Shown here: one piece after another, positions 1 to 64,000 of the stretch | How positions within the stretch are numbered: the stretch's first letter is position 1 | How the letters are laid out: the number at the start of each line of letters is the position of its first letter | Assembly: GCA_013202845.1 (NCBI GenBank) | Contig: JABMPT010000010.1 | Location: forward strand, 59,876 to 123,875 | DNA from: Candidatus Woesearchaeota archaeon | GTDB taxonomy: Archaea; Nanobdellota; Nanobdellia; Woesearchaeales; GCA-2686295 | Direction of reading: 5' to 3' | Length of the DNA: 64,000 nucleotides | The notes under the pieces: generated by a model | The model's input: the letters and a program-made list of their open reading frames with translations, nothing else | Database searches by the model: none | What the model was told of the DNA's origin: nothing | Made by a program: the position numbers and the translations under genes

Positions 1-191
1 TGCTCGTCGTCGTGAAAATCCATTGCCAGCTGTTTTCCTGCCAGCTCTTCAGACATCATTCCTGCCCCTGAGAGCAAGTTATCTGTCAAAGTTGTCTTAC
101 CGTGGTCAATATGTGCGCATATAACAATATTCCTAATACTCTCTGGTTTATTCATAATCCTTGTGACCTTATCAACCATCTTTTCTCCCAT
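1..191 (-). CDS. fusA: Elongation factor 2 (aEF-2), N-terminal fragment; the gene runs off the window start
   Basis: Reverse translation gives [64 protein letters not shown]. This has the G1 motif AHIDHGKTT and the typical aEF-2 N-terminus. Confidence 0.85.
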
Positions 192-239
192 TTTATTTTA
201 CCTCTAAAATTGTTTTTATTTTTGAGACCCAAAAATGTT

Positions 240-908
240 TCATTTTATCTCCTCAATTTCATCTATTTTACCTTCAAGGAATGCTTTTATTTGTGAGACA
301 AGTTTGTCCTTTATCTCAGATATGTTTTTGTTGATAACAACTTCAACAAGCAATCCTTCATCTGAATAATAATCTATGAGTGGTTTTGTTTTCTCCTTGT
401 ACACTTCAAGTCTTTTTTTAACTGATTCTGGTTTGTCGTCCTTCCTTTGGAAGAGTTCAGTGCCGCATTTGTCGCAAACGCCCTCGACTTTAGGCTTGTT
501 GCCCACCTTGTTATATATGGCGCTGCATTTCCTACAAGTAATCCTTCCAGATAATCTCTGGATTATTATTTTGTCATCAGCTTTGAAGTTCAGCACATGG
601 GTTATATCGACAAGTTTTTTCAGATACCCTGCCTGAACAAGGTTCCTTGGAAAGCCATCTAGTATGAAGCCATTCTTGCAATCATCTTCTGTAATTCTGT
701 TCTCTAACAGCTTCAGCATCACATGGTCGTCGACAAGTTCCCCTTTTTCCATCACCTTTTTTATCTCATTGCCTAGTGGAGTGTCTCTTTTTGCCTCCTC
801 TCTGAGCAGGTCTCCTGTGGAGATATGAGGGATTTCAAGCACTTCCATTAGTACCTGAGCATATGTACCCTTTCCTACCCCTGGTGATCCTAAAAATAAT
901 AACTTCAT
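240..908 (-). CDS. adk: Adenylate kinase, long-lid type with Zn-binding CxxC...CxxC
   Basis: P-loop GSPGVGKGT. LID with CRKCSAIYN...CDKCG. Typical Adk length of 222 aa. Confidence 0.9.
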   Translation of the reverse strand: MKLLFLGSPGVGKGTYAQVLMEVLEIPHISTGDLLREEAKRDTPLGNEIKKVMEKGELVDDHVMLKLLENRITEDDCKNGFILDGFPRNLVQAGYLKKLVDITHVLNFKADDKIIIQRLSGRITCRKCSAIYNKVGNKPKVEGVCDKCGTELFQRKDDKPESVKKRLEVYKEKTKPLIDYYSDEGLLVEVVINKNISEIKDKLVSQIKAFLEGKIDEIEEIK

Positions 909-1477
909 TTTTTCTGCTTCCTAAAATGTAGGTCTTCGTGAGGATTCTTCCACTCAACTAGCTCATCTTTTTTGAACCAGAGTTTTATCTCCTTCTCAGC
1001 TGTTTTCTTGCTGTCTGAAGCATGTACCAATGTTATAACAGGCCTGTTATAGGCGTTTGCCAATACGTAGGTATCGAATGAATAGTCCCCCCTAATAGTG
1101 CCTGGGGCTGAATTCTCAGGTGATTGTTCTCCAATCATTTTCCTTACAAGGTTTATGGTATTATGACCTTCAAGTACCATTGCAACTACAGGATATATGG
1201 TTAAATCATGTGCTAATGTGTCACAAATCCTTTGACCATGCTTCATTGGATCTTCTTTATTTGCATTCAGATTCTGGTTCTTTATTAGCTTTGTACCAAC
1301 TGACATCAACCATGTATCATCTTTCTTGTAATGTGTTTCTGCCATATTTTTAGGCACTTTCATCATCTTCATAGCTACTATCTTTAAGCCGACTTTTTCA
1401 AATCTGCTTACTATCTTTCCTATAAATCCTCTGGCAACAACATCTGCTTTCAAAATTATCAAGCTTTTTTCGATCAT
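905..1477 (-). CDS. ndk: Nucleoside diphosphate kinase
   Basis: N-terminal LIILKADVVARGFIGKIVSRFEKVGLKIVAMK and the active-site region TLVHASDS (NxxHxSD). It sits in the conserved archaeal position after L24e. Confidence 0.8.
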   Translation of the reverse strand: MIEKSLIILKADVVARGFIGKIVSRFEKVGLKIVAMKMMKVPKNMAETHYKKDDTWLMSVGTKLIKNQNLNANKEDPMKHGQRICDTLAHDLTIYPVVAMVLEGHNTINLVRKMIGEQSPENSAPGTIRGDYSFDTYVLANAYNRPVITLVHASDSKKTAEKEIKLWFKKDELVEWKNPHEDLHFRKQKK

Positions 1478-1489
1478 TTTGTTTCACCT

Positions 1490-1681
1490 TTATGCTTTCT
1501 TACCTTCCTTAACCCTGTGGTACTCGTTCGTCCACCTGGTTGTTCTTGATTTTCTTCCTAGTTTGAGCATGTTTTTTTCGCACTTGCTCGAGCAGAAATC
1601 AAGTATTTTACCGTCTTTCTTAACATACTTCTTTCCTGTTCCTGCTGGAATTGATTTTTTGCAAAAATTGCATCTGACCAT
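1490..1681 (-). CDS. rpl24e: Ribosomal protein L24e
   Basis: CNFCKKSIPAGTGKKYVKKDGKILDFCSSKC zinc-ribbon pattern followed by RKSRTTRWT. Confidence 0.9.
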   Translation of the reverse strand: MVRCNFCKKSIPAGTGKKYVKKDGKILDFCSSKCEKNMLKLGRKSRTTRWTNEYHRVKEGKKA

Positions 1682-1682
1682 T

Positions 1683-1943
1683 TTATTTCCCTCTTCCTTG
1701 CCTGTTCAAAGGCCTTGCTTCGATCTCAGTTTCTCTTAGCATCAGAATATCATCTTTTTGTACAGGTCCTTTGACATTTCTTGTGATGGTTTTGTTCTTA
1801 TCTCTTCCGTCTAGGATCTTGCATCTAACCTGGATAGCTTCTCCTCTTGTTCCTGTTCTGCCGACAATCTCGTCGATACGGGCTGGAACTGCTTGAGAGA
1901 AGTTCACTTGACCTTTTGTTTCTTGTTCAGCCATTTTTGTCAC
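1683..1943 (-). CDS. rps28e: Ribosomal protein S28e
   Basis: PARIDEIVGRTGTRGEAIQVRCKILDGRDKNKTITRNVKGPV matches the S28e OB-fold signature. Confidence 0.9.
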   Translation of the reverse strand: MTKMAEQETKGQVNFSQAVPARIDEIVGRTGTRGEAIQVRCKILDGRDKNKTITRNVKGPVQKDDILMLRETEIEARPLNRQGRGK

Positions 1944-1944
1944 C

Positions 1945-2253
1945 TTATATTTGTTTCAGGACGTCTTTTGCTTCTCCTGCTTTTAGTATTGCTATGGCTG
2001 CTGTTCCAACTGGTAATCCTGCTGCTGCGCCTAGTTGCTCTTTGCTGTCAACCTCAACGTATTTGATTTCTTTCTCCTTGCATAGCAATGGCAAGTGCAT
2101 GATTATTTCTGGTGGTTGAACATCTTTTGCAACTATGACTAGTTTTGGTGTTCCTCTTTCGATTTCTTTGGTCACTTCATTACATCCTTTTCTTATTTTT
2201 CCAGTCTTTCTTGCTAATTCGACTGCTTCATATATTTTTTCCGACATTTTCAA
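1945..2253 (-). CDS. rpl7ae: Ribosomal protein L7Ae (K-turn binding)
   Basis: ARKTGKIRKGCNEVTKEIERGTPKLVIVAKDVQPPEIIMHLPLLCKEKEIKYVEV is the L7Ae/L30e family signature. It is first in the conserved L7Ae-S28e-L24e-ndk cluster. Confidence 0.9.
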   Translation of the reverse strand: MKMSEKIYEAVELARKTGKIRKGCNEVTKEIERGTPKLVIVAKDVQPPEIIMHLPLLCKEKEIKYVEVDSKEQLGAAAGLPVGTAAIAILKAGEAKDVLKQI

Positions 2254-2388
2254 AAACCTCCAAGTAAATCCTTATTGTGAGACACTTAGAATAAGTACCT
2301 CATTCAACTCGTTTTCGAGTTTCATTAATCACTGGTGTTTTGGTGGAAAAATGTACTGTTTATAAAGTTTTTTCTTCAAAAAAAGAAA

Positions 2389-2402
2389 AGCTTTAAATAT
2401 TA
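2389..2402 (+). promoter_or_regulatory. Putative archaeal TATA/BRE element upstream of the PBP-like gene
   Basis: aagctttaaatatt, about 40 nt upstream of the ATG at 2439. Confidence 0.3.
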
Positions 2403-2438
2403 ATGTAACTACCTAGTAGTAAAAGAGATGATCTAGGG

Positions 2439-5252
2439 ATGGGTCTTTCTAAAAAAGTTAGGGAATATTGGAATAATCACACAGTTAGAGAAATAGAAGA
2501 AGACACGCTAGAATACGCCAGGAACATCCCTAAAAAAGTAAAAAATGTTCTAAAAGACCCATTATTGAAAGAAACTGCAAAAAGCATGCTACACACTGCA
2601 AAAATATGGACTACAGGCATAGCAGCAGTGTTAGTAACTTTCTTCGGAGCCAATTCCCAAATGCATTTCATAGAGAAAGGCATAGCAAAAGCGCTCGAAC
2701 GTTATGACAAACAAGGAATATTCTATGAAACAGGCTATCTATGGCAAAAGATAGACTTCCAGAAGAATCTAGAGGAATTAATATCGACAGGAGAGATAAA
2801 GGAAGAACAACCTATGCAAGTAACATCTACTCCACGACCATTTGATGATGTTGGAGATTTCTTTAAGTTTTGGAATAATGAATATAGAGATTACAGGAAT
2901 CTAGCATCAATAGTGTATCACACTGTAAAAGACAATCTTACAATAGCACATCATCTTGAAGGAGTGTTTCCAAGCATCCAGGCTCTCGACGAATTTCCAA
3001 AAAATGATAGTGAAAACATAGTCTTCAACGATAGAAAAGGAAGACAATTAGCCATGATAAGGTCAAATCACAAATATTACACTTTAGATGAGATATCTAA
3101 CACCCTTGAAACAGCTCTGATAATACAGGAAGACGAAAGGTTCAGAAAGCACGCAGGATTTGACTTTATGTCTGCAGTTAGAGCATATTTTGTAAACAAA
3201 AAAGCAGGAAGAATAGTCGAAGGAGCAAGCACCCTTACAATGCAGATAGCAAAGCACCTCTTTGTAAGAAACGGAGCGAATTACGACAAAACCTATGAAA
3301 GAAAAATAAAAGAAATTATGCTAGCTATGCAGATAGATTATACACATTCAAAAGATTTTCAACTTGAATTCTATATGAATAATATATGCGAATTCGGCAA
3401 TGGAGTTGTTGGATTTGGAGACGCATCACTTTTCTATTTCAATAAAAGAGTTGCAGATATTTCTCTTGCAGAAGCAACTTTCTTAGCAGTCATACCAAAT
3501 AATCCGGCAATGCACCCATACAGAGCAGATGGACTTAAACTGATAATGCAAAACCAGGCAAGACTTCTAGAAGAAATGGTTGATGAAAAAGAGATAACTC
3601 AAGAGCAGGCAGACCAGGTAAAAGCAACAGTATTCAATTTCAGCAAACCAAACTCAAGAATAAAAACCCCTTTCCCATACGTAATAGACTTTGTAAACTC
3701 ATATTTCCAATTAGCTTTGGAAGACCTTGGACTTCCGGCTGATGAATTTGACCTAACAAATCCAAATGGATTGTTCAGAATGACAGGAACAGCAGAATTT
3801 AACACAACTCTAGATAGAAACCTCATGTGGATATTGAATAATGCTGTGTTTGAAAGGAGATTTCACTGGAGTCAGGATTATGCATTCATGATAACTAATG
3901 CCAATTCAGGAGAAATAAGAGCGATCTGTTCAAGCGATGAAATAGGGCAGAACGCGAATATGCTGAAAAACTATGATTATCCAACAGGATCATCCCTTCT
4001 AAAACCACTTACTTATGCTCTTGCATTACAAAGTGGAGAGATGGATGTAGGTTCAAGATTTGATGACACAAAAGTAGCTCCAATCATTGAGGTTGATGGA
4101 ATACAGAAAGCATCATTCACAATAACAGACACATCCAGCTGGAATATTAGCAATTACAATAAAAAATTCCATGGAGAGCAATTATGGACAGATCTAGTTA
4201 AGACATCAAATAATATCGTGCCTGCAAAACTAGTCCTTGAGATGAATAATGGACAGATGACAGGTGCAGAAATGCTCAAATGGTACCTCGGACTGCTCGG
4301 GACAGACCTATCCCGGTACACCAAATCAGGTGACGAAATCTACTCGAGCGTCTTGGGAACCATTGAACAAACAGTTTTTGAAGCCAACAGCGGTTTCAGG
4401 GTGTTTCACGACGGAAAACTAATTCGTAATGCAGAAGATGAACCTTCATTGATACTGAGAAACTTCACATTACAAGATCATAAATTTGAAGTTGAAGATA
4501 ATATAGACTATGAGGGAGTATTGGCAGACAATGTTTTACCATACATCCAAGCAGCTCTATGGAAATCACTGAATGGTTCTGTAGGTGGTCTGTCAAGATA
4601 TTATGCTTATGGAAAAACAGGAACATCAGAATTTGAAAGATTCGAGAACACTCATGGCAGACTGACAAACGCGACATGGTACAATCTTGTCATTAAATCA
4701 AAATACTATGGTGACTTGGTATTCACAGGAGTTGCAACAACCCATAAAAAAACAGGATACATTGCTGCAAAAGTTCATGGACCTATTGTAAAGAACCTTG
4801 TCAAGAAACTTGGAAAAACTGATTCCAAAGGCCATTTCCGCAACCTTAACAACATAATTGCAGCTTCAACCAAAGAACCTGAAACAGAAGAAGTCTCAAA
4901 GTTTGTAATATCAGATATGTCAGTGCTTATCAATAATTATGTGGCAATGAACGGACCTATGATAAACAAAAGCGGAGAAAGCCATTTCATAAAAGGAGAC
5001 AAAATTTATATTAAAGATAATGCCTATGAAGTGTTAGCAGACCTTTCAACAAGACTTAATGCCAAAAGCAGAAAAAAATACTTGAAAGCATTGAACCAAT
5101 TAAGAAAAGGAGTGTATACAAGAAATATTCCATTAGTGATTGACATAAATGATATCATTGGAACAATGGAAAGCGCAAAGAGACAAGAGCACACCTATAT
5201 TAATTCTTTAGAGATAGGCACAGTTATAAGTCATTTGAGAAAAGAGTTCTAG
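2439..5252 (+). CDS. Class A penicillin-binding protein-like: GT51 peptidoglycan glycosyltransferase plus transpeptidase, N-terminal membrane anchor
   Basis: GT51 motifs QEDERFRKHAGFDF (EDxxFxxHxGxD), GASTLTMQIAKH (GxSTxTQQ), RKIKEIMLAMQID and EFYMNNICEFGNGVVGFGDASLFYFNK. Transpeptidase motifs GSSLLKPLTY (SxxK) and YGKTGTSE (KTG[T/S]). One TM helix near residues 55-75. Confidence 0.75.
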   Translation: MGLSKKVREYWNNHTVREIEEDTLEYARNIPKKVKNVLKDPLLKETAKSMLHTAKIWTTGIAAVLVTFFGANSQMHFIEKGIAKALERYDKQGIFYETGYLWQKIDFQKNLEELISTGEIKEEQPMQVTSTPRPFDDVGDFFKFWNNEYRDYRNLASIVYHTVKDNLTIAHHLEGVFPSIQALDEFPKNDSENIVFNDRKGRQLAMIRSNHKYYTLDEISNTLETALIIQEDERFRKHAGFDFMSAVRAYFVNKKAGRIVEGASTLTMQIAKHLFVRNGANYDKTYERKIKEIMLAMQIDYTHSKDFQLEFYMNNICEFGNGVVGFGDASLFYFNKRVADISLAEATFLAVIPNNPAMHPYRADGLKLIMQNQARLLEEMVDEKEITQEQADQVKATVFNFSKPNSRIKTPFPYVIDFVNSYFQLALEDLGLPADEFDLTNPNGLFRMTGTAEFNTTLDRNLMWILNNAVFERRFHWSQDYAFMITNANSGEIRAICSSDEIGQNANMLKNYDYPTGSSLLKPLTYALALQSGEMDVGSRFDDTKVAPIIEVDGIQKASFTITDTSSWNISNYNKKFHGEQLWTDLVKTSNNIVPAKLVLEMNNGQMTGAEMLKWYLGLLGTDLSRYTKSGDEIYSSVLGTIEQTVFEANSGFRVFHDGKLIRNAEDEPSLILRNFTLQDHKFEVEDNIDYEGVLADNVLPYIQAALWKSLNGSVGGLSRYYAYGKTGTSEFERFENTHGRLTNATWYNLVIKSKYYGDLVFTGVATTHKKTGYIAAKVHGPIVKNLVKKLGKTDSKGHFRNLNNIIAASTKEPETEEVSKFVISDMSVLINNYVAMNGPMINKSGESHFIKGDKIYIKDNAYEVLADLSTRLNAKSRKKYLKALNQLRKGVYTRNIPLVIDINDIIGTMESAKRQEHTYINSLEIGTVISHLRKEF

Positions 5253-5254
5253 CT

Positions 5255-5950
5255 CTACTCTCTATTAGCCCAGTCTACAGCAGCATCAACATCAGAAGTA
5301 GTTAGATCAAGCCATGGTTTTCTTGTCTGGAAAATCTTTGCACCCTTGGAATCCCATAGTAGCAAACCAGAATAAACCTTGCTAGGCTCAATTATGATCT
5401 CTGGAGGAGTAAAGTACGAAGTGTAGAGATTCTCTTTCACCATTCGCTTGTTCAAATCATCAAGGTTTATCTTTCCAAGCAATGCTTTTCTGGCTAGCAA
5501 GTTAATGACTCCCAGGACCTCTTCCTGACCGTCATATTTGACACAGAAGTTCAGGAAAAGGTTATCATAATCCTTTGTATCTTCCATCAGCTTCTTGAAA
5601 GCATCTGTTAATTTCATATCAAGATCAAACCATTTGCCGATAACGAAAACCCTGACCTTGTTTTTCTGGATATCCTCATTATTGATAAGCTCTTTGAACA
5701 GCTTTGTCAATTCAACAATCTCTTCATCAGATTCAGCAGAGATATTGAGTGTGAGTATGGGAAGAGCGTGTTTAATCTGATAATTAACAAAGGTTCTTAT
5801 CTGCTCAATATGCTTGTTCACAGCCTCTTTCTCCTCCTTTTTGTTCTTCTCAGCCCACCCCACAATAGAGCTGCCATTAATAGCTATGTGTAAAGGCTTC
5901 TTTTTCTCCTTTAGAAAATTCAAATCAATCTTTGGGAGTTTTAATTCCAT
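5255..5950 (-). CDS. cis-Prenyltransferase (UPPS) family homolog with degenerate catalytic residues; possible non-catalytic subunit
   Basis: UPPS-fold landmarks: HIAINGSSIVGWAEK in place of H(V/I)AIIMDGNGRWAK, and a C-terminal LLLWDSKGAKIF...VDWANRE. The catalytic Asp/Arg of the DGNxRW motif and the RTGGE region are replaced. Confidence 0.5.
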   Translation of the reverse strand: MELKLPKIDLNFLKEKKKPLHIAINGSSIVGWAEKNKKEEKEAVNKHIEQIRTFVNYQIKHALPILTLNISAESDEEIVELTKLFKELINNEDIQKNKVRVFVIGKWFDLDMKLTDAFKKLMEDTKDYDNLFLNFCVKYDGQEEVLGVINLLARKALLGKINLDDLNKRMVKENLYTSYFTPPEIIIEPSKVYSGLLLWDSKGAKIFQTRKPWLDLTTSDVDAAVDWANRE

Positions 5951-6024
5951 GGTCTAAAGGTTTTTTAGCTCGTTTTTAAATTTTTGTATAAAGGTTTATA
6001 AGAAAACTTTTATTCCTAGACAAA

Positions 6025-6615
6025 ATGGGAAAACACTATCAAGTATTGATGGAAAAAGTAAACAATGGTTTTTTCAAAGATGATGTTATGACTAACGGTA
6101 TGAATTTTCATGAATATCTATGTGATCTTGTGAATAGAGCTCAACTCGTTGAGATACCTTTTATCTCTGCAGATTTACCTGTGCATTTGGGATTGACCAA
6201 AAAAGAATTCTTTTCTCTTGGAAACGATTTTTTAGAATTGAGTAAAAAAAATAATACTGGTATTTTAACACCATACAAAACAACTGCGATAGAAGATCCA
6301 CAATCTGTTGTTATCATGGATGAAAGAGATGTTAATAGATTCTTTATGACAACTTCTCAGTATTTAGATTTTGGAAGAGAGTCTGAGGATATGCTTGCAA
6401 TTTCATGTGGTCAGATTAGTGTAGTAGGATGCACTCATACAGGTATCCTGATGACAGCAAAGCCCTTCTATATACATTTAGATATAGATGGAAAAAAACA
6501 AGAATTAAATCTTAGATTAAGGGCAGTCTCTGTTCAAAACATGAGCGAGTCTGGTATAACTTTTATTGAACAAGCAACTTATTTGAACTCATACTCTAAA
6601 AAAGAAAAAAATTAA
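6025..6615 (+). CDS. Hypothetical protein
   Basis: Clean 196-aa ORF with a TATA-like AT-rich upstream region. No recognisable motif. Confidence 0.4.
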   Translation: MGKHYQVLMEKVNNGFFKDDVMTNGMNFHEYLCDLVNRAQLVEIPFISADLPVHLGLTKKEFFSLGNDFLELSKKNNTGILTPYKTTAIEDPQSVVIMDERDVNRFFMTTSQYLDFGRESEDMLAISCGQISVVGCTHTGILMTAKPFYIHLDIDGKKQELNLRLRAVSVQNMSESGITFIEQATYLNSYSKKEKN

Positions 6616-6690
6616 AATTTCTGAAATAATCTGAGAAGTATATAAAGCTTATTGAAAAATTATTTAAACAATCCCTCTTAATTTTGTCCT

Positions 6691-7548
6691 ATGATTCCGG
6701 TCAACTATGCCTTTGCCTTCTTTGGATTGCTTTTCGCTTCTATATTTGACATCAAAACAAGAGAGATACCTGACTGGCTGAACTATTCATTGATTGGCTT
6801 TGGTTTCGGAACTTCGATAATCCTTTCAATAACAAACCTGAATTACTGGATATTTGTATATTCACTGCTAGGTTTTCTGGCTGGACTGATAATATCATTA
6901 GTTTTCTACTATACAGGGCAGTGGGGTGGAGGAGATGCAAAGATGATGATGGCTTTGGGAGCATTGATAGGACTGGACTTTCATTCTGGCTTCCCGATAT
7001 TTGTTGTGTTGTTGCTCAACATCTTCATAATAGGAGCAATTTATGGCGCTATATGGAGTGTTTTTTTAGCTTTGAAGCACAGAAAACAGTTCAAGAAGAG
7101 CTTTAAAGAAATAATTAGGGAGAAAAACATCTTAATTATAAGAAAGACTATTTTAATTATAGTGGTCTTATTGTTGTTATTCTTATTCATAACTCCCACA
7201 TCTATGAAGCCATTCATAATTGGAATAGCAGCGTTCATATTCTTTGCATTCTACTTCTATATATACAGCAAAGCAGTGGAGAAGTCAGCGATGGAAAAAT
7301 ACATCCCTTTGGAGAAGCTCACAGAAGGAGACTGGGTCCTGGAAACAATATATATCAATGGAAAAAAGATATACAGTCCAAGCAATGAGGGAATAGATAA
7401 GAAAGAGATAAAGAAATTATTAGAGCTGAAGAAACATCACAAGAAGTCAAAGATAAAGATCAAAGAAGGAATTCCGTTCCTGCCAAGCTTCTTCATAGCG
7501 TTTATTGTTACTTTATTATTGGGTAATTGGGTTTTATGGGTGATTTAA
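6691..7548 (+). CDS. A24-family aspartic prepilin/preflagellin peptidase (FlaK/PibD-like)
   Basis: Polytopic membrane protein. Conserved Asp motifs FDIKTREIPD and GGGDAKMM (the GGGDxK of A24 peptidases). Confidence 0.75.
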   Translation: MIPVNYAFAFFGLLFASIFDIKTREIPDWLNYSLIGFGFGTSIILSITNLNYWIFVYSLLGFLAGLIISLVFYYTGQWGGGDAKMMMALGALIGLDFHSGFPIFVVLLLNIFIIGAIYGAIWSVFLALKHRKQFKKSFKEIIREKNILIIRKTILIIVVLLLLFLFITPTSMKPFIIGIAAFIFFAFYFYIYSKAVEKSAMEKYIPLEKLTEGDWVLETIYINGKKIYSPSNEGIDKKEIKKLLELKKHHKKSKIKIKEGIPFLPSFFIAFIVTLLLGNWVLWVI

Positions 7549-7550
7549 TA

Positions 7551-8135
7551 ATGAATAAGATAGCAGTAGATATTGTGTTATTACCATCAGAAGAGATGAT
7601 GGACAAAGCAATAGAGATAAATAAAAAATTATTAAAGAATAACGAACCTAAGATTGTGTTAAATAAAGAAAATTGTCTTCCACACATGTCTCTTTGTATG
7701 GGTGTTATCGACGAGAAAGATGTTGAGCTAGTTGGAAAAGAATTAACAACGATAAGCAAAAGATTCTCTGCTTTTGATTTGTCTTTTAATGAGCTTTTTA
7801 CTTCTGATCTTGGTTTTACAGAACTATCATCTAATAAGCCTGATGATCTTCAATTACTCCATGAAACTATTACTGTTAAACTTGCAAAATTCATGACTTA
7901 TAATGCAACTAGCGACATGCTTTTGTTATCAGATGGAGAGGAGAGTTTTTCTGCTGGTTGGATTAGTGGTTATCATAATAATGCTAGTTTTGAAAATTTT
8001 AGTCCTCATGTGACTGTTGGATATGGTGTTCCAGTCGTTGATCTCCCAATCAATTTTACTGCTTCAAAACTTGCTATTTGTCATATAGGAAATTATTGCA
8101 CTTGTAGAAAACTCTTGTTTGAAAAAACTCTATAA
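7551..8135 (+). CDS. 2H phosphoesterase superfamily protein (LigT/ThpR-like), paralog 1
   Basis: Two H-x-[ST]-x motifs, PHMSLCMG and PHVTVGYG. N-terminal IAVDIVLLPSEE. The ORF track starts at a TTG inside the upstream gene; the ATG at 7551 directly follows the upstream stop. Confidence 0.7.
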   Translation: MNKIAVDIVLLPSEEMMDKAIEINKKLLKNNEPKIVLNKENCLPHMSLCMGVIDEKDVELVGKELTTISKRFSAFDLSFNELFTSDLGFTELSSNKPDDLQLLHETITVKLAKFMTYNATSDMLLLSDGEESFSAGWISGYHNNASFENFSPHVTVGYGVPVVDLPINFTASKLAICHIGNYCTCRKLLFEKTL

Positions 8136-8163
8136 GATAATTTGTTATTAATATTGATATAAA

Positions 8164-8766
8164 ATGGAAAAAATTGCTATTGATATCGCATTATTATTGC
8201 CTGAAGAAATTAATAATATTTGTATTAATATTAATAGAAGTAAAGGAGTTGAAGCTTTTTCCGACTTAAGTAAACATGATAATCACCCTCATATAACTCT
8301 TGCAATGGGAGTAATCGATGAAAACCAGATTGATATTGTTAATAACAAATTAGAAGAAATTACTAAGGATTTTTCAGGTTTTGATTTAGAAATAATTGAT
8401 ATTTTCAATGAAACCACTCCTGAAAATAAAACTTCAACAAGCTTTGTTATCAAACCAAATGCTGAACTAAAAGAATTACATGAAAAAATAATGAATGAAT
8501 TATTACCAATCTTCACTTATAATGTTTCAAAAGAAATGTTTTTCATTGATTCAGATGAAGATTATAAAGAAGTTTCTGAGTATTGGGTTGAAAACTATGG
8601 TACAAATCATAAATATCCTGAAAAGTACAGACCACATATTAGTTTAAAATGTAGACATGGAAAATATAATTCTTTTCCTGTTAAATTCTTCACAAATAAA
8701 CTGGTTATGTGTCAACTTGGTAATTATTGCACTTGTAGAAAAATTCTTTTCGAAGTAAATCTCTAA
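8164..8766 (+). CDS. 2H phosphoesterase superfamily protein, paralog 2 (tandem duplicate)
   Basis: HPHITLAMG and RPHISLKCR H-x-T/S-x motifs. Shares N-terminal IAIDIALLLPEE and C-terminal GNYCTCRKILFE with paralog 1. Confidence 0.7.
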   Translation: MEKIAIDIALLLPEEINNICININRSKGVEAFSDLSKHDNHPHITLAMGVIDENQIDIVNNKLEEITKDFSGFDLEIIDIFNETTPENKTSTSFVIKPNAELKELHEKIMNELLPIFTYNVSKEMFFIDSDEDYKEVSEYWVENYGTNHKYPEKYRPHISLKCRHGKYNSFPVKFFTNKLVMCQLGNYCTCRKILFEVNL

Positions 8767-9266
8767 GGTATCCTATCCAATTGTTTCAATAGATAATTCT
8801 CTTCCTCATCAGACATTGCATCTTCTTCTTTTTCTTTCTTGTCCATCTTTGGAGGATGTTCTGGTTTTTCCTCTTTAGCTTCTTCCTTTGGAACGATTAT
8901 CTTTCCAGAAATAGAACTTGTAGCTGCATCCAGATCAGCAGTTTGTAATTGTTTTGGCTTCCATTGAAAGTTCAAACCATCGTCCTGCATCCTTGCAATT
9001 ACTTCCATGTAGAACTCTTCACCTTCATAAGTTATGATATTAGTACCCTGAGCTCCTATTGTTTCAAAGAGCATGGTGGCTGCGTAACTTGCTAAGTAGA
9101 ATAGATGTTCTGAATGCTCTTCAGAAAGATCATCCATCATCTTGACTTCTTGTTTAGGAATTATGACTATATGCCCTTTTGCAGCGGGTTTCTCGACGAG
9201 AACAGCTGCAGCTATGTCATCCTCGTAGATTATCCTGTCTTTCTTCTCAAGCAGTTCTCTTTTCAT
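8763..9266 (-). CDS. HIT-fold protein with fully degenerate histidine triad and an acidic/Lys-rich C-terminal tail
   Basis: IIYEDDIAAAVLVEKPAAKGHIVIIPK matches the HIT N-terminal half. The triad position reads EFYMEVIAR, with no His. Tail KEEKPEHPPKMDKKEKEEDAMSDEEE. Confidence 0.5.
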   Translation of the reverse strand: MKRELLEKKDRIIYEDDIAAAVLVEKPAAKGHIVIIPKQEVKMMDDLSEEHSEHLFYLASYAATMLFETIGAQGTNIITYEGEEFYMEVIARMQDDGLNFQWKPKQLQTADLDAATSSISGKIIVPKEEAKEEKPEHPPKMDKKEKEEDAMSDEEENYLLKQLDRIP

Positions 9267-10195
9267 TTTGAAAACATATGTGTAACTTTGTCAAGCAATG
9301 ATTTGCTCTTTTTCTCATCTTCAGGTTTTGCTTTTTCTTCCTCTTTCTCTGGTTTTGGAGTGTCTGAAACCTCTTCAGGTTTCTGAGCATCGCTCAAAAG
9401 CTTGTCTTTTGGCGCACCAGTAGCTTCACTACTGAGTGCGTCAGAAACTTTTGTTTCTGAGAGCTCTTCTGAAGTGGGTTCTGGCTTTTTCTCCTCGCCA
9501 AGGCCTTCTTTCAGTTTCTTAGATAATTTTTCAACATCAACACCCTGAAAAAGAGCTTTCATCTGAGGATTTAGCTCCATTGCCTGCTTTACCTGTGTAG
9601 GATCCTTAATTAGCAGCTCTTTCAATTGCGGATTCTGTTCAATTATCATGGCAAGATCATCTTTTGATGGCGGTTTAAGCAGTATCTTACCATCTTTTTG
9701 CAGATGTGAATGCATCATTTTCTCAAGATTGGCTTTCAATGGTTTCAGAAGGTCATCCTGTGAGATATCTTTTGAAGGAATATTGAAATTTTCAAGCATG
9801 TCATCATCATCTCTTGGTATTATGTGAAGTAAGAAATGTGGGCTTTGCTGTCCTGCAGCTGCGCCGTTTGCAATGAAAATGCTGCTTTTTGGAGCAGGTG
9901 TTCCATTCTTAACTCCTTTAGCCAAGTATTTTATCTTGCTGAACAAATGTTTGAAAGTCTCTGGAGATATCAAAGGCATTATAGGAACATGCTCTTTAGG
10001 AAGTACCAAAGTATGCCCTTTTGTAGAAGGATAAATATCCAGTATTGCTATTATCTTGTCATCTTCATATACTTTATGAGAAGGAACTTCGCCAGCTATT
10101 ATCCTGCAGAAGACACAATTCTTCTTCTGAAACTCTGCCATCTCCTCTGGACTCATGTTCTTAAGTTCCTCTTCTGTAGGTTGAGCTTCAGCCAT
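9263..10195 (-). CDS. HIT family (HINT-like) protein with atypical triad and a long K/E/P-rich C-terminal tail
   Basis: CVFCRIIAGEVPSHKVYEDDKIIAILDIYPSTKGHTLVLPKEHV is the canonical HIT N-terminus. The triad region PHFLLHIIPR has the 1st and 3rd His but Leu at the middle, nucleophilic position. Confidence 0.65.
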   Translation of the reverse strand: MAEAQPTEEELKNMSPEEMAEFQKKNCVFCRIIAGEVPSHKVYEDDKIIAILDIYPSTKGHTLVLPKEHVPIMPLISPETFKHLFSKIKYLAKGVKNGTPAPKSSIFIANGAAAGQQSPHFLLHIIPRDDDDMLENFNIPSKDISQDDLLKPLKANLEKMMHSHLQKDGKILLKPPSKDDLAMIIEQNPQLKELLIKDPTQVKQAMELNPQMKALFQGVDVEKLSKKLKEGLGEEKKPEPTSEELSETKVSDALSSEATGAPKDKLLSDAQKPEEVSDTPKPEKEEEKAKPEDEKKSKSLLDKVTHMFSK

Positions 10196-10639
10196 AGTAT
10201 TTATAATTAGTTCATTGTATTTAAATCTTTTTCCTTTAATTGTTCACAAGAATCACACAGAAATAGATATGTCTATATAGAATAAGATGTAAGTTTTATT
10301 TAGTTTATAACACGGAACTCTTTATTGAAAAACACTACAGCTGGCATACTGTTTAAATCTTCTTCGCTATATAGCTTTCCGTATTGGTCTGCATATACCA
10401 TTTTTTATTACTTCTACTCTTCGTCCTCCTCCTCGTACATAAATCCCATATCATCTATTTTCCAAGCCATATTGTACCTCCACTTTTTGTGTGTTTTAAA
10501 GGTCTACACACTCACCCAATAATGTATGTAGGACTTATATTAATATATACTTTTCCAATATATAACATATGTTGATATATGTTTTGAACAGAAAGATATA
10601 TAAACAGAAGATGTTTCTAAATTTATGAGGGGATAAATT

Positions 10640-11575
10640 TTGAAAAGAAAGGTTATACAGCACAGTCCAACATCTCTTGTGATAACTCTACCTACCAGTT
10701 GGGCAAGGAAAAACCTTGTAAAGAAAGGAGATGAGCTGAATCTTGAAGAGAATAAAAAAGAGCTTCTTATAAGAAAAGGAGAGATTGTCAGAAAATACTT
10801 TGAAGCAACCATAGACATAAGCAATCTAGACAAAACAACAATTCTCCAAATCATAAGAAATCTATACAGAGAAGGATATGATAAGATAAACATTAAATTC
10901 AGCAAAGAGAGAGTTCCTTACAAGAAGATAAAAGGAGCATTTCTTGTGACTGAGATAATCCACCGGGAAGTAAACAGATTAATAGGTTATGAAATAACAA
11001 GAGAGAAACAGAATTTCTGCATTGTGGAAAGCATTAGTGAAGGAGTTCAGGAAGAACTGCCAAAAATCATCAGAAGGATACATATGTTGCTAATAGACAT
11101 AACAGAGACATTGTATGAAGCAACAAAGAACAATGACAAAGCAGTATTGAAAACAATCCATGAAAAACACGAAACAATCATAAGGTTCATAAACTATTGC
11201 TTAAGAAGCGGAGCAAAAGAGCTCGACGAGAAACATCCTATAACAGACTCACAATACTATTTATTGGCTTCAATGGATAGAGTGGTCCATCTTCTAAGAT
11301 CATCTTCAAAGAGATTATTGAAGCTGAATGGAAAACCTTCTAATGAACTGGTGAAAACCATTGGAAAGACAGTTGAAGCACTCAGATTATTCACAAGATT
11401 TGTCTATCAGAAGAAACCAAGCATTGTAGTGGAAATGAACAATTTAAGATATTCTGTAGAAAAGATGATTACAAAAAGACCAACTAAGCTGGAAGGCGAG
11501 CAAGATCTTGTTTTTTACCATATGAGGCACATCCATCACTTGCTTCTAGACATATCTAATGTTATAGGTATGTAG
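10640..11575 (+). CDS. AbrB/MazE-like swapped-hairpin DNA-binding domain protein with a helical C-terminal domain (PhoU-like?)
   Basis: N-terminal SLVITLPTSWARKNLVKKGDELNLEE is typical of AbrB/SpoVT/MazE domains. The start is TTG, as in the ORF track. Confidence 0.4.
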   Translation: MKRKVIQHSPTSLVITLPTSWARKNLVKKGDELNLEENKKELLIRKGEIVRKYFEATIDISNLDKTTILQIIRNLYREGYDKINIKFSKERVPYKKIKGAFLVTEIIHREVNRLIGYEITREKQNFCIVESISEGVQEELPKIIRRIHMLLIDITETLYEATKNNDKAVLKTIHEKHETIIRFINYCLRSGAKELDEKHPITDSQYYLLASMDRVVHLLRSSSKRLLKLNGKPSNELVKTIGKTVEALRLFTRFVYQKKPSIVVEMNNLRYSVEKMITKRPTKLEGEQDLVFYHMRHIHHLLLDISNVIGM

Positions 11576-11614
11576 CTGAAAAAGTTTTTAAAACCACTAC
11601 TTTTCTTTTCAAGC

Positions 11615-13294
11615 ATGAAAAGCTATTTTGAAGAGCTGATTGATTTCATAAAGAAAGAGAAACCAAACAAACAGAAACTCAACAACAAGAAGATAGAGCT
11701 CTGCTCCAAGCACAAAATAAAGAAGATACCTACAGATATAGAAGTATTGTGCAATGCAAAAGAAGAAGATATTGCAAACCTGAGTAAATTTCTCGTTACA
11801 AAACCTACAAGAACCATTAGCGGAGTTGCTGTAATTGCAGTTATGAGCGCTCCATTCAACTGTCCCCATGGCAGATGCACATATTGTCCTGGAGGCCTAA
11901 AAAGCCATTTCGGCAATGTTCCGCAGTCATATACTGGCAACGAGCCATCTACAATGAGGGGCATAAGAAATGAGTATGACTCTTACAGAATTGTTTTTAA
12001 CAGACTAGAGCAATACATTGTTCTTGGCCAGAATCCTGAAAAAGCAGAAGTTATTGTGATGGGAGGAACATTCCCAGCATTTAAGGAGGATTACAAGAAA
12101 GAGTTCATAAGGAACATATACAAGGCTTTAAACGACTTTTCAAAGCAATTCTATGTGAAAGGCAAGCTAGATATCAAACGCTTCAGAGACTTCTTTGAAT
12201 TACCTGGCAAAGTCAACGATAAACAAAGGCAGGAGAATATAAAGAAAAGAGTTTTGGACTTAAAGAACAAGAATATTAGAAGTTTTGACAAAGAAAAGAA
12301 ACTGAATGAGAAATCAGAGATAAGATGCATTGGATTGACAATCGAAACAAAGCCAGACTGGGGATTGTTGAAGCATGGCAATGAAATGCTAGATTATGGT
12401 TGCACAAGAGTCGAATTAGGCATACAAACAACTTATGACGATGTCTTGAGAGCAATCAACAGAGGCCATGGATTAAAAGAGTCAATAGAATCAATAAGGA
12501 CATTGAAGGATTTAGGCTTTAAGATCAATTATCATATGATGCCAGGGCTTCCAGGAGTCACAAAAGAGAAAGATTTAGAGTCTTTGAAAGAGATTTTTGA
12601 AAACTCTGATTTCAAGCCAGATATGCTAAAGATATATCCTACACTTGTAATGCCAGGAACACCTTTATATGCACAGTATAAGAAAGGCAAATACAAGCCG
12701 ATAACAACTGCCATAGCAGCAGATATAATTGTAGAAGCAAAGAAGTTCGTGCCAAAATATTGCAGAATAATGAGGATACAGAGAGACATCCCTACTAAAG
12801 TCACAGAAGCAGGCGTAGACAGAACAAATCTAAGGCAATATGTTGAGAAATTACAGAAAGAGAAAGGAGTTGTTTGCAACTGTATAAGATGTCGAGAAAT
12901 AAAAAGAAAAGAGATTAAAGGAAAGCCAAAACTTAAAGTTTTAGAATATGAAGCTTCTAAAGGAAAGGAATTCTTTATGTCATTTGTCGACGACAACGAC
13001 CGTTTGTTAGGTTTTTGCAGATTAAGGTTTCCATCCCAGAGCTTGAGAAAAGAAATAACCAATAACAGCGCTATAATTAGGGAATTACACGTCTATGGCA
13101 CTGCAATCGGCTTGAAAAAAGAAGGTAGAGTACAGCATATTGGTTTAGGTAAACAACTCGTCAAAAAAGCTGAAGAAATAGCAAAAAAGAATTCTAAAGA
13201 CAAAGTTGTGGTAATTAGCGGAGTTGGAGTCAAGGAATACTATAGAAAGCTTGGTTATTCTGATGATGGAGTTTATGTGAGTAAAGCGTTATAA
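11615..13294 (+). CDS. elp3: Elongator complex protein 3 homolog (radical SAM + GNAT; tRNA wobble uridine modification)
   Basis: GVAVIAVMSAPFNCPHGRCTYCPGG radical-SAM cluster region of Elp3. C-terminal GNAT with RELHVYG...GLGKQLV. Confidence 0.9.
   Translation: MKSYFEELIDFIKKEKPNKQKLNNKKIELCSKHKIKKIPTDIEVLCNAKEEDIANLSKFLVTKPTRTISGVAVIAVMSAPFNCPHGRCTYCPGGLKSHFGNVPQSYTGNEPSTMRGIRNEYDSYRIVFNRLEQYIVLGQNPEKAEVIVMGGTFPAFKEDYKKEFIRNIYKALNDFSKQFYVKGKLDIKRFRDFFELPGKVNDKQRQENIKKRVLDLKNKNIRSFDKEKKLNEKSEIRCIGLTIETKPDWGLLKHGNEMLDYGCTRVELGIQTTYDDVLRAINRGHGLKESIESIRTLKDLGFKINYHMMPGLPGVTKEKDLESLKEIFENSDFKPDMLKIYPTLVMPGTPLYAQYKKGKYKPITTAIAADIIVEAKKFVPKYCRIMRIQRDIPTKVTEAGVDRTNLRQYVEKLQKEKGVVCNCIRCREIKRKEIKGKPKLKVLEYEASKGKEFFMSFVDDNDRLLGFCRLRFPSQSLRKEITNNSAIIRELHVYGTAIGLKKEGRVQHIGLGKQLVKKAEEIAKKNSKDKVVVISGVGVKEYYRKLGYSDDGVYVSKAL
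13263..13294 (+). repeat. Direct repeat copy 1 (elp3 3' end)
   Basis: atgatggagtTtatgtgagtaaagcgttataa. Copy 2 is at 14126..14157 with one mismatch. Confidence 0.85.
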
Positions 13295-13317
13295 ATATCT
13301 TCTAATTCCAAATTCAT

Positions 13318-14100
13318 ATGTTACTTGAAGCACATCAAATTGTAAGAGAAAGAACAAAAGATTTAATCAGTAGATTTCAAAAAAGAGATGTTTCTTTGCA
13401 ACAATTTACTATAGAAGCAGATTTACAAGGTTCAGAGAAATCATTACAAAGAATATTAACTGCTGATTATGACCTAAGATTTGATGGAAGTCCTTTTCAA
13501 TCACATCCAATCTCAGCCGTTTATCTAGCAAGATGGTTGGCAGAAGGACTCAATGTGAAACATCTGGATAGGGATACCTTAGAACATGACCATTTTGAAG
13601 AAATTTATCAGAGAGGCGTCAAACTTGCATCTGCATTAAAACAATTCAAAAATGATGGAGGAGAAGTGGATTCAGCCATACTTACAGATGGAAATTCGCA
13701 CTATAATAATATAATAACTAAAAAAGTTCACAAGATTGTTCAAATAGAAAAACTAGGAACGCTGAAACATAAAATAGTAGCCCTTGCAGACGGACTTGAT
13801 AATAGCAGTGATATGAATTATGCTCCAGAGCATATTAGAGCCTTGAAATTGTGCAGATTTTTTTTATCTCCGCCCAAACTCGGGCTTGAAATATATACAG
13901 ATATTCCTGATGATATTAGAACAAAAACAGAATTTTTTATGAGTGAGATCATGCAACAAAATGGAGTAGATGAATCAATGCTAAACAGAGAATACGAGTA
14001 TTATCAAAAAACCTATCACAGTAAGAATAAAATTATCCAACAAAATGTTCAAAAGTATGGACAATTATTAGAACAAGTCTTTAACACTGTTTTGTCCTAA
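13318..14100 (+). CDS. Hypothetical protein, cargo of the repeat-flanked insertion at the elp3 3' end
   Basis: Clean 260-aa ORF with no recognised motif, bracketed by the 32-nt direct repeats. Confidence 0.45.
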   Translation: MLLEAHQIVRERTKDLISRFQKRDVSLQQFTIEADLQGSEKSLQRILTADYDLRFDGSPFQSHPISAVYLARWLAEGLNVKHLDRDTLEHDHFEEIYQRGVKLASALKQFKNDGGEVDSAILTDGNSHYNNIITKKVHKIVQIEKLGTLKHKIVALADGLDNSSDMNYAPEHIRALKLCRFFLSPPKLGLEIYTDIPDDIRTKTEFFMSEIMQQNGVDESMLNREYEYYQKTYHSKNKIIQQNVQKYGQLLEQVFNTVLS

Positions 14101-14125
14101 TTATTTCTTATCGACAACTACAGAA

Positions 14126-14157
14126 TGATGGAGTCTATGTGAGTAAAGCGTTATAAT
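14126..14157 (+). repeat. Direct repeat copy 2; would also encode the elp3 C-terminus NDGVYVSKAL*
   Basis: atgatggagtCtatgtgagtaaagcgttataa, with 31 of 32 identity to 13263..13294. Confidence 0.85.
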
Positions 14158-14220
14158 TTTCTCCTTTCGAGTAGTCAAAAAAGAAATGTTTATATAGTTA
14201 CTAAACACTCTCTGTGTCTT

Positions 14221-17103
14221 ATGGGGGCCACAGATGAGAGTGAAAAGCAATCGTTAGATAGTATTATTCTTGAACCGGGTATAAAATGTATTGGTGAATC
14301 AAGCTTTAAAACATTCCCCAACTATAGAGATGAGATTGAACAATTTCTTAAAGAAAGGAAGAATAGAACTAAGAAAGAACTACCCTTTGTAAACCAAGAA
14401 CAGACTTTCATTAAGCTTGCAAGAGCGCTTTCTTCAGCATATCCTTATGTTGTTTTGATAGGAGAACAAGGAATAGGAAAGTCTATGGTTCTGGACTATA
14501 CTGTAAGAGCACTTACAGGCGAGATAAAACTTTCTGAAGTCAAAAAACTTGTCCCTGAAGCTGCACCGCTCCTTAAACAAATGAAAGACAAAGCAAGACA
14601 ATTTGAGAACAGAAACTATCTGTTAATGCCAAATCTTAAAGAGCCTATGAAGGTCAAAGCTATTCCTTATACAAAACCAGACGATATTAATCATGATTTC
14701 GAACTAGCAGAAGACTTTTGTTTGGAGATTTCACAACTACTTACATACTATATTACCAACAACAAGGAGAGTGTGAAAGTTAATCTGAGCGAAAGACAAT
14801 TGAGAAAGCTTGTTTTATCTAAGGTACATGAAATGTATATGGAGTTGTATGCAGACATACTTTTAACTCTTTCTAACAAGATAAAAGAAAAACCAACCAT
14901 AAAGGAATCTTTGGACAATATGATATCCGTAGTTAAACTTAAACCTCCACAAAATCTGAACCAAGATGTGCCTAAAGCAGAATGGAAATTTTATGTGAAA
15001 AGAGGAAAGAACTCCAATTTTCTGGAATATACTACAGAAGCAGGATTCACAGCTCAAAGAGCCCAATTATCAATTGAAGACATAGAACAAGGTTTAGAAA
15101 AAACATATGTTCATGTATCTATCAGCAATTCATGGAAAGGATTCTTAGCTGAAATGAAAAGAATTAAAGTTCTTGGAAAACCAGCAAACTTTTGTGAAAC
15201 AGTAGTTAAAGAGGAATTTGAAAAATATAATACAGAAATACTTGAGAAAGCAATTCAGAGGCAAAAAAGAAAACCAAAACCAACTCAGATTGATTTTGAT
15301 CTAGACTTGATCAGAAGAGTGAATGAATATGATCCTGCAAAAAAGATCTCAAAAGAAACCATCAATGATATCATGTCAGAGATTAAAACAGTCGTTGATG
15401 AATTTACAAAGCCCGCCAAGAATGATGAACTAAAGAATCAGATGCTATCAGTATATGAATTCTTCAACACAGAGAAAAATTTACTTAAAATAGTGATGGG
15501 CACAATGCTCCGAGAAATAGAAAATATGGAAAAGACACCTCCTGGTAAACTAATAAAACAACCTAGTTTTGACCTACCACATGGAGTCTCATATCTGGCC
15601 ATAGATGACATAATGAGTGTGAACCTGTTGGCAGATTACGCCGCACCCACAAAGAGGATTAGCTGGTCAAAAATAGTAGATACAGATCCACAAACCCTGT
15701 TTTGTTCATACAATGAACTACAGCTACCTCCACACATGGCTATAGCTTCTCTAGGTGAATTATTCAAGAGCAGCATCTTGTTATTCACAGATTCATTCAG
15801 TGATTTCATCAGCACGATAACATCCAACAGAGAGATGAGTAAAGGAATGAGAGAACAATTCCTTGATTATCTGCAAACTGGAATAATAACTTTTGTCAAT
15901 GAAGGAGTAACCTATCAATTTGAGGCGCCAAGAATAATACTTGGTTGTGACAACGAAGATCCTTTCATGACATATAGAGCTGGAACTGGTGAGAAAAGAG
16001 ATGAAACTGGTCTAAGAGGAAGGATAACAGCACTCCCAGTATCTGAAGTGATAGAAAACACTCTTGAAGCAAGAAAAGGCACCTTAACTGTGTTATATGA
16101 TACAATCGATAAATTCAACAACGAGAGAGGGGTTGATATCACATTAGACATAAATGCTGCAAACATGCTGTTAAGAGAAATGGTGCCCAAGGAAAGTCTT
16201 ATATTACTAAAATACAGGGATTTATGGAAATTGACAGAAGATGTATGTGCATATGCTGTGTCAAAGAACACTACAAATATTACAGCAAATTTGTTAAAAC
16301 AAAGAACAAAAGATTATCTGCCACCAGGATTCTTCAGATTTGTAGAGTTTGAAACAGAGCACGGAGGATATTTTGATATGCCTGCAAAAGCTGTAGGTCA
16401 TGTGAATGGATTAACAGTACGTGATTCTAGTCCTGGAAGTGTCCTAAAGAACAGATCTCAATTTCTGGCTGTAATGGACAAAACAAAAACAAATGTTAAA
16501 CATTTCGAACTGGTTGACGCTACTAGTGAAAAAACTGATGACAACACAATAAAAAGCTATGAATTGGCGGTGGACTACATAAGAGGATTGCTTTCAGATA
16601 AAAAACTTAAACTATTCGAAGGTGGGGATTGGCAATTGAAGACTCACTTTGGAGGATTCTGGGACAAAATTGGAGGTCCATCCACATCAATGGGAATGGC
16701 AATCAGCATACTATCAGCATTTTCAGGGGAAGAAATGTATAAGAACAGGTTCATAACAGGAACCATAGACCCAATAAATGGAAATGCAGGCATCATAGGA
16801 GGAACTTACCACAAATCTTTGATACCGATGAGACTGAAAGAGCTGTCACCAGACAATGAAAAGATGTATTTCCTATTTCCTGCTGCAAACATGAAAGAAT
16901 TCACTAAAGATGTCATATTCGACCCTTTTGAAGTGCAAAAAAATATTACTTGTTTGCCATATGAAAACTTTGAGCAAGCATATTACCTACTTTCATGCGG
17001 AGCAAACATTAGTAAGAAGAATTGGGAAGATTCAAAAAATCAGGGGAAAACAAGACTCGAAAAGACCCTGAAAGAAGTTAATAAAAGATTTGGAGTTAAA
17101 TAA
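14221..17103 (+). CDS. Divergent soluble LonB-like protein: P-loop, about 450-aa insertion, degenerate Walker B, C-terminal Lon Ser-Lys protease domain
   Basis: Walker A GEQGIGKS. LLFTDSFSDF aligns to Lon[11 protein letters not shown] (DE becomes DS). ILGCDN aligns to sensor-1 ILIAAGN. Protease domain GPSTSMGMAISILSAFSG...IIGGTYHK, against Lon[18 protein letters not shown]...IGGVSSK in this same window. Confidence 0.65.
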   Translation: MGATDESEKQSLDSIILEPGIKCIGESSFKTFPNYRDEIEQFLKERKNRTKKELPFVNQEQTFIKLARALSSAYPYVVLIGEQGIGKSMVLDYTVRALTGEIKLSEVKKLVPEAAPLLKQMKDKARQFENRNYLLMPNLKEPMKVKAIPYTKPDDINHDFELAEDFCLEISQLLTYYITNNKESVKVNLSERQLRKLVLSKVHEMYMELYADILLTLSNKIKEKPTIKESLDNMISVVKLKPPQNLNQDVPKAEWKFYVKRGKNSNFLEYTTEAGFTAQRAQLSIEDIEQGLEKTYVHVSISNSWKGFLAEMKRIKVLGKPANFCETVVKEEFEKYNTEILEKAIQRQKRKPKPTQIDFDLDLIRRVNEYDPAKKISKETINDIMSEIKTVVDEFTKPAKNDELKNQMLSVYEFFNTEKNLLKIVMGTMLREIENMEKTPPGKLIKQPSFDLPHGVSYLAIDDIMSVNLLADYAAPTKRISWSKIVDTDPQTLFCSYNELQLPPHMAIASLGELFKSSILLFTDSFSDFISTITSNREMSKGMREQFLDYLQTGIITFVNEGVTYQFEAPRIILGCDNEDPFMTYRAGTGEKRDETGLRGRITALPVSEVIENTLEARKGTLTVLYDTIDKFNNERGVDITLDINAANMLLREMVPKESLILLKYRDLWKLTEDVCAYAVSKNTTNITANLLKQRTKDYLPPGFFRFVEFETEHGGYFDMPAKAVGHVNGLTVRDSSPGSVLKNRSQFLAVMDKTKTNVKHFELVDATSEKTDDNTIKSYELAVDYIRGLLSDKKLKLFEGGDWQLKTHFGGFWDKIGGPSTSMGMAISILSAFSGEEMYKNRFITGTIDPINGNAGIIGGTYHKSLIPMRLKELSPDNEKMYFLFPAANMKEFTKDVIFDPFEVQKNITCLPYENFEQAYYLLSCGANISKKNWEDSKNQGKTRLEKTLKEVNKRFGVK

Positions 17104-17133
17104 ATTTGTCCGTTAGAAAGAGAGTGTAAAAAT

Positions 17134-18369
17134 TTATTTATGTTTTCTCACTTTAATCCTTTCAATATGCTCTTCGCCAACTTCCTCAATAAAATAAATA
17201 TGGTTATTTATCTTTATCTCCTGCCCGCGGGGAGGAACCTTCTTGAATTCATCTATCAATAAATCACTGACAGTATCATGCTTAGTGTCTAGATCTGTCT
17301 GAAAAAAAGAATTAACATATTTAGGACTGGTCTCTCCATCGACGAGAATAATGTTCTTGTCAACCCTCATGATCTTGTTAGGAGTTACATCGGACTCATC
17401 GATAATCTCTCCAACCAACTCCTCAAGTAAATCTTCAATAGTGACCAGACCAACTGTTTTACCATCCTCACCAACAACTAAAGCAATATGTGTGTGTCTT
17501 TCCTGAAACATCTTGAACAGGTCATCAATAATCGTCTTTTCATGGATAAAGAATGGCTTTACACCAATCTCTCTCAAAGGTAAATCCTCTTCATCATCAG
17601 TTATCGCTTCAAGAACATCTTTTGTATGAACAACTCCAACAATGTTATCTAAAGAGCCTAGAAACAAAGGAGTTCTTGAGAAAGGAGAATCAGCTATAGC
17701 TTCAATAGCGTCTTTTACCTTCATATTCGCATCCAAACAGAACATATTATGCCTTCTAGTCATAACTTCCTTAGCAGTTATATCATTGAACTCAAAGACT
17801 TTCTTTAACAACTCCTTCTCATCCTGCTCGATTGATTTCTCCTCAGCACCTATATCTATCGCTGTTTTTAAGTCATCTTCTGTCATAGTCTCTGCAACTT
17901 TCTTTGAAACACCGAAAAGAACCAATGTGCTGTGAGTTATCCACTCAAATAGTTTCACCAGAGGATATAATATTCTACTGAGAATCCACAATGGCTCCCC
18001 CATAATCAAAGAAACCTTGTCTGCATGAGTTGCAGCATATGACTTAGGAGTTATCTCGCCAAATACCAAGACCAAAAAAGTCATTGCACCAATTGCAATA
18101 CCAGCTCCACTAGAGCCGAATAAATCAGTAGCAACCAAAGTTGCTAAAACAGAAGCGCCTATATTAACAAGATTATTACCAATGAGAATGGTTATGATCA
18201 TCCTCTGGGGATTATCCTTTAGTTTCTCAACAGCTTTAGAACCCTTTCTCTTTTGCTTAAGCAAGGTCCTAAGCTGAATCTTGCTGAGACTTACTAGAGC
18301 TACTTCTGAACCAGAGAATAAACCTGATAAGAAAAGAAGCACAATCAAAGATATTATCTGCCACAGCAT
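17134..18369 (-). CDS. CNNM/CorC-family transporter (DUF21 + CBS pair + CorC_HlyC)
   Basis: N-terminal TM DUF21 region LFLSGLFSGSEVALVSLS. CBS-like middle. C-terminal CorC domain. Confidence 0.8.
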   Translation of the reverse strand: MLWQIISLIVLLFLSGLFSGSEVALVSLSKIQLRTLLKQKRKGSKAVEKLKDNPQRMIITILIGNNLVNIGASVLATLVATDLFGSSGAGIAIGAMTFLVLVFGEITPKSYAATHADKVSLIMGEPLWILSRILYPLVKLFEWITHSTLVLFGVSKKVAETMTEDDLKTAIDIGAEEKSIEQDEKELLKKVFEFNDITAKEVMTRRHNMFCLDANMKVKDAIEAIADSPFSRTPLFLGSLDNIVGVVHTKDVLEAITDDEEDLPLREIGVKPFFIHEKTIIDDLFKMFQERHTHIALVVGEDGKTVGLVTIEDLLEELVGEIIDESDVTPNKIMRVDKNIILVDGETSPKYVNSFFQTDLDTKHDTVSDLLIDEFKKVPPRGQEIKINNHIYFIEEVGEEHIERIKVRKHK

Positions 18370-18429
18370 GTCAAATCATTACCTCAGCTAGAATAGTTGA
18401 TATAGTGATATATAAATATTTTGAAATAC

Positions 18430-18768
18430 TTATTTCACTTTCTTAACTACGAATTTCAAGATCTCCACAACATGTCTGTTTTTTGTTTTAGCATTGCGAA
18501 GCTTCTTTGCAAGGCCTTTCTCATCAAAAATAGCCTCAACCCAGTTTGCAAAGTCATTATTCATCTCTTTCACATGATGCTGAAACATATCATCAGCAAG
18601 TCTGTCAATTGCTTCAGAAAGCTGCAATAAATCACTGCAGCAAGAACCATCAATCATGTAGAAGCTTACATCAGGAGAAACTTTTTTCAAACCTTTTTTC
18701 ACAGTTTTCTTAACTGTCTTCTTTTTAGAAGTTTTTTTGGTAGCCAAACCCCTCACCTCTAATAACAA
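18430..18768 (-). CDS. Hypothetical protein with Lys-rich N-terminus
   Basis: TKKTSKKKTVKKTVKKGLKK followed by a helical region. No family recognised. Confidence 0.35.
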   Translation of the reverse strand: MLLEVRGLATKKTSKKKTVKKTVKKGLKKVSPDVSFYMIDGSCCSDLLQLSEAIDRLADDMFQHHVKEMNNDFANWVEAIFDEKGLAKKLRNAKTKNRHVVEILKFVVKKVK

Positions 18769-18926
18769 GACATAGTATAGATAATATTTAAAGTTTGCTA
18801 TTTGTGATATTGTAAATATTTTTAAAATTACAAAAAAGAAGTTTTTGGAATCGCAAAAGCTATTCTAGCTTTTGAGACACAAAACCTTGAAGTTTTGTTG
18901 TTCAAAAACAAAAAGTTTTTGTATCA

Positions 18927-19904
18927 ATGAATTTTCATAGAATCATGCTTGAAACAATACCAAGGACAGAAGATCTAGAGATAAAGGAGAAATTCGTAGA
19001 GAGGTACAAGGCTCTTTTAGGAAAAGATTATAACAAGTTCATGAAGTATTCTTTTGCATATATCAGAAAGGCAATAAGAGTCAACACTTTGAAAATCTCC
19101 ATTAACAAATTGAAAAAAAGGTTCTCAAAGGATTGGAATATGGAGCAAGTGCCCTGGTGTAAGGAAGGATTTTGGGTTAAGTTCAAGAAAGAAAAAAGGT
19201 TTGACATCGGAAACACTCCCGAACATCAACTGGGTTATATCTATGTGCAGGATGCTGCCAGCATGATACCTGCAATAGTATTAGATCCTAAACCAGGAGA
19301 GAGAGTCTTGGATATGTGCGCTGCTCCAGGCAGCAAGACAACACAATTATCGCAGTACATGAAGAATAAAGGGGTTTTAATTGCAAATGACTCAAATGGC
19401 AAGAGGTTGGCTGCTTTAGGCATAAACCTCCGTAGATGCGGAGTTTCAAATGTTGTAATAACACATCAACAAGGAAACTATTATCGTAAATTAGAGTTTG
19501 ACCGAGTTCTTGTGGATGCCCCTTGCAGCGCAACAGGAACTATAAGAAGGAGCCTGAAAGCATTGTCAATGTGGAGTCCCGGTCTTGTAAGAAAGATGGC
19601 AGGCATCCAAAAACAATTGATAGAAGCAGGTTTCTTGGCATTGAAAAAAGGTGGAACAATGGTTTACAGCACCTGCACTCAAGAACCAGAAGAGAATGAA
19701 GCAATGGTTTCATATTTACTAAAAAAGCATAAAGATGCTAAGCTGGAAGAGATAAAGCTCAACATAAAGAAAAGCAAGCCAATTCTGAAGTTTGAAAACC
19801 TCAAGATAAATCCTGAAGTCAAGAAATGCCTGAGAATATATCCTTTTGATAATAATACCGAGGGCTTTTTTGTCGCTAAAATCAAAAAAGGTAAACCTTT
19901 TTAA
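18927..19904 (+). CDS. NOL1/NOP2/Sun-family RNA cytosine-C5 methyltransferase
   Basis: SAM-binding VLDMCAAPGSKTTQ. Catalytic VDAPCSATGTIRR (motif IV PC, motif VI TC in STCT). Confidence 0.85.
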   Translation: MNFHRIMLETIPRTEDLEIKEKFVERYKALLGKDYNKFMKYSFAYIRKAIRVNTLKISINKLKKRFSKDWNMEQVPWCKEGFWVKFKKEKRFDIGNTPEHQLGYIYVQDAASMIPAIVLDPKPGERVLDMCAAPGSKTTQLSQYMKNKGVLIANDSNGKRLAALGINLRRCGVSNVVITHQQGNYYRKLEFDRVLVDAPCSATGTIRRSLKALSMWSPGLVRKMAGIQKQLIEAGFLALKKGGTMVYSTCTQEPEENEAMVSYLLKKHKDAKLEEIKLNIKKSKPILKFENLKINPEVKKCLRIYPFDNNTEGFFVAKIKKGKPF

Positions 19905-19921
19905 AACTTAATTCTTTACTT

Positions 19922-20761
19922 ATGTTTATGAGCGTAGGTGATGTTATTCCTAGAGATAATTCTTCAACACTAAGGCCCGGACTTGAAAGTATGGTGTTTG
20001 GTGATGGAATTACGGATGGTTTTGAGATACGTAACAAAAATGAATGGCGATTCTTATTCAAAACCGCAGAGGAGAAAATAACTGATTACAGAAAGAACAG
20101 AGGTGTACCTTTAAGAAAAAGATATCAGGATGCAAGTAACTGCATAGATGCAATCATTAAGAATGATGGCTGGAGCATTTCTACAGCTTTCCTTGATTCT
20201 CTTGATAATAGTCTATTGGCTATTATAACACATGTAGACAAACCTCATGTAAGAAAATTGTTTAGAGACGAAAAGCTAGATAGAAACATGGTTGGACATC
20301 TCTACCACAATATCAAGAGCTATAGAGACAGGAAATTCTCTGAGTGCAACAATATTGCTCAACCATACATAAGCGGAACTTCAAAAGAAGTCCAAGACAT
20401 AAAAAAAGTCTTAGTTGGTAGAACCACTTATGTGGAACAGGAAAATGATACAAGAGTTTATATGAGGTTCTGGAAGAACAAATTCACATACTTCAATAAT
20501 GTGCTTGACAGATTGGATGTAGAGGATGTATCACTTCATGATCTTGATGATATAAAGTATATGTCAAGCAAGATTGCTAATAATAGGTATCTTGCCAAGA
20601 AAGAAGAGTTCAAAGAGGAAAGACAGAATCTTCTTTTCAGGCTCGCGAACGCTTATGAAACTGGTAAAAGACATCTTCTGAAAAAAGGTGTTGAACCAAA
20701 AAAAGAGCCTGCATATAAGAGAATTCTAAATAGATTTACACCAAATATTCTTTCAAGATGA
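19922..20761 (+). CDS. Hypothetical protein; overlaps the downstream gene by 4 nt
   Basis: 279-aa ORF, no motif. The stop overlaps the Nnr dehydratase start (ATGA). Confidence 0.4.
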   Translation: MFMSVGDVIPRDNSSTLRPGLESMVFGDGITDGFEIRNKNEWRFLFKTAEEKITDYRKNRGVPLRKRYQDASNCIDAIIKNDGWSISTAFLDSLDNSLLAIITHVDKPHVRKLFRDEKLDRNMVGHLYHNIKSYRDRKFSECNNIAQPYISGTSKEVQDIKKVLVGRTTYVEQENDTRVYMRFWKNKFTYFNNVLDRLDVEDVSLHDLDDIKYMSSKIANNRYLAKKEEFKEERQNLLFRLANAYETGKRHLLKKGVEPKKEPAYKRILNRFTPNILSR

Positions 20762-21534
20762 GAAAAACAGATTCTCATAAAGGACAGAACGGCATTGTTC
20801 TTGTTATCGGTGGTTCTGAAGATTTTATTGGTGCACCTTATTTAGCAACGAGAAGTGTCGCTTGTTTGAGAACCGGACCTGACTTAGTTATACTGGCTTG
20901 TCCTAAAAAAGTGGCATGGGCTGTCAACTGCATGACTCCTGACCTGATAACTAAGAAGTTAAGAGGCAAATACCTGAAGAAAAGCCATGCAAGAAAGATA
21001 TTAAGGATGTCTAAGAAAGCAGATGTTGTACTTCTAGGTCCTGGTTTTGGGCTGAACAAGAAAACTAAAGAATTATTGGAAATCTTGGTCAAAGAGATAA
21101 AAAAGCCCAAAGTTATCGACGCTGACGCATTGAAAGCTATAAGAATTCAAGATGTTAACAACGCTGTTTTCACACCGCACCAGAAAGAGTTTGAGATATT
21201 ATTGCATAATTCTGAACTGACTAAGAAAAACTATAGAAGAAAACTAAAGAATAATATTATCTTATTGAAAGGAAAGATAGACAAAGTCATATCTAAAGAC
21301 AAAGTTAAGAATAATCATACTGGCAACGAAGCCATGACTGTAGGTGGAACAGGTGATGTTCTTGCAGGGCTCGTCGCCGGATATATAGCTCAAGGCAAAA
21401 CACTGTTTGACGCTTCTTTCAGAGCTGCTTATATCAATGGTAAAATAGGGGATAAAACAAGAGAAAAGCTTGGCTATGGCTTGTTAGCTTCTGATTTCTT
21501 GGCTGAGATAGCCAAGTTAAACAAAAAGAAATAG
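20758..21534 (+). CDS. nnr: ADP-dependent NAD(P)H-hydrate dehydratase (YjeF C-terminal/Nnr2 carbohydrate-kinase fold)
   Basis: HKGQNGIVLVIGGSEDFIGAPYLA and GTGDVLAGLVAG motifs. Confidence 0.8.
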   Translation: MRKTDSHKGQNGIVLVIGGSEDFIGAPYLATRSVACLRTGPDLVILACPKKVAWAVNCMTPDLITKKLRGKYLKKSHARKILRMSKKADVVLLGPGFGLNKKTKELLEILVKEIKKPKVIDADALKAIRIQDVNNAVFTPHQKEFEILLHNSELTKKNYRRKLKNNIILLKGKIDKVISKDKVKNNHTGNEAMTVGGTGDVLAGLVAGYIAQGKTLFDASFRAAYINGKIGDKTREKLGYGLLASDFLAEIAKLNKKK

Positions 21535-21610
21535 TTTTTATTACTTCTTAGTTAAAACTAAAGTAAAATTTATAAATCTCGTCTAATTCTCAAGAAATTG
21601 GTGGCAGGAG

Positions 21611-22816
21611 ATGAGTAACCAATTACAAGACATCCAAAGAACAGGATTAGAATTAATAGGAGAAGGATATCTAGAAAACTTAATAGAGGATTCTGATAGG
21701 TTACAACAAAAAGACAAAGCATACAAATCTCTAGGGAAAAAACCGGATCACTTTATATCACAATATGAGAAACCAACAAATCCTATAAGAAAGGCAAGAG
21801 ATGTCATAAGAGATCTTGAAGGAGTAGAAGTAACATCAATAATTCTAAAACAACAATTAAAAGATGCAAATGAAAAAGTTGCTGATTATGAAAAAAATCA
21901 TGAGATAGTAAAAAGAGTCAAAAATCCTGTAGAACTAACAGCGATTGTTTATTCTGGAGAAGATTATTTTAAAACAAAAAGCATAAGGGTGGCGATACCA
22001 ATCTCAGAAAAACAATACATAAAATCCAACGCAAAGTCAGTGATAAACGCGCTTTACAAAGACATAGAGAAAATGTTCATAGAAGCTCTTAATGAAACTG
22101 TGAAGAATTACGAAATAAAATCAAAATTACCTGGAAAATACCTGGAGTTTAGAGCAATTCCAGAAGATGCATCATTAGCACTCATTGTTGAACAAGTTTC
22201 AGATAAGATGAACGAAATAGCAAATAAAAGAAATCATGACATAACTCAAACCAACAATATCACTATGAAATTCTTCTATGACAAAACAGGAGCGTTGGCC
22301 TACTTGAAAAAAGAGCTTTTAGAAGAAAAAACTATACCAACAAGGAAAAGACCAGGTCCGAAAAGAAAAATTGATTCGAATGCAACAGGGTTCCCAATGC
22401 AACAGGTAAGGACGGATCTTGAAGCTGCACTCCTAGAAGAAGGGTTTGTACTATCAAACGTTTATAATACAACTAGTAATCATCTAAGTAGAGGCATACT
22501 AAGACCTGATGTAAACGGTCGATTGTATAGTGAACACAGAAAAAACGACTACATACAAGGAGAACTCATCAAACAAAGAGTGTTTCATCATGAAAGAGAA
22601 TATGTATCTGTCAAAGAGTTTAAAGAACTAACTGGTCTAAGAGAAACAACATACAGAGCGTGGATATCAAGAAAACATGTACGAACAGAGAAGACAGAAG
22701 ATGGAGTCCAGATGAAAACAGGCTCCTTAAAAAAACATTTAAGTTTGTCTAACTTTTCAACAAACGACCGACACCCGGAAGGGATGTGGGGCAGAAGAAA
22801 AAGGAAGAGAAAATGA
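21611..22816 (+). CDS. Hypothetical protein with a basic C-terminal tail (GRRKRKRK)
   Basis: 401-aa ORF with a TATA-like element about 35 nt upstream. No family recognised. Confidence 0.4.
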   Translation: MSNQLQDIQRTGLELIGEGYLENLIEDSDRLQQKDKAYKSLGKKPDHFISQYEKPTNPIRKARDVIRDLEGVEVTSIILKQQLKDANEKVADYEKNHEIVKRVKNPVELTAIVYSGEDYFKTKSIRVAIPISEKQYIKSNAKSVINALYKDIEKMFIEALNETVKNYEIKSKLPGKYLEFRAIPEDASLALIVEQVSDKMNEIANKRNHDITQTNNITMKFFYDKTGALAYLKKELLEEKTIPTRKRPGPKRKIDSNATGFPMQQVRTDLEAALLEEGFVLSNVYNTTSNHLSRGILRPDVNGRLYSEHRKNDYIQGELIKQRVFHHEREYVSVKEFKELTGLRETTYRAWISRKHVRTEKTEDGVQMKTGSLKKHLSLSNFSTNDRHPEGMWGRRKRKRK

Positions 22817-22844
22817 GAAAATCAGACTTTAGGAATAAACTAGA

Positions 22845-23513
22845 CTAATTCTTATCTATCAATCCTTGCAACAGATTATATGCTCTCATAACGTCTTTTT
22901 TGTTTAGAATAAAAGTCATCTCTGTGCTTGTGGTTATTAATTCTAGGATGTTTATGTTCTCCCAGGCAAACATTCTTACAACGTTTGATATGACTCCTGG
23001 TGTGTGCAAGAATTTTGGATTAAAGTTTAATGATAATGAAACCACATTTTCTTCAATGTTTGATATTGTCTCTTCTTTCAATAGTTCTAAAATCTTATTC
23101 TTATGCTTCTCATTAGTTATTATTACAGATTCGTTATTGCCATGGATAATGTTTAGAACATCGCCTTTTTTATAATTTATTATCTCATATACTTTTCTTA
23201 ACTTTGAGAAGAAAGCAGTTGACTTTACAACGCAGATGTCAACTAAGTTTGTTTTCATAGATATATCAGAATTATAATCAAACTCAGGCACTTTTGCTTC
23301 TTTTTCCTGCAGTTTATCTGCATATCTTCGAAACGCCATAATAATTGCTGAATGCTTCACTTCTTTCCCCAGTTCTTTCTCTATCTCATCCTTGTATCTC
23401 TCTGCTAAACTGGCAAAATTAACTATATTCATAGATAAAGCATGCTGCAATATTGGTTTTTCTTCAACTAATTTTTTCACAATATGGCTTATTGTAGGCA
23501 TAATTAACCACAA
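22845..23513 (-). CDS. ACT-domain-containing putative regulator (COG2150-like)
   Basis: N-terminal helix-turn-helix-like segment, then two beta-alpha-beta-beta-alpha-beta-like blocks (NLVDICVV...; PGVISNVVRMFAWENINILEL) typical of ACT domains. Confidence 0.4.
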   Translation of the reverse strand: MWLIMPTISHIVKKLVEEKPILQHALSMNIVNFASLAERYKDEIEKELGKEVKHSAIIMAFRRYADKLQEKEAKVPEFDYNSDISMKTNLVDICVVKSTAFFSKLRKVYEIINYKKGDVLNIIHGNNESVIITNEKHKNKILELLKEETISNIEENVVSLSLNFNPKFLHTPGVISNVVRMFAWENINILELITTSTEMTFILNKKDVMRAYNLLQGLIDKN

Positions 23514-23612
23514 ATGAATAACAATTTATAAAGTTTTCTGTTATTATAGTAACATTAAGTTTATATACACAGTTATGTTTCTATATGAAAAGATTCAAAG
23601 AGGTACAAAAAA

Positions 23613-24029
23613 ATGCCAACAGGAAACGGAGTTACATTACGCGATATGAAAATTGTTGAAGAGACAGGAATACATCCTATCACAGCAATGAATAAAGAAC
23701 TTCATTATCAAACAATAAACCATGCAGTTATTATACTTCAAGAAATAGGAAACAGCCCTTATATAGGAAGAGATAGAATGCTTTCAGCACTGTCACAGCT
23801 TCAAGAATCTAGAGAGTATGGAGCTCTTGTTAACAATGCAAGCTTGAATGATTACATAAATCAAGCAATTCCAAGAATTGAATCAGCACTACAAGCAATA
23901 TCTCCAGAAGGGCATGAATTCGAGCCTGAAGCAATGGGTCATTTTGCAGACACAGCAATTACACACATTCAAGGAGCAATATATCATTTAAACCAAGGAT
24001 ATGAAACTTTAGAACAAAGAATGAATTAA
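23613..24029 (+). CDS. Hypothetical protein
   Basis: 138-aa ORF with a TATA-like element upstream. Confidence 0.35.
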   Translation: MPTGNGVTLRDMKIVEETGIHPITAMNKELHYQTINHAVIILQEIGNSPYIGRDRMLSALSQLQESREYGALVNNASLNDYINQAIPRIESALQAISPEGHEFEPEAMGHFADTAITHIQGAIYHLNQGYETLEQRMN

Positions 24030-24097
24030 TTTTTTATTTTCTTAAATTATTTTCTTTATTTATTTATCACTTTATATTTCTCAAGCTTCTCTTGAGT

Positions 24098-26053
24098 TCA
24101 TTTTATAGGCATCAAGGTATAAAATATGTTTCCTCCTTCAGGGTTCGCTCTGACATTAACTTCACAGTCAAGTGCTTCACCTATTTCCCTTGCGTTAGAG
24201 AGACCGATTCCTCTTCCTTTTGAATTCTTCTCAAGATAAACTCCTGCTTCCCAAATTGCTTGATAATCTTCTTCACTTAAGGTTTTTCCAGCGTCTATCA
24301 CTTCAAGAGCTAGATGGTTCTCATCTTTTTGATAAAGCTTTACAATAACATCACTATCTTTTGGAGCGTATTTGTCTGCGTTTGTCAGGTTATTCCTCAA
24401 CACCTGCTTGATAATCGGATGAGAGAATACATTTGGTAAATCTTCTTGGATATCAAGTTTAAGATGCACATTCTCCAGAGTTTTATCATATGCATTAACT
24501 GTGTTTGACACAAGTGAACCCATATCCATCTCTTCTGTTTTAATCCTCTCGCCTCTCTCCATTTGTGAAAAAACAGTGAAGTATCCTAACACATCAAAGA
24601 GTTCTTCAGAGCTCGATTTGGCTGCTTCTAGTAAATCTAAATCAACACCAGTCTCTAAAAAGTAGTCAAGAATACCATGTATATTACTCGCAGGGTTCCT
24701 AATATCATGGAGAACTGTACCTATGAACAAATCCTTGGTCTTATTAGCTCTTTTCAAAGCTTCTTCAACTTTCTTGTATTGAATAGACTCTGCTATCTCA
24801 TTAGATACAAACTCTAATAGTTCTAGATCTTTTTCAGAATAAATCTTCTTGTCTGAATAGTTCTGCAGAGCTAAAACTCCTATGACTTCCTCGTCAATTA
24901 TTAAAGGCACACCAAGCCATTGCTTAGATGGAGCGCCTATTAACTCTATTTCCTTTTTTTCTTCAAGTTTATTCATATCATTGTCTGAAAGAAACATTGA
25001 TTTTTTGTTTTTTATCACATGGGCTGTGAGCCCATTGCCTAAAGGTATGGCTTCTTCTGGCCCTTTATCTTTTTCATCTTTGTAAAAAGGGAATGATAAC
25101 TCATCTCTTTCTTTATCATAAAAAGCTATATAGAAATTATCAGTATTTACAACCTTGCTTAAGCTGATATCTATTGTTCCAATAAGCTCATCAAGACTTG
25201 TTGTTCTATGAGTTGCTTCAGATATATTGTACAATGCTTTTTGCAGTTGTTCTGCTTTCTCTCTCTCTGTGATGTCTTTGACAAAGCTTATTTTCATACC
25301 ATGAAACAAATTAGTAGTTGCAAATGATAGTGTTCGTTGCTCTCCATCCTTGTGTGTTATCACAGTTTCGTTTTCTTCTGCAAATAATTCTTGATATTCT
25401 TTATCAGGAGAGATTTTCTCTAAGAAAGTTTGGAGGTCTAGTATATCGTCACTTGGGTAACCTGTGATTTTTTCCAATTTAGGGTTATAAATCAAAACTT
25501 TTCCATCTTTGCCAGAAACCAGGATTCCATAAGGTGCAGAGTCAATAGAGAGGCTGTATTTTTCTTCACTTTGTTTTAACTTATGTTGGGCTTTTATTTG
25601 TTCTGTTATATCTCTGATAATTCCTTGATAAATTAGATTTCCTTTCTCATCCTCTGATATAGTAGAAGTTAGTAAACAATCAACTATTGTACCATCTTTT
25701 TTCTTTAACTGTACTTCCATACCCTTTACATGACCTTTCTTTTTTATTTCTTCAATAAACCTTTCTCTATCTTCAAGATTAACATATAACTCAGAAACAC
25801 TTGTTTTCAAAAGATCTTCTCTTTCATAACCAAATAAGTCTAAAGCAGCTTGATTAAAATCTATTATCTTACCCTCTCTGCTAGAAATATATAGAGCATC
25901 CGTTGAGCTTTCGAAAAGGTCACGGTACTTTTCTTCGCTTAATAGGTTACTTATAAGTTGTATTTCTTCAGGTTTAAGCTTACCAATTGTTTCATTACTC
26001 AGAATTCCTTCTAATTTTTCTCTAGTCATTTTTTCAAGTTTATCTCCTGTCAT
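24098..26053 (-). CDS. Cytoplasmic multi-PAS/GAF sensor histidine kinase
   Basis: PAS-like blocks. H-box GTVLHDIRNPASNIHG. HATPase_c G-boxes GRGIGLSNAREI. Confidence 0.8.
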   Translation of the reverse strand: MTGDKLEKMTREKLEGILSNETIGKLKPEEIQLISNLLSEEKYRDLFESSTDALYISSREGKIIDFNQAALDLFGYEREDLLKTSVSELYVNLEDRERFIEEIKKKGHVKGMEVQLKKKDGTIVDCLLTSTISEDEKGNLIYQGIIRDITEQIKAQHKLKQSEEKYSLSIDSAPYGILVSGKDGKVLIYNPKLEKITGYPSDDILDLQTFLEKISPDKEYQELFAEENETVITHKDGEQRTLSFATTNLFHGMKISFVKDITEREKAEQLQKALYNISEATHRTTSLDELIGTIDISLSKVVNTDNFYIAFYDKERDELSFPFYKDEKDKGPEEAIPLGNGLTAHVIKNKKSMFLSDNDMNKLEEKKEIELIGAPSKQWLGVPLIIDEEVIGVLALQNYSDKKIYSEKDLELLEFVSNEIAESIQYKKVEEALKRANKTKDLFIGTVLHDIRNPASNIHGILDYFLETGVDLDLLEAAKSSSEELFDVLGYFTVFSQMERGERIKTEEMDMGSLVSNTVNAYDKTLENVHLKLDIQEDLPNVFSHPIIKQVLRNNLTNADKYAPKDSDVIVKLYQKDENHLALEVIDAGKTLSEEDYQAIWEAGVYLEKNSKGRGIGLSNAREIGEALDCEVNVRANPEGGNIFYTLMPIK

Positions 26054-26127
26054 AAATGCTTTCGAATATGTAGATTTTAACTATCTAATAGTGGAAATTC
26101 AAGATTCTTTTTAAAGATATAGTGAAA

Positions 26128-26565
26128 TTATTTCCTTGCTTTCTCTATTCTACCATGCAATAAAGCTTCCAAAGACTGATCATTAACCTTTATGACCTGC
26201 CATCTCACACCCGGGATATCTCCTTTAGAACGACCCATTGTACCACCGATGCATTCAATCATAACTTCATCGTGCTCATCAATCAACTTTGAAGCTCCAT
26301 CACCAGGACAAAAAGCAGTAACTTGCTTCCCATTCTTAATAAGCTGCACACGAACACATTTTCTCATAGCAGAGTTTGGCTGTTTTGCCTCTAACTGGAC
26401 TTTTTCAAGAACTATGGCTGAAGCTTGTGAAGCTCCTCCCAAAGGATCAGCTTTCTTCTTCAAGTCAAAAGCTTTCTTAACAAACCATTTATCAGAATAG
26501 CGAGACTTCTTTCTTCTCTTCATCAATTTCTTAGCTGCATTGATTCCTTTTGATTTGCTTGCCAT
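26128..26565 (-). CDS. rps12: Ribosomal protein S12 (uS12)
   Basis: [30 protein letters not shown]. Confidence 0.9.
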
Positions 26566-26601
26566 GTTATCCTCGGAAAATATGACTATTTATAAATATT
26601 A

Positions 26602-27018
26602 CTAAACAACTTTTATCTCTTTCAATTCAGGAAAATACTTCTGTACTATCTCTTCTGTCTCTCTCAGGTTCTTAGCTTTTGAACCTATCATCAAGCCCTT
26701 GGTCTTTGTGTCAGGACCAATTATGGTAACAACGCCATCTTCTTCAGAGATCTTCACAACTTTCAGCGGGGCTATCAAGTTCTGTATGAACTGCAATAAA
26801 TTCTCATTATACTCTATAATCCTTATCTGTTTACTCAATAACTTCTCAAGTTTTAACAGATGCATCTTGTTCTTACCAAGAGCTTTCATCATCAAGCCCT
26901 GATTCACCATGAAAGTGAGTTTCTCCTTGAAATAGAAGCATTCCTTTACATTAATACGAGTTATCTTTTCAAAAAGATTAATGTGCCTTATCAAATCCAA
27001 ATCGTATTTTACACTCAT
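26602..27018 (-). CDS. nusA: Archaeal NusA-like KH-domain protein
   Basis: Two KH-like segments (GKNKMHLLKLEKLL; GSKAKNLRETEEIV). Conserved position between L30e and S12. Confidence 0.75.
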   Translation of the reverse strand: MSVKYDLDLIRHINLFEKITRINVKECFYFKEKLTFMVNQGLMMKALGKNKMHLLKLEKLLSKQIRIIEYNENLLQFIQNLIAPLKVVKISEEDGVVTIIGPDTKTKGLMIGSKAKNLRETEEIVQKYFPELKEIKVV

Positions 27019-27275
27019 CTTAGAATTCCAATTATTGATACTGAAAAAGGTTTTTTACAAAACACTCCGAGCTCGTCGTTTGGCATATCCAGTTCCTCAA
27101 CTGTAACCTCTTCAAAGCTAGCATACTGTTTTACATCTGCAACAGTGCCTGAATTACAGTTAGAACTTAAGAAAACCTTTTCAATCTTTCCTAACTTCAA
27201 ATTCTTCAAAACCCTGTCTGTTCCAATGACAAGTTTCTCATTTCCTAATAATTTCTTTATTTCAGCAACAGTCAT
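27015..27275 (-). CDS. rpl30e: Ribosomal protein L30e
   Basis: KLVIGTDRVLKNLKLGKIEKVFLSSNC...PFSVSIIGI. Confidence 0.85.
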   Translation of the reverse strand: MTVAEIKKLLGNEKLVIGTDRVLKNLKLGKIEKVFLSSNCNSGTVADVKQYASFEEVTVEELDMPNDELGVFCKKPFSVSIIGILR

Positions 27276-28405
27276 TTTGTCTTTGTCACCAATCCTGGCA
27301 ATCCAGTACCTACTGGTACCAATTGATTCATCATGACATTCTCAATAACACTGTTCAAGTAATCAACTTCTCCTGTCAATGCAGCATTAATAACATGATT
27401 AATAGGTGTTTCAAAAGAAGCTCTGGCCAAAACACTTGGTTTCTCCTTGACAATACCATATCTGTTTATACCCATAACCTTTCCAGACATACACATCGCA
27501 TCTGCAACGAGCATTATATGCCTTATGTCAATATTTATTCCCTGAGCATCCAGTACTTTCAAAACCTCATTTATGATTATCTGTCTTGTAGCCTCTACTC
27601 CAAGCATACCCTCAATCTCAAACAAGTCATTACTGACTGTTCTTGTTGTATCGACATATTCTTTCTTCAGTATCTCTTTCAGATTAGAACCTGCTGTAAC
27701 AATGAGATATTCTTCCCCTCTTTTAACAGGCAACACCTGTGTTATGCCTTTGACACCTGATATGAAAGCATCCTTTATCTTTTCCTTTAATTTGTAAATC
27801 TCATTCAATGCCTCGTCTTTTGAGTTTGAAGTAACAATGATTGAATAATCCTTTTGCTTCTTGAATTTGAATTTTTTGAAAGTCTTTGACAGAATTTTTG
27901 TGGCTTTTTCCTCTGTTAAGCCAGCGTTTTTAAGCTTTGATTTTTTCATCAGAATAGTCATCTGAAGATTTGCAATGTTTATTGAAATCTCTTGCAAGAA
28001 AGCCTGTAATGTAGTCTCTTTCATATTCTCAGCCAGTTTCTTGATATTCTTACCGGTTGAATAAGGTTTTTTCAGATAAACCTCCATCATTTTGGTGTTT
28101 ATGTTCTTTCTTCCGTCAAGAATCTCTATCAATCTTGGCAATCCTGTTGTGACATTTAACTCTGAAACTCCTGCAAAATGGAATGTGTTCAAGGTCATCT
28201 GTGTACCTGGCTCACCGATTGACTCAGCACCCACCAAACCAACGCTCTCTCCTGGTTGAGCTAATGATCTTCTGTACTCTGAATACACTGCTTCCAGTAT
28301 CTTCTTTACTTTTGCCTCTGAACATTTAGCAGGCAAATGCTCTTTCACTTCTTCCAATATCTTTTCCGGAATTTTATCCTCATATTGTTTGAATTGTTTT
28401 GTCAT
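27272..28405 (-). CDS. rpoA2: DNA-directed RNA polymerase subunit A''
   Basis: GESVGLVGAESIGEPGTQMTLNTFHFAGV is the trigger-loop region of the largest-subunit C-terminal part. Confidence 0.95.
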   Translation of the reverse strand: MTKQFKQYEDKIPEKILEEVKEHLPAKCSEAKVKKILEAVYSEYRRSLAQPGESVGLVGAESIGEPGTQMTLNTFHFAGVSELNVTTGLPRLIEILDGRKNINTKMMEVYLKKPYSTGKNIKKLAENMKETTLQAFLQEISINIANLQMTILMKKSKLKNAGLTEEKATKILSKTFKKFKFKKQKDYSIIVTSNSKDEALNEIYKLKEKIKDAFISGVKGITQVLPVKRGEEYLIVTAGSNLKEILKKEYVDTTRTVSNDLFEIEGMLGVEATRQIIINEVLKVLDAQGINIDIRHIMLVADAMCMSGKVMGINRYGIVKEKPSVLARASFETPINHVINAALTGEVDYLNSVIENVMMNQLVPVGTGLPGLVTKTK

Positions 28406-30996
28406 TTTACTGAGTTTATTATCTGTTTAACATTAATCTTTCCGCCTTCGGTTCTTGAAACATCCAATCCATCTTCACCATAGTTGAACTGGACTATCTT
28501 TCCAGAGGCGTCTCTTACAGTGAAATCATACTCAACTTTCAAGTCCTGCAAAGCATTTGCAAGTCTCCTATACAAATAACCGGATTTTGGTGTTCTCAAT
28601 GCAGTATCCATAAGGCTGTCCCTTCCTGTCATTGCCATAAAGAACATCTCGTGAGGCTTTAATCCGCTTTTGAAACCATTCTTTATGAAACCATGAGCAT
28701 CGGGTCCCAGATCATTCTTTCTAAAACATGACAAAGTCCTGTCTTCAAAACCTTTGTCGATTCTTCCGCCTCTCAGAGCCTGTTGTCCTACGCAGGCTGC
28801 TATCTGAGCCAGATTAATCAGGTTTCCTCTTGCTCCGGATTTGATCATTGCCATTGTATTGCTTGTCTGGTCAGTTGTATCTGCCACGACTTGTCCTGAA
28901 TCGTTCCTTGCCTTGTTCAATCTCTCAAGAATCCTTAATTCAAGAGTTTCTGCAAAGCTTCTTCCAGGTAATGGCTCGAGTGTTCCTGCGTGAAACTCTT
29001 CAATCATCCTGTCCACATCCTGATAAGCCGCATCAATGATGAGCTTGACTTTTCCTTCTGCATCTCCTACAAGGTCAGTGTCTGAAAGCTTGGTTGTGAA
29101 TCCATATTTCAACAGGACTTCATTTCCAAGTCTGTATATCTTTCCAAGTATTTCGACCATTTCATCCTTTCCATATTGCTTGTGGATGTTTCTCAGCAAC
29201 AATCCTGAGCCCTCTCCAAGATTGCTCTTGTCCATAATACCTGACAAAAGCTTTCCTTTTCTTATCTTTACAATGTGGTCTGGATCATCTGAATGCACTG
29301 ATCTTGATATTCCATCAAAGTCGAAATCATCTGGTAGCATGAGTGAAAAAATCTCTTTTCCTGTTAGTTCTGCTTTGGCTGAAAATCCTGAGAAGTCAGA
29401 TATGCCAACTGAAGCCAATAAGTCAACTGCTTCATTCCTTGGAAGCTTCATTTCTTTTGTCAACAAATAGTTTCCTGAGATTGCGTCCTGGTTGCAGCCA
29501 ATGATACTTAAACCATATCTTGGACTTATCAACTGAGTCTGTACTTCCATCAATACTTCTGCTTCTGCTCTTGCTTCTTCTGTTTGTGGTATGTGCAAGT
29601 TCATTTCGTCACCATCAAAGTCAGCATTGTAAGGCGCACAAACAGCAGGATTAAGTCTTAGTGTCAATCCAGGCAACACTCTTACCCTGTGGCACATCAT
29701 GCTCATCCTGTGTAGTGATGGTTGTCTGTTGAATAATGATATATCTCCGTTGCAAAGATGTCTCTCGACAATAAATCCTGGCTGTAATTCCTCAAGTAAT
29801 TGCTCTTTTGTCTCATCAGTAATCTTTTTTCTCTTGCCGTCAGGTCTTATAATATAGTTTGCTCCAGGATATTCCTCTGCTCCTTTTTCAACGAATTTTT
29901 TCAAAAATTTTATGTTCCATTCAGTCACTCTTTCAGGAACTGTCAGTTTCATAGCGATGACCATTGGAACTCCTACTTCGTTGATATTGAGCTTTGGATC
30001 CGGGCTAATGACTGTCCTTGCTGAGAAGTTCGTTCTTTTTCCTGCAAGGTTATGCCTGATTCTTCCTTCTTTGCTTTTTATTCTTGCAGTGAGTGTTTTC
30101 AGTGGCTCTCCGCTCCTGTGCCTTGCCGGCGGTAGTTGAGCAACTTCATTATCAAAGAAAGTTGTAACATGATACTGCAATAAGTCCCATAAATCTTCTA
30201 TGATTATCTCCGGTGCTCCTGCGTTGATGTTCTCGAACAATCTCTGGTTGATTCTTACAATATCTCCTAGCTTATGTGTAAGGTCATCCTCGCTTCTTTC
30301 ACCGCTTTCAAGAGTTATTGAAGGTCTCATTGTAACCGGTGGTATCGGCAACACAGTCAGAATCATCCATTCAGGCCTTACTGCTTTTGGATTCATGCCA
30401 AAAACCTCAAGGTCATCATCAGGTATCCTTTCCAAGCGGGTTCTTATCTCGATTGGTGAAAGTCTCTTCTCATCCTCAAGTAAAGTTGTTGGTTTCTCAA
30501 GTCTTACCTTGAACTGTTTTTCCTTGCAATGAGGACATTTAGTGATTGTTTTCAAACTGGCTATTATCTCTGAGACTTTCTTCCTCCTGTTTGATAACCC
30601 AAGCTCTGCACCTACCAATTCCAAAGTATCCAAATGCTTGTTAATCTTGTCCTTAGGTATGAGTATCCTTCCACAATCCTTGCAAGTGCATCTTAGCAAG
30701 TCAAGTATCTCTTTTATGAATTTTATATGCACAATTGATCTTGCCAATTCAATGAATCCAAAGTGTCCGATGCATTCCTTTAACTTGCTTCCGCAGGTCT
30801 TGCATTTCAATCCTGGATCAATGACACCTAGTCTCACATCCATTAATCCACCGTCGACAGGGTATCCTTCTTTATCATAAAGTTCAGGAGTAACAACTTT
30901 TGCTGAAGCCATTTTTTTTATGAACTTAGGACTCATCATTCCAAAAGTTATCTTGCCTATCTTCTTGTATGTGTGTTCAGATTCTTCTAGTGTCAA
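28402..30996 (-). CDS. rpoA1: DNA-directed RNA polymerase subunit A'
   Basis: Active site YNADFDGDEMNLH. Zn-binding N-terminus CKTCGSKLKEC. Confidence 0.95.
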   Translation of the reverse strand: MTLEESEHTYKKIGKITFGMMSPKFIKKMASAKVVTPELYDKEGYPVDGGLMDVRLGVIDPGLKCKTCGSKLKECIGHFGFIELARSIVHIKFIKEILDLLRCTCKDCGRILIPKDKINKHLDTLELVGAELGLSNRRKKVSEIIASLKTITKCPHCKEKQFKVRLEKPTTLLEDEKRLSPIEIRTRLERIPDDDLEVFGMNPKAVRPEWMILTVLPIPPVTMRPSITLESGERSEDDLTHKLGDIVRINQRLFENINAGAPEIIIEDLWDLLQYHVTTFFDNEVAQLPPARHRSGEPLKTLTARIKSKEGRIRHNLAGKRTNFSARTVISPDPKLNINEVGVPMVIAMKLTVPERVTEWNIKFLKKFVEKGAEEYPGANYIIRPDGKRKKITDETKEQLLEELQPGFIVERHLCNGDISLFNRQPSLHRMSMMCHRVRVLPGLTLRLNPAVCAPYNADFDGDEMNLHIPQTEEARAEAEVLMEVQTQLISPRYGLSIIGCNQDAISGNYLLTKEMKLPRNEAVDLLASVGISDFSGFSAKAELTGKEIFSLMLPDDFDFDGISRSVHSDDPDHIVKIRKGKLLSGIMDKSNLGEGSGLLLRNIHKQYGKDEMVEILGKIYRLGNEVLLKYGFTTKLSDTDLVGDAEGKVKLIIDAAYQDVDRMIEEFHAGTLEPLPGRSFAETLELRILERLNKARNDSGQVVADTTDQTSNTMAMIKSGARGNLINLAQIAACVGQQALRGGRIDKGFEDRTLSCFRKNDLGPDAHGFIKNGFKSGLKPHEMFFMAMTGRDSLMDTALRTPKSGYLYRRLANALQDLKVEYDFTVRDASGKIVQFNYGEDGLDVSRTEGGKINVKQIINSVK

Positions 30997-32795
30997 TATT
31001 TTCCCTCCAAACCAAGTTTTGGATATACTGTAAGTGCTTTTAATTCATCAAGTATTAATTTGAATGCATAGCTAATTTCTATGTTTGAGACTTCTGTGTT
31101 TTCTCCGCATATTGGGCAGAATGATTGCTCTTTCCTGCCATCATAGACAGCTATGACTCCGCAATCCTCACAAACTGGAACTATTGTCTTGTCTGCATCA
31201 AACCTTTCTTTCAACAATAGAGAGGTTCCGTGCGCTACAAAGGTGTCTTTCTCCATCTCTCCAAGTCTCAGACCTCCCTCGTTGGCTCTTCCCTCTGTTG
31301 GCTGTCTTGTCAATAACTGTATTGGCCCTCTGGCTCTGGAGTGTACTTTGTTTGCTACCATATGTTTTAATTTTAGATAGTACATGCTTCCGACATAAAT
31401 CTTGGCCTTGTATCTCTCACCAGTTATGCCGTTGTACATTGTCTCTGTACCGTTCTCCATGAAACCCAAGCTTAGTAATTCTTTTCTCAGATCAACCTCT
31501 TTCTCAGAATCAAACAATGTAGCGTTGATCCTTCTTCCTGCCAATGCGCCTGTCTTGCTTGCCAATAACTCAATCATGTGAGCCATTGTCATTCTTGACG
31601 GGATTCCATGAGGACTGAATATAATATCAGGTCTTGTACCTGATGCTGTGAATGGTATATCTTCTTCTGGAACAATTATGCTGATAACTCCTTTCTGACC
31701 GTGCCTGCTTGTGAACTTGTCCCCTATCTCAGGAATTCTTTGATCCCTTAATCTTACCTGGATCAGCTTATTACCTTCAGAGTTTTCTGTTATGGTTACA
31801 AAATCAACAATTCCTTTTTCTCCGTGTTTCAGAGCCATTGAAGATTCTCTTCTGGAACTTGATGTAAGGTTATATTCATCCAGTGAACTCAGGAATCTTG
31901 GAGGGCTAGACTTTCCAATTATGACGTCTCCTTCTTTTACAGCTGCTTCAGGATAGATTATTCCATCATCTTCAAGAAGCCTGTAATCATTCTCTGACCT
32001 GAAGCCCTTGACATCCTTGTCTGGAATAGATACTTCATCAATCAAGCCTCCTGAATATCTTAATTCTTCAGATATCACAGGCCTGTAATAAGTGCTCCTG
32101 CCCATTCCCCTGTCAACAGACCCTTTGTTTATGACAATTGCGTCTTCCATATTGTATCCTTGATATGACATGACTGCCACAACAACATTCTGTCCTGATG
32201 GGTGTTTTTCGTATTCAAGAGTTTCGTGAATCAATGTGCTTGATATAGGATATTGAGGATAATGCAGTAAATTGACATCCATGTCCATTCTGTTAAAATA
32301 GTTTGCTACATAAAATCCTATTGCCTGTTTCTGGTTCTTTGAACCCTGGCTTAGCCTGACTCCATGGTTGAAGTTTCCAAATGGAACCAATGCAGTTGTC
32401 AGACCAACAATATCCAATGGGCTGACTTCCAGATGTGTGTGGTCCGGTGTTAACTCTTCTTCTTTGAAAGCTATCAATGCATTTTCTTCTTCTAAAGCGT
32501 CAAGATAATCAATGACTCCCTGTTTTACAAGGTCAGTCCATGTTATCTCGTTCTTTTCAAGTTGATCAAGATGTTTGTTTGTCAATAATGGTTTTCCATC
32601 ACTTACAACAATGAGTGGTTTGACTGCTCTGCCTCCGCTGATCTCCACTCTTACCTCATCAGTTTTTTGATTGAACATAACATTTGCTGTGATTGGTAGT
32701 TTACCCATTCTTCTCTCTGATACAATCCTGTCTACAAATTCCTCTGGCTTTTTTACTGTTCCAACAAATTTGTTGTTTAAAAATACATCACTCAT
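30993..32795 (-). CDS. rpoB1: DNA-directed RNA polymerase subunit B' (C-terminal part of split B)
   Basis: GQKGVISIIVPEEDIPF, GLRLGEMEKD, and the C-terminal Zn ribbon CEDCG...CPICG. Confidence 0.95.
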   Translation of the reverse strand: MSDVFLNNKFVGTVKKPEEFVDRIVSERRMGKLPITANVMFNQKTDEVRVEISGGRAVKPLIVVSDGKPLLTNKHLDQLEKNEITWTDLVKQGVIDYLDALEEENALIAFKEEELTPDHTHLEVSPLDIVGLTTALVPFGNFNHGVRLSQGSKNQKQAIGFYVANYFNRMDMDVNLLHYPQYPISSTLIHETLEYEKHPSGQNVVVAVMSYQGYNMEDAIVINKGSVDRGMGRSTYYRPVISEELRYSGGLIDEVSIPDKDVKGFRSENDYRLLEDDGIIYPEAAVKEGDVIIGKSSPPRFLSSLDEYNLTSSSRRESSMALKHGEKGIVDFVTITENSEGNKLIQVRLRDQRIPEIGDKFTSRHGQKGVISIIVPEEDIPFTASGTRPDIIFSPHGIPSRMTMAHMIELLASKTGALAGRRINATLFDSEKEVDLRKELLSLGFMENGTETMYNGITGERYKAKIYVGSMYYLKLKHMVANKVHSRARGPIQLLTRQPTEGRANEGGLRLGEMEKDTFVAHGTSLLLKERFDADKTIVPVCEDCGVIAVYDGRKEQSFCPICGENTEVSNIEISYAFKLILDELKALTVYPKLGLEGKY

Positions 32796-34276
32796 TTTAT
32801 CTTCTCCAAGCCCATGCTTTGAAGTGCTGTTAAAACTTTATCTTCATTCTCGGCTTGAGTTATATTTGCTAACAGAGCAAGGTTTTTTCTAAGCCCGATA
32901 TTTGTTCCTTCAGGAGTCTCGCTAGGGCAGAGTCTTCCTATATGCGTAGGATGCAAAGCTCTTGCCTCGAAATTCTCCTGGCTTGAGGATAATGGACTTA
33001 CAACTCTCTGCAAATGTGATTGTGCCTGCAAGAAATTCAATCTCTCGATTCTCTGTGAGATACCTTTTCTTCCACCAACCCAGTTACCAGTAGCCATTGA
33101 GCTATAGATCCTTTGGGTTAACAGCTTCTCTCTTATAATTACCTTTATGCTTGGAAATTTTCCTCTTTTTACGATTCTCTGGAAATTGTACAGGAAGTCA
33201 CCTATCAACACTTTCAAGTTCATCCTAAAAAGGTCTCCAAGCAAATCTCCTGGCAATTTTATTCTCTTGTTCATATAATGATCCTTATCATCAATTGGTA
33301 ATTTGTTATTCTCAACAAGGATGAATTTCTTCATCATCTTGCAAAGATTATAAGCTTTTAGCAGTCTATGCTCTTTTTCTATCCCTAGATGAGGCAATAA
33401 GTACTTGTCAATGATATCAATCATTCTCTCCAACCTAATCTCCCTTGACTGAGTTATACCAATCTTCTTTGCCAGATAATCAATTGCATCCTCTTCTGTT
33501 TTCACGTCGACAAATTCGTAAAGGTTGATTATAACTTCAGAATTTTCCCCCAAATCAATATGTTTCATTATATCTTCATCTTTTTTGAGGCCTAAAACCT
33601 TCAGAACAACTATGATTGGAACTCTCTTCACTCTTGTGAATGACAAGTAGAAAACACCGTCTTTTAATTTCTCAAACTGGTGCGGAATCTTGTATGAACC
33701 TTTCTCAGAGAATATCTTTCCAACGAATTTACTGATGCCTGTTGATGGTTTTTCAACCAAGAACTTGTTAGAAGCAAGATCTTCAATGTTGACAATTGCT
33801 TTCTCTGTCCCGTTTATTATAAAATACCCGCCATTATCATCAGGGTCCTCGCCTGTTTTCACTAATTCCGTTTTGTTAAGTTCGTGCAAATGACAGAACT
33901 TTGATTTAAGCATTATTGGGAGATTACCTATCTGGGTTGTGAACGATTCTCTCTGCACACCATTGATATGTGAACTTACTTCCATAAAGATTGGTGCAGA
34001 ATATGAGATTTTTCTGAGTCTTGCCTCAACAGGATAAATAGATCTTTTTGAACCATCAGCCTCAGTTATCTCAGGCTTTGTAACCCAAATTTTATCTAAT
34101 CTAATCTTGAACTCATCAATGTTTGGTGGTATGATTGTTGGTTCAACCTCCCTGTTCTCATCAATTATTACCTGGAGCTCTTTCTCCACAAATCTGTTGA
34201 AAGACTCTATTGAAGACTGGACTATTGAATTCTCTTCAAAATATTTCTTAATCAAAATCTTTGAATAATCACTCAT
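32792..34276 (-). CDS. rpoB2: DNA-directed RNA polymerase subunit B'' (N-terminal part of split B)
   Basis: N-terminal Rpb2 protrusion/lobe region. The 4-nt overlap with rpoB1 is typical of split-B archaea. Confidence 0.9.
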   Translation of the reverse strand: MSDYSKILIKKYFEENSIVQSSIESFNRFVEKELQVIIDENREVEPTIIPPNIDEFKIRLDKIWVTKPEITEADGSKRSIYPVEARLRKISYSAPIFMEVSSHINGVQRESFTTQIGNLPIMLKSKFCHLHELNKTELVKTGEDPDDNGGYFIINGTEKAIVNIEDLASNKFLVEKPSTGISKFVGKIFSEKGSYKIPHQFEKLKDGVFYLSFTRVKRVPIIVVLKVLGLKKDEDIMKHIDLGENSEVIINLYEFVDVKTEEDAIDYLAKKIGITQSREIRLERMIDIIDKYLLPHLGIEKEHRLLKAYNLCKMMKKFILVENNKLPIDDKDHYMNKRIKLPGDLLGDLFRMNLKVLIGDFLYNFQRIVKRGKFPSIKVIIREKLLTQRIYSSMATGNWVGGRKGISQRIERLNFLQAQSHLQRVVSPLSSSQENFEARALHPTHIGRLCPSETPEGTNIGLRKNLALLANITQAENEDKVLTALQSMGLEKIK

Positions 34277-34511
34277 TAATCACACCTCTATAGAATACAG
34301 TCTCACCGGCAGTAGAACTCTTCCTAATAATCTTGATAACATCCCTTTCTTTAGCATCAAGATGAGAAATTGCAGGGTCTTTGATAGAAATCTTAGGCAG
34401 CTCTTTTATATCAACATTATATTTTTCCATCAAGGCTTTCTTGTCCTTGTCGCTAAGTTTTAGATGCACTGGAACTAAAATGTGAGTTAGTTTGTCTTTC
34501 TTTGCTGCCAT
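34269..34511 (-). CDS. rpoH: RNA polymerase subunit H (Rpb5 homolog)
   Basis: HILVPVHLKLSDKDKKALMEKYNVDIKELPKISIKDPAISHLDAKERDVIKIIRKSSTAGETVFYRGV. The internal Met at 34511 was chosen as the start because the ORF-track start overlaps the tRNA-Lys gene. Confidence 0.85.
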   Translation of the reverse strand: MAAKKDKLTHILVPVHLKLSDKDKKALMEKYNVDIKELPKISIKDPAISHLDAKERDVIKIIRKSSTAGETVFYRGVINE

Positions 34512-34532
34512 TTTTGTTGTTTGATCATAAAC

Positions 34533-34648
34533 TGGGCCGGACGAGATTCGAACTCGCGACCACTTGATTGCTTTCACCTACTGAAAGTTCCAAAACTTCC
34601 AGTTTTGGTTAAAAGTCAAGTGCTCTTGCCAGGCTGAGCTACCGGCCC
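34533..34648 (-). tRNA. tRNA-Lys (anticodon TTT) with a roughly 40-nt canonical intron
   Basis: Acceptor GGGCCGG/CCGGCCC. D arm GCTC-AGCCTGGCAA-GAGC. Anticodon stem CTTGA/TCAAG with loop CTTTTAA. T arm GCGAG-TTCGAAT-CTCGT. Confidence 0.7.
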
Positions 34649-34676
34649 GATGGTTTATGCCCGTAAAGGAAATAAA

Positions 34677-34782
34677 CGCCCTGGCCGGGATTTGAACCCG
34701 GGTCGATGCCTCGACAGGGCATCATGATAGTTATCGCGCGAAACCATGTGATTATCAGCGTGCCGAACTACACTACCAGGGC
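34677..34782 (-). tRNA. tRNA-Asp (anticodon GTC) with a roughly 34-nt non-canonical intron in the 5' half
   Basis: Acceptor GCCCTGG/CCAGGGC+G. GTGTAG D-arm start. Anticodon hairpin ATGCC-CTGTCGA-GGCAT. T arm CCGGG-TTCAAAT-CCCGG. The extra 34 nt sit between the D-stem and the anticodon stem. Confidence 0.6.
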
Positions 34783-35007
34783 AATCTTTGATAAATAATA
34801 TAGCTAGGTCTATCTCCACTTGTGTTTTTGTTAGTGAAGAAAAACCATTTTGTTTGTTTGAGCTCGTCTTTACCTGGGTGTGTGTTGCTTGGAAACCGTA
34901 ATCCCTTTATAAACGTTACGGTTTACTATTGGAAATCATCATACTTTTTTGAGTTTAATTTTATTTTTAATAGAAATATTTATTTATGCATAGAAAAACA
35001 AGGTAAT

Positions 35008-36174
35008 ATGGCATTAAATTTTCATAGAAACATCCCTTTATTGTATATTTACAGTATTCTAATAAAAAGGGTTTCAATGCCAATAATAATTCTATACTTT
35101 CTTTTAAATAATTTAAATTATACCCAAATCGGAATTCTAGCAGCTGTAATGGCTGTCACAACCATGATAACAGAGATTCATGGAGGTATTTTCGCTGATT
35201 TATATGGTAAGAAATACTCTTTGATGCTTCACTCATTCTTTGGAATGATGTGTATGTTCTTTTATTTCATTGGCGATTCATTCTATTATTTTGTTGTAGC
35301 CAGCTTCATGTATGGTCTTGCAGGAACTTTTATCACAGGAACCAGAAATGCGTTGCTGTATGACACTCTTTTACAGACTAATGATACATCAAGCTTCAAG
35401 AAATATAATGGACGAATGCTTCTTTACTCACACTTGGTCAATGCTTTAGTATTATTAGTTATACCTGTAATTTACACATATAACGTTAAGTTTCCTTTCT
35501 TGATAGGAATAGCTTTTTACATAGCATCGTTTATTGTTGCTTATTATTTCATTGAACCTCCAATAGCCAAAACAAATAGAAGATTCTCAGATTACAACAG
35601 AAAGTTTGTTGCAGCAGTTAAAGAGATTGTATTCAGCAAGAAAGCTCTTTTCGCTCTTTTAATGATGACTGTGGTATATGCATCATTGTATATGAGTTCT
35701 GAATATACGCAGCCGCTTCTTTTGATATCTGGTTTGCAGGTAATCTATTTTGGGATAGTATATACTTTGATGAGAGCATTGATGGGATTCGGTGGATGGT
35801 TTACGCATAAGTTGGAGAAATATTTTAGCAACACAAGTCTGTTGATTGCCGGAAGCGGATTCATAGTCCTGGCATTTCTTGGTCACTGGCTTGGAGCAGG
35901 AATTGTTATCATAATTGCAATATTATTAAAGAAATTCTTTGAAGGACTTACAAGAATAATACTGGAAGAAGACATTAATAAGAACATAAAATCAGAAAAT
36001 AGAACAACAATACTATCAATCTCAAGCCTTGTAAGGAATCTATTGACTGCATTGCTCGTGCTTTCTTTTGGCACACTAGCAGACTTTATCGGTGTGCAGA
36101 AAATCTTTGGTTACGCAATAATTGCGTTTATAGTATTAATACTAATTGTTTTCTTTTTCTTGAAAAGAGATTAA
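35008..36174 (+). CDS. MFS-type membrane transporter
   Basis: About 12 predicted TM helices. MFS-like GGIFADLYGKK loop after TM2. The start was moved to the internal ATG at 35008; the region upstream is an AT-rich promoter-like leader. Confidence 0.6.
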   Translation: MALNFHRNIPLLYIYSILIKRVSMPIIILYFLLNNLNYTQIGILAAVMAVTTMITEIHGGIFADLYGKKYSLMLHSFFGMMCMFFYFIGDSFYYFVVASFMYGLAGTFITGTRNALLYDTLLQTNDTSSFKKYNGRMLLYSHLVNALVLLVIPVIYTYNVKFPFLIGIAFYIASFIVAYYFIEPPIAKTNRRFSDYNRKFVAAVKEIVFSKKALFALLMMTVVYASLYMSSEYTQPLLLISGLQVIYFGIVYTLMRALMGFGGWFTHKLEKYFSNTSLLIAGSGFIVLAFLGHWLGAGIVIIIAILLKKFFEGLTRIILEEDINKNIKSENRTTILSISSLVRNLLTALLVLSFGTLADFIGVQKIFGYAIIAFIVLILIVFFFLKRD

Positions 36175-36217
36175 ATCAAAAACTTTATATAATGAAATCC
36201 TATTTTCATTTTCTAAG

Positions 36218-36583
36218 ATGAAGAGAGTTCTTATAATTGAGGATGAGGAAGACATCGCAGAGGCAGAGAAACTGATTCTACAGGACCACTTCAAGGTTTA
36301 TGTCGCATATACTGGCAGTGAGGGTCTTGCAATGGCTGAGAAGCTTAGACCTGATGTTATTGTTCTTGACATAATGTTGCCGCATATATCTGGCTATGAG
36401 ATTGCTCAGAGACTCAAGGATAATAAGAATCTGGCCAATTCAAGGATTGTCATGGTGACTGCAAAAAGCGAACAGGCTGATGAAGATATGGGCAAATACA
36501 GCGGCGCTGAAGTCTATGTCACCAAGCCATTTGAGCCTGAAGAACTTCTCGAAGCAGTGAATAAAGTTCTGAAAAAGAGGTGA
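36218..36583 (+). CDS. CheY-like response regulator, single receiver domain
   Basis: KRVLIIEDEEDIAE. Phospho-acceptor region VIVLDIMLP. TAKSE with the conserved Lys. Confidence 0.85.
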   Translation: MKRVLIIEDEEDIAEAEKLILQDHFKVYVAYTGSEGLAMAEKLRPDVIVLDIMLPHISGYEIAQRLKDNKNLANSRIVMVTAKSEQADEDMGKYSGAEVYVTKPFEPEELLEAVNKVLKKR

Positions 36584-36604
36584 AGAACTTAGCTGTGATA
36601 TTAA

Positions 36605-38074
36605 ATGAATGCATTTGAATTATTAATTATAATCTATCATTCTATAAACAGTTTCATGGCCACTGATGGCGGTGAATTGCTTAAGAAATTCGTTGAGCTC
36701 TTCTTGTTCACAGTTGTAACCTATATGATTGCCAGTGAGTACGGCCGCTCCAAAGAAAGGCACCTAAAGTATTTGATGATTGGGTTTGCAGCTCTAGCAA
36801 TTGACAAATTGATCATGAGCTTGGTTTTTTCTTCTATTGTTTTTGGAGATGTAAGATTGTTTATCCTGAATCCTTTTCTGCCTATTCTAGACTTGTTTTT
36901 AGAGATATTTGCTTTAATATTATTGACTAATTCATTCATTTACCCTATCTTTGCAGACAAGGTTGATGCTTTGAAAAGAAAGATTACCAGAGAGACATTT
37001 ATAGTTATTATAATAGTATTAATTATTGAAGCTTTCTGGCTTGTCAGGGTTACTCATGAGCCTACAGCTGCTTTCAGGAGTGAATTGAGTTATCTGTTCT
37101 TGGAATTATTGAAGATAATGGTTCTTTACAGCCCTATATTCTATATATTATCTAATTTGAAAAAGATGGGCAAGTACGGACCTCACATAATGATTGCTTT
37201 TATAGTAGCTATGATAACACCTGCAACCAATGTCATTAATGTTGTCTTCTTTGGAGGAGCAAGCAACAACTTAAGAGTATTTGCTCATCCATTCCTGTTC
37301 ATCAGTGTATTGTTGTTCACAAGAGTTACTTATCTAAAACTTGTTGATAAGGCAACCATCAAACGTGAGTTGGCTGAGACCAAAGAGAAATATGTCCGTG
37401 AGCATGAATTAGGAAAGATGAAGGATGAATTCGTCAGCACAGTAAGCCATGAATTAAGGACTCCTATAACCTCTATGAAACTTTATTTGGCTTTGCTAAG
37501 GCAAAAAAAATTCGGCGCTTTGAAAAAGAAACAGCAAGATGCTGTTAGTATTGTTGAAAAGGAAACTAATAGATTATCAAAATTAATTGCAGATATATTG
37601 AACCTTTCAAGATTGGAAGCAAAGAAAACAAAGCTGAAGTTGGAGAATGTCAACATCTACAAACTTGTGAAAAACAATCTCTATTATAACCTGGCTGAGC
37701 AGAAAGGAGTTGAGATTGAGAATAATATTTCTAAGAAATTCATTGCAACTGTCGATCCTGAAAAATTCAAACAAGTCTTTATCAATTTGTTTAGTAATGC
37801 AGTGAATTATGCAAGGAGAAAGATTAGTATTTCTGTTAAAGAAGGTGTGAATCACTGGGATTTTATCGTCGAGGATGATGGACCAGGCATTGAAAAAGAA
37901 AAACTTGAAAAATTATTTGATAAATTCTATAGAGTAGGGGATTATCTGACAAAAGATAAGAAAGGAACAGGTCTAGGTCTAGCTATAGTGAAAAATATTG
38001 TAGAACTTCACAACGGCGAAGTCTGGGCAGAATCTAAAAAAGGGACGAGGTTTATTGTCAGATTGCCAAAGTAA
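36605..38074 (+). CDS. Membrane sensor histidine kinase
   Basis: Six or seven N-terminal TM helices. H-box VSTVSHELRTPITSM. N/G boxes NAVNYA, DDGPGI, GTGLGLAIV. Confidence 0.85.
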   Translation: MNAFELLIIIYHSINSFMATDGGELLKKFVELFLFTVVTYMIASEYGRSKERHLKYLMIGFAALAIDKLIMSLVFSSIVFGDVRLFILNPFLPILDLFLEIFALILLTNSFIYPIFADKVDALKRKITRETFIVIIIVLIIEAFWLVRVTHEPTAAFRSELSYLFLELLKIMVLYSPIFYILSNLKKMGKYGPHIMIAFIVAMITPATNVINVVFFGGASNNLRVFAHPFLFISVLLFTRVTYLKLVDKATIKRELAETKEKYVREHELGKMKDEFVSTVSHELRTPITSMKLYLALLRQKKFGALKKKQQDAVSIVEKETNRLSKLIADILNLSRLEAKKTKLKLENVNIYKLVKNNLYYNLAEQKGVEIENNISKKFIATVDPEKFKQVFINLFSNAVNYARRKISISVKEGVNHWDFIVEDDGPGIEKEKLEKLFDKFYRVGDYLTKDKKGTGLGLAIVKNIVELHNGEVWAESKKGTRFIVRLPK

Positions 38075-38102
38075 TATAAATAAGACATTATTTCTGACCG
38101 TC

Positions 38103-38969
38103 ATGAGCACCATTGAGAATTTAGTCAACTATGAATTTCTTGACCTGCTTGAAAAATCAGATATAGATTTTTTTCAGGTTCAAAGAGATCATGAATTTCC
38201 TGAATCAGAACTTAGCTTAAGAAAGAATTACGGTGGCAAAACTGATAAAGGAAGAGAAAGAAAAGTTATGATTCTTGAAATAAGTAAATCATTAATTCAA
38301 ATAATCAATGAGTTTGTCAACGAACATGGAGCTATTACAAGAAAGGAAGTCAGTTACACAGTCACAGAGTATTTTAATGGACAAATACCTGATAATATTA
38401 ATGATCGATTTGAAGGTGATTCATTAGCAAAGATTCTTTTCCCAAACTCAAGCGCATCTTATATTCAAACAGTTAGAAATTACTTAGAAGACAGCAATAT
38501 CAAGCTTGGAAAGATAACAAATTTCTACAATCCTAGAGAGAGAAAGTTAAAACCAAGCATCGGCCCTGGAGCCAATGTATTCTACAAGAGCGAAACAAGA
38601 GCTAAAGAATACATCACTAAGAAATTCACAATCTCAAAAGATGAAAAAAGTCAAACTCGCTCTAGTAAAAGGTCTATACATATAGAATTTCTTAGTCAAT
38701 GGAACGCTGCAACTTTGAGTTTACAACAGAACAGATCTCATCTAAGCCAGATCAATAGCATTAATAGTGATGAAATAGCAATTGAATACTTGATTAACAG
38801 AGGTATTTCTGAAGAAGTCGCCACAGGAATTTTTGATCATGAAGAATTAAAATCAGTCATAGTTTCTGATGATAAGTACAACATCTTTGCATTGGAAGGA
38901 ATAGCATCAATATATCGGAACGAAACAATACAGAAGCAAATAGATTTTAAGTTAAGAGAAAATAAATGA
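38103..38969 (+). CDS. Hypothetical protein downstream of the two-component pair
   Basis: ORF with no motif. The internal ATG at 38103 was preferred because the ORF-track start overlaps the kinase gene's 3' end. Confidence 0.4.
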   Translation: MSTIENLVNYEFLDLLEKSDIDFFQVQRDHEFPESELSLRKNYGGKTDKGRERKVMILEISKSLIQIINEFVNEHGAITRKEVSYTVTEYFNGQIPDNINDRFEGDSLAKILFPNSSASYIQTVRNYLEDSNIKLGKITNFYNPRERKLKPSIGPGANVFYKSETRAKEYITKKFTISKDEKSQTRSSKRSIHIEFLSQWNAATLSLQQNRSHLSQINSINSDEIAIEYLINRGISEEVATGIFDHEELKSVIVSDDKYNIFALEGIASIYRNETIQKQIDFKLRENK

Positions 38970-38981
38970 TTTCTGAAAACC

Positions 38982-40466
38982 TTATCTTCTGAAATTCCCT
39001 CTAGGGCCTTTTCTTCTATTGTCATATCTTCTTTTTGGACCATGAAATTTTCTTGGACCACTGTCATTTCTTTTTGGACTATCTGATCTCTTTGAACCGT
39101 CATCTCTTTTAGGACCATCATCAGTTCTTCTAGAACTATCATGTCTTTTTGGAGAATCTGTTCTTCTTTGACCATCATGTCTTCTTGGAGCATCTGATCT
39201 TCTTTGATTGTCATGTCTTCTTGGACCTTCATTATCTCTTCTAGGTCCCGATCCTCTTGGACGACCATCCCTTCTAGGGGCTGATCTTCTCCAAGTATTA
39301 GGTCTTCCTCGATTATTACTTCTTCCTCTGCTTTCCACTCTAACAGTTGTGGCTTGTTCCACGCGAGGAGTGTCCAAGTTTTCAATTTCAAAGTTTCTGT
39401 AATCCCTCTGAATTCTACCAAAATTATCATGATCTAAATCACATAAGATGTTGATAACCTTGCCTGATTCACCAGCTCTGGCAGTCCGGCCTATCCTGTG
39501 AACATAATCCTTCGAATCTTTTGGAATCTCATAATTGTATACATGAGAAACATTCTCTATATGAAGACCTCTTGCTGCAACATCTGTGCAAACCAAGACT
39601 TCTGCTTTCGCATCATTGAAAGACTTTAAAGTGCTTGTTCGCTTGTTCTGCGACAAACCTCCATGAATAGCAATTGCATTAACCTTGTTGGTTCTCAAAT
39701 TTTTAACAACAAAATCAGTTGTTCTTCTTGTATTGCAAAATACTAAAACCAAATCTGTGTCTTCTTCTCGAAGCAGATGCACAAGCACTGATATCTTCAT
39801 GTTTTTTGACACGTCGTAATATACTTGTTTTAGCTTGCTCGGATCAACATATTTATTGGTTAAGACTTCAATCGGATTATTCAAGTATCTATCAGCCAAT
39901 CTCTTAATCTCATATGAGATAGTGGCTGAGAAAAACATTGTCTGTCTTTGCTTCGGACATACACGAATGATTTTTTCAACATCATCTATGAATCCCATGT
40001 CAAGCATACGATCTGCTTCGTCCAGAACCAATATTTTAACTCTGGACAAATCAATGGTTCTCCTGTTAAGGTGATCCAATAATCTTCCTGGCGTCGCCAC
40101 AACTACTTCTGCATTTGTCAAATCATGAATCTGCGGGTTGATTGAAACACCACCGTAAACACTCATAATCCTAAGATGCTTGCCATGTGAAAGCTGTTTT
40201 ATGGACTCTTTTACCTGTTCAGCTAGTTCTCTTGTCGGAGAAAGCACTAAAGCCTGTACACCTTTTCCCGGTACAACTTTATCTACAATTCCGCTTCCAA
40301 AAGCAAGTGTTTTTCCAGAACCAGTTTCTGATTCTCCTATCACATCCCTACCTTTCATTATATGAGGAATTGATCTCTCTTGTATCTGTGTTGGTTTTGT
40401 AAAACCTAATCTCTCTATGACTTCAAATAGTTCCCTACTTAAGCCTAAATTTTCAAATAAATTCAT
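38982..40466 (-). CDS. DEAD-box ATP-dependent RNA helicase with an Arg/Asp-rich repetitive C-terminal tail
   Basis: Q-motif TKPTQIQ. Motifs GSGKT (I), VLDEADRMLDMGF (II), SAT (III), HRIGRTARAG (VI). Tail of repeated P[RK]R[HND]D..RR.D units. Confidence 0.9.
   Translation of the reverse strand: MNLFENLGLSRELFEVIERLGFTKPTQIQERSIPHIMKGRDVIGESETGSGKTLAFGSGIVDKVVPGKGVQALVLSPTRELAEQVKESIKQLSHGKHLRIMSVYGGVSINPQIHDLTNAEVVVATPGRLLDHLNRRTIDLSRVKILVLDEADRMLDMGFIDDVEKIIRVCPKQRQTMFFSATISYEIKRLADRYLNNPIEVLTNKYVDPSKLKQVYYDVSKNMKISVLVHLLREEDTDLVLVFCNTRRTTDFVVKNLRTNKVNAIAIHGGLSQNKRTSTLKSFNDAKAEVLVCTDVAARGLHIENVSHVYNYEIPKDSKDYVHRIGRTARAGESGKVINILCDLDHDNFGRIQRDYRNFEIENLDTPRVEQATTVRVESRGRSNNRGRPNTWRRSAPRRDGRPRGSGPRRDNEGPRRHDNQRRSDAPRRHDGQRRTDSPKRHDSSRRTDDGPKRDDGSKRSDSPKRNDSGPRKFHGPKRRYDNRRKGPRGNFRR
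38990..39330. repeat. Imperfect tandem coding repeats, period about 36 nt, about 7 units
   Basis: Repeated tcttcttggaccatc/tctttttggac... units. They encode PRRHDNQRRSDA/PRRHDGQRRTDS/PKRHDSSRRTDD... in the helicase tail. Confidence 0.7.
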
Positions 40467-40582
40467 TCTAATTTACCTCTAGTTATTATATAGCACTTCT
40501 TCAGAAAAAGCGAAATGTTAAATGTTATTAAGCAAGTGCTCTCTCGTCGCTAGTCATGCTCTGTAAAAAAGAAAAAGTTAGA

Positions 40583-40606
40583 GGTAGTATATAAAGGTTT
40601 GGGAAA
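40583..40606 (+). promoter_or_regulatory. Putative TATA element with the recurring tataaaggtttggga motif
   Basis: gtatataaaggtttgggaaac. Similar elements occur at 48921..48940 and 52596..52616. Confidence 0.3.
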
Positions 40607-40673
40607 CAAGTTTATTTCTTAAAAAAACAATACCAAGCTAAAGCCATATAAATATTAGAAGTTTCCTTTCTGT

Positions 40674-41534
40674 ATGCTTGACCCAACACCGTCTATTCAG
40701 GAGTTACATCTTACTTTTGTTCTGTGGAAAAAGTTACTAGGGGAAAACAGCGGAAATTTTGATCACTATAACGATCAACTTGAAGAGTATGAAGATACAT
40801 TTTCTGAAGGAATTAATACACAGGTACAATTAGGTAGAATTCACGATGTAAGAACAGTTGGAGATTGCAAGACTTATGGAGATTCTTTCTTTCATAAACA
40901 TGAAGGTATTACTTATATCCGCGCTGGTTTGCCTTATCCAGATGAAGAAATGGATCCATATGAAGACTTGTTTAATGAATATTCACAAAAATTAAGAGTG
41001 ATGATCCTTGTGGATGGCGTTAATCCAACAGAACTTGTGAATAATCAATTACTAACAGCAAATAAACTAAGTCAAGCAACTCACACATTAATTAATGATA
41101 ATAATCCACAACAAGCTTTAGTTCAGTATAGAAAATTATCTCATTTAAGTGAACAACCCAGGAGCTTAAGTATTGAAAGAATTCTAAATGATAATTTTGC
41201 ACTCGAACAAGTTACTGGCTTAACAATCACACAAAAAGCAAGTGAAGACTCAAGCTATTATAGTAGGTTCCTAAAGAGATTTGACTTGAAATGGGTAGAT
41301 TTTATGGATGAAAACCAAGAAAAATATTTTAGAGTTTCAGAAATGCTCTGCGACGTGAATTATGACTCTAATTCTTGGAAACACAGTTATGATATGATCA
41401 GAAAAGAAATCACCTCTAAAGAAGATATAAATAACCCTCTTGTAGCAGCGTGCTTAATGCAAAACATAGTAAATGAAAGAAAAGCAATTTACACGAAAGA
41501 TGTAATTGCACTTCTAAACTCTACAGATTCTTAG
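40674..41534 (+). CDS. Hypothetical protein
   Basis: 286-aa ORF with a TATA-like element upstream (catataaatatt). Confidence 0.4.
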   Translation: MLDPTPSIQELHLTFVLWKKLLGENSGNFDHYNDQLEEYEDTFSEGINTQVQLGRIHDVRTVGDCKTYGDSFFHKHEGITYIRAGLPYPDEEMDPYEDLFNEYSQKLRVMILVDGVNPTELVNNQLLTANKLSQATHTLINDNNPQQALVQYRKLSHLSEQPRSLSIERILNDNFALEQVTGLTITQKASEDSSYYSRFLKRFDLKWVDFMDENQEKYFRVSEMLCDVNYDSNSWKHSYDMIRKEITSKEDINNPLVAACLMQNIVNERKAIYTKDVIALLNSTDS

Positions 41535-41542
41535 AATAAATA

Positions 41543-41612
41543 TCCCCCCGCCCGTGCTTGAAAGCGTTTGTCGTCGAGAAGATATTTTGATGAAATATTT
41601 TATGTACTAAAA
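41543..41612. repeat. Left repeat block of the tRNA-Tyr-associated cassette: tccccccgccc 11-mer, tcgtcgagaaga, atgtactaaaa
   Basis: Exact copies of all three segments recur at 42718..42768. The 11-mer equals the 3' acceptor end of the tRNA-Tyr gene. Confidence 0.75.
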
Positions 41613-41643
41613 GGTTCACACCCGCAGAAATCGAATACATAAA

Positions 41644-42624
41644 TTATTCAATACATTTTTTTATTAAATATTCAAAACATGTTTTAGTTGTGTCAAACAA
41701 TAAAACTCCTTCTGAAATATTGAAATGTTCTCTTTTATGAGACACACGATCAGAAGAAGTAGACCATAATGAAATAATTGTTGATTGAAAAAAGCCGAAT
41801 ATTTTTTCATCTATCAAGTGATTGTCTTTTAAATAAGATAGATTGGATTTAATTTTAGATTGAACTTCTACCTTGTCACATTTTCTTTTTGTAACTTCAT
41901 ATATAAATATTTCAACAGCAGACCTTAACTCATCCAAAGAATCCTTTACTTTTCCTTGTTTTAACTTAGTAAATCCCTCATTCAATATAGTATCTACTTT
42001 TTCAAATTCATACTCTTTTAGAAGATAGCTAATAGAACTTTCAAATTGTTCTTTAGTATAATCAACTAAAACATCAGGACTCTTAACTACAGAAGTATTT
42101 AAGGCTTTCATAAATTGAATTATGAATTCTTTATTTGTCTCTATTATTGAAGTATATTCAAACTCATCTATTGGTTTTTCAGAAATTTTTGCTGCTTTTT
42201 GATTCAATCTAAAGAAAAGAACTGGCTTAGTTCTTATCGTGATCATAATTCCAGGTTTGTCTTCATACTTGGAAAGAGATAAAAGAACATTTATTTCCCA
42301 AGGCCAATCAACTCTTGTTGATTTGAGTTTCTTAAAATACTCTGAATGAAATAGTTCATCTCTCTTAAGAAATCCATAGTCTAATTTGATATTTTGAAAT
42401 TTAGTTAGTTTAGGAAAAGATACATTGTGTATAAAAGTCATTGATAAGAATTTATCATGATATTCATCCGGAAGCAAAAAAGGAACAGCTCTAGTTTCAT
42501 TCACATAAGATAAATTAGAGAAATACTTGTCGATATTTCTTTTCAGACCCAATACCTCTTTTTCACTTACTTTCTCTAAACCTATAAAACAATCTCCTTC
42601 TATTATAAGATTTTGTGCTTTCAT
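41644..42624 (-). CDS. Hypothetical protein, cargo of the repeat-flanked cassette beside tRNA-Tyr
   Basis: 326-aa ORF, no recognised family. Bracketed by the repeat blocks. Confidence 0.45.
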   Translation of the reverse strand: MKAQNLIIEGDCFIGLEKVSEKEVLGLKRNIDKYFSNLSYVNETRAVPFLLPDEYHDKFLSMTFIHNVSFPKLTKFQNIKLDYGFLKRDELFHSEYFKKLKSTRVDWPWEINVLLSLSKYEDKPGIMITIRTKPVLFFRLNQKAAKISEKPIDEFEYTSIIETNKEFIIQFMKALNTSVVKSPDVLVDYTKEQFESSISYLLKEYEFEKVDTILNEGFTKLKQGKVKDSLDELRSAVEIFIYEVTKRKCDKVEVQSKIKSNLSYLKDNHLIDEKIFGFFQSTIISLWSTSSDRVSHKREHFNISEGVLLFDTTKTCFEYLIKKCIE

Positions 42625-42717
42625 TTCTATAGAGTAATAAAACTCTTCTTTTAAATATTTCCCAGAAACATGTACTAAATGGTTCAGTTCTGTACCGCAG
42701 AACGTTTTTTTAGTTTC

Positions 42718-42768
42718 TCGTCGAGAAGAATTGGGGGATATGTACTAAAATATAGAGTCCCCCCGCCC
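42718..42768. repeat. Right repeat block: tcgtcgagaaga, atgtactaaaa, and tccccccgccc (the tRNA-Tyr 3' end)
   Basis: Direct repeats of 41543..41612. Confidence 0.75.
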
Positions 42769-42948
42769 AGACTTTCATAACGGTCTCGCATGCTTGAGCA
42801 AAGCGAAACATGCCTCGTCGTCAATGGCCGAAACCGTTGTTTTGAACCGGGGACCTTTCGGTCTCGACTGGCTATATTTCATCCATACCCTATGGGTTAG
42901 TCATATAGCATCTACAGCCGAACGCTCTAGCCGCTGAGCTACGGGGGG
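42758..42948 (-). tRNA. tRNA-Tyr (anticodon GTA) with two introns: canonical after position 37/38 (about 49 nt), and one in the T-loop (about 69 nt)
   Basis: Acceptor CCCCCCG/CGGGGGG+A. D arm GCTC-AGCGGCTA-GAGC. Anticodon stem TTCGG/CCGAA with loop CTGTAGA. T-stem CCCGG/CTGGG with T-loop TTCAAAA interrupted by the second insert. Confidence 0.5.
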
Positions 42949-43043
42949 GTGTGTGTAAAAAAATAGAAGTTGTTTATAAAAGTTACTAAAACATTTTTGT
43001 TTTATAACTTCAAAAACTCAAGTTTTTGTAATTTACTATGAAA

Positions 43044-43625
43044 TTATTCTTCTAGATAGTTTAGATGAAACAGTGATTCTCTCGACACACGACTTAGCGT
43101 GTCTTGACATCTAATTGGCTTTTTTCTCCAGCTTTTTATAAGAACCATTTCTCTTTTCCTTATTCCAAGTTCATTCTCTGAAAACTTCTTTGCATCTATA
43201 GGAATAACAGTTTTTTTCATATTCTTCTCATAGGTTTCATCATCAGGTATTTCCATGTCAACTATCTTTCTGTCATCAAGTTTTGTCGTCGTCAAAAATT
43301 CATGATTTGCAATCTCTGTGTCCTGCACTTCTAAAGGATACTTTTCATTTAACGCAGCAAAGAAATCAAATGTTTGCTCTATGACTTTAGGCGGACTTAT
43401 AACTGAGAATCTTACATTGAAAGAATCAACTTTGTCTTCACTAGAAGGATAAACATGAGCTTCAGTTACACCTTTCCTTGATTTTAATTCATAAAAGCTT
43501 TGATTATAATTTTCATCACGGCTTCCAACAACTTTAAAGCCATATTTCTTAAGAAAATCATCTAACTCAGAATAATCAACTTTTTTCTTAAAACGAACTC
43601 TGAACAGATATGCCTCGATCCCCAC
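43044..43625 (-). CDS. Hypothetical protein
   Basis: 193-aa ORF, no motif. Confidence 0.35.
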   Translation of the reverse strand: MGIEAYLFRVRFKKKVDYSELDDFLKKYGFKVVGSRDENYNQSFYELKSRKGVTEAHVYPSSEDKVDSFNVRFSVISPPKVIEQTFDFFAALNEKYPLEVQDTEIANHEFLTTTKLDDRKIVDMEIPDDETYEKNMKKTVIPIDAKKFSENELGIRKREMVLIKSWRKKPIRCQDTLSRVSRESLFHLNYLEE

Positions 43626-43764
43626 AATATATACATTGGTTTCATCATTTATAAAAGTTGCTATGAATGACTTTGAAGAATGAACAAAAGGTTTAAAAGT
43701 AAATATAAATTCTCGAATTTCAAAGGGGTGAACAAATCACTCCAAGATTTCTTGGAGACTCAGC

Positions 43765-45045
43765 GTGACTAACATGGAAGGGAACCGAGTCGTTATTACA
43801 GGAATGGGTTGTGTTACACCCATAGGAATTGGGATAGATCAATATAAAACCGCACTTGAAATGGGTGTTTCTGGAGCAGGACCTTTGACAAACGTGGAAG
43901 ACACAGAAGGTCTTAATGTTCTTATAGCATGTGAAGTAGATGGTTTTGATCCAAATGATTATATGAGTTTTAAAACTGCAAAGAGGACTGATCTTAGCAC
44001 TCAATTTAGTCTGGCTGCAATGAAAGAAGCAATAACAGATGCAGGACTGTCTCTTACAGAGGATGGTAATCTAGCTCTTGATGATAATAATCAAAGGGTT
44101 TCAATAATTATGGGCACTGGAATTGGTGGTTTTAAAACAACTCAGGAGCAAACAAGAATTCTGCTTAATAAAGGTCCAAGAAGGGTCAATCCCCTTGCCA
44201 TTCCTAAGCTAATGCCAAACGCAGTAGCCGCTTTGGGTTCTTTAGAATTTTTAATTCATGGAAACGCAAAAACTGTCAATAGTGCGTGCAGTTCAGCAAA
44301 TGATGCTATTGCAGATGCCTATGATAAACTTGTATTGGGAAGAGCTGATGTTACTATCTCCGGAGGATCAGACGCAGGCATATCAAAACTTACTATCGCA
44401 GCATTTGCTAATATGGGTGCACTTACTAAACAATACAATGACAATCCTACAATCGCATCAAGACCTTTTGATATGGATAGAAGCGGATTCGTCATAGGTG
44501 AAGGTTCAGGAGTTGTTGTCATGGAAAGACTTGAGTATGCGCAAGCTAGAGGTGCAAGGATTTACGCAGAGGTCTTGGGTTATGGAGCAACAAGCGATGC
44601 ATTTCATCTTACTGCACCTTCCAAAGATGGGTCTGGAGCTATAAGCGCAATGCAAATGGCGCTGGATATGGCAGGTTTAAGACCTGAACAAGTTGACTAC
44701 ATAAACGCTCATGGAACTTCTACTCCTTTAAATGACAAAATGGAAACAATAGCCATAAGAAAGGTTTTTGGAGCATATGCTGATAATCTCTTTGTGAGCT
44801 CAACCAAATCCATGGTTGGCCACTTGCTTGGAGCAGCTGGCGGAGCTGAACTAATAGCGACTGTTTTAGGTATGCAGCACGATACTGTTTATCCAACCAT
44901 TAATTATACTACACCAGATCCTGAATGTGACTTAAATTATGTGCCAAACAAAGCATTGAATCAAGTGACAAATGTCGCATTATCGAATTCTTTTGGCTTT
45001 GGCGGACATAATGTATGCCTTGCTGTTAAGAAATATGAAGGATGA
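43765..45045 (+). CDS. fabF: 3-oxoacyl-ACP synthase II-like beta-ketoacyl synthase
   Basis: NRVVITGMGCVTPIG N-terminus. Active-site Cys region NSACSSANDAIADA. Catalytic His AHGTSTPLND and GHLLGAAG. Confidence 0.85.
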   Translation: MTNMEGNRVVITGMGCVTPIGIGIDQYKTALEMGVSGAGPLTNVEDTEGLNVLIACEVDGFDPNDYMSFKTAKRTDLSTQFSLAAMKEAITDAGLSLTEDGNLALDDNNQRVSIIMGTGIGGFKTTQEQTRILLNKGPRRVNPLAIPKLMPNAVAALGSLEFLIHGNAKTVNSACSSANDAIADAYDKLVLGRADVTISGGSDAGISKLTIAAFANMGALTKQYNDNPTIASRPFDMDRSGFVIGEGSGVVVMERLEYAQARGARIYAEVLGYGATSDAFHLTAPSKDGSGAISAMQMALDMAGLRPEQVDYINAHGTSTPLNDKMETIAIRKVFGAYADNLFVSSTKSMVGHLLGAAGGAELIATVLGMQHDTVYPTINYTTPDPECDLNYVPNKALNQVTNVALSNSFGFGGHNVCLAVKKYEG

Positions 45046-45047
45046 AT

Positions 45048-46079
45048 TTATCTAGAAAACCTTGCCCTGTATAAGTTAGCTCCATAAGTGAACCCTGCTC
45101 CGAATGCAACATTAACAACAAGACTTCCTTCTTTAATTATCCCTCTTTCTTTTGCTTCTGCTGCAGCTAATGGCACTGATGCTGTAGAAGTGTTGCCGTA
45201 CCTTTCAAGATTGTGAAACACAACTCCTTTTAATCCTTCTTTTTCAAGTCCTTTCTTAGCAGCGTTCACAATTCTTATGTTAGCGCCATGCGGAAGCACT
45301 ACATCAACGTCTTCTAATGAATAACCAGTGCCTTCTAAAACATCCAAGACAGATTGCTTCATCACTCTTGCGGCAAATTTGAGAACTTTTCCTCCATCCA
45401 TAATTAGATAGTTCTTTTTTCTTTTCTCTGTCTGAAACTCTCCATTGTTTTTTGAAACTATTTGAAGCCCTTCTCTTTTCTCCGTGGTTAGATAACCATT
45501 TGGCCAGCCTTTACCTCCCATATCAGGCTCAGAACCCAAAACATTTTTTATCACTCCTTCCTCTTCAGATCTTTGGAGAAGATAAGCACCTGCACCGTCA
45601 CCGAACAATACACATGTATGTCTGTCTGCATAATCTGTGAATTTTGAAATTCTTTCAGCTCCAAGAACTAATAATTTATCAACAACACCCGCTATGATGT
45701 TATTGTATCCTGTTCTTATGGCACCTACCAAGCCAGTGCATGCTAGGATCTGGTCGTACGCAGGAATTCCTTTCCTTGCGCCTATGTCTCCAGCAATAAG
45801 CGCTGCATGAGCCGGGAATGTTCTATTTCCATCATGCACGTTTGTAGCAAGTATTATTTCATCAATTTCTTCTGGACTAAAAGGCACACGACTCATCAAA
45901 TCATACACTGCAAGGGTTCCCATCTCTCTAACTCCTTTGTCTAAAGAAATCCTTCTCTCTCTCATGCCAGTCCTGGAAAATATCCACTCATCACTTGTAT
46001 CTACAAGCTTTTCAAGGTCTGCATTTGTTAGAACAGTTTCAGGAATGTGAACTCCTGGTCCGTATATAGTTACTCCCAT
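45048..46079 (-). CDS. fabH: 3-oxoacyl-ACP synthase III-like (KAS III/FabH family) condensing enzyme
   Basis: Cys-His-Asn triad contexts ILACTGLVGA, LPHGANIRIV, YGNTSTASVPLA. Confidence 0.75.
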   Translation of the reverse strand: MGVTIYGPGVHIPETVLTNADLEKLVDTSDEWIFSRTGMRERRISLDKGVREMGTLAVYDLMSRVPFSPEEIDEIILATNVHDGNRTFPAHAALIAGDIGARKGIPAYDQILACTGLVGAIRTGYNNIIAGVVDKLLVLGAERISKFTDYADRHTCVLFGDGAGAYLLQRSEEEGVIKNVLGSEPDMGGKGWPNGYLTTEKREGLQIVSKNNGEFQTEKRKKNYLIMDGGKVLKFAARVMKQSVLDVLEGTGYSLEDVDVVLPHGANIRIVNAAKKGLEKEGLKGVVFHNLERYGNTSTASVPLAAAEAKERGIIKEGSLVVNVAFGAGFTYGANLYRARFSR

Positions 46080-46138
46080 AAAGTAGAAGGTATTCCAAAG
46101 TTTTTAATAAAGGTTGTTAAAAATTCTTAGAATAAAAA

Positions 46139-46846
46139 TTATCTCAGAACTCCTTGCAGTTCACTAACCATTTCATAGACACTTTCCACTCCAATTATCA
46201 AGTCTTTATTAATTTCTTCTTCAAGAGAAATATCAAGCAATCCATGTTTATATTTGAACAAAGCAGCTGCCGCTCCTCCATATTCAGCCATGCAGATAAC
46301 ATGCTTACCTGCATCAAGTACATGACAAGCTTCATCAATTGTTCCTTCACCTCCGTTGATAGCAACTACAACATCTGCTATTTCCGAAACATAAGCTCTT
46401 CTTTCTGCCATATCATTGCCGACTCTAACAATGTCTAGCTTTCCATTTCTAGAACCAACTGCAAGATCAAAATATTTTTTAGGAGGCATATATTTGCCTT
46501 CAGCGTCCTCTCCTCCTCCATGGTCATTATAAGTTTTGGTCCCATGTTCAGGTATTAACACAAAGAAATTATCGTCTAAAACCTTGTCACCTTTTCCTGC
46601 CGTTTCAAAACAAAATCTTAGTACGCCAATATATGTATCTATTCCAACTCCTGAAACTCCCCCTGTGAATATTGAGCCACCTTTTTTCCCAATAAATTCT
46701 CTTAGCATATGACCGACTTCAATACCTATTCTTTCGTCATATTTGTCGTCTGGAGAAGAAGCTCCTATCACACCTATGACTGGAATGCCTTTTTCTTTCC
46801 TTATATTTTCAGCAAGAGTTTCATCCATGTTAAGACTTGGAAACAA
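46139..46846 (-). CDS. LOG-family (TIGR00725-like) Rossmann-fold protein
   Basis: GGVSGVGID (GGxxGxMG-like) and NGGEGTIDE (PGGxGTxxE). Confidence 0.6.
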   Translation of the reverse strand: MFPSLNMDETLAENIRKEKGIPVIGVIGASSPDDKYDERIGIEVGHMLREFIGKKGGSIFTGGVSGVGIDTYIGVLRFCFETAGKGDKVLDDNFFVLIPEHGTKTYNDHGGGEDAEGKYMPPKKYFDLAVGSRNGKLDIVRVGNDMAERRAYVSEIADVVVAINGGEGTIDEACHVLDAGKHVICMAEYGGAAAALFKYKHGLLDISLEEEINKDLIIGVESVYEMVSELQGVLR

Positions 46847-46864
46847 GAAGAAATTTAAAAATCT

Positions 46865-47062
46865 TTAGCTGTGTTCAAAAATAAACAGCTCATCAATAGT
46901 TGTCTTCAATGCTTTCGCCACATCATGAGCTAATTGGAGGGAAGGGTTGTATTTCCCTTTCTCCAGAAAAACAATTGTCTCTCTTCTGACTCCTACTTTT
47001 TTTGCCAGGTCTTCCTGGGTAAGATCATGCCTTGCTCTTAGCTCTTTAATGCGTGTTTTCAT
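46865..47062 (-). CDS. XRE-family helix-turn-helix transcriptional regulator
   Basis: [29 protein letters not shown] Cro/C1-type HTH. Confidence 0.85.
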
Positions 47063-47063
47063 T

Positions 47064-47489
47064 CTATATCTCCTTCTTGTTGTAATATGCCCAAAAACCT
47101 ACAAATAAAATGGCCATCCCTGCTACTGCAAGACTTGTTGCTTGTGAAATATCTCTAAACTTTATTATGTCATCAGATAAAAATCCAATTGCTAATAATA
47201 GATAAAGTGTGACATAAAATGCTAAAGAACTTGCCTTTTCAATCACTTTTCTACTTCTCTCGTCCTTCAAAGGATATCCTTCTTTCATATCCCTATTTCC
47301 TCTTCTAAAAACAAAGATAGCAAATACAAGTATTATAATTGCAATGATACCTCCTCCAATTCCTCCTGCAATATTTCCTTTTGTAAAAGACTTTAGTGAG
47401 AATAAAATTCCAGTTACAATTACAAATAAGCTCACAATAATTAATGCAATCATTCTGATTTTTTCCTTACCTTCTATTTTTGTTTTCAT
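47064..47489 (-). CDS. Small membrane protein partnered with the XRE regulator
   Basis: Three or four TM helices. Immediately upstream of, and co-oriented with, the HTH gene. Confidence 0.5.
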
Positions 47490-47509
47490 TTTTTACCTCC
47501 TGAATTTAG

Positions 47510-47671
47510 TTATTTTTTTGAACTAACAGCGATTGTAACTATTCCAATGATTAATGTGACAATTCCATAGTTCACATATCCTTTAACCATTAGGTATGCT
47601 GCTATTATACATATTCCAATTCCTGCTCCTAACATAAATCTTGACAATATTTGTTCAGGTTTTTGTTCCAT
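47510..47671 (-). CDS. Candidate 53-aa two-TM membrane peptide; not in the ORF track
   Basis: MEQKPEQILSRFMLGAGIGICIIAAYLMVKGYVNYGIVTLIIGIVTIAVSSKK. Co-oriented with the two genes downstream of it. Confidence 0.3.
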   Translation of the reverse strand: MEQKPEQILSRFMLGAGIGICIIAAYLMVKGYVNYGIVTLIIGIVTIAVSSKK

Positions 47672-47847
47672 TTTTCATCACCTTTTGTTAGTTATTTTTA
47701 ACATTTTGTTAGGTATTTTTAACCTTATGTTAGATATATATAACAATTACTATATAAATGTTTCGGTTATATCAAAAACAATTTGCAATAAATTTAAATA
47801 AAGAAAAATCAAAAGAACATAAGAATCAAAACTAATAAGGTGAAACT

Positions 47848-48117
47848 ATGAGTGAAAGAGTTGAAGCATTGATGAGAATTGTAGTCTCTATAATCTCAGG
47901 AATAATACTTGGATTATGGAAAGCGTTGATACAGATAATTGCGTTAATCCATTGGATAATTGCAATAATCACAGGTAAGAGAATGAGAGATCTTGCTAAT
48001 TTCTGTGAGATATGGAATTCTCAAGTATATATTTACCTAAGATACTTAACATTTGTATCAAATAAAAGACCATTCCCATTCTCATCTTTAGAAAAGAACA
48101 TATCAGAATTTGAATAG
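47848..48117 (+). CDS. Small hydrophobic hypothetical protein
   Basis: 89-aa ORF with 2 TM helices. Confidence 0.3.
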   Translation: MSERVEALMRIVVSIISGIILGLWKALIQIIALIHWIIAIITGKRMRDLANFCEIWNSQVYIYLRYLTFVSNKRPFPFSSLEKNISEFE

Positions 48118-48897
48118 TTAAGCTAACTCTGCAATAAGCTTGGCAGCAACTTTACTAGTCATATCATTAACATCCTTCTTAGGATTAACCTCAACTATAT
48201 CTGCTGCATTCAAATTCTTCAGTATCTTCAACCTTTGGATGAAATATATCAATTGCCTTGTTGTCAAGCCGCCTGGCTCTGAATGACCAGTTCCTGGCGC
48301 ATATGCAGGGTCTAGAGCATCAATATCAATAGATAAATATGATCCATCCCATTCACGAGCAACGCTCATAATGGATTCACAAACCTCTCTTTTTCCTTCT
48401 ATTGCTATCTCTTTCATTGTATAATACTTTATTTTCTTCTGTTTTAGATAAGCGACCTCTTCCTTTGACCAATTCCTTAAACCAACTAAGATAACATTAT
48501 GAGGTTTCAAAATCCCCTCATTAATCAAAACTCTCAAATAATCTTCATGAGACGCCTTGAAATCATCCTGCACATCAGGATGCGCATCAAAAACAACAAT
48601 GCCAGGGTTAGAATATCTTTTAGCAAACGCCTTGAAACTAGGATAAGTTATCGAATGATCACCGCCAAGCATGACTGTGAAATGATCCATGTCTGAAAGC
48701 TGAGATTCTATCTTGTCAAAACTCGCTTCTAGATTGGAGTTATCAATAGCAACAGTTTCCTGATTAATCACCGGCAGCCTACCATCTTCATTTATGAAAA
48801 AATCTTTTAGAAAGGAAGCTATCTTATCAGGCGCCAACTCCTGCCCATCCTTTCTTGCTAATGCCCCTCCGTTAAAAGGTATCTTTACAAGTCTCAT
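48118..48897 (-). CDS. speB: Agmatinase/arginase-family ureohydrolase
   Basis: Mn-binding motifs GGDHSIT, DAHPD, SIDIDALDP. Confidence 0.8.
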   Translation of the reverse strand: MRLVKIPFNGGALARKDGQELAPDKIASFLKDFFINEDGRLPVINQETVAIDNSNLEASFDKIESQLSDMDHFTVMLGGDHSITYPSFKAFAKRYSNPGIVVFDAHPDVQDDFKASHEDYLRVLINEGILKPHNVILVGLRNWSKEEVAYLKQKKIKYYTMKEIAIEGKREVCESIMSVAREWDGSYLSIDIDALDPAYAPGTGHSEPGGLTTRQLIYFIQRLKILKNLNAADIVEVNPKKDVNDMTSKVAAKLIAELA

Positions 48898-48941
48898 AAG
48901 AAAAAAGAAGTTAAAACATATTATTTAAAGGTTTGGGAGAA

Positions 48942-49349
48942 TTATCTTAGAAGATCTCTTCTATATTTATCCATAACCAATTTTTCCATCGAATATTCTA
49001 TAAAGTCCTGTATTGATAAGCCCGTCCTTGCGATGAAGAAACTTTGTTCATTGTCTGATATCTTTCCTTTAAGAAAAGCATATGCCAAGAATTGAGGAGA
49101 TTTTAAGGATTTAACATCAGTTCCATGCATAATTAATTTATAATCATTTCGCGCTTCTGTTATAATTGAATCTTCAATCGCACAATCTAATGACCCATCA
49201 GAGCCATTTGCATACAAATGTTTCAAAAGGTCTTTTTTATCTTTAGGTATGCGTGAGTAGTGGTTTGGAGAAGTGTCTCTTACCAATTCATGCAACGTCC
49301 TGCGAAGATTCTCATCATTTCTATCTTTTTTTCGTTTCAAAGTAGCCAT
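48942..49349 (-). CDS. Hypothetical protein
   Basis: 135-aa ORF, no motif. Confidence 0.35.
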   Translation of the reverse strand: MATLKRKKDRNDENLRRTLHELVRDTSPNHYSRIPKDKKDLLKHLYANGSDGSLDCAIEDSIITEARNDYKLIMHGTDVKSLKSPQFLAYAFLKGKISDNEQSFFIARTGLSIQDFIEYSMEKLVMDKYRRDLLR

Positions 49350-49395
49350 TGCTTTGTTAGGAAAAAAGAAGTGATTAATAAGTATTTCTATAATT

Positions 49396-50127
49396 TTAAA
49401 CTTTTATTTCATACTCAAAGTAATCATCCCAGGGATTCTCCAAGTGCATCATGTCATGAACAGAGAACTTCTCGAAGTACTTTCTGAATGGCCTCATAGA
49501 GTTTCCATGCGCAGAAAGAGCGACATTAACCTTGTTCACTTTTATGAACTTGATTAAATCTTTCAAGAAATCATTGACCCTGTCGCAAACCATCTTCACG
49601 CTCTCGCCGTTTGGAGGTGGATGGTTATAGCTTCTCCTGATAATTTTTAGTTCTGCCTCTCCAACAGTTTTTACAAAAGCTTCTCGCTCTTCTCCATGTA
49701 AATGGTCTATCTTGTGCCAGTGCAATAATGTTTTGTAATCATCAGTTCCTTCTTTATGAATAAAATTTGTGTGTGATTTATGCTGCCAGTCACCATAGTT
49801 TCTTTCGATCATTCTGTCATCTTGCACCAGCATGAAGCATTCTGGATGATATTTCATAACTTCCTTCAAAGTGTCATGTGATCTTGATAATCTTGTCCTG
49901 AAAGCAACGTCAATCTTCTTATCCTTCATCATCTTACTGACTTTCTTAGATTGTCGAATACCTAAAGGTGTTAGCTTAGAATCAACCCAACCAGTGAATT
50001 TATGGTCTCGGTTGTAGTATGTCTGTGCATGCCTGAAAATATATATCTTACACTTCTTCCTTGGCTTATGCTTTTCCTCTAATTTTTTCTTCTCCCAGAC
50101 TACTTTCTCGAAATTAACACTTTTCAT
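49396..50127 (-). CDS. Histidine phosphatase superfamily (phosphoglycerate-mutase-like) protein
   Basis: IYIFRHAQT (RHG-type motif) near the N-terminus. Confidence 0.55.
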   Translation of the reverse strand: MKSVNFEKVVWEKKKLEEKHKPRKKCKIYIFRHAQTYYNRDHKFTGWVDSKLTPLGIRQSKKVSKMMKDKKIDVAFRTRLSRSHDTLKEVMKYHPECFMLVQDDRMIERNYGDWQHKSHTNFIHKEGTDDYKTLLHWHKIDHLHGEEREAFVKTVGEAELKIIRRSYNHPPPNGESVKMVCDRVNDFLKDLIKFIKVNKVNVALSAHGNSMRPFRKYFEKFSVHDMMHLENPWDDYFEYEIKV

Positions 50128-50153
50128 AGAACAATTCTTGGTAGTTGTAGTAT

Positions 50154-51500
50154 TTATAATTTACCATTAGAATAATTTCTTCTTTTGAAATCGCTTTGAG
50201 AGAACATTCCTGGATATGCATTGTCAACTGTTTTGTATATTGAATTATTGAACCTGTTAATCACTATTCCTGTGAATCCGACGTTCAGAAACAAATTGTA
50301 GGTTGCATGTCTTGGAATGTCTTCTGTTGACATATTTAGATAATTTTCAAACAGCCATTGTATAGCATCAGCAGATGTTTTTTCAGGGTCTTTCTTCCAC
50401 GGTTCTTTGGCTCCATTTATAGACCAAGGCAAAATCTGTTCTGGAAATAAGTCTTTGAACATCCTGTAATTGCTGTTTGAATACCTACTCATCAACCCCC
50501 TTAAGCCTGCTTCCTTCAGGGATCGCGTTGTTGCATCACTTTTTAACCTTGTGTCAAACACTTCTTCAGATGTCATATTTGAAATGTTGCCGATGTTATT
50601 AGTGATAAGATAATCAACAACCGCATTCAATTTATTATCATGATTGTCAAAATAACCCCTAGGGGTTATATTAAGCTTCCAAGCTTTGAATTCTGGGAAA
50701 AGAACTTTCAATGCAGAGTATGGACTTGAGTTGAAAACATTTTTCAACATAGATCCTAATCCTTCTTTTTTAAAGTCTTCAGCGCGTATATCAACACAGT
50801 CATCAATGGTTTGAATATTCTTTTTCTTAGCAAACCAGGAGACTGCCATCACAGCATTGTTATACCCCCTTTTGCCTGTCCAATATTTTCGTCCAGCTCT
50901 TTTAAAATTCCAAGGTACAAACTCACCAGGATATGTATCCATAACAGCTCTTGCAGGACTATTCCTGTAAAAAACCCATAACAGTTTACCAAGCTTCATA
51001 CTCTTAAAAAAATTCCAGTCAACTTTACTAGGGATTTCTTCAAATTTTATTTGTGCAACATCCTCGATAGCAGTGCGAATAATTCGCCTAACAATCAATA
51101 TTGGTTTTGCTTCTGTCTTTTTTAATTTGTAAATATAATAATGACCATACTTGTTTTTCAAAGTGTCTAATATTGTTTCTGTCGCCTCGACATCAGGAAA
51201 GAACTCGTTTCTTCCTCCAATTACATCATGATAAGTTCTACCACCTTCATGATTAATAGGTGCATCTAATGATATAAACCCTTTCTCTGGTTTTCTTTTT
51301 TCTGCATTAAGAAACCTTAATTGATCAATCATATCATGCTTTACTGCTGTAAGAATGTATGATTTAGAAAACGTCGAGTCTGTCTCCAACAACTGCCAAG
51401 CTGTAATCCTACCTATCTGTTCAAAGTCTTCAATCATGTAGGGGTCAGCATATCTTCGCGCTAGAAACTTAATAGAATCCTCTATCTCAAGAAAATTCAT
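50154..51500 (-). CDS. Hypothetical protein: N-terminus resembles sigma-70 region 2, then three or four Trp-rich repeats of about 50 aa
   Basis: FLARRYADPYMIEDFEQIGRITAWQLLE...ILTAVKHDMIDQLR against the sigma70_r2 pattern aRRy..d..aeDlvQe.flrlw...ytiarn..iD.lR. Repeats YPGEFVPWNF.../FPEFKAWKLN.../FPEQILPWSIN... Confidence 0.4.
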   Translation of the reverse strand: MNFLEIEDSIKFLARRYADPYMIEDFEQIGRITAWQLLETDSTFSKSYILTAVKHDMIDQLRFLNAEKRKPEKGFISLDAPINHEGGRTYHDVIGGRNEFFPDVEATETILDTLKNKYGHYYIYKLKKTEAKPILIVRRIIRTAIEDVAQIKFEEIPSKVDWNFFKSMKLGKLLWVFYRNSPARAVMDTYPGEFVPWNFKRAGRKYWTGKRGYNNAVMAVSWFAKKKNIQTIDDCVDIRAEDFKKEGLGSMLKNVFNSSPYSALKVLFPEFKAWKLNITPRGYFDNHDNKLNAVVDYLITNNIGNISNMTSEEVFDTRLKSDATTRSLKEAGLRGLMSRYSNSNYRMFKDLFPEQILPWSINGAKEPWKKDPEKTSADAIQWLFENYLNMSTEDIPRHATYNLFLNVGFTGIVINRFNNSIYKTVDNAYPGMFSQSDFKRRNYSNGKL

Positions 51501-51612
51501 ATATAGAATAGAACTAATTTTTATTTAAACTTTATGTGTATATTCTATATGTTTTTTTCTTCTTTACAAGCATTGTAGATGTTATCAAACAATTCTTCAA
51601 TAAGAATCAGAC

Positions 51613-52533
51613 TTATTCCTTTCTCTTTTTAGTCTTTTTGACCTCTTTATCAAGATCGAGTTTTTCCAAGAGTTCCTTGTATCTATTCCTAATTGTAACT
51701 TCAGTAACACCTGCAACATCCGCAACTTCTCTCTGGGTTCTTTTTTCACCATTGATCAAAGCTGCGACATATAGAGCTGCTGCTGCAATTCCTGTTGGAC
51801 CTCTACCAGAAGTTAATTCTACATTCTGAGCTTTTTCAATGATCTCGACACTCCTTGTCTGAGTTTCAGGGCTCAATTTCAAAGAGGTCGAGAACCTGGC
51901 AATATAATCTGCAGGATTGCTAGGTAAAATCTTTATACCTAGTTCCCTTGTGACAAACCTATAAGTCCTTCCAACTTCTTTCTTCTCAATTCCAGAAGCC
52001 TCTGACAATTCGTCCAGAGTTCTTGGCACATCATGTCTTCTGCAAGCAGCGTACAATGCACCTGCCACAACAGATTCCATGCTCCTCCCCCTAACCAATC
52101 CTTTCTGAACTGCCAATGTGTAAATCCTTGAAGCCTCTTCTTCAACTGATCCTGGAAGTTTTAAGTATGATGAAACCCTTTTCAGTTCTGATAGTGCTAG
52201 CTTAAGATTTCTTTCGATTGCAGTGCTTATTCTCTGCTGCCACTTTCTAAGTCTGAAGTATTTGTTTTTTCCTTTGTGGTCTAACTGGTATAGATCTGCT
52301 TTTCTTCCGACATCAGTTCCCAATCCTTGGTCAAACTGTGTGTAAGACATTAGAGCTCCGGTCCTTCTTTTCTTTGCAGCAGACTCAGCATCGAACTCTC
52401 GCCACTCCTGGTCAAAGTCAACCATCTTGTCTTCAACAACAAGACCGCAATCCTTGCAAATGACTTCTCCTTTTTCCTGATAATAGAATAAGTTTATACC
52501 ACCGCATTCTGGACACTTTTTAACAAACGTCAA
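51613..52533 (-). CDS. tfb: Transcription initiation factor IIB (TFB)
   Basis: N-terminal Zn ribbon CPECGG...CKDCG, followed by two cyclin-fold repeats. Confidence 0.9.
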   Translation of the reverse strand: MTFVKKCPECGGINLFYYQEKGEVICKDCGLVVEDKMVDFDQEWREFDAESAAKKRRTGALMSYTQFDQGLGTDVGRKADLYQLDHKGKNKYFRLRKWQQRISTAIERNLKLALSELKRVSSYLKLPGSVEEEASRIYTLAVQKGLVRGRSMESVVAGALYAACRRHDVPRTLDELSEASGIEKKEVGRTYRFVTRELGIKILPSNPADYIARFSTSLKLSPETQTRSVEIIEKAQNVELTSGRGPTGIAAAALYVAALINGEKRTQREVADVAGVTEVTIRNRYKELLEKLDLDKEVKKTKKRKE

Positions 52534-52716
52534 TAAAAAAAACCCCCGCTAAATTACGTATCGTCTGATGACGACGTAAAATTTATAAAGGAGAAACGCA
52601 ACTGATTTATAAAGGTTTCGGAGAGAGGTATTTATCTATATTAATATGGTTTAATCAAAAATTTTATATACTACACCTTCTAAAAGCTTTTTAATAACTT
52701 AAGAGGTGTTTTCGGT

Positions 52717-55341
52717 ATGAAAAAAATAGTTCTTTCCTTGTTATTATTTGTTCTATATTTGTCTTTGGTTAATGCTGTGGATGAAGTTTCCATCCTTGAT
52801 GAAGCTGTCATCACTGAACCCATTGTGGTCGTCGATACAGATGATGAGTTAGAGTTTGATGAAGATATCAAGATTCTACCGGACAGCCCTTTGTACGGCT
52901 TGAAAAGGGTTGCTGAGGATGTCAGACTAGCTTTCACGCTTGACAAGAAGAAGAAAGCTGAAAAAGGTTTGGAACTAGCCGATAAGAGACTTGCCGAAAT
53001 ACAGCTCATGACAAACCAGGGAAAGACAAAAGGTCTTGAGAAAGCACAGGCAGCCCATAAAAGAGCCCTTGAAAGAGTCAGGAAAGACATTGAGATAATA
53101 AAGAAAGTACAAGGAGAACCTGAGGAAGAACTCAAAACTGTTGTTGAACTTGAGAAAAAAATCCGAAAACACGAAGACAGGGTTCTAAGACTCGGAGATA
53201 TAATCGAGATAAAGATTAAAACAGAATTAACTGCTGATCAAGAGGAAAAACTAAGAGATTTCTTAGACTCTTTGAAACAAGATACTGCAAACGCCAGAAT
53301 TAATGTGTTGGAAGAAAGAGAAAAGTCAAAAGAAAGATTGAGAAAAGAAGTCGGATACACCGACATTGCTATAGAAAAGAAGATTACAGATGTTGAAGTC
53401 AGCAAAGGATTAAACCTTGATGATAAAGCAAAAGCCATCAATGCAATAAAAGAAGCAGACCTTGTAATAGAAGAAGCCAAGATAAGGCTTGACAAGGTAA
53501 AGGACCTTGTTTGTTTAAAGGAGTGCGTAGAAAGAAACAGTGCAAAATCATGCGCAGATAAATGCCTTACCCCACCACAAACTTCATTTGAAAGAATGGT
53601 CGCATCTGCACGATTGGATATGATAACTGCAAATGTTGTTGAAGAACCAACAACCACAGAACAACCAACAATTGTTGAAGAACCAACAACCACAGAACAA
53701 CCAACAATTAATGAAACACCCACAAACGATACTGAACCACCAGAAGAACCACCTGCTGCTGCATGTGAAGATAGTGATGGTGGATTAGAATACTACACTT
53801 ATGGAAAGGTTTTCACCCAGGGAAACACCCAACCAAGCGTTATTGACACTTGTAGTGGTTCAACGGTTAATGAAGGAATATGTACTTCAGACGGCGGAGC
53901 TACGGCACAAAGATACCTGTGTCCAAATGGGTGTGCTAATGGTGCTTGTATAGAAGAAGCTCCTGAACCAATTCCTCCAACACCTTCAAATGAGTCTATT
54001 TGCGATTCTGGTGAAACAGTTACTATCTGTCACCAACCTGGAACCAATGCTGAACAAACAATGATTATTCCAAATTCAGCAGTGTCAGGTCATATGGGCC
54101 ATGGAGATACTTGTGGTGAATGTAATGAGTCAGAAGAGATTCCGTCCAACAGAGAATTGACTTTTAAACTGACATTTGATGATACAATGACATCCACTGA
54201 TGGGGAAGCACCTTTAAAGAGTGTTGGAACTCCAATCTACTCTACTGATGCAATCTCAGGCAAGTCATTATCAAATGTGAAAAGCAACGAGTACTATCAA
54301 TACTTGTGCGAAGGAAACTTCAATCATGAGGAAGGAACTGTACAAGCATGGATCAAGTTTGACAGGTTTGGTAGAGACGCTGTTGTGTGGCATACTGATG
54401 ACAGCATGTATGTGATGTACTATGACAAAGGCTCAAGAGATGGTTATAAAGCAATAAAAGGCCGTGTTGGTCAAGTCAGCCCTGAACCTCGTTACAAATT
54501 CGACCTTCGAGATACTCCTGAGAATGAACCAAATACTTGGGAAGGTACTGGCTGGCACTTTGTAGCTATGACTTGGAAAGGATCACCAAGCGGCATTGCA
54601 AAGCTGTTCATAGACGGTGAATTAAAAGATACAAGGACATATTCTGGTGGTGAAGACTGTTATACTTTCAGAGTTGGTAACAATTACTGGCCTGGAATGT
54701 CTTGGATTGACGGAAAGATTGATGAGTTAGAGGTTTACAACTATGCGAGAGAGCCTGGAAAGATACTAAACAACTATAATGACCACGCAGAGGAAGAAGA
54801 GCCAGAAGTTGAGGAAGAACCTTCTGAACCAGTATCTGTGTGTCCATCAATAGCACTTCCATCACCAAATTTCTGCAAAAATGGAAGGATAGTGCCTAAG
54901 AAGGATGATGGATGCTTAGTTGGTTATGATTGTGAAGCAATTATAATCCCTGTTGACACTGAGCCTGTGTTGAATTGTACTGTGGAATGTACCACTGATG
55001 TCTGTAATAAGAAATGCATCATTGCAAAAAAAGATATAGACAGTACAACCAAGAAGCATGAAGTTATCAAAGAGAAACTTGAGGTTATTAAGCAGGATAT
55101 CAAGAGAGATTATGAAATCCTCAAGGAGAAAATAATAGCAGAAGACAGAGTTGTGATTAAGAGTGAAGATACTTCTTCCTTGAATGAAAAGATAACCTTG
55201 GCTGAGCAGTCTTTGGAAGAAGCATTGAAGATTAGGGACGAAGCTGAAGAAGCATTGGTTTGGGGTGATTCAAACTATGCTATCGATGCTGCTCACAGAG
55301 CTATAATGCTGGCAAGAAAGGCTATCAATGTCTTAATATAA
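52717..55341 (+). CDS. Secreted or surface protein: signal peptide, coiled-coil, Thr/Pro-rich linker, Cys-rich modules, concanavalin/LamG-like domain
   Basis: Signal MKKIVLSLLLFVLYLSLVNA. LamG-like GTVQAWIKFDRF...WHFVAMTW...KLFIDGEL...IDELEVYNYA. Many Cys pairs. Confidence 0.6.
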   Translation: MKKIVLSLLLFVLYLSLVNAVDEVSILDEAVITEPIVVVDTDDELEFDEDIKILPDSPLYGLKRVAEDVRLAFTLDKKKKAEKGLELADKRLAEIQLMTNQGKTKGLEKAQAAHKRALERVRKDIEIIKKVQGEPEEELKTVVELEKKIRKHEDRVLRLGDIIEIKIKTELTADQEEKLRDFLDSLKQDTANARINVLEEREKSKERLRKEVGYTDIAIEKKITDVEVSKGLNLDDKAKAINAIKEADLVIEEAKIRLDKVKDLVCLKECVERNSAKSCADKCLTPPQTSFERMVASARLDMITANVVEEPTTTEQPTIVEEPTTTEQPTINETPTNDTEPPEEPPAAACEDSDGGLEYYTYGKVFTQGNTQPSVIDTCSGSTVNEGICTSDGGATAQRYLCPNGCANGACIEEAPEPIPPTPSNESICDSGETVTICHQPGTNAEQTMIIPNSAVSGHMGHGDTCGECNESEEIPSNRELTFKLTFDDTMTSTDGEAPLKSVGTPIYSTDAISGKSLSNVKSNEYYQYLCEGNFNHEEGTVQAWIKFDRFGRDAVVWHTDDSMYVMYYDKGSRDGYKAIKGRVGQVSPEPRYKFDLRDTPENEPNTWEGTGWHFVAMTWKGSPSGIAKLFIDGELKDTRTYSGGEDCYTFRVGNNYWPGMSWIDGKIDELEVYNYAREPGKILNNYNDHAEEEEPEVEEEPSEPVSVCPSIALPSPNFCKNGRIVPKKDDGCLVGYDCEAIIIPVDTEPVLNCTVECTTDVCNKKCIIAKKDIDSTTKKHEVIKEKLEVIKQDIKRDYEILKEKIIAEDRVVIKSEDTSSLNEKITLAEQSLEEALKIRDEAEEALVWGDSNYAIDAAHRAIMLARKAINVLI
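53636..53707 (+). repeat. Perfect 36-nt tandem duplication (x2) encoding VEEPTTTEQPTI
   Basis: ttgttgaagaaccaacaaccacagaacaaccaacaa repeated back to back. Confidence 0.85.
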
Positions 55342-55459
55342 TTTTTTTATTTTTTCTTTAATTATTATTTCTAGTTAGCTTTTTCTATAAAAAACCGAAA
55401 TATTTATATAATAGTATAGCTATTAGTATAGTGGTATATAACTTACATAGGTGAATATA

Positions 55460-55654
55460 ATGGAAAACCTACCTCCCTTGCCAACAGGATTTGATAACAT
55501 GATGGAGATAACCAACACAGTAGAGGTTGAGGTAGAGTCAAAAGGACAAAAATTTCTATTCATGTTCATAATGAATATAGATGTGACATTCGATCCAGAG
55601 GCAAACGAGATAGTCATAGAATGTCAGGAAGAAAGAATCGATAGCGTACATTGA
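55460..55654 (+). CDS. Small hypothetical protein (64 aa)
   Basis: The ATG at 55460 lies within the ORF-track GTG-start ORF. AT-rich promoter-like upstream. Confidence 0.3.
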   Translation: MENLPPLPTGFDNMMEITNTVEVEVESKGQKFLFMFIMNIDVTFDPEANEIVIECQEERIDSVH

Positions 55655-55730
55655 TAACCGGGAAAAAGAGACCCACTCCTGGGAAAAAGAGGTTGAGAAC
55701 TAATTCTTATATATTAACTATATATGTAAT

Positions 55731-57179
55731 CTAGTAACTCTTGGCAAAATAAGCGTAGAAATTAGCTTTCTTTTCGCATTGAACACATTTCTTCTTTATC
55801 TTCTTCTGCTTGAAAGGAATATTAACTGATTTAGCTCCGCCAGACTTGTCCTTTAGCCAGTCCTCACAATCAACTTCTCCACACCATGGAGAATAAGCAA
55901 TCTTCTTAGCCTTGATAACACTCTTTAAAGCGTCAAAGTCATCAGCCTGCACAATACTCTCATCCAAGAATTTCTTGGCTTTCTTGAAAAGGTTCTTTTG
56001 AATATCATCAAGCAAAGCTTTTACTTTCTTCTTAACATCTTTCTCTTTGACAAAGATCTTTTCACCAGTATCTCTTCTTACTACAACAATCTGTTTCTTC
56101 TCAACGTCCTTAGGACCGACTTCAATCCTCAAAGGAACTCCTTTCATTTCCCACTGGTTAAACTTCCATCCAGGCGAATAATTATCACGATCATCCAATT
56201 CAACTGCAGCTCCAAGGGATTTTTTGATCTCTTTGGCTTTCTTCAAAACCTTGTTCTTTGTCTTCTCGAATATGATAGGAACAATAACTGCTTGTATTGG
56301 CGCAACCTTAGGCGGCAAGACTAATCCTTTATCATCACCGTGGATGCCAAAGAGCATTCCCAATGACCTAGTGCTGAAGCCCCAAGAAGTCTGCCACGCG
56401 AATTTCTTCTTCTCTTTCTCGTCTGTGAATTTGATTCCAAAGCTCTTGGAAAAGTTCTGGCCTAAGCCATGTGAAGTAGCGCCCTGTATTGCCTTGCCAT
56501 CAGGAAAAACTGTTTCAACACTGACAGTATAATCTGCTCCTGCGAATTTCTCTTTTTCAGATTTAGATCCTTTCAGAACAGGTATAGCATATAACTCTTC
56601 AAAGAGTTTAATATAAATTGTGAGGATCTTCATAGCGAACTTATCCATGTCTTTCTCAGTGGCGTGCACTGTGTGTCCTTCCTGCCATAAGAATTCTCTA
56701 GTCCTCAGAAACGGAACTGGGTGTTTGAATTCCCATCTCACGATATTGCACCATTGATTTATCAAGAGAGGTAAGTCATTATATGATCTAACCCATTTCT
56801 TGTAAGTGTCATAAATAATAGTCTCAGAAGTAGGTCTTATGGCAAGCTTCTCTTGTAGTTTACTACTTCCTGCGTGTGTAACCCATGCAACTTCAGGATT
56901 GAAACCTTTGATGTGTTCTTTCTCCTTATTCAACAATTCTTCAGGTATCAATAATGGAAATGAAGCATTCTTCACCCCAATCTTCTTTATCTCTTTATCA
57001 AAGAATGCTTGAGCTTTCTCCCATATCTCATAAGCATAAGGTCTTAGCACCATGCAGCCAGAAACCTTTGTGTATTCCATCAACTCTGCCTTCTGGATTA
57101 CTTGTGTGTACCATTCAGAAAAATTATCAGATTTTTTCGCTGAAACCCCCTTTTCCTGCCTTTTTTCCTGTTTTTTCAT
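55731..57179 (-). CDS. proS: Prolyl-tRNA synthetase, archaeal/eukaryotic type
   Basis: Class II core with the archaeal-type C-terminal Zn-binding domain (CGEVDCEDW...CVQCEKK). Motif-2/3 context FRTREFLWQEGH, GTSHGLGQNFSK. Confidence 0.9.
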   Translation of the reverse strand: MKKQEKRQEKGVSAKKSDNFSEWYTQVIQKAELMEYTKVSGCMVLRPYAYEIWEKAQAFFDKEIKKIGVKNASFPLLIPEELLNKEKEHIKGFNPEVAWVTHAGSSKLQEKLAIRPTSETIIYDTYKKWVRSYNDLPLLINQWCNIVRWEFKHPVPFLRTREFLWQEGHTVHATEKDMDKFAMKILTIYIKLFEELYAIPVLKGSKSEKEKFAGADYTVSVETVFPDGKAIQGATSHGLGQNFSKSFGIKFTDEKEKKKFAWQTSWGFSTRSLGMLFGIHGDDKGLVLPPKVAPIQAVIVPIIFEKTKNKVLKKAKEIKKSLGAAVELDDRDNYSPGWKFNQWEMKGVPLRIEVGPKDVEKKQIVVVRRDTGEKIFVKEKDVKKKVKALLDDIQKNLFKKAKKFLDESIVQADDFDALKSVIKAKKIAYSPWCGEVDCEDWLKDKSGGAKSVNIPFKQKKIKKKCVQCEKKANFYAYFAKSY

Positions 57180-57274
57180 CTCTTGGTGTTTACACTTGTC
57201 TATTTATAAAAATTGTGGTTTATAAGAGTAAATTTTATAAAGGAATAGGCTTTTTATAGCTATGGGTGATAATT

Positions 57275-57421
57275 ATGACAGAAGGATATTGCGTTAAGTG
57301 TAAAGCAAAAAGAGAAATGGCTAGCGCCGCAGAAGTAACCATGAAAAATGGTAGAAAAGCCATGAAGGGTAAATGCCCAAAATGTGGCACTGGTATGTAT
57401 AGAATCCTCGGAAACAAGTAA
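57275..57421 (+). CDS. Small zinc-ribbon protein (48 aa); not in the ORF track
   Basis: MTEGYCVKCKAKREMASAAEVTMKNGRKAMKGKCPKCGTGMYRILGNK has CxxC...CxxC. TATA-like element upstream. Confidence 0.5.
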   Translation: MTEGYCVKCKAKREMASAAEVTMKNGRKAMKGKCPKCGTGMYRILGNK

Positions 57422-57646
57422 TAAATCTATATGTTAAAAATAGGTTTTTTAAAAGGAGGACTAAATTATTTTTTTATTTTATGTATTATTCTAGGGATTG
57501 TTATCCTAGCGGTCCCTAATATTCTTGAATTCGTTATAGCTATATTTTTATTAATAGTTGGAGCTAGCGGTTTATTGTCAGGAATGGGTGGGAGAAAAAG
57601 ATTCTTCTAGGAAAAATATTTATACTTCACATAATTAATTCCTTCT

Positions 57647-57892
57647 ATGATTGTAGAACTAGCGATCTTGATTATTGTCGGGTTACTGATGGTATTCATT
57701 TTCAAGTTTGTTAAGCGTTTAGTTGTTTTTATTGTGAATTCGGTTCTTGGCTTGCTTGCCTTGTTCGGCTTCAATTACCTGTTTGATTCCAATGTTGTGA
57801 TAAATGTCTGGAGTATCTTAATAACTGGAGTTAGCGGCTTTATTGGCTTCTTTATTGTATTGATTACGCACTATCTTGGAGTAGCTTTTTAG
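57647..57892 (+). CDS. Small membrane protein (2-3 TM)
   Basis: Hydrophobic 81-aa ORF. Confidence 0.35.
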   Translation: MIVELAILIIVGLLMVFIFKFVKRLVVFIVNSVLGLLALFGFNYLFDSNVVINVWSILITGVSGFIGFFIVLITHYLGVAF

Positions 57893-58177
57893 AACTATTC
57901 TCTTCCGCCATCCTGTTCAGCCAGTCGTAGACACAATTTATTGCGATTAGCTTACCGTTCGCTCTATCTGGATGGAAGCAATAATTCTTTAGTCTAAAAT
58001 CACAGGTCACGGGAACTTCACCTCTAATATAAACCTTTTAGTTTACAGGTTTGTATTTAAGTATACTAATAAGTATATTGGTATAACTAATATATAAACT
58101 TTTCGATTTGTTTAAAAAAGGATTATATCTTGCTAAAAACAAATATATTTATATATTTCAAACAATCCTTCTAACTT

Positions 58178-58426
58178 ATGAAAATCTTCAAGACACTCAA
58201 GAACACATTGAGAGTTGTTTTCTTACTATTTGTAATTCTAGGCATATTGATAATTGTGAACGACGACGAAGGAACAACAGCAAGAGTGATTGAAGAAGCA
58301 AAGCCAGTGTTACAGGAAGCAGCGCAGGACATTGATGCAATAGCTGAAAAAAGCGGTTTAAAAGACAAAGCAAAGGAAAAAATAGTAGAAGCAAAAGACA
58401 AGCTAAAAGAGCTAATTCTGGGTTAA
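58178..58426 (+). CDS. Small membrane-anchored hypothetical protein
   Basis: N-terminal TM helix, then a charged helical region. Confidence 0.35.
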   Translation: MKIFKTLKNTLRVVFLLFVILGILIIVNDDEGTTARVIEEAKPVLQEAAQDIDAIAEKSGLKDKAKEKIVEAKDKLKELILG

Positions 58427-58465
58427 ATTTAAATAAGACTTGTCATTTCCAAAGAACTTCAAATA

Positions 58466-58876
58466 TTGAAGAAGGAAAACAAGATGGAAGTAGTAATGCC
58501 AAATGTTGTGACAAAAGGAAAAAAAGTACACATAGGAAGAGTTGTTACAAGCACTGAAAAAAGAGTTATTGAAGACATTGGACATGCAGTTGATGCTGCA
58601 AGGGAAGGAGATGTCAAAAAATTAGGACGATTCTTAAGAAAATTCAGTCCTGTTGTTTCAAATAATGAAAGAAGCGAATATGGAAAAACAACAAAAGTCC
58701 ATGAGAAATATCATAACGTTCCAGGAATAAATGCTTCAGAAAGACAAAGAATTATAAGTGCTTTAGAGAATTACTTTGCATTTCTCTCAGAAGATAGCTC
58801 TCCAGATGGTGAATACAACCCCCCAATCCATTTCGAATTGTTAAAGAACAATCAAGGATTTCAATACAGAATCTAA
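58466..58876 (+). CDS. Hypothetical protein
   Basis: 136-aa ORF. Confidence 0.35.
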   Translation: MKKENKMEVVMPNVVTKGKKVHIGRVVTSTEKRVIEDIGHAVDAAREGDVKKLGRFLRKFSPVVSNNERSEYGKTTKVHEKYHNVPGINASERQRIISALENYFAFLSEDSSPDGEYNPPIHFELLKNNQGFQYRI

Positions 58877-59211
58877 ATTAACTTTATTTTTTCTATAATA
58901 ATTTCTTTTTTATCATAATAACTTGTCAGAGTGCCGTAAACCTCGACTTCTATACCATTAGAGACATTCACATCATCAAAGATAATACCATTAACAATCT
59001 CTTTCTGAGAAATAGATAACATAGTAACATTATTCCTCTTCCTAACACTTTCTACAACGCCAATAATCTTAACCTCAGAATCTTCATCCATATACTCTAA
59101 CTCAACTATTCTGGATTCTTCCAGTTCAACAAATTGGAGTATGAAAAACAAGGAACATATTCCGACAAGAGAGAATAACAAGGATAGTTTCAATAAAGTT
59201 GAATCTTTCAT
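58873..59211 (-). CDS. Membrane-anchored hypothetical protein, possibly OB-fold
   Basis: N-terminal TM helix, then a beta-rich domain about 90 aa long. Confidence 0.35.
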   Translation of the reverse strand: MKDSTLLKLSLLFSLVGICSLFFILQFVELEESRIVELEYMDEDSEVKIIGVVESVRKRNNVTMLSISQKEIVNGIIFDDVNVSNGIEVEVYGTLTSYYDKKEIIIEKIKLI

Positions 59212-59305
59212 GACAGTATAATAAAGAACAGTTTAATAACAATAACTATGATTTTCTCGTGATTTTTCCGATAGAATTATAAACAAGTTATTATTCAACA
59301 TCTAA

Positions 59306-61192
59306 ATGAAAAAGAGGGAGTTTGGCTTCAAAACTACAAAAGAGATAAAGGTTTCTAAAAAGATTGTAGATCAAGTCATTGGTCAGGAAGCAGCTGTAAA
59401 TGTAATAAGGAAAGCATCAGCGCAGAGAAGACATGTTCTATTAATAGGAGAGCCTGGAACAGGAAAATCCATGCTCGGGCTTGCTTTAGCAGAGCTCCTG
59501 CCAAAAGAGAAACTTGTCGATGTGCTTGCATTTCCAAACCCAAACGATGAAAACCAGCCATTGATAAGAACAGTACCAGGAGGCAAGGGAAGAGACATGG
59601 TTGCAAAAGCAAAGATGAAGAACTTTGGCGGTTTCAAGAACACCAACATGATAATGCTCATCTTCGCTTTGATAATCGGCATGATGCCCTACTGGTGGTG
59701 GAAAGCAGGACATATAACAGATGTAATCTACGCTGCACTCATCATATCAGGAATAATAATCATTTTCGGCGTAGTGATGGCCATGAACCTTGGAAGAAGG
59801 ATGGAGATGAATAAAACATCTGCTCCTAAAGTCATAGTTGATAATTTCAAGAAAAAAGAAGCGCCTTTCTTCGACGCTACAGGCGCACATGCAGGAGCAC
59901 TTCTAGGAGATGTATTACATGACCCATTCCAGTCAGGAGGATTGGGAACACCAGCACATGAAAGGGTAGTTGCAGGAATGATACACAAAGCGCATATGGG
60001 AGTTTTGTTCATAGACGAGATCGCTACATTACAACCAGCAACCCAGCAAGAATTACTAACTTCATTACAAGAAGGAAAATATGCTATAACAGGACAATCA
60101 GAGAGAAGCGCTGGAGCAATGGTTAGAACAGAAGCAGTTCCTTGTAAATTCATATTGATAGCGGCTGGAAATTTCGAAACAGTCAGGAACCTGCATCCAG
60201 CCCTAAGGTCAAGAATAAGTGGTTATGGTTATGAAGTATATATGAAAGAAACTATACCAGACAACCAGGAAAACAGGGAGAGAATGGGACAGTTTGTCGC
60301 TCAGGAAGTAGTGAAGGACGGCAAGATACCACATTTCTCAAGAGAAGCAGTTCTATACATGGTTAACGAAGCCAGGAGAAAAGCCAACAGAAAAGGACAC
60401 CTAACATTAAGATTCAGAGAGTTGGGCGGACTAGTAAGAGCTGCAGGAGACATTGCAGTAGAAGAAAAAGCAAAGATAGTGCAGCCAAAACACATAGTCA
60501 AAGCAAAAAAAATAGCTAAATCACTAGAGCACCAGATAGCAGACCAGATAATAGAGAGGAAAAAAGAATATGAAGTGATAGTAACAGAAGGAAAGAGAAT
60601 CGGAAGGGCCAACGGTCTGGCAGTGATGGGCACAGGCACAAGCTATTCAGGAATCATACTACCAATAGAATCAGAAGTCACACCGGGCGGAAAAGAATCG
60701 GAAATCATAGCAACCGGAAAGCTGGGAGAGATTGCAAAAGAGGCAATAACGAACGTTTCCGCCATTATCAAGAAATTCTTTGGGGAAGATATCAAAGAAA
60801 CATACGACATTTATGTGCAGTTCCTCCAAACTTATGAAGGAGTGGAAGGAGACTCTGCATCCATCGCAGTTGCAACAACGATAATCTCTGCCTTTAAAGG
60901 AGTGCCGATAAAGCAGGATTATGCAATGACAGGATCATTATCTGTCAGAGGAGAAGTTCTGCCGATAGGCGGTGTTTCATCAAAGATAGAAGCGGCAATC
61001 GACGCAGGAATAGCAAATGTGTTGGTTCCAAGGTCAAACTTGCAAGACATCGTGGTCGATTCAGAAAGACTAAAGAAGATAAAAGTAATGCCAGTAGACA
61101 CGATATTCGACGTTCTAAAACTGGCTTTGGACTGGAAAGGAAAAGAGAAAATCTTCAAAAAAATAGAAAAAGCAAGTAAAAAAAAATATTAA
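59306..61192 (+). CDS. lonB: Archaeal membrane-bound Lon protease (LonB)
   Basis: Walker A GEPGTGKS. Two-helix membrane insertion. Walker B VLFIDEI. Sensor AAGN. Protease [17 protein letters not shown]...[12 protein letters not shown] (Ser-Lys dyad). Confidence 0.9.
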
Positions 61193-61201
61193 AAATAATT
61201 A

Positions 61202-62065
61202 TTATTTCTTTCTAAAAGGCTTTGAAATCAACCAGATTATCCAAATAACAACTGCCCATGGAACAACATAGAATAGCAATTTGAACAATGAGTTGATGCT
61301 ATTGACCAATTTATTGACAAGCTCTGAGAACTTGACAAAAGCAACATTTGCATAACCGCTTGCTTCTTCTCTCAAAGACACTGAAACAGTTGAATAATCA
61401 ACCCTCTTATCAAGGTTTTCCAAATAATCTTCATAGTATTTAATAGTTCTTTCTTGGTTGAATATTCTGTCATTCAAATTAATCTTGTCCTCAACATCAG
61501 TAGCTTCGGCATACATCTCTTGATAGCGTTCAAGCCTTTCCTTCTCCAGTGCTAGTTGAGTTTCTGTATCAGTGTATGTCCCAGTAATATCATTTGCATT
61601 CTCATTGAAAGACTGGACTTCACCGATCTCTTTCAACTGGGTAAGCACAGCACCATATTTGTCAGTTTCAACTTTGAAACTGTAATAACCAGTTCTGTAT
61701 TGTTTCCAGCCTTCACCATGTCTAGAAACACTGTCACTTAACAGATAAGAGTCTGAAGATGTGACAATTGCTTTTAGTTTAGCTTCTGCATCATCATACT
61801 CTCCTCGCTCGATCTCTGTTGTCAAGCTAGCAGTCTTTGTGATCTTGCGCTCCTCGACCTCTGGCGCGAAACTATCATAACCAGGACTTGGTACTCCTCT
61901 GGCATAAGCAACTGATTCTGCAATCCCCATATCTGCTCCATAACTAACACTTTTGAGTAAGTTACTACCACCACCTGTAAAGCTAAAAGCTCCAAGAATG
62001 ACAACAACAACCAATATCAAAAGCCAGTTATCCTTCAATTTCAAAAATTGATTTTTTAAAGCCAT
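61202..62065 (-). CDS. Membrane protein with N- and C-terminal TM helices around a coiled-coil (DUF4349-like architecture)
   Basis: Architecture only. No catalytic motif. Confidence 0.4.
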   Translation of the reverse strand: MALKNQFLKLKDNWLLILVVVVILGAFSFTGGGSNLLKSVSYGADMGIAESVAYARGVPSPGYDSFAPEVEERKITKTASLTTEIERGEYDDAEAKLKAIVTSSDSYLLSDSVSRHGEGWKQYRTGYYSFKVETDKYGAVLTQLKEIGEVQSFNENANDITGTYTDTETQLALEKERLERYQEMYAEATDVEDKINLNDRIFNQERTIKYYEDYLENLDKRVDYSTVSVSLREEASGYANVAFVKFSELVNKLVNSINSLFKLLFYVVPWAVVIWIIWLISKPFRKK

Positions 62066-62149
62066 AATATCACCTTACTATTTTTGATCTTAATGAATAA
62101 CTAATATATAAATACATTGTTATAGGTTCAAACCCATTAGAAGTTAAAA

Positions 62150-62231
62150 CGCCACGGCCCGGATTCGAACCGGGAATGCCAAAGGCACTGGCTCTCAAGG
62201 CCAGCGCAATACCAGATTATGCGACCGTGGC
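62150..62231 (-). tRNA. tRNA-Ser (anticodon TGA), type II with long variable arm
   Basis: Acceptor GCCACGG/CCGTGGC+G. Anticodon stem CTGGC/GCCAG with loop CTTGAGA. Variable arm hairpin TGCC-TTT-GGCA. T arm CCCGG-TTCGAAT-CCGGG. Confidence 0.7.
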
Positions 62232-62397
62232 ACGTGTGAAAATAACCTTGATTTGTTTATATAATTATCGTTTGGCTTTCTGCTGTAGTAATTAGTACAA
62301 CGCAGTTTTATATAAAAAACAATCCTATAAGGTATTAGTTTTTGTTAGAAAAACTAGAACAAATGTGATATAGCGATAGCTATATTGGAGGCAAAAA

Positions 62398-62766
62398 ATG
62401 GGATTAGCAAAAATAGTATATAAGGTTGCATTAGCAGGAACAATATTCGTTGCAGGAATGTATGTTGGCAACAAAATGAGTGGTGATTCTGACTATGCGA
62501 TAAACAGAACAAATCAAGCAGTTATGTTAGAAGCAAAGAATGTCGACAAAGCATACGAGTTGACAAAAATTGATGACGAAGTCTACATGGGCAGCGCCAT
62601 ACATAACTTGAATGGTGTCAAAGCACTTGCTTTTGGCGATATAGAGGCACAAGCAGACAGCATCGATTCTACAGTTGACAACAACAAGATAATGGAAGCT
62701 ATAGAAGAGATCGGCGATAAAGTAGTGGATAAGTACAATGATGTGAAGGACAAAGTCACAAACTAA
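62398..62766 (+). CDS. Small membrane-anchored hypothetical protein
   Basis: N-terminal TM helix. 122 aa. Confidence 0.35.
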   Translation: MGLAKIVYKVALAGTIFVAGMYVGNKMSGDSDYAINRTNQAVMLEAKNVDKAYELTKIDDEVYMGSAIHNLNGVKALAFGDIEAQADSIDSTVDNNKIMEAIEEIGDKVVDKYNDVKDKVTN

Positions 62767-62795
62767 TTTATCAATAAAATGTAGGAGGTCTAACA

Positions 62796-64000
62796 ATGAC
62801 TGAAAAAAATGAACAAAACTTGAATCAAACTGCTGAGGAAACTCTGGATGAGGTTCTTTTAGAGGAGCCTTTGAAAAAAGATCAGGATGAAATAAGAGCA
62901 GAGGCAACACTTAGAGATTTTTACAATAGGTTTCTGCCTGGCGTTACTGAGCAATTAAAGGAAAGAACTGATGATTTGAAGTCTCGATGGGATGCCGCTG
63001 ATCAGATGAGTTTGCTTCTTTTCAGACCATTTGATTTGAATAAGTTGCCATCTGATCAACAAAAAGCATACAAGGAAAAGATTGCGCGCAAGATAAAAAT
63101 TTATGACGCAATAAAAAAGACTGGGATAAATCTTTATGGCATTGAGAGAACATTGTTCCTGAGAAAAGCGAGGAAAGTCAGAGATAATCTTGGTTCAAAC
63201 CTTGAGTCTTATATGAAAGAGTTGAAAGGAAAGGCATATCTGAATGTGAGCGCTGATTTATACGCGAATCTATTGAGTAATCTTCCTGAACACATCAAAT
63301 CAGAAGACAGATACTCAAATCTTGTCAAATGGCTTACAGACAACGCAGGAGTTCCTAAGAATGGGGGAGGACTAAAGACAGAGTTAAGGGATCTTGGTCA
63401 ACAAGCCAGATATCTCACTGACATAGATGATCTATTAGAGGCAACCATCACATCATATGATATAAAGATGGAAAGTACGTCTAATGAGATTAAGGATCTT
63501 GACAAGCAATTAGCAAAGGATCCTGGCGATAGCAAGATAATGGAAGAGAGAGCTAAGAAAACTGCTCTTTACAACCAATACGAGATAGAAAGGGATAATT
63601 ACTTTGACTCCAGAGAGGATGTTTTCAATCAACTAATGGACATCAAAGCTAACTATGTCTCAACAGAACAGAGAATGGGTGTCAAAGAAGTATCTGCTCT
63701 TAAGACTAGAAAGGTTCTCAGAAGGCTTGAATCTGCAGTCAAACACTACGAGCTATACGGCGACACCAGAAAAGAGATGACTACTGTTGTTCAAAACCTA
63801 AAACAAGTTGAGAAAGGATATGACTATGCAGACGTCCTTGAAGTCGCTGCTCAACAGGGAGATTCAATAGCAACACAGCAATACGAGAACATAATGGAAC
63901 GAGACAAGAAGAGAGAAAATGAATCCATTCCAACTAATGGTGGCCGTGACTGGAAGTCCCTGGCCAACAATATTAGATCCCAGCAAAGGGAGGAGATGGA
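62796..64000 (+). CDS. Hypothetical charged/coiled-coil protein, 3'-truncated by the window end; not in the ORF track
   Basis: ATG at 62796 preceded by GGAGG. Open frame MTEKNEQNLNQTAEETLDEVLLEEP... continues to the window end. Confidence 0.5.
   Translation, partial: MTEKNEQNLNQTAEETLDEVLLEEPLKKDQDEIRAEATLRDFYNRFLPGVTEQLKERTDDLKSRWDAADQMSLLLFRPFDLNKLPSDQQKAYKEKIARKIKIYDAIKKTGINLYGIERTLFLRKARKVRDNLGSNLESYMKELKGKAYLNVSADLYANLLSNLPEHIKSEDRYSNLVKWLTDNAGVPKNGGGLKTELRDLGQQARYLTDIDDLLEATITSYDIKMESTSNEIKDLDKQLAKDPGDSKIMEERAKKTALYNQYEIERDNYFDSREDVFNQLMDIKANYVSTEQRMGVKEVSALKTRKVLRRLESAVKHYELYGDTRKEMTTVVQNLKQVEKGYDYADVLEVAAQQGDSIATQQYENIMERDKKRENESIPTNGGRDWKSLANNIRSQQREEM

Follow-up and report, generated by a model that had tools for sequence, protein, structure and literature searches.

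Gene content of the locus

The window analyzed here is the whole stretch of 64,000 nucleotides from a Candidatus Woesearchaeota archaeon. On its plus strand, at 14221..17103, lies a complete open reading frame of 960 amino acids encoding a soluble Lon-like protease (P0001), at exactly the coordinates given in the initial annotation. The product is identical to the public entry 'hypothetical protein HQ533_04000, Candidatus Woesearchaeota archaeon', the same protein was found in several independent assemblies, and its AF2 model reaches a pLDDT of 89.4 and a pTM of 0.73. The same genome also encodes a canonical, membrane-anchored LonB at 59306..61192 (plus strand), as had already been recognized. 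This protein is named LonB in the source record, has a transmembrane segment and scores 827.8 bits with TIGR00764 (cutoff 516.6), and was used as the comparator for P0001, which scores only 17.8 bits with the same model.

Upstream of the Lon-like gene, reading of the sequence revealed a candidate archaeal TATA box, TTTATATA, at 14189..14196 (plus strand), preceded by an A-rich stretch and situated approximately 28 nt before the ATG. As archaeal TATA boxes are established to lie around -26 from the transcription start, this placement would fit a promoter of its own and a leaderless or near-leaderless mRNA for the gene.

Further upstream, an inserted cassette spans 13263..14165 (plus strand), which we regard as context rather than as part of the protease. 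It is delimited by 41-nt direct repeats with 90% identity, one at the 3' end of ELP3 (13263-13303) and the other at 14125-14165, and between them an ORF of 260 amino acids (13318-14100) had no match in Pfam, PHROG or viral contigs. In the closest syntenic relative (L003) the cassette is absent and ELP3 is followed directly by the Lon-like gene, so that the earlier description of a repeat-flanked insertion at this site holds.

An unannotated family in DPANN archaea

By an exhaustive HMMER search, 79 representatives were found at E <= 1e-3, 59 of these at E <= 1e-30 and mostly over the full length. Grouped at 50% identity, the family comprises about 79 clusters, and its members are mostly 930-1030 amino acids long. 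The family was detected only in this way. A word-indexed homolog search with P0001 alone returned P0001 itself and nothing else, and the same type of search with the family alignment (A1) returned the query, LonA and an archaeal AAA+Lon_C group of 904-920 amino acids, but no other family member. All source-named members are labelled 'hypothetical protein' and have no Pfam domain on record; the Pfam Lon_C model matches 32 of the 45 family members compared here. The organism-labelled members belong to Woesearchaeota or Nanobdellota, except for an archaeon without classification and a contig of 4 kb that had been binned under Methanosarcinales.

Identities within the family go down to 16-45%, and it was recovered as monophyletic in 192 of 200 bootstraps of a neighbor-joining tree, which was built with capped distances and with LonC and BrxL sequences left out, and is read for monophyly only and not for the sister group. 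The protease domains of the family and of LonB share 24% identity, compared to 35% for LonA and LonB. Judged from sequence, then, this is a conserved, unannotated Lon subfamily, so far found almost only in DPANN archaea (Woesearchaeota/Nanobdellota). The initial annotation had described a replacement of glutamate by serine in a LonB paralog; rather than being private to this protein, the change turned out to be a trait of this deep, monophyletic family with its 24% protease identity to LonB. The sub-threshold profile matches of individual sequences and the missing Walker B glutamate could have indicated a decaying, non-functional LonB duplicate. This is ruled out by the family-wide conservation, which extends over the full length across 79 clusters and includes the functional residues; the high-confidence fold prediction, the monophyly at a large distance from the LonB of the same genome and the recurrence of the identical protein in independent assemblies also speak against it.

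A helical insertion domain in place of the membrane anchor

The inserted region of P0001 is bounded by two short motifs with counterparts in LonB. At the N-terminal side this is MPN (residues 136-138; 14626..14634, plus strand; family consensus LPN), which by-eye comparison equates with LonB FPNP and in which L136, P137 and N138 are found in 41, 37 and 40 of the 45 members, respectively. At the C-terminal side it is PPH (residues 503-505; 15727..15735, plus strand), the counterpart of LonB TPAH, which hhalign pairs with the LonB PAH and whose His505 is kept in 44 of 45 members. These boundaries are 366 amino acids apart in P0001 versus about 138 in LonB, while Walker A and Walker B are separated by 437 amino acids versus 183.

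Within this region, at the site of the LonB membrane anchor and of the LonC helical-hairpin extension, residues 151-450 (14671..15570, plus strand) form a family-specific insertion domain. A large soluble insert at the anchor site was thus correctly noticed at the outset, but the proposed size of about 450 amino acids corresponds to the Walker A-to-Walker B distance, and the non-homologous part amounts to about 300. AF2 predicts, with confidence, a folded helical domain consisting of two long helices, a beta-hairpin (234-241/252-259) and around seven more helices, and the domain also folds confidently when predicted on its own. Fold and sequence searches, which had been called for initially and were carried out, returned no known relative of the insertion, making it a new domain by these searches.

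That the membrane hairpin has been replaced and the protein is soluble agrees with its hydrophobicity. The Kyte-Doolittle maximum over 19 residues is 1.18 in P0001 and at most 1.71 among the 45 members, versus 2.81 (at residue 140) in the LonB of the window, and by this measure no transmembrane segment was found in any of the 45 members and no hydrophobic peak within the insertion.

Nucleotide-binding site

An AAA+ module (alpha/beta part and lid) precedes the protease domain as an N-terminal fusion within a single chain, as is characteristic of the Lon family. Its Walker A motif, GEQGIGKS (residues 81-88; 14461..14484, plus strand), pairs with the LonB GEPGTGKS in BLASTP, as first proposed, and is nearly invariant in the family, with G81, G84 and G86 in all 45 members and K87 in 44. 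The pre-sensor-1 beta-hairpin (residues 555-568), strand beta4 and sensor-1 Asn578 (IILGCDN) are encoded at 15883..15954 (plus strand), with AF2 strands at 555-560, 563-568 and 572-577. Here, hhalign reproduced the previously suggested alignment of ILGCDN with the LonB ILIAAGN, and N578 is kept in 36 of 45 members. Alignment to LonB further identified Arg601 (16021..16023, plus strand; 44 of 45 members) as the counterpart of the arginine finger in ALRSR-I, its role being taken from PMC9569914. The LonB-like alpha/lid subdomain follows at residues 603-720 (16027..16380, plus strand) and contains Arg666 (16216-16218, plus strand), the counterpart of the LonB sensor-2, in 36 of 45 members; family profile positions 597-867 align to residues 266-526 of the LonB structure 3k1j. 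Aromatic residues are also kept in the region equivalent to pore loop 1 (F494 in 33/45, F or Y at 497 in 30/45).

The Walker B-like strand, ILLFTDS (residues 519-525; 15775..15795, plus strand), departs from this pattern of conservation. Asp524 is present in 43 of the 45 members and is Glu in the other two, and the position of the catalytic glutamate is occupied by Ser525 in P0001. An exact D-E Walker B occurs in a single member (1/45); 16 members have two acidic residues side by side near position 524, as a DD or DE in one of the two possible registers, while the remaining 29, P0001 included, have no such pair in either register and hence a single acidic residue. In hhalign comparisons with a single LonB and with a LonB profile, a gap of six residues was opened within the Walker B motif both times, and an HMM of residues 500-625 matched MCM AAA+ domains alone, weakly (E 0.065-1.6) and in a different register. 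As the profile aligners gap the motif, its register rests on the spacing from His505 to D524, which at 19 residues equals that from H218 to D237 in LonB, on the predicted strand at 519-522 that D524 follows, and on conservation. On these grounds the replacement of the glutamate by serine is upheld, in a register that the profile aligners themselves do not reproduce, and on the present alignment the catalytic Walker B glutamate is lacking family-wide.

The conservation of the P-loop, the Walker B aspartate, sensor-1, the arginine finger and sensor-2 argues for a nucleotide site that is functional rather than decayed. The label 'ATPase-dead', which was attached to the protein at first, is therefore stronger than the sequence allows: the glutamate is missing, but the other residues of the site are all conserved. 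Loss of the Walker B glutamate normally blocks hydrolysis in AAA+ proteins, although DnaA-type AAA+ proteins hydrolyze ATP with a DD Walker B. A fully active, ATP-dependent unfoldase-protease, a cytosolic equivalent of LonB in which Asp524 or another acidic residue replaces the missing glutamate as the base, would be compatible with the DD or DE-like pairs in 16 of 45 members, with the other nucleotide-site residues being conserved at 16-45% identity, and with the retained pore-loop aromatics and pre-sensor-1 hairpin. Likewise, the arginine finger, sensor-1 and sensor-2, conserved here while degenerate in LonC, fit an ATPase that still works, perhaps with a non-canonical catalytic residue. We nevertheless consider an active unfoldase rather unlikely, given the normal consequence of losing this glutamate, the single canonical D-E among 45 members and the 29 members with only one acidic residue, and given that LonC, the nearest structural relative, has neither the glutamate nor ATPase activity (PMC3391209).

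Protease domain

The Lon S16 protease domain comprises residues 721-930 (16381..17010, plus strand), with Pro820-Ser821 at 16678-16683 and Lys865 at 16813-16815. Its GPSTS...GGTYHK signature aligns to the catalytic Ser and Lys of LonB and LonA, supporting the Ser-Lys protease domain proposed from the sequence, and profile searches place this C-terminal domain within the Lon S16 family. Against PDB, the family profile matched the LonB structure 3k1j at 6e-30 across P-loop, lid and protease domain and isolated LonB protease domains at 5e-21, and hhalign with the LonB profile gave a probability of 99.7% and an E-value of 1.3e-25 over residues 503-928. The best PDB match of the single sequence was 8dvh (LonBA from Bacillus subtilis, E 4e-4). 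A Lon_C fold with a catalytic Ser-Lys dyad, the hallmark of the Lon family (MEROPS S16, clan SJ), is accordingly present.

In 42 of the 45 members, the Ser821/Lys865 dyad and the Lon motifs around it rank with the best-conserved positions. In the other three (P0042, P0047 and P0048) both residues are lost, while the P-loop and the full architecture are kept. These three proteins would suit a nucleotide-gated holdase/chaperone or adaptor scaffold in which proteolysis is secondary or dispensable, as would the chaperone activity of LonC, which depends on its insertion (PMC13069640). As a description of the family this is improbable, since the dyad is so well conserved in the 42 others and the joint loss of Ser821 and Lys865 indicates that it is functional where present.

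In LonB, the catalytic Ser invariably follows an Asp and is separated from the Lys by exactly 42 residues (PMC9569914). The present family differs in both respects: position 820 is Pro in 35 of 45 members (Asp in four), and 43 residues separate Ser from Lys in P0001 and in 33 of 45 members. The 'LonB-type core' ascribed to the protein consequently applies to the ATPase and lid but not to the active site, where Pro820 is LonA-like and the spacing is 43.

Relation to known Lon subfamilies

Lon proteases are sorted into the subfamilies A, B and C, with an additional BA proposed. The best sequence-profile match of the family is archaeal LonB (TIGR00764; TonLonB 3k1j, AfLonB, MjLonB), with which it shares the order of elements: the P-loop and the (F/L)PN strand come before the insertion site; P(A/P)H, the Walker B strand, the pre-sensor-1 hairpin and the sensor-1 Asn come after it and are followed by the ALRSR-type arginine finger, the LonB-type lid with its sensor-2 Arg, and the protease domain. 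Unlike LonB, it lacks the transmembrane anchor and the Walker B glutamate, and forms a separate clade. None of the features that define LonB (the anchor, Asp-Ser with a spacing of 42, and an hhhhDE Walker B together with a TIGR00764 score above cutoff) was found in P0001. Regarding LonA, P0001 has no match to PF02190, the large LON domain that binds substrates at the N-terminus, its P-loop starts as early as residue 81 and its Walker B is non-canonical, leaving the Pro-Ser signature as the only A-type trait.

LonC (MEROPS S16.007; MtaLonC from Meiothermus taiwanensis, TTC1975 from Thermus) is, like the family, soluble with an AAA-like module and a protease domain fused, and has a Walker A-like P-loop and no Walker B glutamate; a large insertion of helices and a beta-hairpin occupies the LonB anchor position within the AAA alpha/beta domain. 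In P0001 the corresponding soluble, helical replacement of the anchor is bounded by LPN and PPH. The HHE of LonC is composed of helices h1-h2, a beta-hairpin hook and helices h3-h4, together forming a basket (PMC13069640), and the family insertion similarly proceeds from long helices through a beta-hairpin to long helices. Mechanistically, LonC is also the best analogue: it is devoid of both the Walker B glutamate and ATPase activity, yet breaks down unfolded substrates (PMC3391209), this ATP-independent degradation being combined with chaperone activity (PMC13069640).

Other features separate the two. In LonC the Walker B glutamate is replaced, as are both sensor-1 and sensor-2, with a disrupted arginine finger in addition (PMC3391209), whereas in the family N578, R601 and R666 are conserved and only the glutamate is missing. 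Pro precedes the catalytic Ser in the family, in contrast to D581-S582 of LonC (PDB entry titles). Of the LonC-specific insertions in the protease domain, namely CX3GLX(G/E) in the alpha3-beta9 loop and phi-X2-A-phi (PMC3391209), the former was looked for after Lys865. The segment there, SLIPMRLKELSPDNEKMYFLFP, is longer than in LonB, but, judged against the motif description, contains no Cys and no GLx(G/E), and the family consensus has none either. The family profile matched LonC in the protease domain only, with 58 bits versus 107 for LonB. Finally, the LonC members in the cited papers are bacterial, while the family comes from DPANN archaea.

LonBA is restricted to Firmicutes. Its representative, Bacillus subtilis 'LonB' (8dvh), combines an A-type Pro-Ser proteolytic site with LonB-like ATPase features (PMC9569914), as does the family. 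It differs in that its N-terminus has a membrane-associated region, its Walker B is canonical and Walker A and B are not set apart by a large insertion, the distance between them being 82 residues (PMC9569914), compared to 437 here.

Genomic neighborhood and defense

The neighbors of the Lon-like gene include ELP3, CNNM/CorC, an RsmB/F-type methyltransferase, HIT proteins, tRNA synthetases and gyrase, and differ between genomes. The comparison with related genomes that had been suggested was made over 15 loci and revealed no conserved partner: no family occurs in more than four of the 15, and the HIT-family genes, found in four loci, vary in distance and orientation. The neighborhood is thus of a housekeeping type, variable and without a defense signal.

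This bears on the initial comparison of the protein to BrxL and phage-defense islands. A component of an anti-virus defense system, whether BrxL-like or another Lon-associated immunity module, could be imagined as the gene adjoins an inserted cassette, but the gene is still present in the closest relative, where the cassette is absent. P0001 had no match among the PADLOC families even at E <= 1, nor, at the same threshold, to the BrxL models TIGR02653 (NCBIfam) and PDLC02506 (PADLOC), whereas the LonB of the window gives matches in both collections. BREX genes, which would be expected around BrxL, are absent from the neighborhood, PHROGs gave no match in favor of defense, and no relatives of the Lon-like protein were found in viral contigs. 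In view of this and of the housekeeping neighbors, a role in defense is highly improbable, and this part of the early interpretation is not supported.

Predicted mechanism and implications

We consider the protein to be probably a soluble, ring-forming and self-compartmentalizing (chambered) Ser-Lys protease with an AAA+ module of LonB/LonC type, which binds ATP but hydrolyzes it poorly or not at all, and which serves in housekeeping rather than in defense. In such an enzyme, the nucleotide site would bind ATP or ADP and use it for ring assembly or gating; turnover would be absent or slow, and there would thus be no power-stroke unfoldase action. By analogy with LonC, proteins and peptides that are already unfolded would be degraded or held, and the insertion domains of neighboring subunits may form a substrate-selecting crown or basket over the pore. 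The gene would serve housekeeping on its own, be transcribed from a separate promoter and complement the membrane-bound LonB of the same genome. More tentatively, the family might represent a DPANN-specific Lon subfamily in which the insertion with its new fold is a recognition crown for substrates or partners and the AAA+ site a nucleotide-sensing switch instead of a motor, a possibility to which we attach limited confidence.

Woesearchaeota have small, reduced genomes. That the gene is kept beside a normal membrane LonB in such genomes points to a role of its own, maintained by selection, in the quality control of cytosolic proteins or in regulation. With regard to Lon diversity, the family adds an architecture in which the ATPase and lid resemble those of LonB, the Pro-Ser site is of LonA type, the glutamate is lost as in LonC but with the other ATP-site residues intact, and a new domain of about 300 amino acids is inserted. 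It is also a natural test case of an AAA+ ring that binds ATP but probably lacks fast turnover. Should the AAA+ site indeed act as a nucleotide-sensing switch, the family would constitute an evolutionarily stable, natural 'Walker-B trap' among AAA+ proteases, intermediate in mechanism between LonB and LonC, and its proteolysis or holdase activity could, for example, be coupled to how much energy or nucleotide a host-dependent cell has available. For annotation, a family model from alignment A1 would replace the 'hypothetical protein' label.

A conserved Lon-like family

The open reading frame at 14221..17103 on the plus strand is present with exactly the bounds given in the initial annotation, and its 960-aa product is identical to a public entry named 'hypothetical protein HQ533_04000 [Candidatus Woesearchaeota archaeon]', with contigs of up to 138 kb. 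Searched alone against profiles and the PDB, this protein gave only sub-threshold matches, namely to AAA_16 (residues 59-101, E 0.0038), Lon_C (residues 818-872, E 0.018) and LonB and LonC models (residues 723-866, E about 1e-4 to 2e-3); the BsLonBA protease domain (8dvh) was matched at E 4e-4. The LonB of the same genome, at 59306..61192, served as comparator, and its description as canonical and membrane-anchored agrees with a TIGR00764 score of 827.8 bits (cutoff 516.6) and a strongly hydrophobic segment near residue 140. By BLASTP, the 960-aa protein matched this LonB at both ends and in the correct order, with E 0.002 for the P-loop region and E 9e-5 for the region of the catalytic Ser and Lys.

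By an exhaustive HMMER search over 1.84 billion representatives, 79 family members were found at E <= 1e-3, 59 of them at E <= 1e-30, with no canonical Lon among the 79. Most are 930-1030 aa long and align end to end, and all those named by their source are called 'hypothetical protein'. The organism-labelled members belong to Woesearchaeota or Nanobdellota, with two exceptions, namely the unclassified 'archaeon UBA583' and a 4.3-kb contig (CAZTPT010000069.1) from a MAG labelled 'uncultured Methanosarcinales archaeon'. Since every other taxonomically labelled locus is from Woesearchaeota or Nanobdellota (UBA583 being an unclassified archaeon), the latter assignment is probably a binning artefact; alternatively, it could reflect a DPANN-host association. 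The initial observation is thus real and more general than first thought, as the 960-aa protein belongs to a Lon subfamily that is conserved yet unannotated and has so far been found almost only in DPANN archaea.

In an alignment of 45 full-length members, to which all residue counts below refer, the P-loop glycines G81, G84 and G86 are each invariant (45/45) and K87 occurs in 44. The putative Arg finger R601 is found in 44 members, D524 in 43 (Glu in the remaining two), the catalytic residues S821 and K865 in 42 each, and N578 (sensor-1) and R666 (sensor-2) in 36 each.

Relationship to other Lon proteins

As a profile, the family alignment matched TonLonB (3k1j) at E 6e-30 in two stretches, one over the P-loop and another that starts at the Arg-finger motif, spans the lid and extends into the protease domain. 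The profile also matched protease domains of LonB on their own (E about 5e-21), BsLonBA (E 2e-19), LonC (E 3e-15, protease domain only) and LonA (E about 1e-14). By hhalign against a LonB profile (probability 99.7%, E 1.3e-25, residues 503-928), the family motifs PPH, IILGCDN, GLRGR601I and YR666DL were paired with LonB PAH, FILIAAGN (sensor-1), ALRSRI and FRELGG (sensor-2), respectively, R601 being assigned as Arg finger by analogy with EcLonA R484 (PMC9569914). The catalytic Ser and Lys were likewise paired with those of LonB and Pfam Lon_C was detected in 32 of the 45 members, in support of the Lon S16 protease domain first proposed.

A neighbor-joining tree of the protease domain (200 bootstraps) took in the family, LonA, DPANN LonB and another group, of proteins 904-920 aa long. 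Here the family was monophyletic in 192/200 bootstraps, and all 200 set it apart from DPANN LonB. Its mean protease-domain identity to LonB is 24%, below the 35% between LonA and LonB; the family is therefore an old, divergent lineage and no recent duplicate of LonB. For residues 500-625, the block from Walker B to the Arg finger, the only PDB matches were weak ones to MCM helicase AAA+ domains (E 0.065-1.6), spanning the alpha3 helix, the pre-sensor-1 hairpin and sensor-1; these are consistent with the shared pre-sensor-1 hairpin superclade and are no evidence for specific kinship.

The 904-920-aa group (P0109-P0112, P0116, P0118-P0119, P0121-P0122 and P0125) combines a classical AAA domain (PF00004) with Lon_C and forms its own clade. 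Its names include 'AAA family ATPase', for one member from Candidatus Bathyarchaeota, and 'transitional endoplasmic reticulum ATPase', for others. It is another under-described Lon-like architecture.

Walker B and the nucleotide site

The Walker-B-like stretch reads SS-ILLF-T-D524-S525-F, and the initial annotation had taken Ser to replace the Glu. This register is supported by a predicted beta-strand (519-522) followed by a helix (526-534), by the 19 residues between the conserved His505 and D524, as between H218 and D237 in LonB, and by the near-invariance of D524, although both hhalign and HMMER open gaps across the stretch. As position 523 is polar in the family (P, D, K or R) where a hydrophobic residue is expected, D524 could instead occupy the Glu slot, one position on. 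A canonical DE pair missed through mis-registration was looked for, and is absent from the 960-aa protein in either register. Family-wide, an exact D-E occurs in only one of the 45 members and a single acidic residue in 29, including the 960-aa protein and its closest relatives (xDSF), while DD- or DE-like pairs in one or other register occur in 16. Loss of the Walker-B Glu is thus a family trait; the absence of this Glu was correctly noted, but it does not mark a lone mutant LonB paralog.

LonC also lacks this Glu and has in addition lost sensor-1, sensor-2 and the Arg finger (PMC3391209), whereas the present family keeps all three and an otherwise intact nucleotide site. Because of this retention, we read the site as selected to bind nucleotide, to support assembly or to turn over slowly in the manner of a switch. 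The 960-aa protein may be 'ATPase-dead', as first proposed.

Insertion domain

Walker A and Walker B are 437 aa apart in the 960-aa protein and 183 aa apart in LonB. L/MPN (136-138; LonB FPNP) and PPH (503-505; LonB TPAH) are separated by 366 aa, where LonB has about 138 aa; this segment measures 347-418 aa across the main clade and 277-335 aa in a distant clade. The insertion is therefore large, as first described, but its domain comprises about 300 rather than about 450 aa. A hydrophobicity scan found no transmembrane-grade segment in any of the 45 members, in line with the proposed replacement of the membrane hairpin by a soluble insertion.

Modelled alone from a 23-sequence alignment, residues 150-452 gave a confident prediction (pLDDT 92.1, pTM 0.86) in which two long helices are followed by a beta-hairpin and about seven more helices. 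Neither a significant PDB match to its sequence profile nor a covering Pfam family was found, and by these searches the domain has no detectable relative. It is the least conserved region, with a mean identity to the query of 18%, compared to 37% for the protease domain. In LonC, the helical-hairpin extension builds a basket above the AAA ring from helices h1-h2, a hook-shaped beta-hairpin and helices h3-h4, and mediates substrate recognition and chaperone activity (PMC13069640); the insertion resembles this extension only in position and secondary-structure order (helices, beta-hairpin, helices).

Around query residues 438-450, after the helical insertion and before the return strand, many members also have a low-complexity linker that is rich in Lys and Glu, variable, and up to about 40 residues long. 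It is almost lacking in the 960-aa protein (PPGKLIKQPSF).

Protease active site and proposed function

Pro precedes the catalytic Ser in 35 of the 45 members, a signature shared with LonA and LonBA, whereas LonB is described as invariably having Asp (PMC9569914). Ser and Lys are 43 residues apart in the 960-aa protein and in 33 of the 45 members, as opposed to the spacing of 42 given for LonA and LonB (PMC9569914). In three members (P0042, P0047 and P0048) both Ser and Lys are gone, but the P-loop and full-length architecture are kept; these are probably pseudo-protease derivatives within the family. The joint loss suggests that the dyad is functional where present, and the retained P-loop that the nucleotide-binding module is useful in its own right.

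The family thus combines a LonB-like ATPase and lid, the A-type Pro-Ser signature, Walker-B Glu loss and a new soluble insertion of about 300 aa at the site of the LonB membrane anchor and the LonC extension. Its members are most likely cytosolic, chambered Ser-Lys proteases or holdases, in which nucleotide bound by the ring would serve assembly or gating, with no motor-like ATP hydrolysis, and the insertion domains would form a crown that selects substrates. The family should be of moderate interest for work on Lon and AAA+ proteins and on DPANN archaea.

Gene neighborhood

In the window, the neighborhood comprises a HIT gene pair, an AbrB/MazE-domain protein, ELP3, a 260-aa ORF, the Lon-like gene, a convergent CNNM/CorC gene and an RsmB/F-type methyltransferase. 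The 260-aa ORF (13318-14100) is the single ORF of a cassette of about 860 bp (13263-14165), flanked by a 41-nt direct repeat (90% identical) that duplicates the 3' end of ELP3. It had no Pfam, PHROG or viral-contig match. In the otherwise syntenic locus of the closest relative (L003, 44% identity), ELP3 directly precedes the Lon-like gene, so the ORF is an insertion, as initially annotated, and unrelated to the protease. The cassette resembles a site-specific insertion by which the 3' end of ELP3 was restored, but no integrase is present. The box TTTATATA (14189-14196), which lies 28 nt before the ATG and downstream of the repeat's second copy, is a candidate promoter element and suggests that the Lon-like gene is transcribed from a promoter of its own into a leaderless mRNA.

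Among the 15 loci compared for synteny, neighborhoods differ and only a HIT-family gene recurs, in four loci (the window, L003, L009 and L013), within a few kb at variable distance and orientation and often as a tandem pair. Metallophosphoesterase genes adjoin the Lon-like gene in L015 and L017, and Mg2+ transporters recur as CNNM/CorC in the window and CorA in L018. These recurring neighbors are probably coincidences of compact genomes. The differing neighborhoods, together with the lack of any PADLOC or PHROG match and of relatives in viral contigs, give no support to the phage-defence island initially envisaged.

Elsewhere in the window, two paralogous ORFs lie in tandem (7536-8135 and 8164-8766; each about 200 aa, 37% identity, E 3e-36), and their 3' ends explain a 73-nt direct repeat (8067-8139 and 8698-8770). 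Each product carries two His-x-Thr/Ser motifs (PHMSL...PHVTVG), suggestive of 2H-phosphoesterase (LigT-like) proteins.

Follow-up and report, generated by a model that had tools for sequence, protein, structure and literature searches.

A single-gene insert between copies of a tRNA 3' end beside a two-intron tRNA-Tyr gene of a woesearchaeal archaeon

Duplication of a tRNA 3' end is the classical footprint of an integrative element, and integrases typically use the tRNA end at the discriminator base. Tyrosine-recombinase elements of the SSV and pNOB8 types comprise 5-40+ kb and encode an integrase of their own; their att sites are identical over about 40-60 bp. The att site of SSV1 has a length of 44 bp (as quoted in PMC3293823). 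In Caldiarchaeum subterraneum the two-intron gene for tRNA-Thr(GGU) lies beside a 1.8-kb insertion with a fragment of the same tRNA at its far end (Sugahara et al. 2012, PMC3293823). The authors read this locus as the result of an integration between attP and attB, a process that may deliver an intron as well (PMC3293823). At the Tycheposon-type tRNA islands of Prochlorococcus, older elements are displaced outward by serial integrations, partial tRNAs and degenerate remnants stay behind, and the cargo often consists of defence or niche genes (bioRxiv 10.1101/2020.12.28.424599). A survey of DPANN lineages, Woesearchaeota among them, has dealt with disrupted tRNA genes, which can escape standard predictors (PMC5829648). 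Toxin-antitoxin systems of the RnlA/LsoA type combine an N-terminal repeated domain and HEPN in one protein, and the cognate antitoxin gene lies next to it.

We analysed a stretch of 64,000 nt (the window) from the small-celled Candidatus Woesearchaeota archaeon (GCA_013202845.1, JABMPT010000010.1, positions 59,876 to 123,875), which represents 64 kb out of a contig of at least 138 kb. It harbors an insert of about 1.1-1.2 kb with one ORF immediately 3' of a tRNA-Tyr gene with two introns, and copies of the tRNA end are present on both sides. The other neighbour of the insert is an ORF of 286 aa, a singleton by word-index homolog search. As in Caldiarchaeum, a two-intron tRNA gene adjoins a small insert, and a tRNA fragment is found at the far end. 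The Caldiarchaeum insert, however, comprises a putative DNA recombinase, duplicates the 5' part of the tRNA and was seen to be polymorphic in the population, whereas here it is the 3' end that is duplicated, we found neither a recombinase nor a polymorphism, and the relative L005 has the T-loop intron but not the cassette. Compared to the SSV and pNOB8 types, the insert has only 1.1-1.2 kb, one HEPN gene and an exact core of 11 nt with degenerate extensions. Partial tRNAs and degenerate remnants at one tRNA together with defence-type cargo are reminiscent of Tycheposon-type islands, but Tycheposons are bacterial and have tyrosine recombinases and replication modules, while only repeats and one cargo gene are present here. 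We consider it somewhat probable that a tRNA-linked integration hot spot, with one horizontally acquired gene in it, extends from tRNA-Tyr to the 286-aa gene.

The tRNA-Tyr gene and its introns

The tRNA-Tyr gene is composed as follows.

42758..42948, minus strand: tRNA-Tyr(GTA) gene with two introns, 191 nt; mature tRNA 73 nt with a C1-G72 pair
42912..42948, minus strand: exon 1, positions 1-37
42863..42911, minus strand: intron 1, 49 nt, canonical position 37/38, relaxed BHB
42841..42862, minus strand: exon 2, positions 38-59
42772..42840, minus strand: intron 2, 69 nt, T-loop position 59/60, near-canonical hBHBh' motif
42758..42771, minus strand: exon 3, positions 60-73

An earlier note on this DNA had proposed that the gene needs two introns, one in the anticodon loop and one of roughly 69 nt in the T-loop. 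Both are indeed required; the anticodon-loop intron has 49 nt and the T-loop intron exactly 69 nt, and the exons and positions are backed by relatives. The genomic, unspliced gene was matched neither by ARAGORN with or without intron mode nor by Rfam at gathering and permissive thresholds. ARAGORN called tRNA-Tyr(gta) only when both introns had been taken out manually and the 73-nt spliced sequence was used.

The earlier note had advised a search for BHB motifs at both intron boundaries. For intron 2 the motif is near-canonical: the T-stem is followed by a 3-nt bulge (AGU), a 4-bp helix (UUCA:UGAA) and a second 3-nt bulge (AAA), beyond which one C-A mismatch precedes a 10-bp intron helix. The T-stem and the intron 2 helix are retained in the MFE fold, and cuts at the BHB result in the T-loop TTCAAAT. 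For intron 1 only a relaxed form was found. In a cloverleaf-compatible fold, as read from the sequence, its central helix has 3 bp (CUG:CAG) with bulges of 5 and 6 nt, and the predicted fold contains a competing 7-bp helix. The intron 1 stem covaries across four relatives, and both sides were changed in five pairs. Because of a GA repeat, the boundary of intron 1 may shift by one.

The exons are identical in the relatives L005, L008 and L011. L008 is without the T-loop intron; its T-loop TTCAAAT is the exact predicted splice product, and the mature sequence is identical. In L005 this site is occupied by a homologous but longer intron with a helix that is maintained through changes. A T-arm intron is absent from L008, located at 59/60 in the window and in L005, and at 53/54 in L011. 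A splicing endonuclease would remove the introns at the relaxed BHB of the anticodon loop and at the near-canonical BHB at 59/60; no EndA domain was detected among the ORFs screened in the window (64 kb of the contig of at least 138 kb). Multi-intron tRNA genes of DPANN and TACK archaea likewise combine a canonical 37/38 intron with a non-canonical T-loop intron with BHB. Nothing essential differs here, and the presence and position of introns vary among close relatives. We concluded that the two tRNA introns of this gene are ordinary for DPANN archaea.

Repeats flanking the insert

The following repeats and related segments surround the ORF of the insert.

42758..42768, plus strand: repeat A, TCCCCCCGCCC, the 3'-terminal 11 nt of the tRNA gene
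41543..41553, plus strand: repeat A', TCCCCCCGCCC, exact distal copy of the tRNA 3' end
41571-41582 and 42718-42729: exact 12-mer of repeat B, TCGTCGAGAAGA
41566..41582, plus strand: repeat B, left copy, GTTTGTCGTCGAGAAGA, an imperfect form of the palindrome of the right copy
42713..42729, plus strand: repeat B, right copy, GTTTCTCGTCGAGAAGA, with the palindrome TTCTCGaCGAGAA inside
41601-41612 and 42739-42750: exact 12-mer of repeat C, TATGTACTAAAA
42739..42750, plus strand: repeat C, right copy, TATGTACTAAAA, within the tRNA 3' trailer, 7 nt from the tRNA end
41601..41629, plus strand: repeat C+D, left copy, TATGTACTAAAAGGTTCACACCCGCAGAA, 14 nt past the ORF stop
42670..42702, plus strand: repeat C'+D', ATGTACTAAATGGTTCAGTTCTGTACCGCAGAA, 45 nt upstream of the ORF start; alternative insert boundary
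41554..41590, plus strand: stretch beside A', collinear with deletions to the intron-2/T-loop part of the tRNA gene (42790-42845)

The three exact repeats (11, 12 and 12 nt) that the earlier note had described around the 326-aa ORF are all present where it had placed them. It did not include a fourth, gapped repeat (41602-41629 / 42670-42702). Repeat B can be extended to 17 nt with 16/17 identity (41566-41582 / 42713-42729). The identity of the 11-mer with the tRNA 3' end was also verified: it is the reverse complement of GGGCGGGGGGA, which comprises the final 3 nt of the T-stem together with the 3' acceptor strand and the discriminator A73. Its distal copy A' begins 8 nt past the stop codon of the 286-aa ORF, and degenerate similarity to the tRNA adjoins it. 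For the stretch 41554..41590 the gapped local score against the tRNA gene was 25, compared to 12.8 +/- 2.3 for shuffles (p about 0.001), and judging from this alignment the stretch is probably a decayed or diverged partial tRNA copy.

Among 19,379 draws of window segment pairs with the same size and spacing, 0.8% had one 11-mer block in common and none had two, while three shared blocks were observed at the locus. The local alignment scores of the repeats were 30, 29 and 24 (shuffle mean 16.5 +/- 2.2). The possibility that the repeats belong to a widespread intergenic motif did not apply within the 64 kb: no further exact copy of A, B or C was found, and when one mismatch was allowed the sole extra match was one hit of the AT-rich 12-mer.

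The order of the repeats is non-collinear, with A B C D / ORF / C' D' B C A on the plus strand. Read in the sense of the tRNA, the locus is arranged as tRNA-A / c b d' / c' ORF d / c b a' / host flank. The flanks align as an array of about four degenerate units of ~70 nt, each with a core similar to the tRNA 3' end (A/D), followed by B and the trailer motif C, and the cargo gene is located inside one unit. The interpretation of the duplicated tRNA 3' end as an integration footprint was sustained in part: the 11-mer duplication is real, but the flanks form a degenerate array and not a simple att pair. For this reason the boundary of the insert is ambiguous, and its span is 1215 bp by the A/A' repeats and 1068 bp by the CD/C'D' repeats. 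The trailer past the real tRNA weakly resembles that of L011, and the trailer past A' shows a weak resemblance to the L005 and L008 trailers, so that either side could be the native one. On the plus strand, D' folds into a hairpin of 6 bp with T7 behind it, and the C copy in the tRNA trailer adjoins the T-run of the trailer. All hairpins of the flanks are short, with 6 bp or less.

The cargo gene and comparable inserts

The insert contains one gene.

41644..42624, minus strand: cargo gene HQ533_04130, 326 aa, with an N-terminal alpha/beta domain and a C-terminal HEPN-fold domain

The ORF was found as described before, and it can now be placed, although no function had been assigned to it. It belongs to an unnamed, patchily distributed archaeal family (87 cluster representatives) with a HEPN-fold C-terminus, and restriction-modification, toxin-antitoxin and TIR genes are present in the defence-island neighbourhoods of the family. 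In a structure predicted from an alignment of 49 sequences, the alpha/beta domain covers about residues 1-185 and the helical domain, which has the four-helix HEPN fold, about residues 197-325. A single-sequence AlphaFold model was unusable (pLDDT 39). The word-index homolog search with the 326-aa protein retrieved only the protein itself; Pfam, NCBIfam, PADLOC and PHROG profiles gave nothing above noise. The GC content of the gene is 27.1%, the second-lowest among 51 ORFs.

Residue H296 is invariant, and R298 and R234 are each kept in 42/49 sequences. The HEPN motif R-x4-6-H is absent, with L/S/D at positions 290-292; the conserved arginines are R298 (H-x-R) and R234. In this H296-x-R298 arrangement with R234 the protein differs from known HEPN toxins and effectors (RnlA/LsoA, HEPN-MNT toxins, the C-terminal domain of AbiA, Csm6/Csx1), to which it also has no profile match. 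It further differs by an N-terminal domain with no significant Foldseek match in PDB and BFVD and by the lack of an adjacent antitoxin-like ORF in the window. Most likely the protein is a HEPN-type RNA-targeting toxin or abortive-infection effector. Since the catalytic motif is non-canonical (H-x-R, not R-x4-6-H), the activity is deduced only from the fold and the neighbourhood.

A second insert in the window had been compared to the present locus.

13263..14165, plus strand: elp3 cassette, a 41-nt direct repeat around one 260-aa ORF
13263-13303 / 14125-14165: direct repeats of the elp3 cassette, 90% identical, containing the last 32 nt of elp3
13318..14100: ORF of the elp3 cassette, 260 aa

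In its gross layout this cassette indeed matches the present locus, with a single ORF between direct repeats of the elp3 3' end. The earlier note had also called for a comparison of the two cargo proteins for a shared fold; the 326-aa and 260-aa proteins are unrelated (BLASTP E 0.29; hhalign probability 0.65%). One homolog of the 326-aa protein in another archaeon (L020) is encoded by a single-gene insert between direct repeats of ~50 nt. The three geometries are DR41-14 nt-ORF-24 nt-DR41 for elp3, DR~50-36 nt-ORF-1 nt-DR for L020 and C'D'-45 nt-ORF-14 nt-CD for the present locus, and no end motif is common to them. Both solitary homologs in housekeeping contexts are flanked by repeats and have a GC content below that of their neighbours, while flanking repeats were absent at five other homolog loci. 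The 7-mer TGTACTA occurs in the C motif and in the L020 repeat. It was rejected as a shared cassette motif, being too short and in opposite orientation relative to the gene. A 73-nt direct repeat (8067/8698) was rejected as a third cassette as well, since it represents the conserved C-terminus of tandem 2H-phosphoesterase paralogs that are 37% identical over their full length.

Origin of the insert

In agreement with the earlier note, no integrase or recombinase gene lies inside the insert, and no integrase or transposase domain was found in the screened window ORFs of at least 120 aa. Six more ORFs come with annotation precomputed on the same contigs, and short opposite-strand overlaps lie outside the screen. 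Pfam, PHROG, NCBIfam and PADLOC gave no recombinase hit to the cargo ORF. The following junctions are predicted for an empty site and for a circular form.

Empty-site junction at A: CTACAGATTCTTAGAATAAATA-TCCCCCCGCCC-AGACTTTCATAACGGTCTCGC
Circle junction at A: GGGGGATATGTACTAAAATATAGAG-TCCCCCCGCCC-GTGCTTGAAAGCGTTTGTCG
Empty-site junction at CD: 41590-41629 joined to 42703-42740
Circle junction at CD: 42640-42702 joined to 41630-41670

Contigs with identical flanking proteins all showed the same filled arrangement, two metagenome pattern scans for an empty site or junction gave nothing, and neither a circular junction nor a presence/absence polymorphism was found. The closest relatives, L005 and L008, have other genes downstream of tRNA-Tyr and are too diverged for an empty-site comparison. 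Short contigs ending at the repeats (L003, L004, L025, L026) were discarded as an indication of population heterogeneity, because the samples are fragmented throughout and the breaks occur beside C6/G6 runs. An integron gene cassette was rejected, since the flanks consist of direct repeats and short hairpins and no integrase is present in the window. An IS element, MITE or casposon was rejected for the lack of a transposase; the sole end-proximal inverted match (41537-41548 / 42733-42744, 11/12) does not surpass many internal chance pairs.

We slightly favor the view that the locus is a hot spot entered by Campbell-type recombination, which left a horizontally acquired gene of the defence type. 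The direct repeats, which include a perfect match to the terminal 11 nt of the tRNA, the degenerate flank units and the strongly deviant GC content argue for it. Circular DNA with a tRNA-Tyr-like attachment site would have recombined with the 3' end of the tRNA gene by means of a recombinase that acted in trans or was encoded on a portion deleted later, and repeated events or unequal crossing-over may have generated the array. The end product would be a decayed remnant or else a non-autonomous mini-element, and we give this a fair chance. The foreign composition of the cargo gene and the defence-island lifestyle of its family point to horizontal arrival. Several results speak against Campbell-type entry. 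Besides the missing recombinase domain, empty site, circular junction and polymorphism, the exact core has only 11 nt, which is short for archaeal att sites, and the five homolog loci lack flanking repeats. Furthermore, the decay of the inner A-like copies D and D', in contrast to a perfect outermost A', is at odds with a simple age order of serial integrations.

The earlier note had instead proposed a family of minimal mobile cassettes, and we regard active, integrase-less single-gene units of 0.9-1.2 kb as rather unlikely. Such units would have to circularise via their flanking direct repeats and re-insert at the same or similar targets, a sequence of steps that we take as tentative. As targets one might think of 3' ends of conserved genes, tRNA ends and promoters, used by host homologous recombination or by a recombinase encoded elsewhere, and B and C could conceivably act as arm-type protein-binding sites around the core A. 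This proposal is supported by the similar geometry of three independent single-ORF inserts, of which L020 is the one further example added here, and by the repeats and low GC content at both solitary homologs. When the insert is joined at A, the order C-B-C-[A]-B-C places arms on both sides of the core as in attP, and the palindromic B suits the binding of a protein dimer. On the other hand, the cargo proteins are unrelated, no end motif is common to the three cassettes, five family members are without flanking repeats, and no relatives of the family were found on phages or plasmids by tblastn or on viral contigs by a scan. No mechanism is known that would generate duplications of 30-50 nt at unrelated targets if the element itself has no matching attachment site. 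Since no excision, empty site, circular junction or polymorphism was found, the cassette family has to be treated as hypothetical. It appears doubtful to us that DPANN and other archaea harbor an unrecognised class of integrase-less single-gene mobile cassettes of ~0.9-1.2 kb; members of this class, should it exist, would have target direct repeats of 11-50 nt and defence-type cargo and would move through circular intermediates with a recombinase in trans or host recombination.

Local rearrangement without site-specific recombination appears improbable. Here, replication slippage or a template switch would have turned the tRNA trailer region into tandem units of ~70 nt by duplication, and the gene would have been copied in during the switch or by illegitimate recombination; the duplicated target sequence would be a by-product. 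The alignment of the flanks as tandem units and the mirror-like, non-collinear repeat order, which is not expected from a single att x att event, agree with this, as do the missing recombinase and the different lengths of the duplications at the unrelated targets of the three cassettes. However, the best-conserved repeat ends exactly at the discriminator base, a position typical of integrases, template switching leaves the retention of the exact GC-rich tRNA terminus unexplained, and the composition and lifestyle of the gene point to horizontal arrival. It is very improbable that the repeats are cis-elements of a resident gene, with B as operator, C as a promoter- or terminator-proximal motif, D' as hairpin with T-run and the 11-mer incidental: the palindrome in B, the hairpin and T7 of D' and the position of C beside the T-run of the trailer would suit such roles, but the left copies are situated between the ends of two convergent genes, a place that requires neither promoter nor operator, the motifs recur nowhere else in 64 kb, and an exact GC-rich match of 11 nt to the tRNA end is not plausibly incidental in a region of 30% GC.

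The analysis adds a tRNA-Tyr gene overlooked by standard predictors and an unnamed archaeal HEPN-fold family of 87 clusters, which is tied to restriction-modification and toxin-antitoxin loci and has a non-canonical H-x-R motif. The close relatives, in which the T-arm intron is absent or located at 59/60 or 53/54, offer material for work on how introns are gained and lost and on the proposed link of this process to integration sites. If the inserts are mobile, a minimal integration module of core and arm motifs would be defined that is open to experiment, and genome-reduced symbiotic archaea with few recognisable mobile elements could swap defence genes singly.

The tRNA-Tyr(GTA) gene and its introns

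Neither ARAGORN (default and intron mode) nor Rfam reported the unspliced tRNA at 42758-42948. After excision of 49 nt (42863-42911, intron 1) and 69 nt (42772-42840, the T-loop intron), ARAGORN called the 73-nt product tRNA-Tyr(GTA), and the spliced tRNA carried the C1-G72 pair expected in archaeal tRNA-Tyr. A near-canonical hBHBh' motif can be read in the T-loop intron sequence:

Elements of the T-loop intron motif
T-stem: CCCGG:CUGGG
First bulge: 3 nt, AGU
Central helix: 4 bp, UUCA:UGAA
Second bulge: 3 nt, AAA
Intron helix: 10 bp, preceded by one C-A mismatch

Cuts two bases into each bulge give the T-loop UUCAAAU and place the intron at position 59/60. In the MFE fold of the gene (z = -4.1) the intron helix persisted, as did the acceptor, D and T stems.

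A scan of the genome collection yielded eight related tRNA-Tyr genes. At locus L008 the exons are identical, the anticodon-loop intron is similar and the T-loop intron is absent; its T-loop, TTCAAAT, is exactly the predicted splice product. Locus L005 has a homologous, longer intron at 59/60, with the helix preserved despite base changes, and a third relative (L011) has an unrelated intron at position 53/54. The ARAGORN call only after removal of both introns, together with the L008 T-loop, supported the earlier note's view that this tRNA needs two introns.

Intron 1 lies at the canonical position, and its internal stem covaries in four relatives, where five pairs differ on both strands of the stem. 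A check for BHB motifs at both introns had been suggested; that of intron 1 is only a relaxed one (3-bp central helix, bulges of 5 and 6 nt) when the fold is compatible with the cloverleaf, and the anticodon stem has a competitor in a 7-bp helix, UCGGCUG:CAGUCGA, that is invariant. While its stem covaries, intron 1 of four relatives has the motif AUGGAUGAAAU, with one G-to-A change in L005, and ends in CAGUCGAG. The conserved motif and helix may serve in protein binding or folding.

Disrupted tRNA genes missed by predictors, and endonucleases of broadened specificity, are documented in DPANN archaea, in a survey that included a Woesearchaeota genome (PMC5829648). The two-intron tRNA-Tyr is therefore a known kind of feature. 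Introns in tRNA genes seem to be frequent in this genome: tRNA-Lys(TTT) at 34533-34648 has a 41-nt intron (found by ARAGORN with introns and by Rfam, missed by default ARAGORN), and for tRNA-Val(CAC) at 34676-34783, missed by default ARAGORN and Rfam, a 16-nt intron was reported after position 39.

Repeats bracketing the cargo ORF

The three exact repeats proposed around the 326-aa ORF (41644..42624, minus strand) held in coordinates and identity, and a fourth, gapped one was found by local alignment:

Repeats flanking the cargo ORF, all copies in direct orientation
41543-41553 (A') and 42758-42768 (A): TCCCCCCGCCC, exact
41566-41582 and 42713-42729: repeat B, 17-mer, 16/17 identity
41571-41582 and 42718-42729: 12-mer TCGTCGAGAAGA, core of B, exact
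41601-41612 and 42739-42750: repeat C, TATGTACTAAAA, exact
41602-41629 and 42670-42702: repeat CD, gapped

No further copy of A, the B 12-mer or C was present elsewhere in the 64-kb window; B contains the palindrome TTCTCGaCGAGAA. Among 19,379 window segment pairs matched in size and spacing, 0.8% shared one 11-mer block and none shared two, compared with three here, which is beyond chance in this sampling. Local alignment of the flanks gave scores of 30, 29 and 24 (shuffle mean 16.5 +/- 2.2).

Reverse-complemented, A reads GGGCGGGGGGA, which covers the final three bases of the T-stem, the 3' strand of the acceptor stem and A73 of the spliced tRNA, so that the 11-mer is indeed the tRNA-Tyr 3' end. 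The 37 nt beside A' (41554-41590) are collinear, with deletions, with the T-loop-intron part of the tRNA gene at 42790-42845 (score 25 vs 12.8 +/- 2.3, p about 0.001). Because of this alignment, the distal copy is probably a diverged partial tRNA 3' portion of more than 11 nt.

The plus-strand order is A' B C D - ORF - C' D' B C A. Since this order is mirror-like, one attL/attR pair cannot describe the locus. In-silico removal of 41630-42702 left 168 nt, two units of ~70 nt that align end to end (score 38 vs 10 +/- 4). D (CACCCGCAGAA) stands opposite A' in this alignment, which suggests that both D and D' derive from the tRNA end and have decayed. Along the tRNA strand the locus then runs tRNA-A / c b d' / c' ORF d / c b a' / flank, an array of att-like units with the gene inside one. 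The duplication of the tRNA 3' end was thus real for A/A', but the flanks resemble arrayed units rather than a single pair. Candidate insert limits are A/A' (1215 bp) or CD/C'D' (1068 bp), neither being favoured. An insert circularised at A would have C and B motifs on either side of the core, like attP arm sites.

The cargo gene, its neighbours and similar inserts

The ORF is identical to HQ533_04130 from a Candidatus Woesearchaeota MAG (138-kb contig). Pfam, PHROGs, PADLOC and NCBIfam gave no match, and a word-indexed protein search returned the protein itself only. Exhaustive phmmer searching found 87 cluster representatives, mostly full-length (300-335 aa), with named members in Woesearchaeota, Micrarchaeia and Promethearchaeota. 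Rather than being of unknown kind, the protein belongs to an archaeal HEPN-fold family with defence-gene neighbours. Conserved polar residues in 49 sequences are H296 (49/49), R298 (42/49, plus 6 Lys), R234 (42/49), E238 (39/49), D305 (41/49) and E314 (46/49). The canonical HEPN R-x4-6-H motif is absent from these conserved residues, and for this reason we can only infer RNase activity.

One homolog is embedded in a type I restriction-modification operon, with hsdS on one side and hsdR on the other, and others adjoin DpnII restriction-modification systems. Another adjoins a nucleotidyltransferase (NTP_transf_2) gene and an adjacent 130-aa ORF, which we read as an MNT/HEPN-like toxin-antitoxin pair, and one island includes an 878-aa TIR-domain beta-propeller (WD40-type) protein and an IS240 transposase. 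These neighbourhoods point to a defence role. No relatives were found on phage, plasmid or viral contigs. The cargo gene's GC content of 27.1% is the second lowest of 51 window ORFs (mean 36.2%, sd 3.5).

The single-gene, repeat-bounded layout recurs at two other loci. In another low-GC archaeon (L020), a 315-aa homolog (P0005) stands alone between Maf/LeuRS and transketolase genes. The direct repeat of ~50 nt on either side of it (7922-7971 / 8950-9000; 19 nt exact; alignment score 63) is apparently a duplication of the promoter region of transketolase; the 1028-bp insert has 24% GC, adjacent genes 29-33%. The elp3 cassette (13263-14165) was, as proposed, organised alike: a 41-nt direct repeat, 90% identical, that includes the last 32 nt and stop codon of elp3 surrounds one 260-aa ORF without a family match. 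Its downstream copy keeps the frame with one synonymous change, and the insert is 862 bp.

The 286-aa neighbour (40674-41534) matched only itself in a word-indexed search of 5.8 billion proteins, and neither it nor the 193-aa neighbour (43044-43625) matched the family libraries; therefore, the variable region may exceed the single cassette. L005 and L008, which have the most similar tRNA-Tyr, encode a small conserved protein directly downstream of it (L005 5085-5438, 117 aa; L008 2334-2756, 140 aa) with a D...ExK nuclease-like motif, absent at the window's corresponding position. Elsewhere in the window, two tandem 2H-phosphoesterase (2'-5' RNA ligase-like) paralogs (7527-8766), 37% identical, have in their 3' ends a common 73-nt DNA repeat, which encodes the conserved C-terminus GNYCTCRK; GC is the lowest in the window (26.4%) in the second copy. 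The C-terminal tail of a DEAD-box helicase (38982-40466) is long, rich in Arg/Ser/Asp/Pro/Gly and encoded by repeats with an 18-nt period (39029-39227). Genes of bacterial type (2439-5252 and 43765-46079) code for a protein of 937 aa that has a peptidoglycan transglycosylase domain (GT51) and for a pair of FabF/FabH-like ketoacyl synthases, adjacent and in opposite orientation.

Origin of the cassette

Mobility is supported by the exact duplication of the tRNA terminus, the foreign composition of the cargo gene, the patchy, defence-island distribution of its family, the independent L020 case and the elp3 cassette. The best-supported reading, which we somewhat favour, is a tRNA-linked integration hot spot with a HEPN-fold gene of defence type that arrived by horizontal transfer. 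The repeats would stem from Campbell-type recombination at the 3' end of the tRNA, the recombinase acting in trans or having since been lost, and repeated events or unequal crossing-over would have built the array. The locus is like island tRNAs, at which successive integrations leave partial-tRNA remnants (10.1101/2020.12.28.424599), and like Caldiarchaeum, in which an insert of 1.8 kb is flanked by a two-intron tRNA on one side and a tRNA fragment on the other (PMC3293823). Unlike in Caldiarchaeum, the T-loop intron is common to L005, which is without the cassette, and there was no sign that insertion delivered it.

Several results count against mobility. As proposed, no recombinase domain was detected in the insert or in screened window ORFs of at least 120 aa (six other ORFs being judged by precomputed same-contig annotation and short opposite-strand overlaps skipped). 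The 326-aa and 260-aa cargo proteins, for which a comparison of folds had been proposed, were unrelated. Every contig with an identical 326-aa, 286-aa, 193-aa or Elp3 protein showed the filled arrangement, and two metagenome scans gave no match. In L005, the nearest syntenic relative (response regulator 76%, histidine kinase 69% identical), the genes between kinase and tRNA-Tyr differ, so an empty site cannot be defined there. No second 11-mer copy occurred at any relative's tRNA-Tyr locus, and five other homolog loci had no flanking repeats.

An active class of integrase-less mini-cassettes is an unlikely alternative reading. Slippage or a template-switch rearrangement, without site-specific recombination, is somewhat less probable still as the source of the mirror-like array, given the exact tRNA terminus at its outer edges. 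That the repeats are functional cis-elements of the resident gene is very improbable.

Short contigs (L003, L004, L025, L026) from two low-coverage assemblies break at 41562/41577/41599 and 42750/42757, within a few bases of both C6-containing 11-mer copies and the C motif. As mobility evidence these ends were uninformative, the assemblies being fragmented throughout with breaks beside C6/G6 runs; they probably reflect coverage or homopolymers, though strain heterogeneity at the borders might contribute.

The earlier observation thus holds, and its interpretation does so in part: for the two-intron tRNA and the tRNA-end scar, but not for a single att duplication. An integration scar is a known kind of feature; unusual here are the minimal size, the lack of a recombinase, the arrayed non-collinear repeats and the layout recurring at two other loci. 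Demonstrated excision or re-insertion of such cassettes would raise the significance of the locus.
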